44,331 nt of DNA, taken from assembly GCA_050248595.1 (NCBI GenBank), contig JBFWSB010000002.1, positions 1 to 44,331 of the forward strand, in the 5' to 3' direction. The position numbers and the translations under genes are program-made. The notes under the pieces are model-generated. The model saw only the letters and a program-made list of their open reading frames with translations, did not search any database and had not been told where the DNA came from. How positions within the stretch are numbered: position 1 is the stretch's first letter; every line of letters begins with the position of its first letter. Below are positions 1 to 44,331 of this stretch, one piece after another. This DNA comes from Candidatus Kapaibacterium sp. GTDB taxonomy: Bacteria > Bacteroidota > Ignavibacteria > OLB7.

Positions 1-100
1 CAGAGGTTATCTCGCACCAAGGGCTCGAAGTCGATCACCCGACGTTCGCGGAACGACTGAAGTCCAGATATTTCTAAAGAGATTGGTCGCATTACCTACC

Positions 101-118
101 CTTGGTGTTCTTGGTGGT
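101..118. repeat. Dispersed 18-mer cttggtgttcttggtggt (copy 1 of 3)
   Basis: Read directly. The identical 18-mer recurs at 34753-34770, and a one-mismatch reverse-complement copy lies at 27386-27403. This copy sits 29 nt 3' of the stop of the minus-strand gene 147..1904. Confidence 0.7.
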
Positions 119-146
119 GTAATCCTTCAAGGCTACCACACAGAGA

Positions 147-1904
147 TTATTCTCTTTCGTTCTTCCTCCAGAGCCATCCCCACAGGAGGAGGAGAACTCC
201 GAACGAAGTCACGCTCACCACGTTGCCGAGATGCTCGCTCGGCGTGGCACTCATATAAATTCTCAGCGATTGTTCTCCCGCCGGAACCATGACGCGAACT
301 AAGCCGTAGTCGGGAGAGTGAGTAACCGAAGCGGAGTCCGATCCCTCTTGAACAATCCACCCCGGATACCAGAATCGGTCGAGATCAACAGTTAGTCCAG
401 TATCGCTCCTCGCCGTTATGTTAAATGCACGGCTACCATCTGGCGTCACCCACACATCTCCTCTGCCAGATACTACACTCCACTTCTCTGGCGTTTCGTT
501 CAACCGTTTTACAAGGTCGTGAAGCGATTGGTAGTTCAACGGGTGAATCAAGGCTGTGGCAACTTGCGGAACATACTCGTAGGCATCCATCCCAATTCGA
601 AGCTGACGATGAGTGTCAGGGGAACGGTGGTGATCGATCGCCACGCGGTAAAAACTTCCAGCATACTTCCCAGTAAAGGCGAGCGTGAGCAAGATGGAAA
701 GAGTTAAGAGAACTCGTCCTGACTGATACCAGATGTTCCTCTCTCCCTTCTCTCGTCGCAAGAAAAGGATTGGGATGAGAACTCCGAGAGCGAGCGCGAA
801 AATCACGAGGAAGCGGTGGGGGAATTGAACTTTCGAAAGCATCGGAGCAACTCGCCAGATAGGACCGCTCAGGGGTGTCACCATGAAGAGAGCGAAGAGC
901 ATTGCCACAAACCCGAGGAATTGAATACGCCTCCCTATTGGTTCCTGACTCCTTGCAATTTTACGGTGCGAAAGCCAAGCGAAGAGGCCAATCAGAGCGA
1001 AGAGGAGGACAATGATACCAACTTGCGCACTGTAGCTGAGACTGAAAAGGTTTAGGTCGATTAACCAGTGGTCAGAGTAGCGGAACGGGCCGATAAACAT
1101 CGAATCCATATTCACATACTTCTGGTGTGCCATCGCCGTAAAGAGGTAAGTGGCCGATAATCCAACCCCAAGAAGTAGCGAGGCTCCACTCTTCACCAAC
1201 GCACGCAATCGTTCCCCCGGCTTCGACATTGCGATGACGTAGAGGGGAATCAGTGGCGAGAAGAGAAGTGTGGTTGGGGCATGAGTTAAAATCAAGGCAG
1301 CGTACGCAAGACTCAATCCAACCGGTGCATAGCGTCCACCGTTGATAAGGCGTTGAAGTGCCAACAGAATCAACGGCAGCCAAACGTAGGCGTAGACCTG
1401 TGCGACGGCAGAGCGGATGAGGAGATCCATTGAGTAGTGGAAGGGGATCAGCATGTAGACTAACGCACCAATCAACGCGTATCGTTCCTCGAAGAATTCA
1501 CGCAGCCACTTTCGCATCCCGAAACCAGAAGCAATCATGATAAGCGTGGTGGCAAGGCCAAGCCGGTGAAGTCCGTACGGATCGAACGGCTTCAGAAACC
1601 CAAAGAGAGAAGCTGTATAACTTGTTAGTGGTGGATAGAAGAAGTAGGCTGGACTACCAAGTCCTCCGTTCACGTTCACCATCCACCGAGGATAGATTTC
1701 CCCACCGAACAATTGTTGTGAGAAGGTTGAATACCACTGCACGTGGAAGAACCCATCGTGAGTTTGAAGCGAGAGGCCAATCAAGACAACCGGAATGGTA
1801 ATGACAACCCCAACAATAGCAATAATAGCTGAAGAAGATCTGAAGTACTTCTTACTAATACTCTTTTGCTCCCCCTCGATTGTTACGATACCATTGCTCT
1901 TCAT
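147..1904 (-). CDS. Polytopic membrane protein, GT-C/ArnT-like (PTPS-related membrane protein type) with a soluble C-terminal domain
   Basis: 585-aa ORF. There are many ~20-aa hydrophobic segments through the first ~400 aa. The N-terminal loop motif HDGFFHVQWY...GEIYPRWMVNVNGGLGSPAYFFYPPL is typical, from memory, of GT-C-fold or PTPS-related membrane proteins. The last ~170 aa are hydrophilic. The family call is unverified. Confidence 0.7.
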   Translation of the reverse strand: MKSNGIVTIEGEQKSISKKYFRSSSAIIAIVGVVITIPVVLIGLSLQTHDGFFHVQWYSTFSQQLFGGEIYPRWMVNVNGGLGSPAYFFYPPLTSYTASLFGFLKPFDPYGLHRLGLATTLIMIASGFGMRKWLREFFEERYALIGALVYMLIPFHYSMDLLIRSAVAQVYAYVWLPLILLALQRLINGGRYAPVGLSLAYAALILTHAPTTLLFSPLIPLYVIAMSKPGERLRALVKSGASLLLGVGLSATYLFTAMAHQKYVNMDSMFIGPFRYSDHWLIDLNLFSLSYSAQVGIIVLLFALIGLFAWLSHRKIARSQEPIGRRIQFLGFVAMLFALFMVTPLSGPIWRVAPMLSKVQFPHRFLVIFALALGVLIPILFLRREKGERNIWYQSGRVLLTLSILLTLAFTGKYAGSFYRVAIDHHRSPDTHRQLRIGMDAYEYVPQVATALIHPLNYQSLHDLVKRLNETPEKWSVVSGRGDVWVTPDGSRAFNITARSDTGLTVDLDRFWYPGWIVQEGSDSASVTHSPDYGLVRVMVPAGEQSLRIYMSATPSEHLGNVVSVTSFGVLLLLWGWLWRKNERE

Positions 1905-1948
1905 TCTTCCCTTAAATTCATATCACTGATGTATAGTCATCTGCTATG

Positions 1949-2003
1949 AAAATGCCGCATTGTAGCTCTATCAGAGAATCTGGCTTTGCCGAGTCACGGG
2001 TGA
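1949..2003. repeat. 55-bp perfect direct repeat, copy A (aaaatgccgcattgtagctctatcagagaatctggctttgccgagtcacgggtga)
   Basis: Read directly. It is identical to 2196-2250. It lies in the 367-bp gap between the start of the membrane-protein gene and the stop of sbcD. Confidence 0.9.
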
Positions 2004-2195
2004 CGGACCTTTCAGTGAGACTCTACGCCCCCTTATATTCTCGACCTCTCTAATCTGTAATCTGTGAAAATCCTGTCCGATCCGCGTTATCCGCGTACTA
2101 TTGTTAACCAGAGATGATTGCTCAATGACATCGTACACAGATTGGACGGATTAACGCGAATCAACGCTGATCTATACTCACTATCATCTACTTTA

Positions 2196-2250
2196 AAAAT
2201 GCCGCATTGTAGCTCTATCAGAGAATCTGGCTTTGCCGAGTCACGGGTGA
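2196..2250. repeat. 55-bp perfect direct repeat, copy B
   Basis: Identical to 1949-2003 and separated from it by a 192-bp spacer. It ends 22 nt 3' of the sbcD stop codon. Confidence 0.9.
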
Positions 2251-2271
2251 TGGGCATTACCTGTTCTTCCC

Positions 2272-3480
2272 CTAACCCTCTTCGCTCGCCAACTCTACAA
2301 ACAATCGCACAAGCTCTTCGGTTGGCTCATCTCCCCGTGAACGAACGAAGTGCCGAAACTGCTCGTCGAGAGGAAGTCGGCTAAGTGATTCACCCTCCAC
2401 TTCGGAATCTTTCCTGACGACGTAACTGAAGATAGGTGCGAGAATGCGAGGGTGTCTTCGGCGAATTTCATCGACCGCCCCGATCTCCAGTGCTTCCTCC
2501 AACATCACCTTGAACGTTACCCAAGCCTCCGAATCGACCTCTTCCAAAAAGGCTTCCAGTTCACCTATCCCCTTCAAACTCTCTCTCTTCACCAGTTGAC
2601 GTCCACTCTTCAAAGCAACTGTGCGATAAGTTGCTATAGCTCCATCGAATTCTACAATCGTCACACTCTTCTCCTGTCCCGCCTCGCTAAAACTGTACTG
2701 TAGTGGAGAACCGGCGTAGCGAATCGGCAATCCATTCTCGCCGTGGAAATCTTGCGGACGGTGAAGATGCCCGAGAGCAACGTAGCCTGCGTTCGCCGGA
2801 AAGCTCAGAGGATTCACTGCCTGCGCTCCCCCAACGGTGATTGGTCGCTCCGACTCCGATTCCTTCCCCCCCTGCACGAAGAGGTGACTCATCACAACGT
2901 TCGCCTCTCCCTCTCGAAACCTTTCGGCTCTCTCGGCCATAAACTGGCGTAAGTGTGCGTCGTAGTTCACCCCGGCATCGTCGTCGTCGATTCGCTCACT
3001 CAACACTTTTCGCAAACGTGCCTCCGATGGATAAGGGAGAGCCAGAACGGCTAAGCGTTCATCATTCCGAAGTCTGAGCCGCACGAATGACTCCGCCGAA
3101 TCAAGGCAGGCAACACGTCCGGAACCACGGTCGAATGGCTCCACGACATCGTAGGGGAAGCCGAGCGTTACCACACCGAGCGCGCGTCCGTAGGGATCAC
3201 TCGCCTTCAACCGATCTGGACTGTCGTGATTTCCGGCAATAACAACAACTGCTCGTCTCCCCCCATCACTCAACCGGGCAACGGTCTCGTAGTAGAGCCG
3301 CTCCCCCTCAGCCGGAGGATTGAAGGCATCGTAGACATCCCCTGCAAGGAGAATGCCATCCACATCTTCCCCTTCGGCGATAGCACAGATTTCGTCGAGG
3401 ACATCCCGCTGTTCATCGAATCGCTCCTTCCCCTCCAGCTTTCGCCCCAGATGCCAGTCGGCAGTGTGTAGTAGTTTCAT
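2272..3480 (-). CDS. sbcD: Exonuclease SbcCD, nuclease subunit SbcD (Mre11-like)
   Basis: 402 aa. Calcineurin-like phosphoesterase motifs occur in the canonical SbcD/Mre11 order: MKLLHTADWHLG, LLAGDVYD, IAGNHDSP, MSHLFVQG, LGHLHRPQ. An SbcD-type C-terminal domain follows. Confidence 0.9.
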   Translation of the reverse strand: MKLLHTADWHLGRKLEGKERFDEQRDVLDEICAIAEGEDVDGILLAGDVYDAFNPPAEGERLYYETVARLSDGGRRAVVVIAGNHDSPDRLKASDPYGRALGVVTLGFPYDVVEPFDRGSGRVACLDSAESFVRLRLRNDERLAVLALPYPSEARLRKVLSERIDDDDAGVNYDAHLRQFMAERAERFREGEANVVMSHLFVQGGKESESERPITVGGAQAVNPLSFPANAGYVALGHLHRPQDFHGENGLPIRYAGSPLQYSFSEAGQEKSVTIVEFDGAIATYRTVALKSGRQLVKRESLKGIGELEAFLEEVDSEAWVTFKVMLEEALEIGAVDEIRRRHPRILAPIFSYVVRKDSEVEGESLSRLPLDEQFRHFVRSRGDEPTEELVRLFVELASEEG

Positions 3481-3713
3481 TGACCTTGGATAGTGTACAC
3501 CAGAGAAATGAAAATACGGGAACGGGAAGAGATAGACTGCTGGAGAATCAGTCTGCGAAAGAATGCAAGCTCAAATTGTTATGCCAGATTCTAATTTCAG
3601 CGGAGTCTTTTACTCCCCGCAACTCTATAAACTCTTAACTCTATCAACTCTACACACTCCACAACCTCTCCTGACCCTGACGCAGGCTGAAGAGCATTGG
3701 CTACCCCGTTTGC

Positions 3714-5426
3714 TTATTCCTTGAACACAAGGCAACGCATCATCTCCACTTTGTCGTTTACAGTGATCTTGCAGAAATACCATCCACTTGGAATTGAGGG
3801 TAAGGGCAGGGGGATGGCATGACTCCCCGCATCTACTTCTCTCTCCTCAACTACCTGCAAAACCTCGTTGCCAATACTATTGAAGAGGGTGATAGAGAGG
3901 ATCGCCGGATGTGCCAATTCAATTTGGATTGTTCCCCTTTCCCGAAGGGGCTGGGGAGCAATCGTCATCTTCAACTCCCCCTTACTATCACTTAGCACAA
4001 CACCACTACTATATCTCTCGATAAAATCTCCCGGAGTCAAATCCCGACCAACTAAGCCGGCATAATCTGGAGCGTAGTGATCTGCCCTGAAAACTGTGTT
4101 TGCCGTCCCTCCACCCATCCCAGGAGGGAGACGATCTCCCTGAGTAAGTGGTCCACTTGCTATCACTGGATTGATATACTCCCAGACAATCTCACCTGTG
4201 GGAAGAACTTCAAAGAAACGGCCGTTATCCCCCTCGCAGATCAGTGTGTTGCCGTTGGGAAGGCGACCAGCTCCTGAAATGTTCGACGAATAGAAGTCGG
4301 TAGGATTCGGAGCCGTGTAGCTCCAGAGAATGTTGTTGGGGCCGTAAGGACTTCCCTGCACAAGGGTGTAGCTTCCCTCGGGCGTAGCAGGGGGAACGAT
4401 CTCATCAACCGAAGAGTAGTTTCCATCACGACGACGCACACCATTATTGAAGATCATGATATTGTTAGCTCCCGGTAAGTCAGGTGCAATCCACTCCGCG
4501 TCGTGTTGCGAGAAGAGTTGTTGATCCTCAACACTGCCAGCTCCATAGTTGGCTGGATTTCCCCAACGGTAGAGGATATCTCCCCCCTTGCCACTTCTTC
4601 CGCCTGTATGCATGGCCGCTTCCTCAGTAGTTGTGCTGTGGTCGATAATCCATACTTCGTTCAGGTTGTGCAGACTGAGCAAAATCTGGTCGAGCGTTGG
4701 ATTGTAGTCGATGGAGTTCGCGTGCAACCAGTCAGCCGAACCATTCCCAGTAACACGATTCAGATCGATAAGCTCAGGGTGCTCACTCACCACGCCGTAA
4801 TTTTCTTTGGTAGGATCATACTCTTGCACCAGATGATCCCACGCATGCCACTCCCAAACGATTCTCCCTTCACTCTGGCCAACAGGTTCAACTTCAATGA
4901 TATGGTCTGGCCACAACTGATTGTCAGGCAAGAGTGAAGGATCTCTCCCTGCACTTATCGCCTCCTCACTCGACTTCACTTCCCACGCAATCATCAACAC
5001 GTTGCCGTTCGGCAATCGCTCAATGTCGTGATGCTGACGATATGTAGAGCTTGAGTAGGGATACTCCCAAACGAGATTCCCCTCCCAGTCAAACTCCTGC
5101 ACTAATCCACCTGCCCCACCTGTAGCACCGAAGACATTCCCCCCTTGGGTTGGCCTATAGTTTGCCGTGCGGAGGAGATGGCCACTCTCAAGCAGATAGA
5201 CCGAAAGCCCGGGCCGATACTCACTCTCCCAGGTGCGAACAGATCTCCCCTCGCTATCAATCAAGTATGTGGTGGTTGAACTCATTGGCGCAAAGAGAGT
5301 ATACCCATCGGATGCTCCCTCCTTACTAAATATCAACCCAACTGTTCGATCTTGCGCCGAGGCAGAAAACGACGGAAGAAGAATAGAGAGGAGTAGAAGG
5401 GGAATAATGAAATGTGAGTTGTTCAT
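3714..5426 (-). CDS. Arylsulfotransferase (ASST)-like beta-propeller protein with a T9SS C-terminal sorting domain
   Basis: 570 aa. Signal peptide: MNNSHFIIPLLLLSILLPSFSASAQD. ASST-like motifs: DGYTLFAP...TYLIDSEGRSVRTWES, LLESGHLLR, HHDIERLPNGNVLM. The last ~85 aa (LSITLFNSIGNEV...GWYFCKITVNDKVEMMRCLVFKE) fit the T9SS type A sorting domain pattern. Confidence 0.8.
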   Translation of the reverse strand: MNNSHFIIPLLLLSILLPSFSASAQDRTVGLIFSKEGASDGYTLFAPMSSTTTYLIDSEGRSVRTWESEYRPGLSVYLLESGHLLRTANYRPTQGGNVFGATGGAGGLVQEFDWEGNLVWEYPYSSSTYRQHHDIERLPNGNVLMIAWEVKSSEEAISAGRDPSLLPDNQLWPDHIIEVEPVGQSEGRIVWEWHAWDHLVQEYDPTKENYGVVSEHPELIDLNRVTGNGSADWLHANSIDYNPTLDQILLSLHNLNEVWIIDHSTTTEEAAMHTGGRSGKGGDILYRWGNPANYGAGSVEDQQLFSQHDAEWIAPDLPGANNIMIFNNGVRRRDGNYSSVDEIVPPATPEGSYTLVQGSPYGPNNILWSYTAPNPTDFYSSNISGAGRLPNGNTLICEGDNGRFFEVLPTGEIVWEYINPVIASGPLTQGDRLPPGMGGGTANTVFRADHYAPDYAGLVGRDLTPGDFIERYSSGVVLSDSKGELKMTIAPQPLRERGTIQIELAHPAILSITLFNSIGNEVLQVVEEREVDAGSHAIPLPLPSIPSGWYFCKITVNDKVEMMRCLVFKE

Positions 5427-5610
5427 ATAACATCAGTGATTGTATGTACGAGTTGCATTACGTCAATCTACGGCACTATAGACATGTATCGAAGAGAGTT
5501 TATTCCCCACAGAACAGATTATGTCGGAGAGTCGAGGAGTCAGGTGTCGACTCTCGACTTCTTGACTTGCATTCAACCGTTGAGAAGAGTAACTTCACTC
5601 TACGTTATTT

Positions 5611-5853
5611 ATGCTCCAGAAGATATTCCACATAACGCTTTGCTCTCTTCTTCTCTTCACCTACGGTGCAGAGAGGTTGCTCCCCTGTACTGGAGAGTGG
5701 GATGTTGACTGCCACAACGGAGAAGAGGAGATCGCTTCTCTCTCCACCTGTTCAGCAGCCGACCAGACAGATCACGATCACTCCGACGACACAGACTCTC
5801 ACTCCGACGGAGATTGTGTCTGCCCTTGCCACGCACCTTCAACCGAGATTTAA
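5611..5853 (+). CDS. Small Cys/His/Asp-rich pre-protein upstream of the czc pump (putative metal-binding)
   Basis: 80-aa ORF. It has a hydrophobic N-terminus (ITLCSLLLFTY), then LPC, then an acidic tract with DHDHSDDTDSHSDGD, then a C-x-C-x-C-H cluster (DCVCPCH). It lies 261 nt upstream of czcA on the same strand. It resembles small LPC...HDH...CxC proteins that I recall upstream of czcA in Bacteroidota (possibly DUF6660; unverified). Confidence 0.5.
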   Translation: MLQKIFHITLCSLLLFTYGAERLLPCTGEWDVDCHNGEEEIASLSTCSAADQTDHDHSDDTDSHSDGDCVCPCHAPSTEI

Positions 5854-6114
5854 ATGCAGGTAAACCCCCTACTCCCTCAACTCCGCACAAACTATTGAAG
5901 GACTTCCTTCAGTCTCATTCACACAACGCTCTCTCCTCCCGACCATATTCCTATAGTATAACTCCAGTTTACATCGCTACTCCTGATTCGACTCTGTCAC
6001 ATTATTGATTGACGGCATCGAACCTGTCTGCTACGCTCTATGCTTTTTCTCTGCTGCTGAGCCGTGGCTTGTCGCTTCGTATTCACTTTCACCAAATCTG
6101 AACTGGAAAATTCT

Positions 6115-9100
6115 ATGCTGAACGGAGTTATTGCTTTTTCGCTGCGGCATCGGGTGCTGGTGCTCTTCTGCACGGGAGCACTTGTTGTCGGGGGAGTTAT
6201 TGCCTTCTCCCGTCTACCGATTGACGCAGTTCCCGACATCACAAACAATCAAGTGCAGATACTGACGAACGCTCCGGCTCTCTCGGCTCTGGAGATTGAA
6301 CGCTTCGTCACTTTCCCAATAGAACTCTCTGTGAAGTCCCTCCCCGACATGGTAGAACTTCGCTCCCTCTCTCGTCCCGGTCTGTCGGTGATTACCGTCG
6401 TCTTCGAGGATAGGGTAAATACCTACTTCGCGCGACAACTGATTCTGGAGAAGTTACGGGAGATTGAGGAGACCCTTCCCGATGGTGTGGAGCGTCCAGA
6501 GCTTGGTCCGGTCTCCACCGGACTTGGAGAGATATTCCGCTACGTTGTTCGGGATACAACCAACCGCTATTCTCCAATGGAGTTGCGAACGATTCAGGAC
6601 TGGATTGTTCGCCGTGAACTGTTAGGAGCGGATGCCTTAGCGGAGGTAAACTCGTTAGGGGGTGAACTGAAGCAGTACCAGATTTTGGTCGACCCAGATC
6701 GACTTGCGAACTACGATATCTCACTGCGGGATGTCTTTCGCGCAGCAACTGAGGCAAGCGATAATGCCGGTGGAGCCTACATCGAAACCGGGCCGGAACA
6801 ACTATCTGTTAGATCAGTTGGGCTAACTACTACGGTTGATGATATTCGGGAGAGTGTCATCGGAGCCTACTCCGACGGAACGCCGCTTCGGATAGGAGAT
6901 GTAGCGGAGGTGACAACTGGTCCGGCTATTCGCTTCGGCTCTGCTTCGCAAGATGGGAGAGGAGAAGTTGTGGTCGGTATCGTCATGCAACTGAAGGGGG
7001 CAAACGCTCGGGTTACGGACAACGGAGTGAAGGAGCGGATCGAGGAGAACAAGCCGCTGTTGCCGGAGGGGGTAGTGATTGAGCCGTTCTACGACCGAGA
7101 GGCGTTGGTAGATAGAACAATCGAGACTGTCCTGATGAACCTAATTGAAGGGGCGTTGCTCGTTGTCGGCATTCTTCTCCTCTTTCTGGTAAGCCTTCGA
7201 GCCGGATTGATTGTAGCATCAGTAATTCCCTTAGCCATGTGCTTTGCAGGAATCATGATGCTCCTGAGTGGACAGAGTGGGAACCTGATGTCTCTCGGCG
7301 CGATTGACTTCGGCTTAGTTGTGGATGGATCGTTGATTATCGTGGAGAATATCCTCCGCCTGATGGATCGCAGATTCCGCGATGGGACATCATCTTCTAT
7401 CACCTCGGGAGAGATGCGCCAGTTAGTCTACGAGGGGAGCGTTGAAGTGCGGACTGCGGCGCAGTTCGGCGAGATTATCATCATCGTAGTCTACCTTCCA
7501 ATTATTACCCTGCAAGGGATCGAAGGGAAGCTCTTCAGACCAATGGCACTCACCGTCACCTTCGCCTTGATTGGTGCTCTCCTCCTCTCCATAACCTACG
7601 TTCCGGCGATTTCATCTCTGCTGCTGCGAGGGGAGAAACGTGTGCGCCACTCCCCAATTATCGAGTGGATCCGCCGCGGCTACACCCCCCTGCTCAACTG
7701 GGGACTGCGGAATCGCCCCGCAATTATCGGCACTGCTTTCGGACTTGTTCTGTTAGCTCTTTTCGGCTTTACCCGTCTTGGCGGAGAGTTTATTCCGAGA
7801 CTCGATGAAGGTGATATTGCGATGCACCTGATTCGGCTTCCATCAATCTCACTGAGTGAATCGCAGAAGATTGCAACTGCTGTGGAGAAAGAACTGATGA
7901 CCTTCCCAGAGGTGAAGACCGTTGTCTCCCACACCGGACGTGCCGAGGTCTCCACCGACCCAATGGGGTTCGAGTTGGCCGACGTTTTCATCATGCTGCG
8001 CGAGGAAGATGAGTGGACAACAGGGAGAACGAAGGAGGAACTTGTTGAGGCGATGGCGGAGCGGATGAAGAAGTTTCCCGGCGTTGGCACACAGTTCTTG
8101 CAGCCGATAGAGATGCGAATGAACGAACTGATTGCCGGAGCACGAGGTGATGTGGTGGTGAAGATTTTCGGAGAAGCCTACGAAACGTTGTCACCGGCAG
8201 CCGAAAAGATTAGTGGAATTATCCGAACGCTGGATGGAGCCGCCGACGTGGCAGTAGAGCAGACACGTGGCCTCTCCCAACTTGTTATCCGTCCCGACCG
8301 AAATGCTCTCGCCCGCTACGGCCTGAGCGTTGCCGAAGTAAACCACGCGGTTGGGATGGCCGTTGCCGGGGAGAAGGCTGGAACGGTCTACGAAGGGGAG
8401 CAGCAGTTTGATTTAGTTGTCCGCTATCGCGCAAGTGCTCGCACAAACGTTGATGCAATTCGGGAGATACTGGTGAAGACACCTGTCGGAGCACTCGTCC
8501 CTCTGAAAGAGCTTGCTTCTGTCAAGATTGAGGAGGGGCCTGCGCAGATTTCACGAGAGGGAAGCTCTCGGTTTACTACAGTGCAAGCAAACGTGCGGGG
8601 ACGTGACGTAGAGAGCTTCGTGGAAGAATTGCGGGAGCATGTGGAGCGAGAGGTTGAACTTCCCCCCGGCTACCGAATCGACTACGGTGGAGAGTTTAGG
8701 AACCTTGAAGATGCCTCGCAACGCCTTCTGTTTGTAGTGCCGATCGCACTCTTCTTGATCTTCGCTCTCCTCTACCAAACGTTCGGCTCGTTCCGACTCG
8801 GCCTGCTAATTTTCCTCTGCATTCCAATGTCTGTTGTTGGTGGAGTAGCTGCACTCTTAATTCGAGGGATGCCCTTCTCAATCTCTGCCGGTGTCGGCTT
8901 CATTGCCCTCTTCGGCATTGCTGTGTTGAACGGCATTGTGATGGTTGCGGCAATTCGCAAATATCAACTCTCTGGTCTTTCGCGAAGAGAGGCTGTGACC
9001 TTAGGAGCCGAAGAGCGACTCCGCCCGGTAATCACTACCGCAGCACTTGCTGGCTTCGGCTTCCTCCCGATGATGCTCGCAACAAGTGCAGGAGCCGAGG

Positions 9101-10476
9101 TACAACGCCCCTTAGCAACCGTCGTGATCGGAGGGCTTATCTCAGCCACACTCCTTACGCTGATCTTACTGCCGATTATCTACGAACGTTTTGGGGATGA
9201 TCCTTCCACAGCTTCAACAGATGAGAAGGGAAAAGAGAAACGATCTTCACGACTCTGGAAGGGAGGAGTAGGCCTCTTCCTTCTCCTCTGCTTTAGCATA
9301 GGGACGCCTTCACTTTCTGGGCAAACAGTACTGACCCGACAGTTACTGATTGAACGGGGACTGGCCACTTCACCAGAACGGGATCGAGTCCATGCTTCGG
9401 TAGAACGGGTTGATGCAGAAGGGAGAAGTGCAAACATTCTTCCCCCAACTTCTCTCTTCTACGAAGTAGAGGAATATCCGACAGGCTCACTCCCCGGTGA
9501 ACTGACAACATCAATCGGCATCAGTCAACCGTTCCCATTCCCTTCTACCTGGGGGGCAAACAGTCGGGCTAAGCGTGCGGCTTTCTTGGCTGCTGAGGGA
9601 GAACGTGCAGTTGTTGACTGCAACATTGTGGGGAAGGCAAACCAGTTGTGGCTTGACCTAATTCACGCTTCATGGCACTTGAACCTGACCGACACGATGA
9701 CCGCAAACGCTCGGCGCATTGCAGAGATTATCCGCTTCCGCCGCACCGTTGGCGAGATTGACGCTCTGGAGGCAACGCAAGGTGAAATCATTCTCGCCGA
9801 AGCACAGCGCGACTCCATTGCCGCCCACAGTCGCTTTGTTGGAGCAATGCGCCGCGCACGTTCCTTTATGGCCGCTGCTGAGGGTGAAGAATTTGTTCTC
9901 CGGGTTGACTCTATCTCTCTGTTCAAACGGCAGAACCGGGAAGAACTGATAGGTCAACTGCGAGAGCATCATCCTCACCTTCACTTACTTGAACGTCAGA
10001 TTGAAGCACTTGAAGCACGCAACGATGTTCTCCGGGCAAGCCGTCTCCCATCCTTTGAACTCGAGTTGCGAAGCCAGCGAGTGGGGGGAGAAGGGGGATA
10101 TATCGGAGCCGGCATTCGGCTGAACGCTCCGATTACCCGATGGTTTGGCGATCCGAAAGGAGATGCCTTACAAGCTGAGGAAAGAGAGCTTCGGGCGGAG
10201 ATGCGCCAGAGAGAACGTGATTTGATTCGCCAACTGGATGACCTGCTGATTGAACGAGAGGAGAAGGAGGAACTGATTAAGCACTATCAAACAACTCTTC
10301 TGCCGGCAGCACGAAGTGCTTGGCAAATTGGCCTACGCCTCTACCAAGAGGGAGAGATTGGATATCTCGGAGTCGTCTCCGCCCACAACACTCTTGTCAC
10401 TTACGAGCGTGAGTGGTTGGAGAGAGAACTTGATGTAGAGCGGATTGACCTACAGATCGAAGGCTTGGTGAAGTAA
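6115..10476 (+). CDS. czcA: CusA/CzcA-family heavy-metal RND efflux pump fused in frame to a CzcC/TolC-like outer-membrane factor
   Basis: The track ORF starts at GTG 6064. I prefer ATG 6115 (MLNGVIAFSLRHRVLV, a typical CzcA N-terminus).
- aa 1 to ~1027 are a full RND permease, ending LLPIIYERF.
- Next comes the linker DDPSTASTDEKGKEKRSSRLWK and a signal-peptide-like segment GGVGLFLLLCFSIGTPSLSGQ.
- The remaining ~385 aa have OMF character: LTRQLLIERGLATSPERDRV..., coiled-coil-rich, ending LQIEGLVK.
- There is no stop codon and no in-frame ATG/GTG/TTG at the junction (9181-9330). Confidence 0.9.
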   Translation: MLNGVIAFSLRHRVLVLFCTGALVVGGVIAFSRLPIDAVPDITNNQVQILTNAPALSALEIERFVTFPIELSVKSLPDMVELRSLSRPGLSVITVVFEDRVNTYFARQLILEKLREIEETLPDGVERPELGPVSTGLGEIFRYVVRDTTNRYSPMELRTIQDWIVRRELLGADALAEVNSLGGELKQYQILVDPDRLANYDISLRDVFRAATEASDNAGGAYIETGPEQLSVRSVGLTTTVDDIRESVIGAYSDGTPLRIGDVAEVTTGPAIRFGSASQDGRGEVVVGIVMQLKGANARVTDNGVKERIEENKPLLPEGVVIEPFYDREALVDRTIETVLMNLIEGALLVVGILLLFLVSLRAGLIVASVIPLAMCFAGIMMLLSGQSGNLMSLGAIDFGLVVDGSLIIVENILRLMDRRFRDGTSSSITSGEMRQLVYEGSVEVRTAAQFGEIIIIVVYLPIITLQGIEGKLFRPMALTVTFALIGALLLSITYVPAISSLLLRGEKRVRHSPIIEWIRRGYTPLLNWGLRNRPAIIGTAFGLVLLALFGFTRLGGEFIPRLDEGDIAMHLIRLPSISLSESQKIATAVEKELMTFPEVKTVVSHTGRAEVSTDPMGFELADVFIMLREEDEWTTGRTKEELVEAMAERMKKFPGVGTQFLQPIEMRMNELIAGARGDVVVKIFGEAYETLSPAAEKISGIIRTLDGAADVAVEQTRGLSQLVIRPDRNALARYGLSVAEVNHAVGMAVAGEKAGTVYEGEQQFDLVVRYRASARTNVDAIREILVKTPVGALVPLKELASVKIEEGPAQISREGSSRFTTVQANVRGRDVESFVEELREHVEREVELPPGYRIDYGGEFRNLEDASQRLLFVVPIALFLIFALLYQTFGSFRLGLLIFLCIPMSVVGGVAALLIRGMPFSISAGVGFIALFGIAVLNGIVMVAAIRKYQLSGLSRREAVTLGAEERLRPVITTAALAGFGFLPMMLATSAGAEVQRPLATVVIGGLISATLLTLILLPIIYERFGDDPSTASTDEKGKEKRSSRLWKGGVGLFLLLCFSIGTPSLSGQTVLTRQLLIERGLATSPERDRVHASVERVDAEGRSANILPPTSLFYEVEEYPTGSLPGELTTSIGISQPFPFPSTWGANSRAKRAAFLAAEGERAVVDCNIVGKANQLWLDLIHASWHLNLTDTMTANARRIAEIIRFRRTVGEIDALEATQGEIILAEAQRDSIAAHSRFVGAMRRARSFMAAAEGEEFVLRVDSISLFKRQNREELIGQLREHHPHLHLLERQIEALEARNDVLRASRLPSFELELRSQRVGGEGGYIGAGIRLNAPITRWFGDPKGDALQAEERELRAEMRQRERDLIRQLDDLLIEREEKEELIKHYQTTLLPAARSAWQIGLRLYQEGEIGYLGVVSAHNTLVTYEREWLERELDVERIDLQIEGLVK

Positions 10477-10516
10477 AGAACCCTGACATCAACTACAAGA
10501 AGAAAATCAGAACATC

Positions 10517-11728
10517 ATGAAAAAGAGAATTGAGACCATCCCCTACCGATATATCGCAACGATGTTGTTGCTCACACTCTACACACTCTTTCAAATCAGT
10601 TGCCAAAACAACCCAGAAGATGGTGAACACTCCCACGATGACCCACACCACGAGCAGGAGCATGGGGAGGGGGAAGTTGGCGCGGAAGCAGGACACGTAG
10701 ATGTTGACCCTGCCGTTGGGCGAGAGAATGGAATTGAAACGGACATCGTCAGACGTGTGAGTATCCCCGTAGCACTCTCCCTTCCCGGCATCGTTCGTCC
10801 TGAAGAAGATGGGATTGCCCAGGTGGGAACAATTGTTCCGGGTCGGGTGGTAAAACTCTACGCATCGGAAGGGGCGTATGTCTCTCGGGGGGCAACGATA
10901 GCGGAAATCGAAACGCTTGAGATTGGGAAGGCACGAGCAGAATACCTGAACGCGAAGGCACGAGAGGAACAGACTCGGCGGGCACTGGAGCGGCAGGAGA
11001 GGTTGACGGGGGAACAGATCGGGGCGGAGCGGGCACTGGAGGGGGCGAAAGCTGACTACGATCAGGCTGTTGCCGCCCGACAAGAAGCAGAGGCACACCT
11101 GAAGCTCTTCGGCATCGATCCGGTGAAAGCGTCGGCATCGTTTGCAAACCGGATGAGAATTACCGCGCCGATCTCCGGTACAATCTCCAATCGCTCAGTA
11201 ACATTGGGAGAGTTCGTTGACCTTACAGACAATCTCTACACAATTGTCAACACCGCGACAGTTTGGATTGAGGCGAAGGCAACTCCTACACAGGCGGCAT
11301 CACTCACCATCGGTAGTTCGGGGGTTGCCCGTAGTCCCTCCGGCGAAAAAGTCTCGGGACGAGTCACCTTCATTTCACCCCTCGTCGATCCCGAATCCAA
11401 AACTGTCACGGTTCGCTTTTCTGCACCGAACCCCAACGGCATCTTTCGTCCCGGAACGTTTGTCACAACCGAGTTTTCGGGAGATGCTCAGCGGGAGGGG
11501 ATTGCGATTCCGACTGAAGCCCTTGAGCGTGAGGGGGGACGCTTCTATCTCTATCGTGAAGAAGAGCCGAACCACTTTGAGAGAATAGAGGTTGAGGTAG
11601 AGGAAGAACTTGAAGATCGAACGATTGTGCGGGCCGGAGTTGCCGAAGGAGATCGCATCGCGGTGAAGGGGGTCTTCTATCTTCGCTCAATGCGCTCCGC
11701 CGGAGAGTTGAGCGAGCACCACCATTAG
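10517..11728 (+). CDS. czcB: Efflux RND periplasmic adaptor (membrane fusion protein, CzcB/HlyD family) with a His-rich N-terminal tract
   Basis: 403 aa. It has an N-terminal signal/anchor, a His/Asp/Glu tract (EDGEHSHDDPHHEQEHGEGE), a coiled-coil hairpin (EIGKARAEYLNAKAREEQTRRALERQERL...) and the MFP signature ITAPISGTISNRSVTLGEFVD. It starts 41 nt after the pump gene. Confidence 0.9.
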   Translation: MKKRIETIPYRYIATMLLLTLYTLFQISCQNNPEDGEHSHDDPHHEQEHGEGEVGAEAGHVDVDPAVGRENGIETDIVRRVSIPVALSLPGIVRPEEDGIAQVGTIVPGRVVKLYASEGAYVSRGATIAEIETLEIGKARAEYLNAKAREEQTRRALERQERLTGEQIGAERALEGAKADYDQAVAARQEAEAHLKLFGIDPVKASASFANRMRITAPISGTISNRSVTLGEFVDLTDNLYTIVNTATVWIEAKATPTQAASLTIGSSGVARSPSGEKVSGRVTFISPLVDPESKTVTVRFSAPNPNGIFRPGTFVTTEFSGDAQREGIAIPTEALEREGGRFYLYREEEPNHFERIEVEVEEELEDRTIVRAGVAEGDRIAVKGVFYLRSMRSAGELSEHHH

Positions 11729-11737
11729 GGTTATTTC

Positions 11738-11765
11738 GCAGGGGGCAAAGATTTTTGCCCCCTGC
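11738..11765 (+). terminator. Stem-loop 3' of czcB
   Basis: gcagggggcaa / ttgccccctgc form an 11-bp perfect stem around an A/T-rich loop, starting 10 nt after the czcB stop. There is no long T-run after the stem, so the intrinsic-terminator call is tentative. Confidence 0.55.
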
Positions 11766-12110
11766 GAACCACACACGAAACGCTTGCAATTCCTTCAGTG
11801 ATGCCCTACCTTTACGTCTTCTCTTACTAAAGAGAAGATTCTACACGTTGAACCACGCCTGAACTACGCGGGGAGGAATGATCCCCGATACTATTCCTTC
11901 CCACACGAAGTGATACTTCGCGGCAACACTGTATAGGCTGAATCGGAAAACGGTGGAACGTAGGAGTGCCAAAAGCCACCACTGATCCGGGAACCGTAGC
12001 AACCACGCCGAACAGAGGAGAAGAGTTCTTTTCCTCCTCTCGACTTTGCAGAATTCTGAAAAGAAACCACGCAGAACGAAGATCATATACCACAATTCAG
12101 GAGATTCAAT

Positions 12111-15100
12111 ATGAAGAAGAGTCTACTTCTTGCGTTAGCATCTGTGATGGCAGTTGCAGGGTTGTGGCTTCTACAGCCAACCGACGTAGAGGCGTGCGGG
12201 GGAACTTCGAACCCACCACGCTGTAATCGAACAATCTGGCTCGGGAAGTCAGTTCCACACACAGTCGCTATCCGTCCAGATGGAAGCGCGACGATTACTA
12301 TGGTGCTCCTCCCCTACATTTCGTGGGACAGGAATTGTCCAAACCCGAACGCAGCCTCTCTTTCAATTTCTCTTCGATGCCTTCCCGTAGGGGGTGGGCA
12401 AGCTGCCGCACTTGGGCCAATTACTGTTCAGGTAGGGACACCATCACAGCCGGGACGCCAACGCTTGGCTAATGGAACGAATACGTTTACCCTTCAAGCC
12501 CCCGCCGGTACGTTCAATCCAAGTATCCGATATCGCTGCCTGATTACTGGCACGTACAACGTCGGTTTCCCCTCTACTCCGAATGCCCCCCTCCCCTCTC
12601 CAATAATTACTGGCGTCGGCGATGCCACAGTCTGCATGGTTCCAGAATCTCCACTAAGCAAGGGGAACGATATTCCCGAACTGAGCGTGAGGCAGATTAC
12701 ACCGGACAACAGTGAATTCCTTCGATGCCGTCGCGGCGACCAAGGGTTGATACACGTACTGGTGGAGAACAATCATCCAACGCAGAGTGTGACGCTGGAC
12801 CTTACGAGCGTGGGACGCCAAACTGCCGGACTTCCACTCGGCTTCTCGAACCTGCAAGCTGCATACGACAGTAGCGTCAGCGCAATTTCCAACCCAACAC
12901 CTGGAACCGACGTCTTCCCAGTTGCCTTTGCCGACACAATGGCTCCGAGCACAGTCTTGCCAGATGGAGACCCTTCTGCGGTCGACCCACAGGAACTGAA
13001 CAGAACGATTACGCTCGGCCCGTGCGAGTCGCGCATTATCACGATAGCCATTCGGAGCCACGGCATGTGTGCCGACGGTTCGTGCAACGAACGAGATATG
13101 ATCTTTGCCGGAACGTGGCAGAACGGCGATTCCGCAATTGGGTGTGCAAGTACTATGCTGCTTGTTGAATCTGTAAAATCGAAAACCCCACTCTGCGAAG
13201 TTCTGGACGAACTAAAAGTCTCTGACTCGGTACAAGCCCGGTTCAGTTCGGCACAGTACGTTGGCTTTCAAGGGCAGATTGAACACGCCTCAACCCACTT
13301 CGCCGGGAACGTAACTCCGCGAGAGCAGGTGCGGGCTACCGACTTAGCCGGAAGTGCCATCCCGGTAAACTTCCCACTCCCTACAAACGCAGCCGATTAC
13401 ATTCGCACCCCGGAGGTGTTAGTAAACACTGGCTACGTGCTACAAGGACGAGCACTCTGGCTCGACTTGGTTCCATTCCAGAATAATGTGACCATCTTCA
13501 ACCTCAACCAAGCAACGAAGGCTGTGGAGATACCCTATATCGTCGGCTCGCCGTCGCAGGCAGGATTTAATATCTCCTACAATGCTGGGAACGATAGCAT
13601 TACAGTTCTGGATGGGCAAGGGAAACAGGTATTCCGCGGAACGCTCACGAACCTAAAGGCAAACCCCCCTCGTGGGTTGCGTGTGGACGTGAACACGTGC
13701 CGCCGCTTTACTAAGCGAGAGAATTATGGCGGAGCACCCTGGCTTGTCAGCCTTCCGAAAAGTCTGAGCAAACTGCTAAGCCAGACATCGGTAAAGAATA
13801 TGCGCGAGCCAATACAGATTTTGGAGGGATTGCGAGAGGAGGATATTGCGTGGGACTTCAACGTGCGAGGGAGTGGGGTGAACGTAGAGAGGAGTAAAGA
13901 CAACTTGGCTGTCTTTGTCTTCGAGCCACAAGAGATTCAAGCACCGGCAAACAGAACAGCGGTGATCTGGACGGAGTTTACGTCGAAGGAAGCAATCAAC
14001 ACTCCTCTCCTATTTCCTATTGCCGTCAGAGTAAAACCGCTCCCTGAACCACTTACCGAGATAACGCTGGAACAGGTTGACTTCATTGCTCCGTTCAACA
14101 GACCGAACTCTCACCAAGGGATATTCTCAGCTACATACGATCCGGTTCCCCGCTTGCAGTTCCTGAACGTTGTTGCTCGGCGTCCGGGAGTTCCACGTTC
14201 GGAGAGTTGGATTGTGCAGAATATGCCGCTGATGCCTTTCAGCAGATCGGAGATGGTAACCTATTGGTTCGACCTTGCCGACCTCGGCTTACCTGATGGA
14301 GTTGATGTGGAGTTGCTCGACATTTCCGTTACTGTAGGAGATGATCTCCTTACAGCTATACCAGCATCCCCCCTCTACATACCGATCGACGTTGGGGATT
14401 TTGTTTACGATGTCTACGATGGCGCACCGGAGCTTACTCCCGATCCGTTCCGAACGACACGACTTCCTGAAATCAAGTGGCCGAAGCTCACGACAGTCGA
14501 TACAGTCTACCGAGGCTGCAACGTTCCGAACATCGACTTGGATTCTTCACGGTTCAACCCGACTTCACGCCCCGGCTACGCTGGCGACAAGAATGCTTGC
14601 GGTCCGGCAGCAGCATCGAATAGTCTGGTTTGGTTGCAACGAACACATCCAAAAATTGACTCTTCACTCGGTCACCGAGATATGACCGAAGAGCTGAGTA
14701 AGCTGATGGGACGGCAGAATGAGCTTGGCGTGAATACGCTGCAACTTGTGCGAGGCAAACTTGCGTTGATCGACAAGTACAAACTTCCAATTCGTGTGAA
14801 GTTCCAGAGCAAGTGGTTCAGAAAGGATACGAACGTTGCCTCACCCGATACTACATACCGCCACGAAGGCCGGAACGACAATGGATCAGATAATGCGTGG
14901 CCAACGTGGGATTATTTCTGGGGAGAGATGAACCACGGTGAAGATGTGGAGATTCTCTTCGGCTGGTACGACAGCACAGGAACGCGGCGTGGAGGGCACT
15001 GGGTTGTTGCCTCTGGAGCGATTAACCTGAACGGTCAAGTCCGCCGACTTTGGGTGAAGGATGATAAGAGACAGCGTGACTCCGGAGGGACACGCCAGCA

Positions 15101-16760
15101 ACTGCTAACGTGGGATACGACGGCGCAGGGCATTCCGGTCTTGCGAGGCTGGGCAAACACAACGAGAGAACTCCGCATTGAGAGTGTTGTCTCCGAGAGC
15201 TACGATTCAACTATCACATTCCCGAACGCGCCAACCGAAGGTATCCGGTTCTCGCAGTTCAACTTTGTGGAGCCGTTCAACGTACCTCGCTCCCCACTTG
15301 GGAAGATGACCTGGACAACGGAGCCGGGGAACAGGACGAGGTTCCTCAATGTATACGCCCGAAAGACATTGGACGATCCTCCCGTCTGGCTTGTGCGCAA
15401 CATGGTGCTCCCTCCATTCTCTCTCTCTGAAGAGATCGACTACTGGATTGACTTCACACAACTCGGCTTTGCAAGGGGAGAACGGGTTGAAGGATTTTGG
15501 ATGTTGCCAGAAGTCAACGACGAAGTTCTGGTTGCGTTCACACCTGGATCACTTTCCGATAAATGGGAAGAGCATACCGTTTCACCATTTGATTATGCTG
15601 TCGGCTCCGGCTACACGCCGAACGCATCGACAGTTCCAGGATTTGGCAATCCTCCTTCTGGAGGGTTCGGCAGACCAGCCCGCGTTGATTCGACGTATCG
15701 GGGATGTACGATCCCGAACATCGACCTCGATTCTTCCAGAAACCGACCAAGCTCTTCCACCGGCTACGCTGGCGACTGGAATGCTTGCGCTCCTGCTGGC
15801 TGTGCGAATAGTTTGGAGTGGTTGATTGCGAACAATCCGAACTTGAATCTAAACAGAACACATCGTGAGAAACTGGAGGAGCTGAGTGCTCTGATGAAAC
15901 GGACGGCTGGGAATGGTGCGGGGGATCAAGGTGTGATTGAAGCAAAACTTGCCTTCATCGACCGACACAAGCTCCCGATTCACGTAAAGTTCCAGTGCCG
16001 TTGGCTTGGAACAGACAACATTAACTCTCCCGATACAACGGGAAGCAATGGCGACCCAAATCGTGGTGGATATGGCCACAAGGGGGAGAACAGGAAGAGT
16101 AGTGCAAACGACTGGCCAACGTGGAGCTTCTTGGAGAACGAGATGAAGAATAATGAGGATGTGGAACTCGGGATTATCTGGTACACGCGGTCTGGAAGAC
16201 CAACCGGCAAAGCCCACATCGTCACGGCAAGTGGAGTGAGTACTGCGAACGGCAGACGGAGGATTTGGTTCAAAGATGACCAGGATCAGAGGAGGAGTGG
16301 AGGGATGTCGCAGACGCAGGCCACGTGGGATACGACAAGTTTCGGTGCGGGAATTATCCCCGAGCTGTCGCTTGGCGACACGATTGCCTATATCTCGTCG
16401 ATATTCTCCGAGAGCTACGACCCGAGCGTTCGATTCGACACGATAGCCGGAACAAGTTCGGTTCCAGTAATCGGCAACGCTCCCGACTTCAAGCTCACGA
16501 TTCTACGCAACCCAAGCAGTTCAAGTGAATCGGTTGAGTTCCTCTTCACGCTACCGCGACCGGCAGATGCCGAGGTGGTGATCTACGATCTGTTAGGGCA
16601 TGAGATATACTCTCTCCCGGCAGAATCATTTGAAGCTGGAATACATCGCTTAGAGTGGAATGGCAGAGAAGAGGGAGGAGCAAAGACCGCGGCGGGAACA
16701 TACTTCGTAGTTCTCCGCGTCGGCGACGCCGAACAGACTGCGCGGATGGTAAGAGAGTAG
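12111..16760 (+). CDS. Giant T9SS cargo protein with two tandem papain-like (C39-like) Cys/His modules
   Basis: 1549 aa. An AGGAG lies ~9 nt upstream of the ATG, and the signal peptide is MKKSLLLALASVMAVAGLWLL. aa 651-1043 and 1044 to ~1440 are tandem copies of a ~393-aa module. Each copy contains:
- YRGC.[VI]PNIDLDSSR...GYAGD.NAC.PA..ANSL.WL (Cys830, Cys1226)
- a downstream G.H[WI]V.ASG (His963, His1369)
- KDD..QR.SGG
- a closing SESYD
The last ~90 aa (VEFLFTLPRPADAEVVIYDLLGHEIY...GTYFVVLRVG) form a T9SS sorting domain. Confidence 0.85.
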   Translation: MKKSLLLALASVMAVAGLWLLQPTDVEACGGTSNPPRCNRTIWLGKSVPHTVAIRPDGSATITMVLLPYISWDRNCPNPNAASLSISLRCLPVGGGQAAALGPITVQVGTPSQPGRQRLANGTNTFTLQAPAGTFNPSIRYRCLITGTYNVGFPSTPNAPLPSPIITGVGDATVCMVPESPLSKGNDIPELSVRQITPDNSEFLRCRRGDQGLIHVLVENNHPTQSVTLDLTSVGRQTAGLPLGFSNLQAAYDSSVSAISNPTPGTDVFPVAFADTMAPSTVLPDGDPSAVDPQELNRTITLGPCESRIITIAIRSHGMCADGSCNERDMIFAGTWQNGDSAIGCASTMLLVESVKSKTPLCEVLDELKVSDSVQARFSSAQYVGFQGQIEHASTHFAGNVTPREQVRATDLAGSAIPVNFPLPTNAADYIRTPEVLVNTGYVLQGRALWLDLVPFQNNVTIFNLNQATKAVEIPYIVGSPSQAGFNISYNAGNDSITVLDGQGKQVFRGTLTNLKANPPRGLRVDVNTCRRFTKRENYGGAPWLVSLPKSLSKLLSQTSVKNMREPIQILEGLREEDIAWDFNVRGSGVNVERSKDNLAVFVFEPQEIQAPANRTAVIWTEFTSKEAINTPLLFPIAVRVKPLPEPLTEITLEQVDFIAPFNRPNSHQGIFSATYDPVPRLQFLNVVARRPGVPRSESWIVQNMPLMPFSRSEMVTYWFDLADLGLPDGVDVELLDISVTVGDDLLTAIPASPLYIPIDVGDFVYDVYDGAPELTPDPFRTTRLPEIKWPKLTTVDTVYRGCNVPNIDLDSSRFNPTSRPGYAGDKNACGPAAASNSLVWLQRTHPKIDSSLGHRDMTEELSKLMGRQNELGVNTLQLVRGKLALIDKYKLPIRVKFQSKWFRKDTNVASPDTTYRHEGRNDNGSDNAWPTWDYFWGEMNHGEDVEILFGWYDSTGTRRGGHWVVASGAINLNGQVRRLWVKDDKRQRDSGGTRQQLLTWDTTAQGIPVLRGWANTTRELRIESVVSESYDSTITFPNAPTEGIRFSQFNFVEPFNVPRSPLGKMTWTTEPGNRTRFLNVYARKTLDDPPVWLVRNMVLPPFSLSEEIDYWIDFTQLGFARGERVEGFWMLPEVNDEVLVAFTPGSLSDKWEEHTVSPFDYAVGSGYTPNASTVPGFGNPPSGGFGRPARVDSTYRGCTIPNIDLDSSRNRPSSSTGYAGDWNACAPAGCANSLEWLIANNPNLNLNRTHREKLEELSALMKRTAGNGAGDQGVIEAKLAFIDRHKLPIHVKFQCRWLGTDNINSPDTTGSNGDPNRGGYGHKGENRKSSANDWPTWSFLENEMKNNEDVELGIIWYTRSGRPTGKAHIVTASGVSTANGRRRIWFKDDQDQRRSGGMSQTQATWDTTSFGAGIIPELSLGDTIAYISSIFSESYDPSVRFDTIAGTSSVPVIGNAPDFKLTILRNPSSSSESVEFLFTLPRPADAEVVIYDLLGHEIYSLPAESFEAGIHRLEWNGREEGGAKTAAGTYFVVLRVGDAEQTARMVRE

Positions 16761-16793
16761 AAGATAAACGTGTCGATAGCAATCACAACTGAG

Positions 16794-16828
16794 AAGAGAG
16801 GGATGGTAGGTTAATACCATCCCTCTTT
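16794..16828 (+). terminator. Intrinsic terminator after the 1549-aa gene
   Basis: The stem gagggatggta / taccatccctc (one bulged G) closes the loop ggttaa and is followed by the T-rich tctttctccttt. It begins 34 nt after the stop. Confidence 0.65.
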
Positions 16829-16872
16829 CTCCTTTGCGCCTTCTGCCTCTTTGCGCCTTTGCGTGATCTCTC
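16829..16872. repeat. cgcaaagg-type short intergenic element
   Basis: The sequence is ctcctttgcgccttctgcctctttgcgcctttgcgtgatctctc. Its reverse complement (gagagatcacgcaaaggcgcaaag...cgcaaaggag) shares atcacgcaaag and cgcaaaggag with 34774-34812. Confidence 0.5.
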
Positions 16873-16962
16873 CCGAGCAAAATCACCGCGGAGGAACGGA
16901 GAGTTTCTTTCTGAAATGCAGTATACTTGCGGTTTACTCTTTCAATGAATTTCTGATATGCT

Positions 16963-19785
16963 ATGAACCGTCGCCACGTTTTACCTTTGTTGTTCCTTTC
17001 AACACTTCTTCTGTCGGCTGCTCTATTCTTCATTCTGAAAGAAGGATCGGAGCCATCGCTCTCTGGAGGAACAGACCCTGAAATCTCGTCGGAGCGCATC
17101 CGGTGGGAGTGGGAGCGACTACGCGATCCGGCAACAGGCAAGATTCCAGCAGATATTCGCCGTCGCGAGATTGCATTCTCCGCCACTCTTCCACGACGGG
17201 AACAATTCTCTCCGCTGCTCAAGTCGGCTGGCAATCCAGTCTCTCTTTGGGTACAACGGGGACCTTGGAATGTGGGGGGACGAACCCGCGGAGTATCGAT
17301 TGACGTTGCGAACGACCAGATGATCTTAGCTGGTGGCGTAAGTGGTGGCATGTGGAAGTCGGACGACGGAGGGGAGAGCTGGCGAATGGTGACCCGCCCA
17401 GATCAACTGCCGAGCGTTACTACGGTAGCGCAAGATCGACGCCCCGGAAAAACGGAGACCTGGTACTTCGGCTCCGGTGAGCTTTGGGGGAACAGTGCCT
17501 CCGGTGGAGGCTCGTTCTGGCACGGAGATGGAATTTTTAAGTCGACAGACAACGGAGAGAGTTGGTTTGCGTTGGAGTCGACCAGCTCGGGAACGCCTCA
17601 GACGTTCAACGTCACCGATAACATCTGGCGCATCGCAACCGATCCATCAAACCTCGAACAGGATGAAGTCTACGCCGCTATCTATGGAAGAATCATCCGC
17701 TCTGTTGACGGAGGAGAGACGTGGCAAGAGGTTCTGAAGCCATCATCTCTTCAATCCAGTAGCTACTTCACCGATGTTGCCGTCACCAGCACTGGAGTTG
17801 TTTACGCAACCTTAAGTAGAGATGGAGGGAAGCGGGGAATCTATCGCTCAGAAAATGGGACGAGCTTCACAAACATTACTCCAAGCGATATACCAAGCTC
17901 CTACAACCGAATTGTGATTGGGATTGCCCCGTCAAACGAAAACGTTGTCTACTTCCTCGGTGAAACTCCCGGCTCTGGCTTTCTCGGACGGAACTTTCGT
18001 GGCGATTCTTCTTGGCAATCTCTCTGGAAATACACATACATCTCCGGAAACGGATCAGGTGATGGAGGGATGTGGGAAAACCGCTCGGCAAATCTCCCCT
18101 CTTTCACAACGGAAACCGCTGGGAATGGTGATCTCTTCACGCAGGGTGGATACGACCTTCACGTCCGGGTCAAGCCTGACGATGAGAACGTTGTGTTTAT
18201 CGGGGGAACAAATCTCTACCGCTCAACTGATGGATTTGCGTCGACAGCGAACACCTCTTGGATTGGTGGCTTCCGCGATTGGAAGCGAGATAGTGCAGTG
18301 ATCGAGGAGTACTCCTATCCCGACCACCACGCAGACCAGCACGACGTTATCTTCTCTCCCACCGACCCGAACGTGATGTACAGCGCAAGCGACGGTGGCG
18401 TCCACAAAACACTCGACTGCACAGCCGACTCGATCTTCTGGATTTCTCTGAACAGTGGATACCTAACCACGCAGTTTTATGCGATTGCAATCGATCAAGG
18501 GACGAAGGGGAGTCAGACAATCATGGGAGGGTTGCAGGATAACGGCACGTGGCGGACGCACGTGTACGACAACCGTGCCCCCTGGATTCGAACCGGAAGC
18601 AGCGATGGCGCATACTGTGCAATTTCCGACGGAGGGAAATATCTCTACGTCTCGAAGCAGCAAGGACGCATCTACCGCGTCGAAGTGAATGAACTTGAGG
18701 AGGAGACCGGTTCTACCCGCATTGACCCGGCAGGAGCGACAGGCTATCGCTTTATCAACCCATTCATTCTCGACCCGAACGATTCCCGCGTTATGTATCT
18801 GCCAGTGGGGAAATCAATCCATCTGAACAAAGACGTAACCGCAATTCCACTCGATAGTAAGGAGCCGACATCGCTCGGTTGGAGTTCGTTGAGTGGAAGC
18901 CAACTGGATACTGGAGAGATTACTTGCATTAGTGCTTCGAAGGAGGCTCCAGCCTCCCGCCTTTGGTATGGCACAAACGATGGGCGCGTATTCAGAATGG
19001 ATGATGCGCTCGGAGAGAATCCCGTAGCTGTAGAGGTAACTGGAACGAACTTTCCGACCAACGGTTTTGTCTCCTGCATTAGCGTCGACTACATAAATGG
19101 CGACCGCGCCATTGTGGCCTTCTCCAACTACAGCATTGTCAGTCTCTACGAAACAACAGATGGTGGGGAGACCTGGACTCCGGTTAGTGGGAACCTGGAG
19201 GAAAACCCTGATGGAAGTGGAGCAGGTCCGTCGGTTCGGTGGATTACGATTCTGCACCGGGGTTTAGGAACGCTCTACTTGGCCGGAACCAGCACAGGAC
19301 TATACACCACTACTGCCCTCAACGGCGAGGAGACAATCTGGGAGAAAGAAGGAGCCGAAGAGATCGGCAACGTTGTGGTGGATATGATTGTTGCCCGCCC
19401 ATCAGATGGCTTCGTGGCTATCGGAACGCACGGGAACGGAGTGTTTAGCTCAATAGTCCCCCCCCTTGGAGTTGAGGAGGGAACCGGGAGCTTGGGGACA
19501 AGGCGCGCCTTGTCCCTGCGGCAAAACGTTCCAAACCCGATGGATGAATCGACCCGCATCTCATTCACGGTTCCAGATGGCAAGCCGTTACCGGTGAACA
19601 TAACGCTCTTCAACGCAGAAGGGCGAAAGGTGGCAACGTTGGCGGAGGGGGTGTATCGACCAGGTGAACAGACAATCATCGTCAATCGTGAGGTTTCTCC
19701 GGGAAATCGATTGACCCCGGGATTATATTTCTATCGCCTGCAATCGGGGGAGGTGAGTCTATCGCGTCCATTGCACGTTCGGTGA
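16963..19785 (+). CDS. BNR/Asp-box repeat (sortilin/Vps10- or GH74-like) beta-propeller protein with a T9SS sorting domain
   Basis: 940 aa. Signal peptide: MNRRHVLPLLFLSTLLLSAALFF. Several S-x-D-x-G-x-[ST]-W Asp-boxes are present: SDDGGESW, STDNGESW, SVDGGETW, TTDGGETW. The C-terminus (LRQNVPNPMDESTRISFTV...ITLFNAEGRKV...GLYFYRLQSG) is a T9SS type A sorting domain. Confidence 0.85.
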   Translation: MNRRHVLPLLFLSTLLLSAALFFILKEGSEPSLSGGTDPEISSERIRWEWERLRDPATGKIPADIRRREIAFSATLPRREQFSPLLKSAGNPVSLWVQRGPWNVGGRTRGVSIDVANDQMILAGGVSGGMWKSDDGGESWRMVTRPDQLPSVTTVAQDRRPGKTETWYFGSGELWGNSASGGGSFWHGDGIFKSTDNGESWFALESTSSGTPQTFNVTDNIWRIATDPSNLEQDEVYAAIYGRIIRSVDGGETWQEVLKPSSLQSSSYFTDVAVTSTGVVYATLSRDGGKRGIYRSENGTSFTNITPSDIPSSYNRIVIGIAPSNENVVYFLGETPGSGFLGRNFRGDSSWQSLWKYTYISGNGSGDGGMWENRSANLPSFTTETAGNGDLFTQGGYDLHVRVKPDDENVVFIGGTNLYRSTDGFASTANTSWIGGFRDWKRDSAVIEEYSYPDHHADQHDVIFSPTDPNVMYSASDGGVHKTLDCTADSIFWISLNSGYLTTQFYAIAIDQGTKGSQTIMGGLQDNGTWRTHVYDNRAPWIRTGSSDGAYCAISDGGKYLYVSKQQGRIYRVEVNELEEETGSTRIDPAGATGYRFINPFILDPNDSRVMYLPVGKSIHLNKDVTAIPLDSKEPTSLGWSSLSGSQLDTGEITCISASKEAPASRLWYGTNDGRVFRMDDALGENPVAVEVTGTNFPTNGFVSCISVDYINGDRAIVAFSNYSIVSLYETTDGGETWTPVSGNLEENPDGSGAGPSVRWITILHRGLGTLYLAGTSTGLYTTTALNGEETIWEKEGAEEIGNVVVDMIVARPSDGFVAIGTHGNGVFSSIVPPLGVEEGTGSLGTRRALSLRQNVPNPMDESTRISFTVPDGKPLPVNITLFNAEGRKVATLAEGVYRPGEQTIIVNREVSPGNRLTPGLYFYRLQSGEVSLSRPLHVR

Positions 19786-19796
19786 TGTTTGCCAAT

Positions 19797-19827
19797 ATGA
19801 TGTATGGGTTCCCCCCCCATACATCAT
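19797..19827. terminator. Hairpin between convergent genes (possible bidirectional terminator)
   Basis: atgatgtatggg / cccatacatcat form a 12-bp perfect stem with loop ttccccc. It sits between the stop of the 940-aa gene (19785) and the stop of arfB (19857). Confidence 0.6.
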
Positions 19828-19856
19828 GTTGTACGTACACCCAACAATATTCGGTT

Positions 19857-20297
19857 CTACCCCTTTTCATCCGATTTCCATCGTCTCCCCTCTTTCTTCT
19901 CACTCTGCCGTTTCTTCCCCTCAAGCCTTCGTTCCTTTGCGGCACGACTCGGCTTGGTGGGAACTCGCTTTTTCCGTGGTTTCAGGGCGGCTTCGAGGAG
20001 TGCTTCCAGTTTTCTAATCGATTCGGCTCGGTTACTGAACTGTGACCGTGATGCCGCCGCCACCACGCGGAGGTTTCCCTCCTTGTCGAGCTTCTTCGCA
20101 AGCCGCTCCACCAACTTTTCCCTCGTCTCCTCACTCAACTCTGGTCGCTCGAACAGGTTCAGCTTCGCCTCCACACGGGTCTCCACCTTGTTCACATGCT
20201 GTCCCCCCGGTCCGCCACTTCTACTGGTGCTGAACGAAATAGCCGAGAGAGGTATCTCTTCGCCGGTTCTCAGTACGATTGTATTTGGTTGACTCAT
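19857..20297 (-). CDS. arfB: Alternative ribosome-rescue factor ArfB (YaeJ), peptidyl-tRNA hydrolase
   Basis: 146 aa. It has the class-I release-factor-like GGQ domain (SRSGGPGGQHVNKVETRV) and a Lys/Arg-rich C-terminal tail (KPRKKRVPTKPSRAAKERRLEGKKRQSEKK), which is the defining ArfB architecture. Confidence 0.9.
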   Translation of the reverse strand: MSQPNTIVLRTGEEIPLSAISFSTSRSGGPGGQHVNKVETRVEAKLNLFERPELSEETREKLVERLAKKLDKEGNLRVVAAASRSQFSNRAESIRKLEALLEAALKPRKKRVPTKPSRAAKERRLEGKKRQSEKKEGRRWKSDEKG

Positions 20298-20513
20298 ATC
20301 ACAAAAGAAGGGATTGAATGGTGAATTCAGATCGTATAGAAGTCGATTTTGCTACAGTGTCTAACGACCGAGATTTTCCTTGCACGAAACCGAACGGTTC
20401 AACGTCTACCCGGCGCAACCTCAACGTTCTCATAATGGCTCCCTGAGATGTGCCTCCTGGGAACAATCTTTGAAGATAAGGTAGTGACGGGTTACCCTGA
20501 CTTCAAAGAAGGT

Positions 20514-20547
20514 AGCCCGAACTTCGCAAGGAGTTCGGGCTTTTTTA
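20514..20547 (+). terminator. Orphan plus-strand intrinsic terminator (no annotated plus-strand gene upstream)
   Basis: agcccgaact / agttcgggct form a 10-bp stem with loop tcgcaagg, followed directly by ttttttatt. The T-run is present only on the plus strand. Confidence 0.7.
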
Positions 20548-20706
20548 TTGGTTTTGACAGATTGCACTTATTTGGGCAGCCACTAACTCCCATTATCACC
20601 CCGATTTAATCGGGGTGTCTCGATGCTCAAGGAACACCTTGAACGACTTCGAGTCGTTTCCTGCTGGATCAGGAGGAACATAGTCTGTTCCCCTTTGCAG
20701 GTCTAT

Positions 20707-21639
20707 TTATATCCCATCAGTTATCAAAAAATCTCCACTCACAGCTTTTGGCCCCTGTTTTTTAGCGGCTGCATATTCTTCTTTCTCTTCCCACTGACAG
20801 AGGTCGAAAATGGGACACTCGAAACAGTGCGGAAGGCGTGCTTTGCAAATTTCCCGTCCGAAGTAGATCAAGTTCACGTGGAGTTCACGTGCTCTCCCCT
20901 CCGGTATTAGGGGGCGAAGATCACGAAATGTCTTGTCTGGACTGGAGGCAGAGATCGCGCCGACCCGATTCAGGATACGGTTCAGGTGTGTGTCTACTGC
21001 GCAGAGGTCGCGGTCGAGTGCGAACATCATGGCGCAGGATGCACTCTTCAGGCCAACCCCCTTAATTCCCGTGAGGAATTCCAACAACTCGTCGTCTGAA
21101 ATCTCTGCAAGCTCTTCTGGCTCAACCGTACCCCACTTTTCCTGGAACGCTCGGAGGGTTCCCTGAATGGCTACTCTCTTCTGATCGGCCAACCCACTCA
21201 CCCGTATAGCTTCAGCAATATCGGCTGGATCGGCCTCAACAACATCTTCCCAGTTGGGCCAGTTCATTCGAAGCAATTGGTAGGCCTTGTGGCTGTTCCG
21301 GTCGTTTGTGTTCTGCGAGAGAATAATTGCAATCAACGTGTCGGTAAACGATATTTTTCGCTCGGTCTCGACTCGTTCGGGGAAATACTTCTTCAGTCGG
21401 TTGGCAATTTGGCGTACAATCTTCCTTTTCTCTCGCAACTCACTCTGCGCATTCTTCTTTTGTTCCTTCTGCTGTGCCACTTCTGACCACTCTCTTGTTA
21501 TTGTTATTCTAACTTTTCCTCCGCACCCCGCTCTTACGAGCGGGGCTACCGGCTTACGTCCCGCTTTGCGGGACTGAACGGGGAGAAGACCCGGGGTCAT
21601 CTCCCCCCTCCCTGAATCTACATCTCGACAGACTGTCAA
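20707..21639 (-). CDS. Endonuclease III-like HhH-GPD base-excision repair protein with a [4Fe-4S] cluster loop; start codon uncertain
   Basis: The HhH motif with Lys is LTGIKGVGLKSASCAMMF, and the catalytic Asp context is AVDTHLNRILNRVG. The C-terminal C-x6-C-x2-C-x5-C is CKARLPHCFECPIFDLC. The first ~50 codons of the 310-aa ORF overlap three tandem hairpins (21526-21606). Alternative starts are ATG 21600 and GTG 21480, the latter giving ~257 aa. Confidence 0.8.
   Translation of the reverse strand: MTVCRDVDSGRGEMTPGLLPVQSRKAGRKPVAPLVRAGCGGKVRITITREWSEVAQQKEQKKNAQSELREKRKIVRQIANRLKKYFPERVETERKISFTDTLIAIILSQNTNDRNSHKAYQLLRMNWPNWEDVVEADPADIAEAIRVSGLADQKRVAIQGTLRAFQEKWGTVEPEELAEISDDELLEFLTGIKGVGLKSASCAMMFALDRDLCAVDTHLNRILNRVGAISASSPDKTFRDLRPLIPEGRARELHVNLIYFGREICKARLPHCFECPIFDLCQWEEKEEYAAAKKQGPKAVSGDFLITDGI
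21526..21606. other. Three tandem GC-rich hairpins (REP-like or structured leader)
   Basis: The three stems are ccccgctc-ttac-gagcgggg (21526-21545), gtcccgc-ttt-gcgggac (21558-21574) and ggggaga...tctcccc enclosing the palindrome gacccggggtc (21580-21606). Confidence 0.55.
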
Positions 21640-21781
21640 CCAAAGTTGCGAAGGGATCGATAGCTCGTTTGCTATCTTTGCCGACGTACGATGCAGTTAC
21701 GCAGAGGGGACTTGGGCGAAGCAGAAGGATAGGAAGCTCCCCCACATCTTCCCGACAACATTCTACATACTCTATTTTCCA

Positions 21782-22579
21782 ATGAGAATTGAAACCATGG
21801 AATACTCTACACTGAGCGTTGAGCGAAAAGGGGCATACGTTATCATCAGGCTGAACAGGCCAGAGGCACTCAACGCACTGAGCATTGCCCTCTTAGACGA
21901 TCTCCGCAGAGTGATTGCTGAAGTTGAGCGGGATGATTCGATCCGGGGTGCAATCCTGACCGGTGCTGGGGAGAAGGCATTTGCAGCCGGAGCCGACATT
22001 GAGGAACTGCACGAACTTGATGGATATACTGGGAAAGAATATTCAGAGCGAGGGCAGAGTGTCTTCTCGATGATAGAGAATTTAGAGAAGCCAATCATTG
22101 CCGCTGTCAACGGCTTCGCACTCGGTGGAGGGTGTGAGTTGGCAATGTCGTGCCACATTCGCTTGGCAAGTGAGAAGGCAAAGTTCGGACAACCAGAAGT
22201 GAACCTCGGCATCATCCCCGGCTTTGGAGGGACGCAGCGGCTGGCTCGGCTGATAGGGGTTGGGCGGGCAATTGAGTATAACCTGACCGGCGCGTTGATC
22301 GACGCCGCAACGGCAGAACGGATTGGACTTGCCAACCATATCTACCCAGCAGATGAACTGATGGATAAGGCCGAGGAGATGATGAACACGATTCTCTCGA
22401 AAGGCCCGATTGCCACCCAAAACACCCTTCGCGCAACTATGGCTTCGGTCGACTTGGAGACAGTGAAAGGGATGGAATACGAGGCAAACTTGTTCGGCGA
22501 AACTTGTGGCACAACTGACTTCAAGGAGGGAACAGAAGCATTCCTTGAGAAGAGGAAGGCTCTCTTTATTGGAGAGTAG
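21782..22579 (+). CDS. Enoyl-CoA hydratase/isomerase (crotonase) family protein
   Basis: 265 aa. Crotonase signatures are present: RLNRPEALNALS, ILTGAGEKAFAAGADI, AAVNGFALGGGCELAMSCHIRLASEKAKFGQPEVNLGIIPGFGGTQRL. ATG 21797 (MEYSTL) is an alternative start. Confidence 0.9.
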   Translation: MRIETMEYSTLSVERKGAYVIIRLNRPEALNALSIALLDDLRRVIAEVERDDSIRGAILTGAGEKAFAAGADIEELHELDGYTGKEYSERGQSVFSMIENLEKPIIAAVNGFALGGGCELAMSCHIRLASEKAKFGQPEVNLGIIPGFGGTQRLARLIGVGRAIEYNLTGALIDAATAERIGLANHIYPADELMDKAEEMMNTILSKGPIATQNTLRATMASVDLETVKGMEYEANLFGETCGTTDFKEGTEAFLEKRKALFIGE

Positions 22580-22616
22580 CGAAGGGATAGTTGTTGCGCA
22601 CAAGCAATCAACACCT

Positions 22617-24203
22617 TTATCGCTTCTGTAGAATCAATTCGATTTGGTGGTCGCTCCTTCGTCCGGCGGGCAAACTATTGTAGAGGTTTGGGTCAACCAC
22701 GACCTCCGGCTCGGGCAACAGGTCCACTCGTAGAGCTTGGCCTCTCCCCTTCATTATTGAGTGGAGTTCTGCCGCTAAAGCGTGCATCTGTTCGATAACT
22801 GCCGGAGAGATATCAGTTCCACAAACATTCCGAGGCTGCAACACGATCCGATCTCCCAACTCTGCCTCCTCCACAACCTCCAGCAGCAAATCACGATCTG
22901 CCTGGCTTGGCAAATTCTGATTTGTCGGCAAGTCCGTTCGGATAACTTCCCTCCCGTTGTCGTATACAAGCCGAAGAGAGCGTTGAACCCCAAGCTCGAC
23001 CTGATCGGCAACTTCCACAATTGCTCCCGATGAGTCCGACACTCTCAACTCTGCAACCAACGGCTGCACCGACTCACTTACTTCATCGTTTGCAATCTTC
23101 CAATTCAGCTCCGATAGGTTTTCAGCACTTTGGCTGGAGATATGCCCAATCTCTTTCTCACCATAGATAAAGGTGATCTCCCACTTCTCAATTCCCTTAG
23201 ATGATTCCCACTCCGGATTAATCAGGAGCGTGGGAGGATATATCTTCCGCTCAATCTGCCACTCTTCCCCAACCCCACCACGAAGAACCTCAACAACGTG
23301 AATGATTGAGTCAGGAACTTGCTTCTCAGGTGAAGCTGAAATGCCGAGATCGATAGTTGCAGAGAGAGGGATTACTGGCAACAACGGTTGTGGAGGTGAC
23401 TTCCCCACATCTGTTAAGAGCGAGAAGCCAATCGACGCACTGATTCCACTCTTTTCCGTTAGGCTGCTGAGACTATAACTCTCGGCACGAATGGAGAGGT
23501 GTGGCATAAAAGTCAGGCTATAGTTTATCGGCAACATCGTCTCGAGCGAAAGGATTCCTCCCCCTCCCCACTTTGATTGGCTTACCTCTCTCCGCGGCAT
23601 CGATTGCTCTCTGAGACCGTTGGCAAAACGATAGAGATTGTTGGTAATATAGTCGGTCTGTCGTGTCGTTCCACTTATAGCGTAGCTCACTCCACCGCCG
23701 ATGCGGAGATTTAATCGATCCATCAGTTTCAGGCTACCAAGAAATTCGAGTCGACTGGCGACTGTTTGCTCCACAAATCGATATTCGTGATCGAACTGAA
23801 TCAGCCCCGCTTCTGCATCGGCAATCGTAAAGGGTTCAGCCGATTTGGTAAGGTGGGTCTGAGAAACATCAATCAACAATCGTCCCGATAGACCAACCGT
23901 AGGTGAGAAGAACGAGGGGAGATAGAGTTCCGCCCCAAACGAACCTCGCTCTATACTCCCTTCGCTGAAGGTTCCACAATCGGATGAGCCGGGGAAGACA
24001 TTAAGGGGGTGGTGGTAGTAGCCATATCCAACATCAGCATATATCCCAACCATGAGAGGAGAACCCTCACCTGAGTCAACCCCTTCTCTCTCCTCTGTTG
24101 TTGTCTGAGCAGAGAGGTTGTAGCCCCACCCCACCACTATAGCAAGTAGCAGCACCCACAGAATTTGTCGAGAGGTTATGTGATAGGAACTGTTCCGTTT
24201 CAT
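22617..24203 (-). CDS. Putative outer-membrane protein: N-terminal beta-barrel plus a degenerate OmpA-like C-terminal domain
   Basis: 528 aa with a signal/anchor (ILWVLLLAIVVGWGYNLSAQ). aa ~50-265 show alternating hydrophobic beta-strand patterns (GIYADVGYGYY, LRIGGGVSYAISG, ISASIGFSLL), followed by a Pro-rich linker. The C-terminus (RIVLQPRNVCGTDISPAVIEQMHALAAELHSIM...RRSDHQIELIL) has the layout of an OmpA_C domain but with poor consensus. It starts 8 nt after the upstream gene. Confidence 0.65.
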   Translation of the reverse strand: MKRNSSYHITSRQILWVLLLAIVVGWGYNLSAQTTTEEREGVDSGEGSPLMVGIYADVGYGYYHHPLNVFPGSSDCGTFSEGSIERGSFGAELYLPSFFSPTVGLSGRLLIDVSQTHLTKSAEPFTIADAEAGLIQFDHEYRFVEQTVASRLEFLGSLKLMDRLNLRIGGGVSYAISGTTRQTDYITNNLYRFANGLREQSMPRREVSQSKWGGGGILSLETMLPINYSLTFMPHLSIRAESYSLSSLTEKSGISASIGFSLLTDVGKSPPQPLLPVIPLSATIDLGISASPEKQVPDSIIHVVEVLRGGVGEEWQIERKIYPPTLLINPEWESSKGIEKWEITFIYGEKEIGHISSQSAENLSELNWKIANDEVSESVQPLVAELRVSDSSGAIVEVADQVELGVQRSLRLVYDNGREVIRTDLPTNQNLPSQADRDLLLEVVEEAELGDRIVLQPRNVCGTDISPAVIEQMHALAAELHSIMKGRGQALRVDLLPEPEVVVDPNLYNSLPAGRRSDHQIELILQKR

Positions 24204-24211
24204 AGTTCAAC

Positions 24212-25639
24212 TCAGGGGCGAACGAATGGGACGAGCAAAACATCGTCAGCAAATTCAAGACGAACGGCGTAGAGTCCGCGAGGGAGTGCTCCAACGTTTA
24301 CTCGCACATTCTCTTCCACGCCACTCCCCCTATCCAACTCTACTCTCCCCCGATTCTCTCCGAGCACGTCAATCACATCCAAGTGCCCAGCAACGCCGTC
24401 AGGAGGGATGAAGCCAACCAGAAGTTCGTTTCCGGTTGGATCGACACCAATTGAGGAGATCAGCACTCTCCGTCCAAAACCTTCGGAGCCGATTGTACAC
24501 CCCTCCAGCAAAACAAGTCCGAAAATCTCTTCGGTTGTAGCAGCCGTCTTTGTTCTCACCGTCACATCTCCCCTCACCTCATTCTTCGGCAGAGCAGTTG
24601 AAAGTCCAACCCAGTCAATAAGGAGGAACTCTCTTTCAACGCTTGTAATTCCTTCCACGCTTGTTACTACTACTCGTTGTTCAGACTCACTTACCTGCTC
24701 AACCACCACATCAACATTAGGAGCAGAGGGGCGAACTCCTTGAAACCAGAGGGAGCGAGGGTTATACTTCAAATTCAGTTCAACGGCGGTTATGGTGTTG
24801 GCATTCCCCAACGCAGAATCGACCTTCAGCCGCATCGTCACCACCTCTCCAACATGTCCGTTGACCGTATCCAACTGAGCTTTCAATAACGTATCCTGTA
24901 GAGATGAGAACGCCTCACCTTGCAACTCAACGAGAAATACTCCCTTATCTGTCTGAAATTGATAGAGGGCAACGTGAGTCCCTGTGGAGAGTGGCTGATA
25001 GTTGAAAGAGAGAGAGGTTGGCTCCTGATTGCGAAGTTTGATTCCTCCAGCAATTGAGTTTTGTAGAACGAAGTAAGAAGTGTCAGGGTCTTGAGAGCTA
25101 AGTCCGGTGATGGTAACGTCCCCCCCCTCAGGAGTAAGAGTAATCGAGGCGTCGGCACTCTTCCCTACCTCAGTTGGCGAGAACTGCAGTCGGTAAATCG
25201 AATCAAGCTCTTGCACTCGAGTTGGATCTGAACCTCCTCCAATCAACACTACTGAATCAATTCCAAAGTTCGTTCTCACCTTTGCCCAAGCTGAGTGGAA
25301 GTAGGAGTCAAGCGATTGAAATTCAACGTAGACTCGTGCAAATTGATTTTTTGGGAGACGAAATGGAGTAGAGGGAAAAGAGAGGGAAAAACCTGGATCT
25401 CCATTAAGAAAAATTTCGTCAACTCTGAGAGAATCGACACCAGCCCCCACGTTCGCAACCACAAACGAATCGATTCGCACTACACCGACTTGCGTTGTTC
25501 CGAAGTCAATCGTATCCCGGTCAACAAAGAGTTCGGCTTGTGCAGAAGTGGAGAGAGGGAGAGCAATCAGGCTGAATACAACCCAACACCAGAATGGTGG
25601 ACGAACAGCTCTCCGTACTCTACATGTCAGTAATCGCAT
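24212..25639 (-). CDS. Secreted Ig-fold-rich protein (choice-of-anchor-D-like N-terminus) with a T9SS sorting domain
   Basis: 475 aa with a signal peptide (WCWVVFSLIALPLSTSAQA). The N-terminal segment LFVDRDTIDFGTTQVGVVRIDSFVVANVGAGVDSLRVDEIFLNG resembles PapD-like or choice-of-anchor-D repeats. The C-terminus (LDVIDVLGENRGRVEL...LPRGLYAVRLEFADDVLLVPFVRP) fits a T9SS CTD. Confidence 0.7.
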   Translation of the reverse strand: MRLLTCRVRRAVRPPFWCWVVFSLIALPLSTSAQAELFVDRDTIDFGTTQVGVVRIDSFVVANVGAGVDSLRVDEIFLNGDPGFSLSFPSTPFRLPKNQFARVYVEFQSLDSYFHSAWAKVRTNFGIDSVVLIGGGSDPTRVQELDSIYRLQFSPTEVGKSADASITLTPEGGDVTITGLSSQDPDTSYFVLQNSIAGGIKLRNQEPTSLSFNYQPLSTGTHVALYQFQTDKGVFLVELQGEAFSSLQDTLLKAQLDTVNGHVGEVVTMRLKVDSALGNANTITAVELNLKYNPRSLWFQGVRPSAPNVDVVVEQVSESEQRVVVTSVEGITSVEREFLLIDWVGLSTALPKNEVRGDVTVRTKTAATTEEIFGLVLLEGCTIGSEGFGRRVLISSIGVDPTGNELLVGFIPPDGVAGHLDVIDVLGENRGRVELDRGSGVEENVRVNVGALPRGLYAVRLEFADDVLLVPFVRP

Positions 25640-25895
25640 TCAGCAGTCCTAAGAATTGCAGGTGGTGAGCAATCAAAAATTGAATATATATAGACCCAAT
25701 CCCTACAAAAACATCACGCGCCGGAACAGGTGAGTAAGATCTTCTCTCCGGCTCGGTGATGTTTCCTGAACGTTGGTGTCCTTTGAAACAGCACAGATGA
25801 AAGAGTATGGCAAAATCTGCAGACTACCTGCGATAGATTCCATGAGTTCCGAGACAACTATAGTACCGCAGCAAAAAGAGAGGGGACGAAGAGTA

Positions 25896-26486
25896 ATGCC
25901 TTCGACCGAGAAGAGAGATGAGCTTCTCTTCCACAAATTTTTAGGAGGAGATGATGACGCCTTCATGGAACTGTTCCACCGGCACACACCACGCCTCTAC
26001 GCATATGCATGTAAAATTGTGGGGAATGCAGAGAGTGCAAACGATATACTGCAAGATGTCTGGGAACGAATGGCCAGATTTCGATCAGAGAATCGAGAGG
26101 CTCCGAGAAGTCCACTCGGTCTACTGATTCGGATCACCCGCAATCTCTGCCTAAACCACAAACGAGACCGCCGCCCGAACATCTCCTTAGATGATATTCC
26201 ACGCATCCGAGAACCAAGAACAGGAATAGATGGAATGACAGAGATGGAAGAGGCAGTGATTGTGGCACTCGATCACTTGCCCGAACCCCAACGAGAATTG
26301 CTCATCCTTCACTCCTACTCCGGCTACAGCTACGAAGAGATTGCAGAGATGGTAGATGAGTCGGTCGGGACAGTGCGAACCAGAGCTTGGAGAGCGCGAG
26401 TAAAGCTTGGACGGATTATTGCCGCGCTGATCGAAATGGGTGAAGATGATGAAGATCAGAGTCGCCAGCAGAAGAGTGTAGAATAA
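25896..26486 (+). CDS. ECF-type RNA polymerase sigma-70 family factor
   Basis: The track ORF starts at TTG 25773. I prefer ATG 25896 (MPSTEKRDELL), which follows a purine-rich stretch and gives a typical ~196-aa ECF length. Region 2 is FMELFHRHTPRLYAYACKIVGNAESANDILQDVWERM. Region 4 is LPEPQRELLILHSYSGYSYEEIAEMVDESVGTVRTRAWRARVKL. Confidence 0.85.
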   Translation: MPSTEKRDELLFHKFLGGDDDAFMELFHRHTPRLYAYACKIVGNAESANDILQDVWERMARFRSENREAPRSPLGLLIRITRNLCLNHKRDRRPNISLDDIPRIREPRTGIDGMTEMEEAVIVALDHLPEPQRELLILHSYSGYSYEEIAEMVDESVGTVRTRAWRARVKLGRIIAALIEMGEDDEDQSRQQKSVE

Positions 26487-26513
26487 AAATCACTGAACTA
26501 TAGAGAACGAACG

Positions 26514-27305
26514 ATGAATCGGATTGAACGGGAAGAATTGCTTCGGCGATACTTGGAAGGAGAAATGAACCTGCAAGGGGAACATGACTTCTTTATCCAA
26601 GTTGCTCTGGACAAAGAGTTGCGGCACGAGCTGAAGGCGCAGCAGACAATAGAGAGAGCATTCCAGAAAGATCGCGTTAGTGACAGTGTGAACTACAGCA
26701 CAATTCAAGCGGGTGTAACGGCAATGCTTGCAACTCTTCCACAGTCACCAGCTGAAGCGGAATCGGTAGAGGCTCCCCCAAGCAAGTCCACGAAGTCAAA
26801 TCTCTATCGCTATCTGTTTGGAGCAGGAATATTCCTGCTGTTGGGAATCACATTCTTCACACTCAACTTCTCCGGAGAGACAACCTTGATGCGAAGCGTT
26901 GCACCGGAGATGCAAGAGCAGGGGACACAATTGCAGCAAACCGAGAGCACCGTGGTCTCAAGTCAAGAGAACAACAACTCGGCAGAGCCGATGGATAGAT
27001 CGGGAGATGTGGAGGTGAATAGTACTGAGAGAGATTCCGAACATCCCAAACCACATTTTAGCAGACCGTCACGCAGCAACAAAGTTGTGACATCTCCTCT
27101 GTCAAAAAGAGGAGATGTCAACGAGAATTTTGGTAAAAGTGATTCAACAACACCTGAAACTAACTTCGCTTCGCAAGCAAGTATTCTGGAGTCTACAACC
27201 GACACGCTAAACAATACCAAACAGCAAAACCAAGTGCTGAAGCAAGAAGACAGCATCAAAGTTGGAGCAAAACTTGAGTGGAAAAACAAACCAATCAATA
27301 ATTGA
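26514..27305 (+). CDS. Putative single-pass anti-sigma factor (non-ZAS) with a low-complexity extracytoplasmic tail
   Basis: 263 aa, starting 27 nt after the sigma gene. It has a helical N-terminal ~60 aa and one TM segment (LYRYLFGAGIFLLLGITFFTLNF), followed by an S/T/N/Q/E-rich region. There is no HxxxCxxC motif. The call rests on position and topology only. Confidence 0.6.
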   Translation: MNRIEREELLRRYLEGEMNLQGEHDFFIQVALDKELRHELKAQQTIERAFQKDRVSDSVNYSTIQAGVTAMLATLPQSPAEAESVEAPPSKSTKSNLYRYLFGAGIFLLLGITFFTLNFSGETTLMRSVAPEMQEQGTQLQQTESTVVSSQENNNSAEPMDRSGDVEVNSTERDSEHPKPHFSRPSRSNKVVTSPLSKRGDVNENFGKSDSTTPETNFASQASILESTTDTLNNTKQQNQVLKQEDSIKVGAKLEWKNKPINN

Positions 27306-27385
27306 TTGCGTGCAATTATAGGGTTGGCAATTCAGATATGTGCCGGTAGTATTTCAAAGAGACGTTCACCTACGAGAAGAGAATC

Positions 27386-27403
27386 ACCACGAAGAACACC
27401 AAG
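27386..27403. repeat. Dispersed 18-mer, reverse-complement copy with one mismatch
   Basis: The sequence accacgaagaacaccaag is the reverse complement of cttggtgttcttCgtggt. It lies 81 nt 3' of the anti-sigma stop. Confidence 0.6.
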
Positions 27404-27756
27404 GGTCACCAAGAGTTCATTATACTTCACGTGCTCAATAATACCGACCCAAGAGGAGTAGAAGACAAATCCTTCTCTTGTGTTGATAATGCTCTAAGCA
27501 TTGGGTAGAAGGATACACGGCTCCCCCTCTTTCTCACGGCAACGACAACTGACTCCGTAACGATCTGCCCGACGGTTCCTTCAGCCGTCGGGCAGATTCA
27601 TGAATGGCAACAGATAGAAGACCGATTCCCCATGATTTGGCTGTTCTATCTCCTCTCCGGTATTTATATTCCCTTCTTTGAGGAGTAAAGGAAACTCCAC
27701 AACAGTTCCATTACTACGTTCACTATGTTCCCGGAAAGGGATCTTACAAAAAGATT

Positions 27757-29226
27757 ATGCAGATACTCTCTACATCATTCGGATTGCTTGCGCTCATTGC
27801 TTTGATAAGCTCATCTTGCACAACAACGGCTCAAACAATTGACGTTGAGCTTGTCCCGGCCTTCCCCAACCTGACGTTTCCGCAGCCCACAGACATTCAA
27901 AATGCGGGGGATGGATCGAACAGACTCTTTGTCTGCGAGAAGACAGGGTTTCTGCACGTCTTTCCAAACAATCCCGATGTCTCGGAGACAACACTTTTTC
28001 TCGACCTAAGCACTCGCGTCACTACCCAGTCGGAAATGGGATTGTTAGGGTTAGCCTTCCACCCGAACTACGAAGAGAACGGCTTCTTCTATGTCTACTA
28101 TAACGTCCAGCGAGGGAACAAACTCTACACGATTATCTCGCGCTTCAGTGTCGACTCTGAGGATCCGAACAAGGCCGACATCAACTCCGAACTTGTTCTG
28201 ATGGAAATTGAACAACCCTTCGGGAACCATGATGGCGGACAGATTGCATTTGGCCCAGATGATGGCTACCTATATATCGCGTTGGGTGACGGCGGTTCTG
28301 GTGGTGACCCACTGAACTCTGGACAAGACCTCCGCTCACCTCTCGGAAAGATTCTCCGCATCGACGTCGACAACACTGATGGAGATAAGAACTACAGCAT
28401 CCCCGCAACGAACCCGTTTGCCACGAACAGCGAGTACGTTCAGGAAATCTATGCTTGGGGATTGCGCAACCCGTGGCGCTTCAGCTTCGACCCACCTACC
28501 GGAAGACTCTGGGCTGGTGATGTGGGGCAGGATAAGTGGGAAGAGATTGACATTATCGAGAAGGGGGGGAACTACGGCTGGCGAGTAACCGAGGGTTGGC
28601 ACTGCTACAATCCGAACAACAACTGCGATTCCATCGGGTTGATCGGCCCAGTTTGGGAGTACAGCCACAGCGTCGGCCAGTCGATTACTGGCGGATATGT
28701 CTACCGTGGTTCAAACGTTCCAGCACTTGAGGGGATGTATATCTACGGTGACTTCTCAAGCTCTCGCATCTGGGCGTTGGACTATCAGAGTCCAGAAGAT
28801 GTCTCCAACATTCTTCTAACAACGGCTCCTCTCGGTGTTTCTACCTTTGGAATTGATGAGAGCAACGAACTCTACGTGACAGGGTTTGGTTCAAATCAAA
28901 CCAATCGGAAGATTTACAAGTTTGTTGACCCATCGGGTAATGTTGAAGGTGGGGAGTTAAACGCAGAGGCAACGCTCCACCCTGCCATCCCAAACCCTGC
29001 ACGCTCTCGGGTGACGATTCCCTACGATCTCGATGGTAGTATGCAAGTCTCAATCACGATCTTCAACAGTATCGGCGAAGAGATTGCCCAACTAATCAAC
29101 CAGAAGAAAGAAGTGGGAGAACATCAGGTTGAGTTCGACACAACGGAGATTCCGGGTGGAATCTACTACGTACAACTCACAACGGAGAAAGGACAGGTAA
29201 CGCGGAAGTTGACGGTAGAGCATTGA
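27757..29226 (+). CDS. PQQ-dependent (soluble glucose/sorbosone dehydrogenase, HHIP-like) beta-propeller protein with T9SS CTD - paralog 1
   Basis: 489 aa with a signal peptide. SGDH motifs: GLLGLAFHPNYEENGFFYVYY, HDGGQIAFGPDDGYLYIALGDGG, AWGLRNPWRFSFDPPTGRLWAGDVGQDKWEEIDIIEKGGNYGWRVTEG. CTD: LHPAIPNPARSRVTIPYDL...ITIFNSIGEEI...GIYYVQLTTEKG. Confidence 0.85.
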   Translation: MQILSTSFGLLALIALISSSCTTTAQTIDVELVPAFPNLTFPQPTDIQNAGDGSNRLFVCEKTGFLHVFPNNPDVSETTLFLDLSTRVTTQSEMGLLGLAFHPNYEENGFFYVYYNVQRGNKLYTIISRFSVDSEDPNKADINSELVLMEIEQPFGNHDGGQIAFGPDDGYLYIALGDGGSGGDPLNSGQDLRSPLGKILRIDVDNTDGDKNYSIPATNPFATNSEYVQEIYAWGLRNPWRFSFDPPTGRLWAGDVGQDKWEEIDIIEKGGNYGWRVTEGWHCYNPNNNCDSIGLIGPVWEYSHSVGQSITGGYVYRGSNVPALEGMYIYGDFSSSRIWALDYQSPEDVSNILLTTAPLGVSTFGIDESNELYVTGFGSNQTNRKIYKFVDPSGNVEGGELNAEATLHPAIPNPARSRVTIPYDLDGSMQVSITIFNSIGEEIAQLINQKKEVGEHQVEFDTTEIPGGIYYVQLTTEKGQVTRKLTVEH

Positions 29227-29240
29227 GTAAGCTTTGAGTC

Positions 29241-29277
29241 GTGAGCTACGAGCATTACAATGTTGCTCGTAGCTCAC
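29241..29277 (+). terminator. Strong intercistronic hairpin between paralogs 1 and 2
   Basis: gtgagctacgagca / tgctcgtagctcac form a 14-bp perfect stem with a 9-nt loop, starting 15 nt after the stop. No T-run follows, so it could be a terminator, an attenuator or an RNA-processing site. Confidence 0.5.
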
Positions 29278-29305
29278 AGCCAACTAACATAGGTGCGAGA
29301 CAACG

Positions 29306-30526
29306 ATGTACTGTCACCCTGCCAAAAATGTTCGGAAAGTTGTTCAGATGGTATTTAGCGGTCTGTTTTCTACACTGCTGATACTCACCCCCTTCGTTGA
29401 ATTGCAGAGCCAATCTGTTGATGTTAACAGTACCTCGACTTTCCCCAACCTCCCACTCAACAACGTTCGCATTACGAAAATGCAGTTCGCTCCAGATGGA
29501 TCGAACCGTTGGTTTATCTGCGAACAGAATGGTGTTCTCTGGACTGCAAAGAATAGCGTGACAACCAATCGTGCAGACACCCTCTTCGACTTTCGGCAGA
29601 AGATTGTCTCTACCGACGAGGCGGGATTGCTCGGCCTTGCGTTCGATCCAGATTTCCTGACCAACCGCTTCATCTACCTGAACTACACGATACAGCGGAA
29701 TGACTCCCTCTGGACGTTGATTACCCGACTCACACTCACCGCAACCGATCCGCCAGAAGTTCTTCCCTCATCGGAACAAGTTCTGATGGAAATCTATCAA
29801 CCCTACCCAACACACAACGGAGGAGAGATTGCCTTCGGGCCGCAGGATCACTATCTCTACATCAGCACTGGGGATGGTGGAGGATTTGGTGACCCCTTCA
29901 ACCGAGCACAAGACCTTCGCTCACCTCTCGGAAAGATTCTCTGTATCGACGTGAAGAACCCTGCGCCGGGAAAAGCCTACAGCATCCCGGTAACAAATCC
30001 GTTTGCTGGAAACAGCCACTACAGAGAAGAGATTTACGCTTGGGGTTTGCGCAACCCGTGGCGTTTCAGTTTCGACAAAGAGACGGGAAGACTCTGGGCT
30101 GGTGATGTCGGGCAGAACGCATCTGAGGAGATCAACATCATCGAGCGTGGGGGGAACTACGGCTGGCGCGTGATGGAAGGCTTCCACTGTTTTGATCGAG
30201 ACGACCCGCTCAACCTGACAAAGGTGTGTGACTCCACATCGTTGATTGCACCTCTATACGAATATCTTCACGTAGATTTAAGCAGTGGTTACTCGATCAC
30301 CGGCGGCTATCTCTACCGTGGCAAACAAATTCCTGAGCTTGAAGGATGGTATATCTACGGCGACCTCTCTACCGGAAAGATCTGGGGTTTAGGTGATGAT
30401 GGAAACGGTACGATCACAAATATCGAGTTGATCGACACGGATCACCTGATTACAACATTTGGCGTCGACGACAAGGGAGAACTCTACTACGGAACACTTG
30501 GTCAGGGAATTTACAAACTACAGTGA
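29306..30526 (+). CDS. PQQ-dependent sugar dehydrogenase-like beta-propeller - paralog 2 (no T9SS CTD)
   Basis: 406 aa. It carries the same motif set: GLLGLAFDPDF, HNGGEIAFGPQDHYLYISTGDGG, AWGLRNPWRFSFDKETGRLWAGDVGQNASEEINIIERGGNYGWRVMEG. It ends at the propeller (GQGIYKLQ*) with no sorting domain. The signal-like segment is LFSTLLILTPFVELQSQ, and ATG 29348 is an alternative start. Confidence 0.85.
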   Translation: MYCHPAKNVRKVVQMVFSGLFSTLLILTPFVELQSQSVDVNSTSTFPNLPLNNVRITKMQFAPDGSNRWFICEQNGVLWTAKNSVTTNRADTLFDFRQKIVSTDEAGLLGLAFDPDFLTNRFIYLNYTIQRNDSLWTLITRLTLTATDPPEVLPSSEQVLMEIYQPYPTHNGGEIAFGPQDHYLYISTGDGGGFGDPFNRAQDLRSPLGKILCIDVKNPAPGKAYSIPVTNPFAGNSHYREEIYAWGLRNPWRFSFDKETGRLWAGDVGQNASEEINIIERGGNYGWRVMEGFHCFDRDDPLNLTKVCDSTSLIAPLYEYLHVDLSSGYSITGGYLYRGKQIPELEGWYIYGDLSTGKIWGLGDDGNGTITNIELIDTDHLITTFGVDDKGELYYGTLGQGIYKLQ

Positions 30527-30539
30527 TGGAAGTACTCAA

Positions 30540-31055
30540 ATGAAAGAACTGGCAGATAGCATAGCTCAACTTCAATCGACTATCCCAACACTTCAGGGAA
30601 TGTTGGGATCGGTCAGGAACGAAGAATGGAACTGGCGGCCCAAACCAGATGCATGGTCAATCCTCGACGTTGTGAACCACTTGGCTGATGAAGAGCGGGT
30701 AGACTTTCGAGTACGGCTCGACTTAACTCTGCACCACCCCGAGAAAGATTGGCCGGGAATCGATCCAGAAAGTGCAGTAAAGAACAATCTCTACCAGAAT
30801 CGTTCTCTTCAGGAAGCACTTGACGACTTCGTTGCTGAGCGAGAACGTTCACTACAATGGTTGGCAACGCTCGACAAACCAGACTGGAATTCCACACACA
30901 CGCACCCACTTTTCGGTCCAATGCAGGCCGGAACCTTAATGGCTTCTTGGGTTGGGCACGACCTTCTCCACCTCCGGCAAATAGCTCGGTTGCGGTGGGA
31001 CTATCTTGCTCAGCAAGCGGCTCCCTACTCGTTGCGCTACGCGGGAGATTGGTAA
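30540..31055 (+). CDS. DinB-family (DinB_2-like four-helix bundle) protein
   Basis: The track ORF 30459.. overlaps paralog 2. I prefer ATG 30540 (MKELADSIAQLQ). Motifs: WNWRPKPDAWSILDVVNHLADEE and WVGHDLLHLRQIARL, which supply the His residues characteristic of DinB-fold metal sites. Confidence 0.8.
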   Translation: MKELADSIAQLQSTIPTLQGMLGSVRNEEWNWRPKPDAWSILDVVNHLADEERVDFRVRLDLTLHHPEKDWPGIDPESAVKNNLYQNRSLQEALDDFVAERERSLQWLATLDKPDWNSTHTHPLFGPMQAGTLMASWVGHDLLHLRQIARLRWDYLAQQAAPYSLRYAGDW

Positions 31056-31197
31056 GTCTTCGGGGACGATTCTCAAGTCGGGGAGGCTTCACCTGTATCG
31101 GTCTCCCATCTCTGCGGTCATTTTTACCATCCTAATTTGTGCAGAGCTTATTATCTTCTGCTCAACCAGAATATCATTACGCAACAGTGCTGCAATC

Positions 31198-32661
31198 ATG
31201 CCACCGTTACTCCGGCTCTTCATTCTTCTAATTCCCCTTCTTCTACCGGCACTGCTACGTGCACAATCTATCTCGCTCGACATTGTGGAAGCATTCCCGA
31301 AGATTTCAACTCCGTTCAACGAGGTAACCGACATTCAGAATGCGGCAGATGGATCGAACCGTCTCTTCGTCTCGCGCAGAACAGGAGAGATTTACGTCTT
31401 CGACAACAACCCAGAGGTAACCGAATCGAAGCTCTTTCTCGACCTAACCGGTGTGGTTACTACCGACTACTACGAATCGGGGCTTCTCGGCTTTGCACTC
31501 CACCCAAACTTTTCGGAGAACGGATACATCTTTGTCTACTACATGGTGCGGAGAGGTCTCTACTTCTACACGCGGATTTCTCGATTTACCCACAACTCCG
31601 CAAGCTCAGACCCAATTGACCTATCAACCGAAGTCAACCTGTTCGATTTTCGGCAACCGGCAATCCACCATAACGGTGGCCAAGTAGGATTTGGTCCTGA
31701 CGGATACCTCTACATCGCTTTAGGTGACGGCGTCGACCCTGACGATCCTTTGAACTCTGGACAAGACCTCCGCTCCATCCTCGGCAAGATTCTCCGCGTT
31801 GACGTTGACAATCCGGCAAATGGCAAGAACTATGGGATTCCCGAGACAAACCCCTTTGCACACAACAGTCAGTACGCACAAGAAATCTACGCCTGGGGTT
31901 TCCGCAATCCGTGGCGATTCAGCTTCGATCAACCGACGGGAAGACTCTGGGTTGGTGATGTAGGGCAGTTCAATTGGGAGGAAGTGAACTTGGTGCAGAA
32001 AGGGGGGAACTATGGTTGGCGCGTGATGGAGGGATACCACTGCCACGACTCGACGCAGAACTGCGACTCAATCGGATTGATCGGTCCCGTTTGGGAGTAC
32101 AGCCACGACACCAACACACAATCCTCAATTACGGGGGGATACGTCTACCGTGGAACGAACATTCCAGAACTTGACGGGATGTACTTCTACACCGACTTCA
32201 GTACCGGACGTATCTGGATGCTCGACTACCAAGCGAAGGATGATGTGACCAACACGTTGGTAAAAGATTCTGAACTCGTTATCTCAACATTTGGCGTAGA
32301 TGAGGGGGGAGAGATCTACATCGGCAACTATGTCGATGGGAAGCTCTACAAGTTTGCGCGACGTTTAGGAGGGGTGGCAGAGGAAGAGGGTGATAACATT
32401 CAAGCAATACTCCACCCCACTCTTCCAAACCCGGCACATGATCGAGTGACGATTCCCTACTCAATCAACCGCAGAGCATCGGTCAGCCTTGCGATGTTCA
32501 ACACCCAAGGGAATCAGGTAGAACAGATTATTGAGAAGGTTCAGGAGAGTGGGGAATATCGTGCTGAGGTTGACGTGAGAGGGCTTCCCGACGGGATATA
32601 CTATATCCAGTTAACAGCAGGGTCTACACAGGTTGCCCGGAAAATAACCGTGATCCATTGA
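31198..32661 (+). CDS. PQQ-dependent sugar dehydrogenase-like beta-propeller with T9SS CTD - paralog 3
   Basis: The track ORF starts at 31006, inside the DinB gene. I prefer ATG 31198 (MPPLLRLFILLIPLLLPALLRAQS, a signal peptide). It has the same SGDH motifs as paralog 1. CTD: LHPTLPNPAHDRVTIPYSI...LAMFNTQGNQV...GIYYIQLTAGS. Confidence 0.85.
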   Translation: MPPLLRLFILLIPLLLPALLRAQSISLDIVEAFPKISTPFNEVTDIQNAADGSNRLFVSRRTGEIYVFDNNPEVTESKLFLDLTGVVTTDYYESGLLGFALHPNFSENGYIFVYYMVRRGLYFYTRISRFTHNSASSDPIDLSTEVNLFDFRQPAIHHNGGQVGFGPDGYLYIALGDGVDPDDPLNSGQDLRSILGKILRVDVDNPANGKNYGIPETNPFAHNSQYAQEIYAWGFRNPWRFSFDQPTGRLWVGDVGQFNWEEVNLVQKGGNYGWRVMEGYHCHDSTQNCDSIGLIGPVWEYSHDTNTQSSITGGYVYRGTNIPELDGMYFYTDFSTGRIWMLDYQAKDDVTNTLVKDSELVISTFGVDEGGEIYIGNYVDGKLYKFARRLGGVAEEEGDNIQAILHPTLPNPAHDRVTIPYSINRRASVSLAMFNTQGNQVEQIIEKVQESGEYRAEVDVRGLPDGIYYIQLTAGSTQVARKITVIH

Positions 32662-32835
32662 TCTCTATTCTGCATGTGCAAAACATAGAAATCTCGGTAG
32701 AACAACTACTCCCTCATCTGGTCAGCTATCGATTCAAGATTCTGCTTGTTAGAGTTCAGCTTTACAAGCGGTCGGTCCACCACATACAACATTCATGTAT
32801 TGAATATCCCTATCACCAGAAAACAGGATTTAATC

Positions 32836-34293
32836 ATGCCTTCGATTCTCCGATCCCTATTGTTCCTCCTTACGTTGGCTCTTCCACCCATGCTTACAGC
32901 ACAAAGTGGGAAGTTTGATGTCGTTGAGGCATTTCCTCTACTCACCGATTCATTCAACGAGTTAACTGATATACAGAATGCAGGGGATGGGTCAAATCGG
33001 CTCTTCGTTTCGATACGCCCTGGAATCATCTACTCATTTGTCAACAATTCAACAACAACAACAGCCTCCATCTTCCTCGACATTCGGGATCGTGTGACAA
33101 CTGCGAACTTCGAAACCGGTCTTCTCGGCTTCGCCTTCCACCCAAACTTTGCCGAGAATGGTTACTTCTACGTTCACTATCTCATGCTCATTAATGGAAA
33201 ATTTTATACCCGCATCTCCCGCTTTACTGTTGACGCTGGAAACCCTGCAATTGCAGACACAACAACAGAGCAGATTCTTTTCGATTTTCAACAGCCAGGC
33301 TTTAACCACAACGGCGGACAACTTGCATTTGGCCCCGACGGCTATCTCTACATCGGTTTAGGTGATGGAATTGATCCGTGGGATCCACTGAACTCCGGAC
33401 AAGACCTGCGTTCGATTCTCGGTACAATTCTCCGGATTGACGTTGACAGGCCAGATGAAACAAGACCCTATAGCATTCCCCCAACGAACCCATTTGCCGG
33501 AAACTCACACTATCGAAACGAAATCTATGCTTGGGGCTTGCGCAACCCGTGGCGGTTCAGTTTCGATCCTCCAACTGGTAGACTTTGGGCGGGAGATGTT
33601 GGGCAATATCAGCGAGAAGAGGTTGACATTGTTGAGAAGGGAGGGAACTATGGCTGGCGAATGATGGAAGGATACAGGTGTGGCAATCCGACTGATCAGT
33701 GTGACTCCACTGGGTTGATAAGCCCAGTGTGGGAATATCGACACAACGACGCTGAAGCCTCAGTTACTGGAGGCTTTGTCTATCGAGGGACAGCAATCCC
33801 AAGACTTCAGGGGATCTATATCTACGCTGACTTCCCAACCGGTCGGATTTGGGGATTAGATTACAAAGAAAAAGATGACGTTACGAACAGTCTGATTAAG
33901 GATACAGAACTCGTAATCTCGTCGTTCGGCATTGATGAAGGGAAGGAGTTATTCATTGGAGATTACGTTGGGGGTAGACTCTACCGATTTGCCGACATCA
34001 CTGGAGGAGTGAACGAGAAGGGTGACGAAGTATATGCAACACTCAACCCGGCAATACCAAATCCAGTCAACGCGGAGGTTGTTATCCCCTACGAAATCGC
34101 GGAACGCTCAGCAGTCACTCTTATACTGGTAAACAGTCTCGGGGAAAGAATCGCAACGTTAGTCAATAAAACCCAAAGGGCTGGAGAGCACCAATCTGCA
34201 TTCGATGTAAGCGATATGCCAGAGGGTATCTATTATATTCAACTGAGTACCGGTTCTTCCCACATCACGCGGAAGCTGACGGTGATACATTGA
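32836..34293 (+). CDS. PQQ-dependent sugar dehydrogenase-like beta-propeller with T9SS CTD - paralog 4
   Basis: The track ORF starts at 32746. I prefer ATG 32836 (MPSILRSLLFLLTLALPPMLTAQS). It has the same motif set. CTD: LNPAIPNPVNAEVVIPYEI...LILVNSLGERI...GIYYIQLSTGS. Confidence 0.85.
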   Translation: MPSILRSLLFLLTLALPPMLTAQSGKFDVVEAFPLLTDSFNELTDIQNAGDGSNRLFVSIRPGIIYSFVNNSTTTTASIFLDIRDRVTTANFETGLLGFAFHPNFAENGYFYVHYLMLINGKFYTRISRFTVDAGNPAIADTTTEQILFDFQQPGFNHNGGQLAFGPDGYLYIGLGDGIDPWDPLNSGQDLRSILGTILRIDVDRPDETRPYSIPPTNPFAGNSHYRNEIYAWGLRNPWRFSFDPPTGRLWAGDVGQYQREEVDIVEKGGNYGWRMMEGYRCGNPTDQCDSTGLISPVWEYRHNDAEASVTGGFVYRGTAIPRLQGIYIYADFPTGRIWGLDYKEKDDVTNSLIKDTELVISSFGIDEGKELFIGDYVGGRLYRFADITGGVNEKGDEVYATLNPAIPNPVNAEVVIPYEIAERSAVTLILVNSLGERIATLVNKTQRAGEHQSAFDVSDMPEGIYYIQLSTGSSHITRKLTVIH

Positions 34294-34312
34294 AGTAGGA
34301 ATTGAAAGCTCT

Positions 34313-34747
34313 ATGCGCCACAAGCAAACAAGCATTTCAGACAACAACTCGACCTATACTCTTGTCTTCGACAAAGATGATAAGGTGATGGAGGAGCTTC
34401 AGAGATTTGCCGTTGAGCAGCAGATTACCGCGGCAAGTTTTGTTGGGCTTGGGGCATTCAGTAGCGCAACGTTAGCTTTCTATGATAGGCAGACGAAAGG
34501 GTACGATCCAATTCCGGTTGAAGAGCAGACCGAAGTGCTGAACGTTACCGGCAACATCGCGATCTACAACGGCGAGCCGCGCCTTCACGTTCACGCTACG
34601 CTCGGCAAACCAGATGGCTCAACTATCGGTGGACATTTAGTGGAAGGGATCGTCTGGCCAACACTGGAACTCTCACTCTTCGCGTGGGGAGTTATTCTGG
34701 AACGAGAGATGGACGAAGAGACCGGGCTTCCTCTGCTGAAGCCGTGA
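34313..34747 (+). CDS. PPC (DUF296) domain protein
   Basis: 144 aa. The pattern LVFDKDDKVMEELQRFAVEQQITAASFVGLGAFSSATLAFYD...EVLNVTGNIA...PRLHVHATLGKPDGSTIGGHLVEG matches the PPC/DUF296 fold signature from memory. It starts 19 nt after paralog 4. Confidence 0.75.
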   Translation: MRHKQTSISDNNSTYTLVFDKDDKVMEELQRFAVEQQITAASFVGLGAFSSATLAFYDRQTKGYDPIPVEEQTEVLNVTGNIAIYNGEPRLHVHATLGKPDGSTIGGHLVEGIVWPTLELSLFAWGVILEREMDEETGLPLLKP

Positions 34748-34752
34748 TTTCT

Positions 34753-34812
34753 CTTGGTGTTCTTGGTGGTAAATCATCACGCAAAGCCGCCAAGACGCAA
34801 AGGAGAGATCGT
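34753..34812. repeat. Composite intergenic element: 18-mer cttggtgttcttggtggt plus a cgcaaagg-type motif
   Basis: 34753-34770 is identical to 101-118. 34774-34812 (aatcatcacgcaaagccgccaagacgcaaaggagagatc) resembles the reverse complement of 16829-16872. The element starts 6 nt after the PPC gene stop. Confidence 0.65.
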
Positions 34813-34829
34813 TGATTTACTCCATAAAT

Positions 34830-35354
34830 ATGATGAGAGCCATAGATTACAGACTTCTCCTCTTCTTCCTCACCATTGGTGTTTGGTTGGTTGGGTGCGT
34901 TGAGAAAAACGCTGGCCTTAAAGAGACTGGTCTTCTCAACTGCGATTCGGTGGATATGATGTGGGAGGTTTCAGCTCAGGTTGACAAGAATCAAAGAACA
35001 ATGGGAGATTCAGTCACTGTCGAGTTCCTCACCACCTGCAACGATACTGTCTGGTTTGTTCTCAAGAATCATTTGACAGAATCAATTTGGTATCTACGTG
35101 AAGGGAATCATCCACTCGTTGACATGAGCTACCAGATTGATTCTACTTGGGGTACAGAAAACATTGGCTGCTATACTCAAGCAACATATGAACGAATTCC
35201 TCCCAAAGAAGAGCGGGTTGTTTCTATTCTCTTATCCCCGATGAATAGCACCTTGCAAAAAATAGGTTTTCAAATCTATTTCGATAAAGAAGAAATAATG
35301 GAGATCAGTGGTAGGACACTCGAAAGCCAGCCCCTCCAACGGCGACCCCGCTAA
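34830..35354 (+). CDS. Hypothetical lipoprotein
   Basis: The track ORF starts at TTG 34812; the first ATG is at 34830. There is a lipobox-like LVGC after a hydrophobic stretch (LLLFFLTIGVWLVGC). I recognise no family motif. Confidence 0.55.
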   Translation: MMRAIDYRLLLFFLTIGVWLVGCVEKNAGLKETGLLNCDSVDMMWEVSAQVDKNQRTMGDSVTVEFLTTCNDTVWFVLKNHLTESIWYLREGNHPLVDMSYQIDSTWGTENIGCYTQATYERIPPKEERVVSILLSPMNSTLQKIGFQIYFDKEEIMEISGRTLESQPLQRRPR

Positions 35355-35356
35355 CT

Positions 35357-35800
35357 ATGGCACGCGCACCATTTCAAGTTCTGGTTCTTCCGTTTCGTGA
35401 TACGCCCGAGGGTCTTCGCTATGGATTGCTGAAGCGGAGTGATGGAGGTTACTGGCAAGGGATTGCTGGCGGAGGAGAAGGAGATGAACGTCCAGAGGAG
35501 ACGGCGCGGCGTGAGGCATCTGAAGAGGGAGGCCTTTCAGTAGAATCTCAGATCATCCCGCTCGACACGATCACTTCCATACCAGTGATGCACTTCCCAG
35601 AACATAGCCTGTGGGGATCGGACACCTACGTTATTCCGGAGTACACATTCGGGGTCGAGTGCAACACCGACCACTTTGAGTTATCAGAAGAGCACACCGA
35701 ATATTGCTGGCTCCCCTACAGTGAAGCCTTATCGCTCCTCCACTACGACAGCAACAAGACTGCCCTCTGGGAACTGAACTCACGACTACTGAGGCGATAG
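35357..35800 (+). CDS. NUDIX hydrolase
   Basis: 147 aa. A complete Nudix box (G-x5-E-x7-REUxEExGU) is present: GGGEGDERPEETARREASEEGGL. It starts 2 nt after the preceding stop. Confidence 0.85.
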   Translation: MARAPFQVLVLPFRDTPEGLRYGLLKRSDGGYWQGIAGGGEGDERPEETARREASEEGGLSVESQIIPLDTITSIPVMHFPEHSLWGSDTYVIPEYTFGVECNTDHFELSEEHTEYCWLPYSEALSLLHYDSNKTALWELNSRLLRR

Positions 35801-36296
35801 AAGGTTCTCTGCATAGAACCGATCCCCTTCTACCTCCACGGGAATCTTTGCACACACCACGTTGTTTCCTCGGAACAATAGTTTCGAAGAGAAAAAATCC
35901 GATCATCTGGCCAATCCTCGGCTCGGCACTGCTGACAGTGATCTTCGGTTAATTAATCGAAGGCGAGCGCAAACGTGGCCACTGATATTCCTATACCAAA
36001 CAAGAGTAAGGAAGATGTATTGTCGAATTGAAAGGAGTGTATTCTCTTCTGTCACTCCCCTCGCTCGGGATCGGGAGAGGAGCTGGGGGAGAGGGCGAAG
36101 AAAGGAAACATACCTCTTCGCAAATTGAATTCGGTATTAGAAACCTCAAAAGAGAAGAAGAGGATTGAGAGGTTAGAACTAAACACTTTTCTTTTTTTTT
36201 TAGAAAAGCACCCTGTTCAATGGTGAGAGTTTCGATAACTTAAGTGCCTCAAGAAAATCTTGAGTCTAAAAAATGTTCACTTAACACTCATTGACT

Positions 36297-37217
36297 ATGA
36301 TGTATAGGGCACAAAGTGCGCGGAAAGATCGCATCTACCGAACAACACAAAGCAGTCTGTTAGCAATCTTTTTCTCAATAGCAATCAGCACAACCCAAGG
36401 GAACGCACAAGACATTGTTGACGGCTTTACGCGGGGAGCTGGAAACACGGACATTGCAATCAGCCTGATGAGCGAAAGCTACGACCAATTCTGGGTTGGC
36501 CAAGAAGAGATGGATCTCCCCCCACCTCTCGGAACAATCAGCACAACCAGCATTAACCTTTTCGTTGCCCACGGGATAACGAACGACATCGACCTCATCG
36601 CTTCCCTCCCCTATATCTCCTCGGCAGCAGATGGTGACGGTTCAGGACCACCTGACCAAGCAGATTATCAAGATGGAACACTCATGTTGAAGTGGCGTCC
36701 GTGGCACGAGACAATTGGTGAGTCAGCCTCATTTGATTTGACAACAGCCGTCGGTATCCGAGGCCCTCTCACCGACTATGTTGTGAACGCTCCTGTAGCT
36801 ATTGGCCACGGCTCAACAAACGTAGAGCTACGTGCTGTCGGACTTTTCCGACTTCAGAGTGGTCCGTTTGCCTCCGTATCACTCGGCTACAGTCGGCGAG
36901 ATGGCATCGTTCCAGATGCAGCAATCAGTGGACTTCGTCTCGGCTACACGACCGATAAAATCTATGCAGAAGGATGGCTCTTCAACGAGAAAAGTCAAGG
37001 AGGAACAACAATTGGCGAAGGCATTCCCTTCCAGTCGAACGGTGTGGATTATATGCGGGCTGGCGTTAAGGGAGCCTATTCAATTACTGACTGGCTTGGT
37101 ATATCAGTTGGAGGTTGGACAACACTTGACGGAAAAAATGTTGGGAAAGCAACAGGGTTTGGAGGTGGAGTTATCCTACAAATGGATGAGCTTCACCGAG
37201 CAATCATCGGTAATTGA
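36297..37217 (+). CDS. Putative outer-membrane beta-barrel protein (MetA-pathway/transporter-like)
   Basis: The track start is TTG 36291; the first ATG is at 36297. It has a signal-like segment (LLAIFFSIAISTTQGNAQ) and alternating-hydrophobic strands throughout. There is no terminal aromatic residue, so the barrel call is tentative. Confidence 0.55.
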   Translation: MMYRAQSARKDRIYRTTQSSLLAIFFSIAISTTQGNAQDIVDGFTRGAGNTDIAISLMSESYDQFWVGQEEMDLPPPLGTISTTSINLFVAHGITNDIDLIASLPYISSAADGDGSGPPDQADYQDGTLMLKWRPWHETIGESASFDLTTAVGIRGPLTDYVVNAPVAIGHGSTNVELRAVGLFRLQSGPFASVSLGYSRRDGIVPDAAISGLRLGYTTDKIYAEGWLFNEKSQGGTTIGEGIPFQSNGVDYMRAGVKGAYSITDWLGISVGGWTTLDGKNVGKATGFGGGVILQMDELHRAIIGN

Positions 37218-37266
37218 GCCAGACTTCACTCTCTGATCAGCAGGGAGTGAAGCAAGATAGATAAGA

Positions 37267-37310
37267 GAAAGGAGAAGAGGTGCAGACTGAACTGCACCTC
37301 TTCTCCTTTC
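37267..37310. terminator. Bidirectional terminator hairpin between convergent genes
   Basis: gaaaggagaagaggtgcag / ctgcacctcttctcctttc form a 19-bp perfect stem with loop actgaa. It sits between the stops at 37217 (+) and 37341 (-). Confidence 0.8.
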
Positions 37311-37340
37311 AACATAAACGCTCTTCACTTACTCCTCTGC

Positions 37341-38738
37341 TTAGCTTCCCCAATCGATACTCTGCACAACCTGACCTCCCACCTTTTTACCCTGATCGAC
37401 TCCGTTATCAATTGCTGCACGGTAGTGAATCCCACCGTATAGACGTGAGATAGCAGCTTCGTCGGCAGCCTCGTAGAACGAGGTATATGCGCGGGCTGCG
37501 TATCCTAATTGATCGTGTGTATGGTCAGTAAAGGAGAAGTTATTACCGAAAAGACTTGTCAATACCTCAGCCGATGCTCCCGACTGCACGGAGTGTCCTG
37601 AAGTATACTCTGGGAAGGGAGGTGTGTTTACCGGAAGGTTATTGTAGTCGTATGCTGGGTCGATGACGTTAACGATGTATGTGATCGGTCGCAACAGATT
37701 ATACCGATACTTCGATTCCCAGCAGGCAATAAAGGCGTCGGCAACAGCAATGCCAACCTGCGCATAGGCTACAGCTGCAAAGTCAAGTTGCTTGTTGGTC
37801 TGCTCAATACATTGCGTTAAAATAGAGATAGAGTGTCCCGGTGGCGTACAAGTCTGCCCCGGATCATCTGCCCAGTATAAAGCAATATCTCTTTGCGCTT
37901 CGGTAAGATTGGAGATCGTTGTGTAGACCTCGTTCGCTTCCGCATAAAATGCAGAGCTTGGATCTTCAGAAAATGCTGGTGGAGCACCAGGCTCACTTGC
38001 TTCGTTTGGATTGGTAGGGTTTAGTATAAATGGGCGATTTGCTCCCCAGTATGGCTGCAATGCTGGCTGAGGATCTCCTCCACGTCGTGGCGTTGGCACC
38101 CAGAGACCAGGGCCTGAAGGGGGAGTGTAGGTCGTCGGGAAGTTTGTCTTATACCCCTCGTGGCCACCATCAGTTTTCGACCATTCGAAGATCGCATCAG
38201 CAACTGACTTGCCGTAGGCAACAGAACGGTCAATAACATCCCCTTCAACATCAGCAAGAAACTCCGATACGAACTGATCTTCGAGCGCGGTAATTTTCCC
38301 ACTCATCTCAGTAGTTGCATTTGCATATAGCAGGCTGGTGATTCTGGCAAGTGCTGCGTTTGCAACGGTAGGCCAATGATATTCCACTCCATCTTCTACC
38401 TTCGGCAAAGCATCGGTAGCAAGACCATTCAACTGTCCTTCCAACGTTTTCCGGTTCGGCATCCCACTGAGGAGTGCTTGATAGAGAGTAACACCACTGT
38501 AGCCAAAGGCGCGCGAAGCTACTGGAGGAGAGAAACCAGGGGTTTTCTGTACAAGTTCAAGCTGAAGCTGAAACCACGCATTTGGCACTGCTGCACTATA
38601 GGTAGAAGCATTGTTCCCTGCCGGTTCAATTGGAGTGCTTTCGCTACAAGAGGAAAGAATTCCTGCCACTGACAGCAATGAGAGTGAAAGCACCAAGCTG
38701 AATGCTCGACGCAAAAGAATCTGACGCAAATGTTTCAT
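37341..38738 (-). CDS. Vanadium-dependent haloperoxidase-like / PAP2-superfamily lipoprotein
   Basis: All three PAP2 acid-phosphatase/V-haloperoxidase motifs are present in order: KYRYNLLRP (K-x6-RP), YTSGHS (PSGH-like) and SRLYGGIHYRAAID (SR-x5-H-x3-D). I prefer ATG 38738 (MKHLRQILL...LLSVAGILSSCSES, with a lipobox) over the track start at 38786. Confidence 0.8.
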   Translation of the reverse strand: MKHLRQILLRRAFSLVLSLSLLSVAGILSSCSESTPIEPAGNNASTYSAAVPNAWFQLQLELVQKTPGFSPPVASRAFGYSGVTLYQALLSGMPNRKTLEGQLNGLATDALPKVEDGVEYHWPTVANAALARITSLLYANATTEMSGKITALEDQFVSEFLADVEGDVIDRSVAYGKSVADAIFEWSKTDGGHEGYKTNFPTTYTPPSGPGLWVPTPRRGGDPQPALQPYWGANRPFILNPTNPNEASEPGAPPAFSEDPSSAFYAEANEVYTTISNLTEAQRDIALYWADDPGQTCTPPGHSISILTQCIEQTNKQLDFAAVAYAQVGIAVADAFIACWESKYRYNLLRPITYIVNVIDPAYDYNNLPVNTPPFPEYTSGHSVQSGASAEVLTSLFGNNFSFTDHTHDQLGYAARAYTSFYEAADEAAISRLYGGIHYRAAIDNGVDQGKKVGGQVVQSIDWGS

Positions 38739-38884
38739 AAATGAGTTTTCAATCATGTGTGAATAAAGAACAAACAGATGATTCACTTTCCTTTAGAAGT
38801 AAAAGGAAACAGAAGAAAAATGAATGACCCTCGTAAAGAACTCGTAAGATACGAGTCAGTTACTATGTCTGTGTAATATTTTTT

Positions 38885-41800
38885 TCATATCTCAACTGTA
38901 TCGGCGTAGACCAACCGCCGCCGTAGCTCGGTTGTCTCCCCTACCATCACGCTATCTTTATCATCTCCTTCCTCCCACATCGCCTTCAATCCTCCATCTC
39001 CAATCAACACTTCATATTCCCGAATAACCAAGCGCATCGGCTGCGAACCGCGAGCAACTGGAAGCTCCACTTCCCCGGCCCAGAGTCCGTCCCAAAGCTT
39101 TTTGCCGAGTCCACCAATTCGATCAAGTCCGACAGTATCGGAATCATCGGCTGGTATCCACTCCAAGTCTCCATCTGGGCCAGTCGCGGTCTCTACCGTT
39201 ACCTCCACCTCGCTCGGGAACTGCCCGGCAGCATTGGCGCGGTAGGCAAGTCCTGTCACGGTCACGCGAACTTTCTGCGCATTAGATGGATCGAAGGTCA
39301 CGGTTGCCGAACGATCAGGCGCGATCTGAATATAGTCCGCCATCACAATGCGGGAGAGGTGGGCGTCGATCACCGACTTCGGATGGTAGCGAGCCAAGGC
39401 TAAACGAATGAAGGGATAGTATGCCTCGTGCGGATCGATCTCAATGTCGCAGAACCAGAGGCGACGATCACTATCGTAGCCAACTTCATAGGCGGCAACG
39501 GCAACAAACTCATCCCCTTTCTGCGATGGGAACTCTTCCATCGAAAGTCCTGTGTCGGTTGCAGCAGGATTCAAGAAGTCATCCACCTTCGGATGTGAGC
39601 GCAGCTTCCCAGCAAGCCAGAGCGGATCGGCTCCCCACTGCGTAACGTAGGGAATCAACTTGTCCGGAATCACCGTCTCGGAAACCAAATCAGTTGCGCC
39701 AACTAAGCCAATTCCTCCAGAACCTACCGGCTTGCTCTTGATGTCAGTCTTCACGGCATACTTGCCAGCACCTCCGCCAGTAGAAGTCTTCCCACTTGTC
39801 GAAGTTTTCTTTCCTCCCGGACTTGGCCAGACGACAACGCCGAGAAGTTCTCCATCACCAGATGAGTACCACGGGCGTTCCATCCAGACTCGCAGACCAC
39901 TAACCCGCTTGCTGATAATCTCATCTCCCCCCTCTTGTTTCTCCCACCCATAGGAAGGAATCACGTAGAGAATTTTTGGAGCTTCTGGACGGGCTGAGTT
40001 CAGTATATCGAGTTCTACTGTCTCACCCGTTCTCGTGAGAAGTGCCTTCGACGTATCCTGTTCATCGGAACGCTGGTCGTCCAAATCATCATACTTCGGA
40101 TCCACTTTCGGAATCACGTCGAGGAAGTATTCGCGGAACCGACTTGTGGAGACCGAGCGGTAGGTGACACGACGGTACTTTGTGTCACCGAAATCGTGAC
40201 GACGGCGTTCATCTGGCTTTGCAGCCAAGTCATAGTTGAGTGCATACTTTCTAACTCCACCATCCTTCACTATTGACTTCGAAGTTGAAGCCTGCACTGT
40301 CTTCTTCCGCGTGGAGAGTGAGGTCATCTGCTCAGCCATCGAAGGTGTGTTCTGCACCTTATAGGAAGTCAATGTTTTTGCTCCACCGATCATACTGAGA
40401 GATTGCTTCCCAACCATTTTCTTCAACAGCTTGTCGCTCGACTTCATTTCAGGGGGTGTCGGGAATTGTACAGCCGCATCGTCGAAGTCTACACTGTCGG
40501 AGAAAGCAACGTTCTTCTTCTCGATATACTTCGGTCCTGGAAGCGAAACGTTGTCGATCGGTTCAGTCCAGACGGCATAGGTATCAACCTTGGATGAACT
40601 TTTGCCGTGGACGCTGATCTTCCCACTTAACATTGCGAACGTATCGCCGAGACTCTTCTCCGCCTTTAGTTGCTGAACTACTGGCTCTTCCAGCGGTTGC
40701 TGCGTTACGTGAATCAGCGTCAAGCCACGATAGGGAGTTAATGCCCAGTTCAATCCGTTGGCCGCCTTCGTCTGGTCTGGAACACCTTTCTCTTGCAGCC
40801 AGTCCCAGATTGCCATCTTCTGAAGATCATTCGCATCGAGATATGAACTGTAGAGCGCCTTGGAAAGCTCTGCTTTGGGAAGCTTCACCACTACAACTTT
40901 CACTCCCCCTTCGGTGATCTCCTCCGGCGCACCATTCCCTTCGATAAGCCGCAGAATAAACGGCTCTAAGTCAGGCCAATTAGTAAAGGGGCCGTAGTCA
41001 ACTTTTCGGATAGTTCCGTCGGCCATACCGGGCAATCCTCGGAACGTTGTGCCCCGCGCCATATCGGGAAGCCAGGGGACACCGATGTTCTGCTCCGGTC
41101 GTACAGCCTTCGCCGCCAGTGCTGCGTTGAACGGAGTGAAGAAAGCGTCGTTGTTGATGATTGTGTTGTACTGCGAAGGCATCGGCAGTCCGGTATTCGG
41201 ATCGTCGAACATCCCATGCTCCTCGGCCATCCGCTGCACTTGGCGTGCTGGAACAACGTGACGGTCTGCCGGATAGGCTGCGTAGTCAGGTATTGGAAAG
41301 ATCGTCGCGTAGTCGGCAGCAGTCGTGTTGAAGTTGCTTCGGACAACGAGATGTTCCACTGATTCTCCCGGCTTGATGCCAGTCTTTGGAACTAAGAATG
41401 GTGTTGGGATCGGCTCGAAACGAGTGTAGTTCAATTCACTCGTAGCGTTTGTTGTTGAGTTCCCCGCCTCCTCTAAGGTCAAACCATTTCCCGCAAGATC
41501 GGCTGCCCGAAGTCGCATCCGATAGCCGAGGCCGTACCGAAGTCGAGGGAGCGTTCCAGGCTGCACTTTGAAGTTCGTTGCTAAACCGTAATCGGTCTCT
41601 GAAGTATTCGGGTTGTCGTTCCACGTATCGTCTAACGACTCATCCTCTGGCTGAATGATCTTCTTTCCCGGCTGCGGTGCAACCTTACTCCACCCATTCC
41701 ACGAGGTCAACGTCTCGGCTACATACCAACTCTTCTGCAACTCTTCAATCTCTTGATCTGCCGCCGAGGAAGCCCCTACTTCTACCCACCCTTCATCATC

Positions 41801-43441
41801 GTAGTTTCTCGTCTCGTTAGTCCGCTCGAAGAAATACGATCCCTTCCTCTTGCAGAGTGAACGCCACTGGCCAGAAGCGGAATCACGAATGTCGACCCGG
41901 TAGCCTTTCACCAAATCATCCATGTAGAGGATTAAGTTGTCATCATTCCCCGGAGCAGCTATCGCGTTCAGATCCTTCGCATACGCCATCTTCGCAACCA
42001 GATACTGTGCCTGGTTAGTCTTCACCAGTGAGATACCGGCTGTCCGAAGTGCTGGCAGACTTGCCGTCTCCACCACAACCTGCTTCGATGCGAACTCTGA
42101 CGGTGTCACCTGCGAGACAGCAACCGGATCAATCCCGGCAAGACGTTCTGACTTTAGATCGGGGGGAGTGAAGTGGCGCAGCGTGTTTGCGAGTGACATC
42201 ATCTTCATTGCCGCGCCATCAATGTCGAGGTGGGAAAGTTTGTACTTAGATCCACTCAGGTCGAACATCCCATCCTTAATATCCGATCCATTTTTCGGGC
42301 GCGCTCGGAAAAGCTTTGTTCCAGCGTTGAGATCAAACTTCGTCTTCGGTCTAACAAGTTCTGTCGAGACAGATCCGTTCCAGAGATTCCCAACAACGAA
42401 GGGAGCATCTTTAGTCACTGGGAAGAACCTGATCGTATCACTACCGGCAGCAGCAGCGGCTGGCACTTCAAAGTCAAGCACCAAACCAATCCGGCGCATA
42501 ACCTCAGGATAGTTCGAAAGCGAAGCACAGGCTTCGTGAAAGTCGAACGATGGGATGGCAACTGCCGTAAAGTGTGCTTGCTTCGGACGGTGAAAGAAGG
42601 TCACTTGGAGAAAATCCTTCGTCGGCTCGGCCGCCGCCAGAGAGTTTACCGCCTTCGCACTATTCAACTCACTGTAGATACTCTCAAGCGCACTGATCGT
42701 TGTCGCCTTGAACTGCAATGTCGCCTCCTGCACTAAGTGCTGTAGGTCGAGCATAGCTGTAGCCTGAAGTGCTGTAGGAACCTTGTTGAGAACAGCGTTG
42801 AGTTGTGGGTGAATCTTATCTGTTTGCAGCCGGGAGTGTGGTTCATTTGTTGATTTATTCCACTTGGTAGTCTTCGATAAATCAGAGTTCATCCGAACTC
42901 TCTCCATCGACTGTTTCGAGGCCGCAATCTTTAATCCATCGCTGTTGTAGGTGTAGTTCTTCGGCTCTGGAGAATCAGTGTCGGGAGCCAAATAGAACAT
43001 AATTGGCTCCAACTTCTTGGCCACTTCTATCGAAGTCGGGAAGGCAGTCTGATTCGGAAAGATAATGTCCTGATACTGCGCTTTGATCCACCCCTCCACA
43101 TTTGTGTATGGATAGGAGCGAATGAATTTGCTCGTTGTATCGCTAAACTCAAAAGAGTCTACTTTACCGTTGTCGGTGAACATGGCCTTCCAGAGTGGTG
43201 ACTCCAGCGGCTGGCCAACCTGCGTTGCCGCAACCGGAGCTCCATTCCCGAACTGAACGGCAAAGCTCATCTGATTGAGTGCCGCAGGCCAATCACGAAA
43301 GTCATCGAAGAGTGCGAGCGTCGGATTCGCCTGATTCGAAATAAGGCGTGGCGAAACGAAGACCGAAAACCGCAGCTTCGACGGATCGTCCGGACTATAT
43401 CCGTTCGGTAGGACTGTGAAGATTATCTTCTGTTGTTGCAT
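38885..43441 (-). CDS. Giant (1518 aa) protein of unknown function with no signal peptide, TM segment or T9SS CTD
   Basis: It is a single uninterrupted ORF, and the only long ORFs on the other strand are clearly shadows. The N-terminus MQQQKIIFTVLPNGYSPDD is hydrophilic. By eye I found no Walker A, HExxH, Cys/His peptidase or other catalytic signature. A G/S/T/K low-complexity insert spans aa ~1206-1248. Confidence 0.85.
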   Translation of the reverse strand: MQQQKIIFTVLPNGYSPDDPSKLRFSVFVSPRLISNQANPTLALFDDFRDWPAALNQMSFAVQFGNGAPVAATQVGQPLESPLWKAMFTDNGKVDSFEFSDTTSKFIRSYPYTNVEGWIKAQYQDIIFPNQTAFPTSIEVAKKLEPIMFYLAPDTDSPEPKNYTYNSDGLKIAASKQSMERVRMNSDLSKTTKWNKSTNEPHSRLQTDKIHPQLNAVLNKVPTALQATAMLDLQHLVQEATLQFKATTISALESIYSELNSAKAVNSLAAAEPTKDFLQVTFFHRPKQAHFTAVAIPSFDFHEACASLSNYPEVMRRIGLVLDFEVPAAAAAGSDTIRFFPVTKDAPFVVGNLWNGSVSTELVRPKTKFDLNAGTKLFRARPKNGSDIKDGMFDLSGSKYKLSHLDIDGAAMKMMSLANTLRHFTPPDLKSERLAGIDPVAVSQVTPSEFASKQVVVETASLPALRTAGISLVKTNQAQYLVAKMAYAKDLNAIAAPGNDDNLILYMDDLVKGYRVDIRDSASGQWRSLCKRKGSYFFERTNETRNYDDEGWVEVGASSAADQEIEELQKSWYVAETLTSWNGWSKVAPQPGKKIIQPEDESLDDTWNDNPNTSETDYGLATNFKVQPGTLPRLRYGLGYRMRLRAADLAGNGLTLEEAGNSTTNATSELNYTRFEPIPTPFLVPKTGIKPGESVEHLVVRSNFNTTAADYATIFPIPDYAAYPADRHVVPARQVQRMAEEHGMFDDPNTGLPMPSQYNTIINNDAFFTPFNAALAAKAVRPEQNIGVPWLPDMARGTTFRGLPGMADGTIRKVDYGPFTNWPDLEPFILRLIEGNGAPEEITEGGVKVVVVKLPKAELSKALYSSYLDANDLQKMAIWDWLQEKGVPDQTKAANGLNWALTPYRGLTLIHVTQQPLEEPVVQQLKAEKSLGDTFAMLSGKISVHGKSSSKVDTYAVWTEPIDNVSLPGPKYIEKKNVAFSDSVDFDDAAVQFPTPPEMKSSDKLLKKMVGKQSLSMIGGAKTLTSYKVQNTPSMAEQMTSLSTRKKTVQASTSKSIVKDGGVRKYALNYDLAAKPDERRRHDFGDTKYRRVTYRSVSTSRFREYFLDVIPKVDPKYDDLDDQRSDEQDTSKALLTRTGETVELDILNSARPEAPKILYVIPSYGWEKQEGGDEIISKRVSGLRVWMERPWYSSGDGELLGVVVWPSPGGKKTSTSGKTSTGGGAGKYAVKTDIKSKPVGSGGIGLVGATDLVSETVIPDKLIPYVTQWGADPLWLAGKLRSHPKVDDFLNPAATDTGLSMEEFPSQKGDEFVAVAAYEVGYDSDRRLWFCDIEIDPHEAYYPFIRLALARYHPKSVIDAHLSRIVMADYIQIAPDRSATVTFDPSNAQKVRVTVTGLAYRANAAGQFPSEVEVTVETATGPDGDLEWIPADDSDTVGLDRIGGLGKKLWDGLWAGEVELPVARGSQPMRLVIREYEVLIGDGGLKAMWEEGDDKDSVMVGETTELRRRLVYADTVEI

Positions 43442-43521
43442 AATATATACTCCTGAAGCAGTCAGCTTTTAGCCTTCAGCTATCAGTGGTGAACTGTCAA
43501 CAGTTATTCTAATTAGGAACA

Positions 43522-43541
43522 GGTGCAAAAGTTTTTGCACC
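43522..43541 (-). terminator. Small hairpin between the two giant-module genes
   Basis: ggtgcaaaa-gt-ttttgcacc forms a 9-bp stem within the 142-bp gap. It is weak for a full terminator and may only attenuate. Confidence 0.35.
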
Positions 43542-43583
43542 CTACGCACTCACAAACTCATTCACTCTCTTACTCTACTCACT

Positions 43584-44331
43584 CTATCCAAACGCCGCGC
43601 AATACTCATCCCAGTTACTCTGCGACATCAAGTCAATAAAGAGAGGATCGTTCTCCGATCCCTTGAAGCGCCGTTCAATTGTCTTCGAGAAGGAAATTGA
43701 GAAGAAGAGAACTTCCACTTCAAAGGTCAACGTTGCTTGGCCGATAACTTTTCCACCCGGCTCTTTGTAAGTCAAGCTTAAGTAAAGATCGATGGAGATG
43801 CTGACGATACCGAGAACTGAGAGATGTCCTCCAAGCTTCAGATACCCCTCAAGGATCACCTCCTCACCCATCTTCTTGTAGTAGACACCTGCCTTCACGT
43901 AGACCCCACCACTGGCAACGCCCACATCAAAAGCAATCTGCGCTCCGAACTCGAGCGCAGCCTCGAAGCCAATCTCTTTCGTTGAGATAATCAGTCCGAA
44001 GAATCCACCACCACCCAACATCGACACTGTCAGGACAAATGGATTCTCCCTCGTGCAGAAGAGGAAGGTGAAGGTAAGTGGCGAGTTCGTGAAGGGAAGT
44101 TCCAACGACGCGCCGAGACTGATGTTCTGCAAGCTGAAGACACCAACTGCAATGCTCGGAATTGGGAAGGTGAACCCGGCGATGATACCGGTTGGGGTAA
44201 CGTCGAGACTTGGCGGATCACTGAACCCGTCGAATGGAATGAACTCCCGGATTTTCTCCACAAATGCAAGTGGTCCGTGGAATGTGATGCCTGTATCGGG
44301 ATCGAACTCTACGTTTACCTCTACCTTCGAG
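43584..44331 (-). CDS. C-terminal part of a larger protein of unknown function (5' end lies beyond the window)
   Basis: The track calls GTG 44261 as the start, but the frame stays open to the window edge (..SKVEVNVEFDPDTGITFHGPLAF-VEKIREF..). The visible 248 aa contain three ~20-aa hydrophobic, Gly-rich segments: IIAGFTFPIPSIAVGVFSL, FVLTVSMLGGGGFFGLIIS and LGGHLSVLGIVSISIDLYLSL. Confidence 0.75.
   Translation of the reverse strand, partial: SKVEVNVEFDPDTGITFHGPLAFVEKIREFIPFDGFSDPPSLDVTPTGIIAGFTFPIPSIAVGVFSLQNISLGASLELPFTNSPLTFTFLFCTRENPFVLTVSMLGGGGFFGLIISTKEIGFEAALEFGAQIAFDVGVASGGVYVKAGVYYKKMGEEVILEGYLKLGGHLSVLGIVSISIDLYLSLTYKEPGGKVIGQATLTFEVEVLFFSISFSKTIERRFKGSENDPLFIDLMSQSNWDEYCAAFG

Follow-up and report, generated by a model that had tools for sequence, protein, structure and literature searches.

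The reading frame described here quite probably encodes a natural polyprotein that belongs to a tripartite heavy-metal efflux system; the chain would be inserted co-translationally, and signal peptidase I would free an outer-membrane factor (OMF) from it. The frame lies in a window of 44,331 nucleotides (the whole stretch of DNA that was analysed) and joins a CusA/CzcA-family RND permease to a TolC-like OMF through a basic linker of 23 residues, a hydrophobic core of 14 residues and the sequence TPSLSG/Q, where the slash, here and below, marks the predicted cleavage site. A gene for the periplasmic adaptor, a lipoprotein, follows (Table 1).

Table 1. Features of the CzcA::OMF locus, with positions in the window and residues of the precursor
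Feature	Residues	Position (nt)	Strand	Basis
CzcA::OMF precursor, single ORF	1-1453	6115..10476	+	ORF list; Pfam ACR_tran plus OEP; identical NCBI protein
CusA/CzcA-family (HME) RND permease domain	1-1026	6115..9192	+	TIGR00914, ACR_tran, hydropathy; LLPIIYERF end after TM12
TM4 motif DFGLVVDGSLIIVEN, divalent-cation HME type of proton-relay motif	398-412	7306..7350	+	Regular-expression match
Cytoplasmic linker and n-region, GDDPSTASTDEKGKEKRSSRLWK	1027-1049	9193..9261	+	Sequence, hydropathy, AF2 disorder
Hydrophobic h-region, GGVGLFLLLCFSIG	1050-1063	9262..9303	+	Hydropathy peak; AF2 helix; free-standing OMF alignment
c-region, TPSLSG	1064-1069	9304..9321	+	Family profile at cleavage site
Outer-membrane factor (TolC/CusC/CzcC type), predicted mature form	1070-1453	9322..10473	+	OEP, AF2, Foldseek
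Periplasmic adaptor (CzcB-type MFP), 403 aa		10517..11728	+	TIGR01730, HlyD_D23

A single intact reading frame

The frame is free of stop codons from a GTG at 6064 or the ATG at 6115 onwards, and in the ORF list translation from the ATG gives 1453 amino acids plus stop. Residue 1 counted from this ATG aligns with position 1 of the TIGR00914 model. NCBI has a protein of identical sequence, so the NCBI gene call starts at the same codon. The locus was not found in any RNA run.

A preliminary description of this DNA had proposed that pump and channel are encoded as one polypeptide, and had named an assembly error or frameshift and the state of the gene in relatives as the points on which the proposal should be judged. 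The frame might be suspected of being an error of assembly or sequencing, or two genes fused recently in the manner of a pseudogene, given that the source DNA is a metagenome and that damaged relatives exist (a frameshift splits one, L006, and an IS cuts another, L005), but this explanation is effectively refuted. Two contigs, of 4611 nt and 586 nt and each from a different public run, cover the region 9055-9640 with 0 differences and 0 indels, and a gap-free protein of 1453 aa and 92% identity is found on five contigs under three NCBI accessions. A 69%-identical relative (L002, 1491 aa) and a 43%-identical relative (P0144, 1447 aa) are likewise single ORFs, and the frame is kept in all 120 of the relatives among the database matches listed, so that the proposal passes the check in relatives that the preliminary description had set. 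Since independent assemblies lack indels at the junction and relatives keep a single frame, an assembly artefact is excluded. The ORF, its domain content, the independent assemblies and the colinear relatives all agree on one polypeptide, and the peptides on which the proposal drew are all present: LLPIIYERF (ending at nt 9192), KEKRSSRLWK, GGVGLFLLLCFSIG and TPSLSG/Q.

Pump, channel and adaptor

The TIGR00914 (CusA/CzcA) model scores 1168 bits against a cut-off of 701.45 and is matched over its full length (positions 1-1034 of 1051), whilst Pfam ACR_tran (PF00873) covers aa 6-1024 (E 6.5e-278; model 2-1018 of 1021), bearing out the earlier view that the permease is complete. Hydropathy peaks fall into two clusters, at aa 5-553 and aa 871-1022. 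The TM4 motif DFGLVVDGSLIIVEN fits the pattern DFGx3DGAx3VEN with Ala replaced by Ser; this pattern is reportedly the charged TM4 motif of divalent-cation exporters in the account given by Nies in FEMS Microbiol Rev in 2003, where the CusA counterpart is said to be A-x-G...D-A-A...I-E-N. The pump presumably exports divalent cations from the periplasm, as part of an A3B6C3 complex. The core of 12 transmembrane helices is present by homology and is followed by a thirteenth hydrophobic segment (aa 1050-1063), which is predicted to put the C-terminus of the pump product in the periplasm, rather than in the cytoplasm as after 12 helices.

The remainder of the protein matches OEP (PF02321) in two stretches that reach aa 1451; the score is 78.8 bits (cut-off 22), or 84.3 bits when the C-terminal part is searched by itself. 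An AF2 model of aa 1000-1453 has a mean pLDDT of 89.9, with most OMF blocks above 90, and displays the fold of an OMF protomer, which supplies four strands to a 12-strand barrel and has long alpha-barrel helices and an equatorial domain: four beta strands (model residues 114-120, 132-141, 314-324 and 327-338) and helices of 65-70 residues. In Foldseek the best match is CusC (3pik, E 6.6e-16), then TolC, SilC and OprM, with E-values across the four of 1e-13 to 1e-16 and ~410 of ~430 target residues aligned. The OMF part is complete, and its identification as CzcC/TolC-like stands. Unlike an OMF that is translated separately behind its own N-terminal signal peptide, it follows an internal signal peptide and lacks a canonical in-frame start. 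Assignment as a NodT-type lipoprotein OMF was considered and rejected: LLLC, with Leu at -1, does not match the lipobox [LVI][ASTVI][GAS]C, and the Cys is gone in L002.

The adaptor scores 181.2 bits with TIGR01730 (cut-off 94.9) and matches HlyD_D23 with an E-value of 1.6e-37; TIGR00999, at 164 bits, falls below its 319.3-bit cut-off. The N-terminus carries a lipobox, FQISC, and after it a stretch rich in His, Asp and Glu. The order remarked on in the preliminary description, A::C and then B, is common to loci of Ignavibacteria, Spirosoma and Balneolaceae (L001 and L002, with L005 in Spirosoma and L006 in Balneolaceae).

A predicted internal signal peptide at the junction

The segment joining pump and channel had been likened to a Sec signal peptide, and its composition is that expected of one cleaved by signal peptidase I, in which a positively charged n-region precedes about 7-15 hydrophobic residues and then a polar c-region, small or neutral at -3 and -1: a basic n-region (KEKRSSRLWK), the hydrophobic h-region and TPSLSG, with Gly at -1 and Leu at -3. 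Six of the final 12 residues of the linker are Lys or Arg and one is acidic. The signal peptide is not N-terminal, however, but internal (aa 1038-1069), placed after 12 transmembrane helices and 1026 residues. In the AF2 model the linker is disordered (pLDDT <50) and the h-region forms a short helix (model residues 49-62). The residue at +1, Q1070, conforms to the Bacteroidetes Q-rule, under which Gln follows the signal peptide, and the Q-value of Ignavibacterium album is 77% (PMC5837995). Signal peptides ending A/Q or S/Q are found in seven other ORFs of the window. A signal peptidase I cut is predicted at G1069/Q1070, between nt 9321 and 9322.

The same features recur across the family. Small-x-small/Gln after a hydrophobic core is found in 121 of 123 fused relatives compared with 448 of 3168 control windows (14%), a statistic that uses our own regular expression, [small]-x-[AGST]/Q, with -1 and +1 fixed by design. 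The family profile is K-rich from -22 to -19 and L-rich from -18 to -7, with A (75%), S (12%) or G (12%) at -1 and A, L, S or V at -3, where the Leu of the studied ORF is the second commonest residue and Ala the classic one. With a median of 17 residues, the uncharged stretch falls short of the ~20 residues of a typical membrane-spanning helix, and the 12 residues before it contain on average 4.1 Lys or Arg versus 0.8 Asp or Glu. The junction of L002 reads STASG/QTT. Judged position by position, the family profile is that of a textbook Sec signal peptide.

Both PF00873 and PF02321 are found in 110 among the 120 database matches listed, and all 120 cover at least ~20% of the junction-spanning query. 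The arrangement is conserved, with the adaptor gene downstream, in Ignavibacteriota, Balneolales and many Bacteroidota, which confirms, for the matches listed, the earlier view that other FCB genomes have similarly long ORFs for CzcA. Free-standing OMFs (~415 aa) align from residue 5-30 onwards to query residues 27-50, so that their N-terminal signal peptides fall exactly on the junction segment; one example, P0133, reads FLSTGLNG/QTTVLS. These free-standing FCB TolC-family OMFs (~415-425 aa; e.g. P0127-P0268) share the fold and the pattern of the mature N-terminus (Q, then ...L-x-L-x-x-A...), and their signal peptide matches the internal segment in length, composition and the A or G before Gln. 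They differ in having their own translation, and are 19-28% identical to the studied OMF part.

Alternative fates of the OMF part

In the studied ORF, the stretch between codon 1004 (nt 9124, within TM12) and a point beyond codon 1108 lacks any in-frame ATG, GTG or TTG, in keeping with the earlier remark that the OMF could not start independently, and no Met is found in the junction peptides of L001 and L002. These observations argue against the OMF being made mainly by independent internal initiation, as a gene within a gene to which the read-through fusion product is incidental. This would suit ~20 Bacteroidota relatives that have ...K-M-K... directly before the h-region, like a former or active start, but an in-frame Met in the n-region (counted as Met in protein sequences) occurs in 38 of 121 relatives, a frequency (31%) that matches the 27% expected by chance, and the frame is open in every relative examined. 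We regard internal initiation as quite improbable.

Were the junction left uncut, helix 13 would anchor the OMF-like domain in the inner membrane, and the domain would serve as a covalently attached periplasmic or outer-membrane duct. Cleavage is deduced from sequence and the hydrophobic segment could in principle serve as a signal anchor, yet we consider this outcome unlikely: small-x-small/Q is kept in nearly all relatives while the surrounding sequence is otherwise free to vary, the h-region is short, the OMF domain of the AF2 model shows four beta strands, as expected for an outer-membrane barrel, and there are only ~8-10 residues between the helix and the first structured element of the OMF, part of the equatorial domain. 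That domain is well over 100 Å away from the inner membrane in pump assemblies such as AcrAB-TolC (PDB 5ng5). Release by another route, either signal peptidase II acting at Cys1059 (LLLC) or an unrelated periplasmic protease, is brought to mind by the Cys inside the h-region (FLLLCFSIG) and by the many NodT-type OMFs that are lipoproteins, such as the free-standing OMF of L004 (LTSC). It appears very unlikely, as Leu at -1 is disallowed in a lipobox, L002 has no Cys at the matching position and, of 123 relatives, 21 have any Cys in the stretch and just one a lipobox-like motif.

A proposed route from precursor to pump

The preliminary description had offered a thirteenth transmembrane helix and a cleaved export signal as alternatives; the evidence favours both at once, with the OMF freed and the signal peptide left on the pump. 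The ribosome would already be at the Sec translocon for the 12 pump helices. The basic linker would be kept in the cytoplasm and the hydrophobic core is predicted to insert N-in/C-out and stay on CzcA as helix 13, the 384-residue OMF part being threaded co-translationally into the periplasm. We infer that signal peptidase I would then cut after G1069, exposing Gln1070, which in this lineage is probably cyclised to pyroglutamate. The freed OMF would move to the outer membrane and trimerise, and 43 residues (the linker and helix 13) would remain on the pump as a C-terminal tail. Pump and channel would be synthesised in equal numbers (3:3 in A3B6C3), with the channel delivered beside its pump, and in this 1:1 synthesis and proximity we infer a rationale for the arrangement. 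As to origin, the simplest route would be that neighbouring czcA and czcC genes lost the stop and start that separated them, with the czcC signal peptide retained. More broadly, we lean somewhat towards an FCB-wide class of tripartite metal pumps made from a polyprotein, in which the channel would be exported during translation, by way of an internal signal peptide, at the translocon used just before by its partner pump. Signal peptidase I would free it with a pyroglutamate N-terminus, and the signal peptide would become a permanent helix 13.

Significance and comparison with known systems

For transport across two membranes, tripartite RND pumps serve as a central model, and the fusion opens several questions: what becomes of an outer-membrane protein when an internal signal directs its co-translational export, whether pump assembly benefits from fixed 1:1 synthesis or from local delivery and what effect a thirteenth helix has on the RND trimer. 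If the proposal is correct, the locus would provide a bacterial polyprotein spanning inner- and outer-membrane components, for which no description was found, and an outer-membrane protein that has to be exported while it is being translated; possibly each channel is preferentially assembled onto its own pump. There is also an effect on annotation. At present the database gives the fused proteins no name but 'CusA/CzcA family RND transporter', and the genomes that carry them therefore seem to lack an OMF gene for the system, which biases any count of OMFs or metal-resistance operons made from FCB genomes and metagenomes.

Our literature search found no published description of an RND pump-OMF polyprotein. 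Reviews treat the three parts of tripartite RND pumps as separate proteins, and a 2021 Chem Rev review makes no mention of an RND-OMF fusion. The CzcCBA, CusCBA and ZneCAB systems (Cupriavidus metallidurans, E. coli) have the same three components, namely an HME-RND permease, an OMF with the CusC/TolC fold and a CzcB-type adaptor, encoded by three genes, usually in the order C-B-A, with the OMF carrying its own N-terminal signal peptide. The locus studied here differs in its A::C-B order, its internal OMF signal peptide and the predicted thirteenth pump helix.

Cleavage at internal signal peptides has parallels elsewhere. In viral envelope polyproteins, such as bunyavirus glycoprotein precursors, host signal peptidase cuts at internal signal sequences (PMC7926653). 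These internal signal peptides likewise direct translocation and set the cleavage points in a multi-spanning precursor, in a eukaryotic ER system that has no homology to the present one and serves as a mechanistic analogy only. Another parallel is FbcH of Bradyrhizobium japonicum, a cytochrome b-c1 precursor reportedly described by Thony-Meyer et al. in 1991. In FbcH, a polytopic protein of the inner membrane and an exported protein with which it shares a complex are said to form one chain that is cut by signal peptidase at an internal signal peptide, yielding equimolar subunits, both of which reportedly remain at the inner membrane. The proteins are unrelated to CzcA::OMF, whose released part would, by contrast, have to cross the periplasm and assemble in the outer membrane.

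A metal pump and its outer-membrane channel on one open reading frame

The forward strand of the window carries an open frame without a stop that starts at 6064 (GTG) or 6115 (ATG) in the ORF listing and ends at 10476; counted from the ATG, it encodes a protein of 1453 amino acids. An NCBI-derived protein is identical to this one in sequence and start, and residue 1 pairs with position 1 of the NCBIfam model TIGR00914 (CusA/CzcA heavy-metal RND), which is matched at 1168 bits (cut-off 701). Pfam places ACR_tran at aa 6–1024 (E = 6.5e-278) and OEP in two stretches up to aa 1451 (78.8 bits against a cut-off of 22). The CzcA-type permease and the outer-membrane factor (OMF) that a preliminary description had seen in one polypeptide do, then, lie on a single uninterrupted ORF.

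In the pump part, TM4 reads DFGLVVDGSLIIVEN at aa 398–412. The motif DFGx3DGAx3VEN, reportedly set out by Nies in 2003, is what we take to be the mark of the divalent-cation (Zn/Co/Cd/Ni) groups of heavy-metal RND permeases, not of the Cu/Ag CusA group. The metal substrate predicted for the pump fits the His-rich N-terminus of the adaptor encoded next downstream (see table). That N-terminus (window 10517–10700, +) has a lipobox, FQISC, with the His/Asp/Glu-rich run QNNPEDGEHSHDDPHHEQEHGEGE right behind the Cys; the run is likely a metal-binding N-terminal arm.

The OMF part is likewise complete. An AF2 model of aa 1000–1453 (78 homologues, mean pLDDT 89.9) begins with the TM12 helix, continues through a disordered linker and a low-confidence short helix across the h-region, and ends in a TolC-type protomer. 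The protomer, modelled with confidence from about residue 72 of the model, has four beta strands, helices of 65–70 residues and equatorial elements. The top Foldseek match in the PDB is CusC (3pik, E = 6.6e-16), followed by TolC, SilC, OprM, OprN, VceC, CmeC and MtrE, with ~410 of ~430 target residues aligned. Sequence comparison with the PDB was marginal (CusC, E = 0.14), and it was the comparison of folds that provided the link.

Features of the window and of relatives' loci (L001–L006; each numbered in its own coordinates)
Feature	Coordinates	Strand	Remarks
Window: fused gene	6115–10476	+	pump aa 1–1026, OMF aa 1070–1453
Window: adaptor gene	10517–11728	+	RND adaptor: TIGR01730 181 bits, HlyD_D23 E 1.6e-37
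Window: small Cys/His/Asp-rich ORF	5611–5961	+	directly upstream of fused gene
Window: repeat protein	12111–16760	+	1549 aa, secreted
Window: Q-rule secreted protein (predicted)	3714–5426	-	arylsulfotransferase (ASST) family; weak Por_Secre_tail (T9SS) C-terminal domain
Window: Q-rule secreted proteins (predicted)	22617–24203, 24212–25639	-	
Window: Q-rule secreted proteins (predicted)	27757–29226, 29306–30526, 32746–34293, 36291–37217	+	
L001, Ignavibacteria MAG			89% identity over query; ORF 1470 aa, then ~400-aa adaptor gene
L002			69% identity; ORF 1491 aa, then ~400-aa adaptor gene
L003, Candidatus Azobacteroides MAG	6025–7464		479-aa ORF across junction
L005, Spirosoma sp. KUDC1026	6150–8863		order A::C then B; pump part cut by IS
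L006, Balneolaceae MAG	4501–8878		order A::C then B; fused gene frameshift-split; assembly indel-rich

Two neighbours of these genes deserve a separate word. The small ORF upstream has an N-terminal hydrophobic helix, the motifs LPC... and CVCPCH, a DHDHSDD stretch and no Pfam match; its counterparts in L001 (~2790–3140) and L002 (~270–610) are of 112–116 aa, and it shares position and layout with a DUF6660 gene in L006. In the window its frame contains a TAA (5851–5853) and a TGA (5896–5898), with the conserved C-terminal TTLSPPDHIPI in frame beyond, and the ORF may represent an accessory gene for metal binding that was inactivated recently, or else a recoding site. Downstream, the 1549-aa protein comprises two internal repeats of ~500 aa, each with YRGC..PNIDLDSSR...GYAGD.NAC, and a C-terminal domain of the type-IX-secretion kind (FlgD_ig and a weak CHU_C match), with no other family match.

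Integrity of the junction

The two parts are joined by the sequence ...LLPIIYERF(1026) GDDPSTASTDEKGKEKRSSRLWK GGVGLFLLLCFSIG TPSLSG/Q(1070)TVLTRQ..., where the slash marks the predicted cleavage site; the junction string quoted in the preliminary description matches the window exactly. From codon 1004 (within TM12) to past codon 1108 the frame contains no ATG, GTG or TTG from which the OMF could start independently, just as had been claimed, and the remaining two frames are stop-rich throughout the junction.

A frameshift or assembly artefact as the source of the fusion is excluded. The window sequence is matched in landfill, bioreactor and sludge metagenomes (none of the public RNA runs contains the fused-gene locus), and two contigs from different runs, of 4611 and 586 nt, span 9055–9640 with zero substitutions, indels or joints. 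Relatives, moreover, keep the fusion as a single ORF. A gap-free 1453-aa protein of 92% identity is found on five contigs (the longest of 1.5 Mb; three NCBI accessions), and the frame is open too in L001, in L002, where the junction DNA has diverged freely and the reading frame is nevertheless intact, and in a second Ignavibacteria protein (P0144, 1447 aa), which is colinear end to end at 43% identity and has the junction ...NKKSNFKMNSHIKATVFCFFVLLPAISFA/QTNDI.

The joining segment as a signal peptide

When 123 fused sequences were anchored on TM12, the linker proved to have a median length of 14 residues (range 9–50), with a mean of 4.1 Lys/Arg against 0.8 Asp/Glu in its last 12, and to be followed by an uncharged stretch with a median of 17 residues (range 12–24). 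Seventeen uncharged residues is the length of a signal peptide, a typical membrane-spanning helix being longer. The pattern [AGSTVCLI]-x-[AGST]/Q lies at most 23 residues from the hydrophobic core in 121 of the 123, against 448 of 3168 (14%) equal-sized control windows drawn from the same fused proteins, which lends comparative support to the earlier interpretation of the junction as signal-peptide-like. In the site-aligned profile Lys dominates positions -22 to -19, Leu -18 to -7 and Ser/Pro/Thr/Asn -6 to -4; position -3 is A/L/S/V, and -1 is A (75%), S (12%) or G (12%). Going by this profile, the junction is a textbook Sec signal peptide.

Under the Bacteroidetes Q-rule, cleavage by signal peptidase I leaves a Gln at +1, which is later cyclised to pyroglutamate, and Ignavibacterium album has a Q-value of 77% (PMC5837995). 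The organism of the window obeys this rule, since seven other ORFs (see table) have predicted N-terminal signal peptides ending in ...A/Q or ...S/Q, for example SFSASA/QDRT in the ASST-family gene.

The OMF part alone, searched against 1.84 billion representatives, is closest to fused fragments (P0121, P0002, P0123, P0004). Next come more than 100 free-standing proteins of ~415 aa, among them P0133 (MKSLYLLLLCTCFLSTGLNG/QTTVLS), whose residues 5–30 align with residues 27–50 of the query; their N-terminal signal peptides therefore coincide with the internal segment. Given this positional match, the internal segment is to be read, at the level of sequence, as the retained signal peptide of an OMF gene that was once separate.

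Distribution among relatives

A 553-aa junction-spanning query gave 6645 matches, not necessarily all fusions, in a collection of 5.8 billion proteins. All 120 of the matches listed cross the junction, 110 of them carry PF00873 and PF02321 together, and most cover 93–100% of the query. These 120 are all proteins of less than 1000 aa, which we attribute to the listing itself or to fragmentary contigs; a distinct short class of fused proteins was considered and rejected, the two checked on long contigs being one copy truncated by an IS and another split by a frameshift. Source names among the matches listed include Balneolaceae, Balneolales, Spirosoma, Pontibacter, Persicitalea, Daejeonella, Parapedobacter, Segetibacter, Cyclobacteriaceae, Cytophagales, Sphingobacteriales, Flavobacteriaceae and Bacteroidales, and their protein names leave out the OMF part, bar one UniRef label 'TolC family protein'.

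The gene order to which the preliminary description had drawn attention, the fused pump–channel gene and then the adaptor (A::C then B), is seen again in L005 and L006. In L005 an IS with a DDE_Tnp_1 transposase stands in place of the first ~830 codons of the fused gene; in L006, where the small DUF6660 gene lies upstream, several neighbours are frameshift-split too, and the frameshifts probably stem from assembly indels. The L003 ORF starts in the last pump helices and passes through the internal signal peptide (...VFPVPAQ/QTITL) into a full OMF; it might be what is left of a fused gene in an endosymbiont whose genome is reduced, or it might allow the OMF to be expressed by itself. A Bizionia locus (L004) was rejected as an orthologue: its operon is of the multidrug type, ordered B-A-C, and its OMF is a lipoprotein. 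The locus illustrates the unfused state only. Unfused systems exist in the same phyla, such as the CzcA-plus-TolC operons of B. thetaiotaomicron (PMC10434189).

The common gene order argues for one old fusion event, although the OMF part of the window is no nearer to fused Bacteroidota OMFs than to free-standing ones. The window gene is an ordinary member of a large, conserved and apparently undescribed class.

Proposed processing

From the sequence we infer cleavage by signal peptidase I at G1069/Q1070. After TM12, the basic linker would remain cytoplasmic (positive-inside rule), the hydrophobic core would insert N-in/C-out and the OMF part would cross the membrane co-translationally; once cleaved, the released OMF would travel to the outer membrane and a 43-residue tail, including the 13th helix, would stay with the pump. 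Equimolar synthesis from one chain matches the 3:3 pump:channel ratio of the A3B6C3 complex.

A protein that stays uncleaved and tethered is disfavoured, both by conservation of the predicted cleavage site and by geometry. The OMF becomes structured only ~8–10 residues beyond the h-region, and this first element belongs to the equatorial domain, which in the AcrAB-TolC and CusCBA structures of assembled pumps lies far from the inner membrane; an uncleaved chain would therefore be unable to put its barrel in the outer membrane. Production of the OMF by internal initiation is disfavoured too: the window junction lacks a canonical start codon and Met occurs in the n-region of relatives at chance level (31% against 27% expected), although a ...KMK..., perhaps a relic or else a minor start, is retained in some 20 Bacteroidota sequences. 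We reject processing as a lipoprotein at Cys1059, as LLLC does not qualify as a lipobox, L002 lacks the Cys and a lipobox-like motif is present in only 1 of 123 relatives. Cleavage by signal peptidase I is the reading that we prefer.

Comparison with known systems

The RND::OMF domain architecture is visible in databases yet unnamed. We found no description of such a fusion in the open-access full-text literature (TCDB and subscription journals could differ), nor is one given in the available sections of PMC8277102, PMC4827864, PMC10434189, PMC6316836 and PMC8809574, sources that include a 2021 review of tripartite pumps, a survey of outer-membrane-protein fusions and a phylogenomic survey of TolC-like proteins.

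In function the system resembles CzcCBA and CusCBA, as a tripartite pump of the same type. It departs from the definition of that family in three respects: the OMF is not translated separately, its signal peptide lies within the chain, and the pump is extended by a 13th hydrophobic segment. Among mechanisms known to us, the closest precedent is the FbcH cytochrome b-c1 precursor of B. japonicum, whose chain is cut at a signal peptide in its interior; viral envelope polyproteins (PMC7926653) offer a more distant analogy.

Follow-up and report, generated by a model that had tools for sequence, protein, structure and literature searches.

Here we describe an exported, multi-domain protein that is probably a cysteine hydrolase, most likely a peptidase, encoded in a 44,331-nucleotide stretch of Candidatus Kapaibacterium DNA (the window). 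Its C-terminal half is built from two tandem copies of one module, each with a predicted papain fold and a proposed Cys-His-Asp triad. The module family is widespread yet unnamed and unstudied, which makes the gene more of a useful pointer than a surprise; a secreted cysteine protease with a type IX secretion system (T9SS) tail is, as a general idea, unsurprising.

The open reading frame was found exactly as an earlier note on this DNA had given it; a signal peptide is predicted at one end and a sorting domain lies at the other:

12111..16760, + strand: complete open reading frame, 1549 aa plus stop codon (five full-length orthologues, 47-77% identity)
12111..12194, + strand: predicted Sec signal peptide, aa 1-28 (by eye and from the AF2 model)
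16509..16757, + strand: T9SS type A C-terminal sorting domain, aa 1467-1549 (TIGR04183, PF13860)

The N-terminus, hydrophobic by eye, reads MKKSLLLALASVMAVAGLWLL...VEA followed by C, and the AF2 model places a helix at residues 2-20 and then a disordered stretch at 19-28; cleavage probably falls after VEA, ahead of Cys29. A lipoprotein acylated at Cys29 was considered and rejected by eye, since V-E-A preceding the Cys does not fit a lipobox. At the extreme C-terminus, TIGR04183 (Por_Secre_tail, NCBIfam) scores 27.0 bits against a cut-off of 23 over aa 1467-1547 of 1549, bearing out the earlier reading of the protein as T9SS cargo; PF13860 (FlgD_ig, Pfam, full protein) scores 38.5 bits against a cut-off of 27, and a CHU_C match in the same region is sub-threshold. 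At least three other open reading frames in the window exceed the Por_Secre_tail cut-off and a further two match it below threshold, which indirectly suggests that the organism encodes the T9SS machinery. The Sec signal peptide would carry the protein into the periplasm, where the type A sorting domain would pass it to the T9SS for transport across the outer membrane; the exported protein may then be released or anchored at the surface.

Neither the RND efflux genes upstream nor the BNR/sortilin-like gene downstream is a conserved neighbour in orthologues, so an operon with either was rejected; the genes around orthologue P0005 bear no relation to those in the window. Across 45 genome loci with 6 kb flanks, no partner gene (inhibitor, immunity protein or substrate) recurs except where close relatives share local synteny; the best non-self cluster is present in six loci. 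A promoter and terminator scan returned nothing exceeding the shuffled background.

Between these two ends, the protein divides into an N-terminal region and the two modules, whose parts are as follows:

12195..14060, + strand: N-terminal region, aa 29-650, Ig-like/beta-sandwich array with ~13 conserved Cys (AF2, Foldseek)
14061..14411, + strand: Ig-like beta-sandwich of module 1, aa 651-767 (AF2 strands 2-117, pLDDT 82-94)
14496..15206, + strand: papain-fold domain of module 1, aa 796-1032 (AF2 model, Foldseek)
15240..16430, + strand: module 2, aa 1044-1440 (41% identical to module 1, E 2e-89)

The N-terminal region is predicted to be a disulfide-rich beta-sandwich array rather than an enzyme. 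The Cys motifs picked out earlier (CGGTSNPPRC, RCLP, RYRC, MCADGSC) are all there, and the remark that the first 650 residues resemble nothing known stands at the level of Pfam, NCBIfam and PDB sequences, none of which gives a match; it does not extend to structure, as the region is confidently predicted to be an array of beta-sandwiches (AF2 pLDDT 88.9, pTM 0.83, nearly all strands). Foldseek returns generic multi-sandwich matches at low TM, including the SbsB S-layer protein, alpha-2-macroglobulin MG domains and arrestin. The corresponding sequence family is rare, with ~20 proteins; some consist of this region alone, and others join it to TSP_3 repeats or to a T9SS tail.

The tandem duplication claimed for aa 651-1043 and 1044-1440 is real. 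BLASTP aligns the two segments over 402 columns (263 bits) at an E value that puts duplication far beyond chance, and the alignment contains all the shared blocks listed earlier, including YRGC..PNIDLDSSR, GYAGD.NAC.PA, KLPI.VKFQ, EDVE, KDD..QR.SGG, WDTT and SESYD. An HMM built from 12 module copies of six orthologues sets the boundaries at 651-1043 and 1045-1448. In these six orthologues the two copies are ~42% identical, each retaining Cys, His and Asp, and the module 1 and module 2 copies fall into separate clades, which points to an old duplication after which neither copy lost the triad.

The AF2 model of module 1, built from only 12 sequences, runs from a sandwich through three helices into an antiparallel sheet (pLDDT 81.3, pTM 0.85). 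Its helices (180-195, 205-215 and 226-239, module numbering) and the strands that follow (244-381) form the two lobes of a papain fold. At E<=1e-3, Foldseek matches seven PDB structures, every one of them a clan CA cysteine peptidase, namely C0362/T-Mac 9mdm and 9mdk (E64-inhibited), IdeS 8a47, staphopain 8oig and 1cv8, IdeC and Mac-1, with Foldseek probabilities of 0.97-1.00 for T-Mac C0362, IdeS, staphopain and Mac-1; query-normalised TM is only 0.26-0.31 because the query holds two domains. Superposition on C66/T-Mac structures gives E 1.6e-5 to 7e-4 and TM 0.28-0.38, which are overall scores rather than a residue-level alignment. Against a viral library, the best fold matches are the peptidase domain of mycobacteriophage Lysin A (top) and an AvrRpt2-like papain protease, both weak (E 3e-3 and 6e-3). 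The Ig-like part has weak Foldseek matches (E 0.05-0.17) to PapD-like chaperones (FimC, Caf1M, FaeE) and to ASF1. Predicted structure and Foldseek of aa 651-1043 thus support the papain-fold (clan CA) layout with conserved Cys and His that had been read from sequence motifs. Mapped onto module 2, the same parts lie at ~aa 1045-1163 (Ig-like) and ~aa 1192-1437 (papain fold). The mature protein would accordingly present a ~620 aa stalk of disulfide-stabilised beta-sandwich domains followed by two putative catalytic modules, each with an Ig-like sandwich packed ahead of a two-lobe papain-fold domain.

Within each module we propose a complete triad, Cys830/His963/Asp985 in module 1 and Cys1226/His1369/Asp1390 in module 2, encoded at:

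14598..14600, + strand: Cys830 codon, proposed nucleophile, module 1 (invariant in 45 diverse relatives)
14997..14999, + strand: His963 codon, proposed general base, module 1 (invariant in 45 diverse relatives)
15063..15065, + strand: Asp985 codon, proposed third triad residue, module 1 (invariant in 45 diverse relatives)
15786..15788, + strand: Cys1226 codon, proposed nucleophile, module 2 (alignment, residue mapping)
16215..16217, + strand: His1369 codon, module 2 (alignment, residue mapping)
16278..16280, + strand: Asp1390 codon, module 2 (alignment, residue mapping)

Both candidate nucleophiles named in the earlier note are present, as are the downstream His residues, His963 in GGHWVVASG and His1369 in KAHIVTASG, lying 133 and 143 residues past the Cys; the third residue, whose conservation between the modules had been left as a question, is indeed conserved and can now be named as Asp985/Asp1390. 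In the AF2 model, Cys180 (module numbering; aa 830 of the protein) opens helix 180-195 (block pLDDT 63), the position expected in clan CA, while His313 (His963) sits on strand 309-323 and Asp335 (Asp985) closes the neighbouring strand 327-335. The order Cys, His, Asn/Asp with the last two on adjacent strands, likewise expected of clan CA, is therefore present. Module residues 151-180, up to and including the nucleophile, reach a pLDDT of only 53-63 (63 for block 171-180), so the geometry of the active site is not confidently modelled. Conservation points the same way as position: the triad columns are invariant in the 12-copy orthologue alignment and in the 45 diverse relatives (25-43% identical to module 1), where they are among only ten invariant columns. 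Cys803 of module 1 is conserved as well. In a wider domain set, the Cys is found in 182 of 200, the His in 190 of 209 and the Asp in 208 of 209; C-H-D can be read in 262 of ~315 domain hits (244 relatives), and ~35 of the remaining hits are split or partial, with a gap at one triad position. Mechanistically, Cys830 and Cys1226 at the start of the first helix may serve as nucleophiles activated by His963 and His1369 on a beta-strand, with Asp985 and Asp1390, 21-22 residues past the His on the neighbouring strand, orienting the His; amide bonds would then be cleaved by the classical clan CA thiol-imidazolium mechanism.

Which family the module belongs to is a separate matter, and the models and searches predict a new, unnamed clan CA family with putative catalysis. 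No entry in Pfam, NCBIfam or PDB sequences covers the module, and no significant sequence-level link emerges with profiles included. Whether queried with the whole protein, with the 12 module copies or with the 45 diverse relatives, Pfam and NCBIfam let only secretion-tail families pass; short matches to Phage_base_V and Tudor_4 fell below cut-off and were treated as noise. Against PDB sequences, the protein and the two profiles (12 copies; 45 relatives) recover only FlgD/CTD tail matches and a chance match to Erlin-1 (E 0.45). Phmmer and profile searches of the same sequences give no homology to IdeS, Mac-1 or T-Mac at E<=10, Pfam Mac-1 is matched by neither the protein nor its module copies nor the 45 relatives, and in a tblastn search the catalytic domain matches none of 50,697 phage records. 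Nothing specific was found in the literature on this module family or on papain-like T9SS cargo in Ignavibacteria.

The earlier assignment to Peptidase_C39_2 does not hold by Pfam's own threshold, and we consider it doubtful that the module is a true member merely too divergent to score. PF13529 is the sole enzyme family matched, with both sharing an NxCGP-type nucleophile motif followed by a GH-strand; its matches occur in five of the 12 module copies (best E 0.0065), always bracket the Cys and His, starting 3-4 residues ahead of the Cys and reaching just beyond the His or to the KDD motif, and cover profile positions 12-140 of 143. Against membership, every one of these scores lies under the gathering cut-off (best in orthologue P0004, 22.4 versus 24 bits), and the window protein has no match at E<=1, nor its two modules alone at E<=5; among diverse family members, only one of 45 matches (E 0.03). 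Furthermore, the nearest solved folds are not C39 structures but IdeS/T-Mac (C66-like) and staphopain (C47).

Of these, Foldseek ranks T-Mac (C0362, a C-terminal fragment of Treponema denticola TDE0362; 9mdm, 9mdk) first (E 1.6e-5, probability 1.00). Both it and the window module place an Ig-like, PapD-like sandwich directly before the papain-fold domain; in C0362 this is the Ig-like N-120 domain, the triad is Cys412/His561/Asn585 and proteolysis has been shown experimentally (PMC11833123). In both, the Cys lies at a helix start, the His ~130-150 residues on and the third residue 22-24 past the His, and T-Mac reaches the cell surface or the medium, as we propose for the window protein. T-Mac differs in several respects: identity is only 8-10% with no sequence-level match, its triad ends in Asn585 where the window modules have Asp, it has just one module, in a spirochaete lipoprotein released by PrtP, whereas the window protein is a tandem array with a T9SS tail, and the complement factors that it cleaves are irrelevant as substrates for an environmental member of the Ignavibacteria. 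IdeS, Mac-1 and IdeC (MEROPS C66, Streptococcus) match the papain fold at E 1e-4 to 7e-4, with a target TM of only 0.36-0.38 and no detectable sequence similarity. IdeS has a Cys-His-Asp triad like that of the modules (Cys94/His262/Asp284, numbers as cited in PMC11833123), with the same spacing of 22 residues between His and Asp as His963 and Asp985, but it has no Ig-like domain ahead of the papain fold, and it is an IgG-specific enzyme secreted by a Gram-positive bacterium. The best size-normalised agreement is with staphopains A/B/C (MEROPS C47), minimal secreted papain-fold peptidases (TM 0.60 on a 173-residue target, ~10% identity to the module, no sequence match). Staphopains use Asn as their third residue and are made with a propeptide; they are paired with staphostatin inhibitors, whereas the window family has no such conserved partner gene in the 45 loci.

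A reading of the modules as clan CA enzymes other than general peptidases, either peptidoglycan or isopeptide amidases directed against neighbouring cells or transglutaminase- or transpeptidase-type enzymes for cross-linking or anchoring, seems quite unlikely to us. The papain fold and Cys-His-Asp triad also serve transglutaminases, amidases and acyltransferases of clan CA, which counts against a peptidase-specific interpretation; the third residue is Asp rather than Asn, as in transglutaminases and C39 enzymes; the top viral fold match, Lysin A, is a cell-wall hydrolase; and the sole sequence hint, Peptidase_C39_2, is a family of mixed, mostly putative functions. On the other side, the PDB fold matches at E<=1e-2 include no transglutaminase, NlpC/P60 amidase or LapG and are all protein-cleaving peptidases, Asp is also the third residue of IdeS, itself a peptidase, the viral matches behind the amidase reading are weak, and the 45 loci hold no adjoining immunity-like gene. 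A peptidase remains our preferred reading, and its role is likely the extracellular degradation or processing of proteins by a heterotroph.

Cysteine peptidases are common T9SS cargo (PMC11205867). The gingipains RgpA and Kgp of Porphyromonas gingivalis, like the window protein, are large multi-domain cysteine peptidases (putatively so for the latter) exported by the T9SS via a C-terminal beta-sandwich signal. They belong to clan CD, with a caspase-like fold (C25) and one catalytic domain joined to adhesin domains, whereas the window protein has a predicted clan CA fold and repeats the catalytic unit itself. The family would thereby add a clan CA class to a T9SS protease repertoire best known for clan CD gingipains.

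Beyond the window, clustering at 50% identity divides the module family into ~984 clusters, most of them from FCB-group MAGs that bear a T9SS, with carriers among T9SS cargo in Ignavibacteria, Kapabacteria, Bacteroidota, Chlorobiota and Zixibacteria. These relatives are annotated as hypothetical or by their secretion tail only, and some end in other extracellular signals (PEP-CTERM, dockerin), as fits the expectation for a secreted enzyme. About a thousand sequence clusters of hypothetical T9SS cargo would thus gain a testable function, that of a probable Cys-His-Asp papain-fold enzyme, and recognition of the module would give grounds for a new family in Pfam or MEROPS.

Two seemingly intact modules on one substrate had been thought unusual; within the family this is wrong, as 41 of ~240 relatives, about one representative in six, carry 2-5 modules. 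Every domain hit keeps the triad in P0012 (5/5), in P0017 and P0028 (3/3) and in 19 proteins with two (2/2). Such arrays offer a simple system for asking why a catalytic unit is multiplied in one exported polypeptide. A rather improbable reading is that this new clan CA peptidase family, found mostly in T9SS-bearing FCB bacteria, forms head-to-tail arrays of 2-5 units that, once exported, cleave themselves at the conserved ESYD[ST]T[IV]TFP... junctions into free enzymes; if true, each secretion event would yield several proteases, much as gingipain polyproteins are processed, but in clan CA.

It is very improbable that the modules have lost catalysis and serve as binding or scaffold domains (pseudo-proteases) in an adhesin or surface-layer component: Ig-like sandwich makes up ~60% of the protein, the N-terminal region resembles S-layer and macroglobulin-type arrays, and copies lacking Cys or His in other multi-module proteins indicate that inactive copies are tolerated, but both copies in all six orthologues hold the full triad despite their divergence, and its residues account for three of the only ten columns invariant across the 45 diverse sequences. 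Degenerate copies are few, ~20 of ~315 domain hits (e.g., GQD, GKD, SHD), and in four- and five-module proteins they are mostly the final copy of the array.

The gene under study is a single long ORF:

12111..16760, + strand: ORF encoding 1549 aa

The tandem duplication read earlier in its product is genuine: BLASTP of aa 651-1043 (module 1) against aa 1044-1440 (module 2) aligns 402 columns at 41% identity (263 bits, E 2e-89), with all the shared blocks quoted in the earlier note inside the alignment, and the Cys and His pointed out there lie at aa 830 and 963 in copy 1 and at aa 1226 and 1369 in copy 2. The proposal of a type IX secretion (T9SS) cargo is supported as well, the C-terminus (aa 1467-1547) exceeding the NCBI curated cut-off for the T9SS type A sorting domain TIGR04183 (27.0 vs 23 bits) and also matching PF13860 (38.5 bits vs a cut-off of 27). 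Apart from this tail, the whole 1549-aa protein passed no Pfam or NCBIfam threshold, and a PDB sequence search gave no match beyond it. The probable reading is a protein exported by T9SS in which a beta-sandwich stalk bears two active peptidase modules of papain fold, each with a Cys-His-Asp triad; cysteine peptidases are often found among secreted T9SS cargo (PMC11205867).

An AlphaFold2 model of module 1, built from an alignment of 12 module copies from six orthologues, reached a pLDDT of 81.3 and a pTM of 0.85. Its parts, in module numbering, are:

residues 2-117: beta-sandwich
residues 121-180: poorly modelled linker (pLDDT 53-79)
residues 180-195, 205-215 and 226-239: three helices
residues 244-381: antiparallel sheet

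The papain fold is classical, and structure comparison supports its assignment to the modules: all seven Foldseek matches of the model to the PDB at E<=1e-3 are papain-fold cysteine peptidases, namely T. denticola C0362 (9mdm; 9mdk, E64-inhibited), IdeS, staphopain C, staphopain A (a staphopain match has a TM of 0.60 on target), IdeC and Mac-1. The beta-sandwich gives weaker matches to PapD-like chaperones and ASF1. Compared with predicted viral structures, the model comes closest to a Lysin A from a mycobacteriophage and to an AvrRpt2-like papain protease, both weak matches (E 3e-3 and 6e-3). In C0362, the N-120 domain, which is Ig-like, adopts a PapD-like fold and is required for solubility, precedes a canonical papain-fold Mac domain; the triad Cys412/His561/Asn585 has its Cys at the N-terminus of a helix, and the protein has been shown to be proteolytic (PMC11833123). 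The predicted module has exactly the same layout, an Ig-like sandwich followed by a papain-fold domain.

The more specific assignment to Peptidase_C39_2 (PF13529) was not supported. It was the sole enzyme family to appear, matching 5 of the 12 module copies (best E 0.0065); the window protein's own two modules gave no match, the best whole-protein score (22.4 bits, in the orthologue P0004) lies under the 24-bit cut-off, and only one of 45 diverse family members is matched. These sub-threshold matches are nonetheless sensible: they cover profile positions 12-140 of 143, start 3-4 residues ahead of the Cys and end just past the His (orthologue P0006) or at the KDD motif (P0004). We read them as a distant relationship at clan level rather than membership. 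Profiles of the 12-copy and 45-sequence alignments found no clan CA protein among PDB sequences, and an unnamed clan CA family is the best description of the module. That the modules are true but divergent Peptidase_C39_2 members is a minority possibility, and the mechanism would then be unchanged. Also unlikely is that the fold is kept but serves another chemistry, such as that of a cell-wall amidase or of a transglutaminase/transpeptidase.

Returning to the peptidase reading, Cys180 of the module 1 model (aa 830) opens the first helix, His313 (aa 963) is on strand 309-323 and Asp335 (aa 985) closes the strand that follows; His and Asp are 22 residues apart, as in IdeS, whose triad is Cys94/His262/Asp284 (PMC11833123). 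Model confidence is lowest in the stretch just ahead of the Cys, and we infer the active-site geometry of the putative triad from fold equivalence. A conserved candidate for the third catalytic residue, which the earlier note had proposed looking for, is present as Asp985 and Asp1390. In the 45-sequence alignment, which reaches down to 25% identity with module 1, only ten columns are invariant, among them Cys180, His313 and Asp335; across 222 domains of 149 representatives, Cys is retained in 182/200, His in 190/209 and Asp in 208/209. C-H-D is read by 262 of ~315 domain hits (244 relatives), the remainder being split or partial with a gap at one triad position (~35) or substituted (~20). Conservation of the triad is strong, and a pseudo-enzyme role as adhesin modules is very improbable, substituted triads in four- and five-module proteins being mostly in the array's last copy.

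A further motif, YRGCxxPNxDLDS (14508-14546, aa 800-812, and 15696-15734, aa 1196-1208), lies 18-30 residues before the proposed nucleophile. It is strongly conserved (L160 in 193/201 domains, N157 in 178/199, C153 in 143/184) and sits in the lowest-confidence stretch of the model (pLDDT 53-63); its Cys803 and the proposed nucleophile Cys830 are the only cysteines of module 1. The motif may serve as a metal site, in a regulatory disulfide or in an oxyanion hole.

Among 5.8 billion proteins searched by word index, only five full-length orthologues came up (47-77% identity). Four further proteins match the first ~645 aa alone, followed by thrombospondin type 3 repeats or by a beta-helix and T9SS tail. 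The 1549-aa protein is therefore a fusion of two separable units, the repeated module and the region N-terminal to it. With a profile of that region (first 650 aa) only ~20 proteins were retrieved, some of them stand-alone (~680 aa). The region has ~13 conserved Cys and two motifs almost invariant in its family:

12726-12743 (aa 206-211): CRRGDQ, containing an RGD tripeptide
13053-13085 (aa 315-325): RSHGMCADGSC

Its AlphaFold2 model (21 sequences, pLDDT 88.9) is nearly all beta, and Foldseek gave many significant but generic multi-sandwich matches (TM only 0.1-0.2), including SbsB S-layer, MG domains of bacterial alpha-2-macroglobulin, arrestins, complement C5 and protein 4.2, with no enzyme fold among them. 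It may form a disulfide-stabilised stalk or a binding array.

The module is far more widespread. Run exhaustively against 1.84 billion cluster representatives, the 12-copy profile matched 984 proteins at E<=1e-3 and 202 at E<=1e-30, most frequently ~630-aa proteins that combine a single module with a T9SS tail. Where the source is named, it is a MAG of Bacteroidales, Mariniphaga, Saprospiraceae, KSB1, Ignavibacteriales, Chlorobi or Zixibacteria, and the module is annotated as hypothetical throughout. A scan of GTDB species genomes gave 45 loci, in Ignavibacteria (including one in MAG HK-STAS-BACT-82 whose identity to module 1 is 97%, which places the window's organism), Kapabacteria, Prolixibacteraceae, Lewinellaceae, Chitinophagaceae, Chlorobiota, Melioribacteraceae and Zixibacteria. 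New here is the assignment to clan CA of a large family that current domain libraries do not see. The annotation is worthwhile and offers experiments a clean target, but should not surprise a protease or T9SS specialist.

Among distant members (P0236-P0244), 3 of the 45 aligned sequences match PEP-CTERM (best E 4e-4) in place of the T9SS tail and one, P0243, has a dockerin domain there, so other surface or secretion systems also handle the module outside the core FCB set. Three loci (L014, L025, L029) come from MAGs titled 'uncultured Hyphomicrobiales' (Alphaproteobacteria), a group not known to have T9SS; they could reflect mis-binning or horizontal transfer.

Two intact modules on one T9SS substrate had been called unusual, which is not so within the family: 41 of ~240 relatives carry 2-5 modules (two in 32, three in 3, four in 3, five in 3). 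Both hits keep the triad in 19 proteins with two domain hits, and P0017 and P0028 have three intact copies each. The largest array seen, in the 3926-aa relative P0012, repeats an almost identical module five times at a spacing of exactly 546 residues, every copy with the triad intact, and is a recent amplification. A neighbour-joining tree groups the first copies from the six orthologues with one another, and likewise the second copies; the duplication is therefore older than their divergence and both copies have been retained. Also new is this family's tendency to amplify the entire catalytic unit in tandem.

Upstream lie genes for a CusA/CzcA-type RND pump and a membrane-fusion protein. Features of the surroundings are:

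6064-10476, + strand: RND ORF, 1470 aa, full CusA/CzcA-type permease at aa 18-1042 (TIGR00914, 1168 bits)
16963-19785, + strand: immediately downstream BNR/sortilin-like gene, 940 aa, sub-threshold T9SS tail (TIGR04183, 20.8 vs 23 bits)
27757-34293, + strand: four consecutive glucose/sorbosone dehydrogenase (PF07995) paralogues, three with Por_Secre_tail above cut-off
38885-43441, - strand: 1518-aa ORF, a second large orphan protein (no Pfam/NCBIfam match at E<=1e-3)

The BNR/sortilin-like gene is not linked to the module gene in orthologous loci. No recurrent neighbour family was found beside the module in the 45 loci and the neighbourhood of orthologue P0005 differs from the window's, so the gene seems to stand alone. 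T9SS tails are also present on several other ORFs of the window, and the organism therefore probably uses this pathway widely. The C-terminal ~430 aa of the RND ORF hold two outer-membrane efflux protein (OEP/TolC-like) stretches; this ORF may fuse pump and channel, or an assembly or frame error may have joined two genes.
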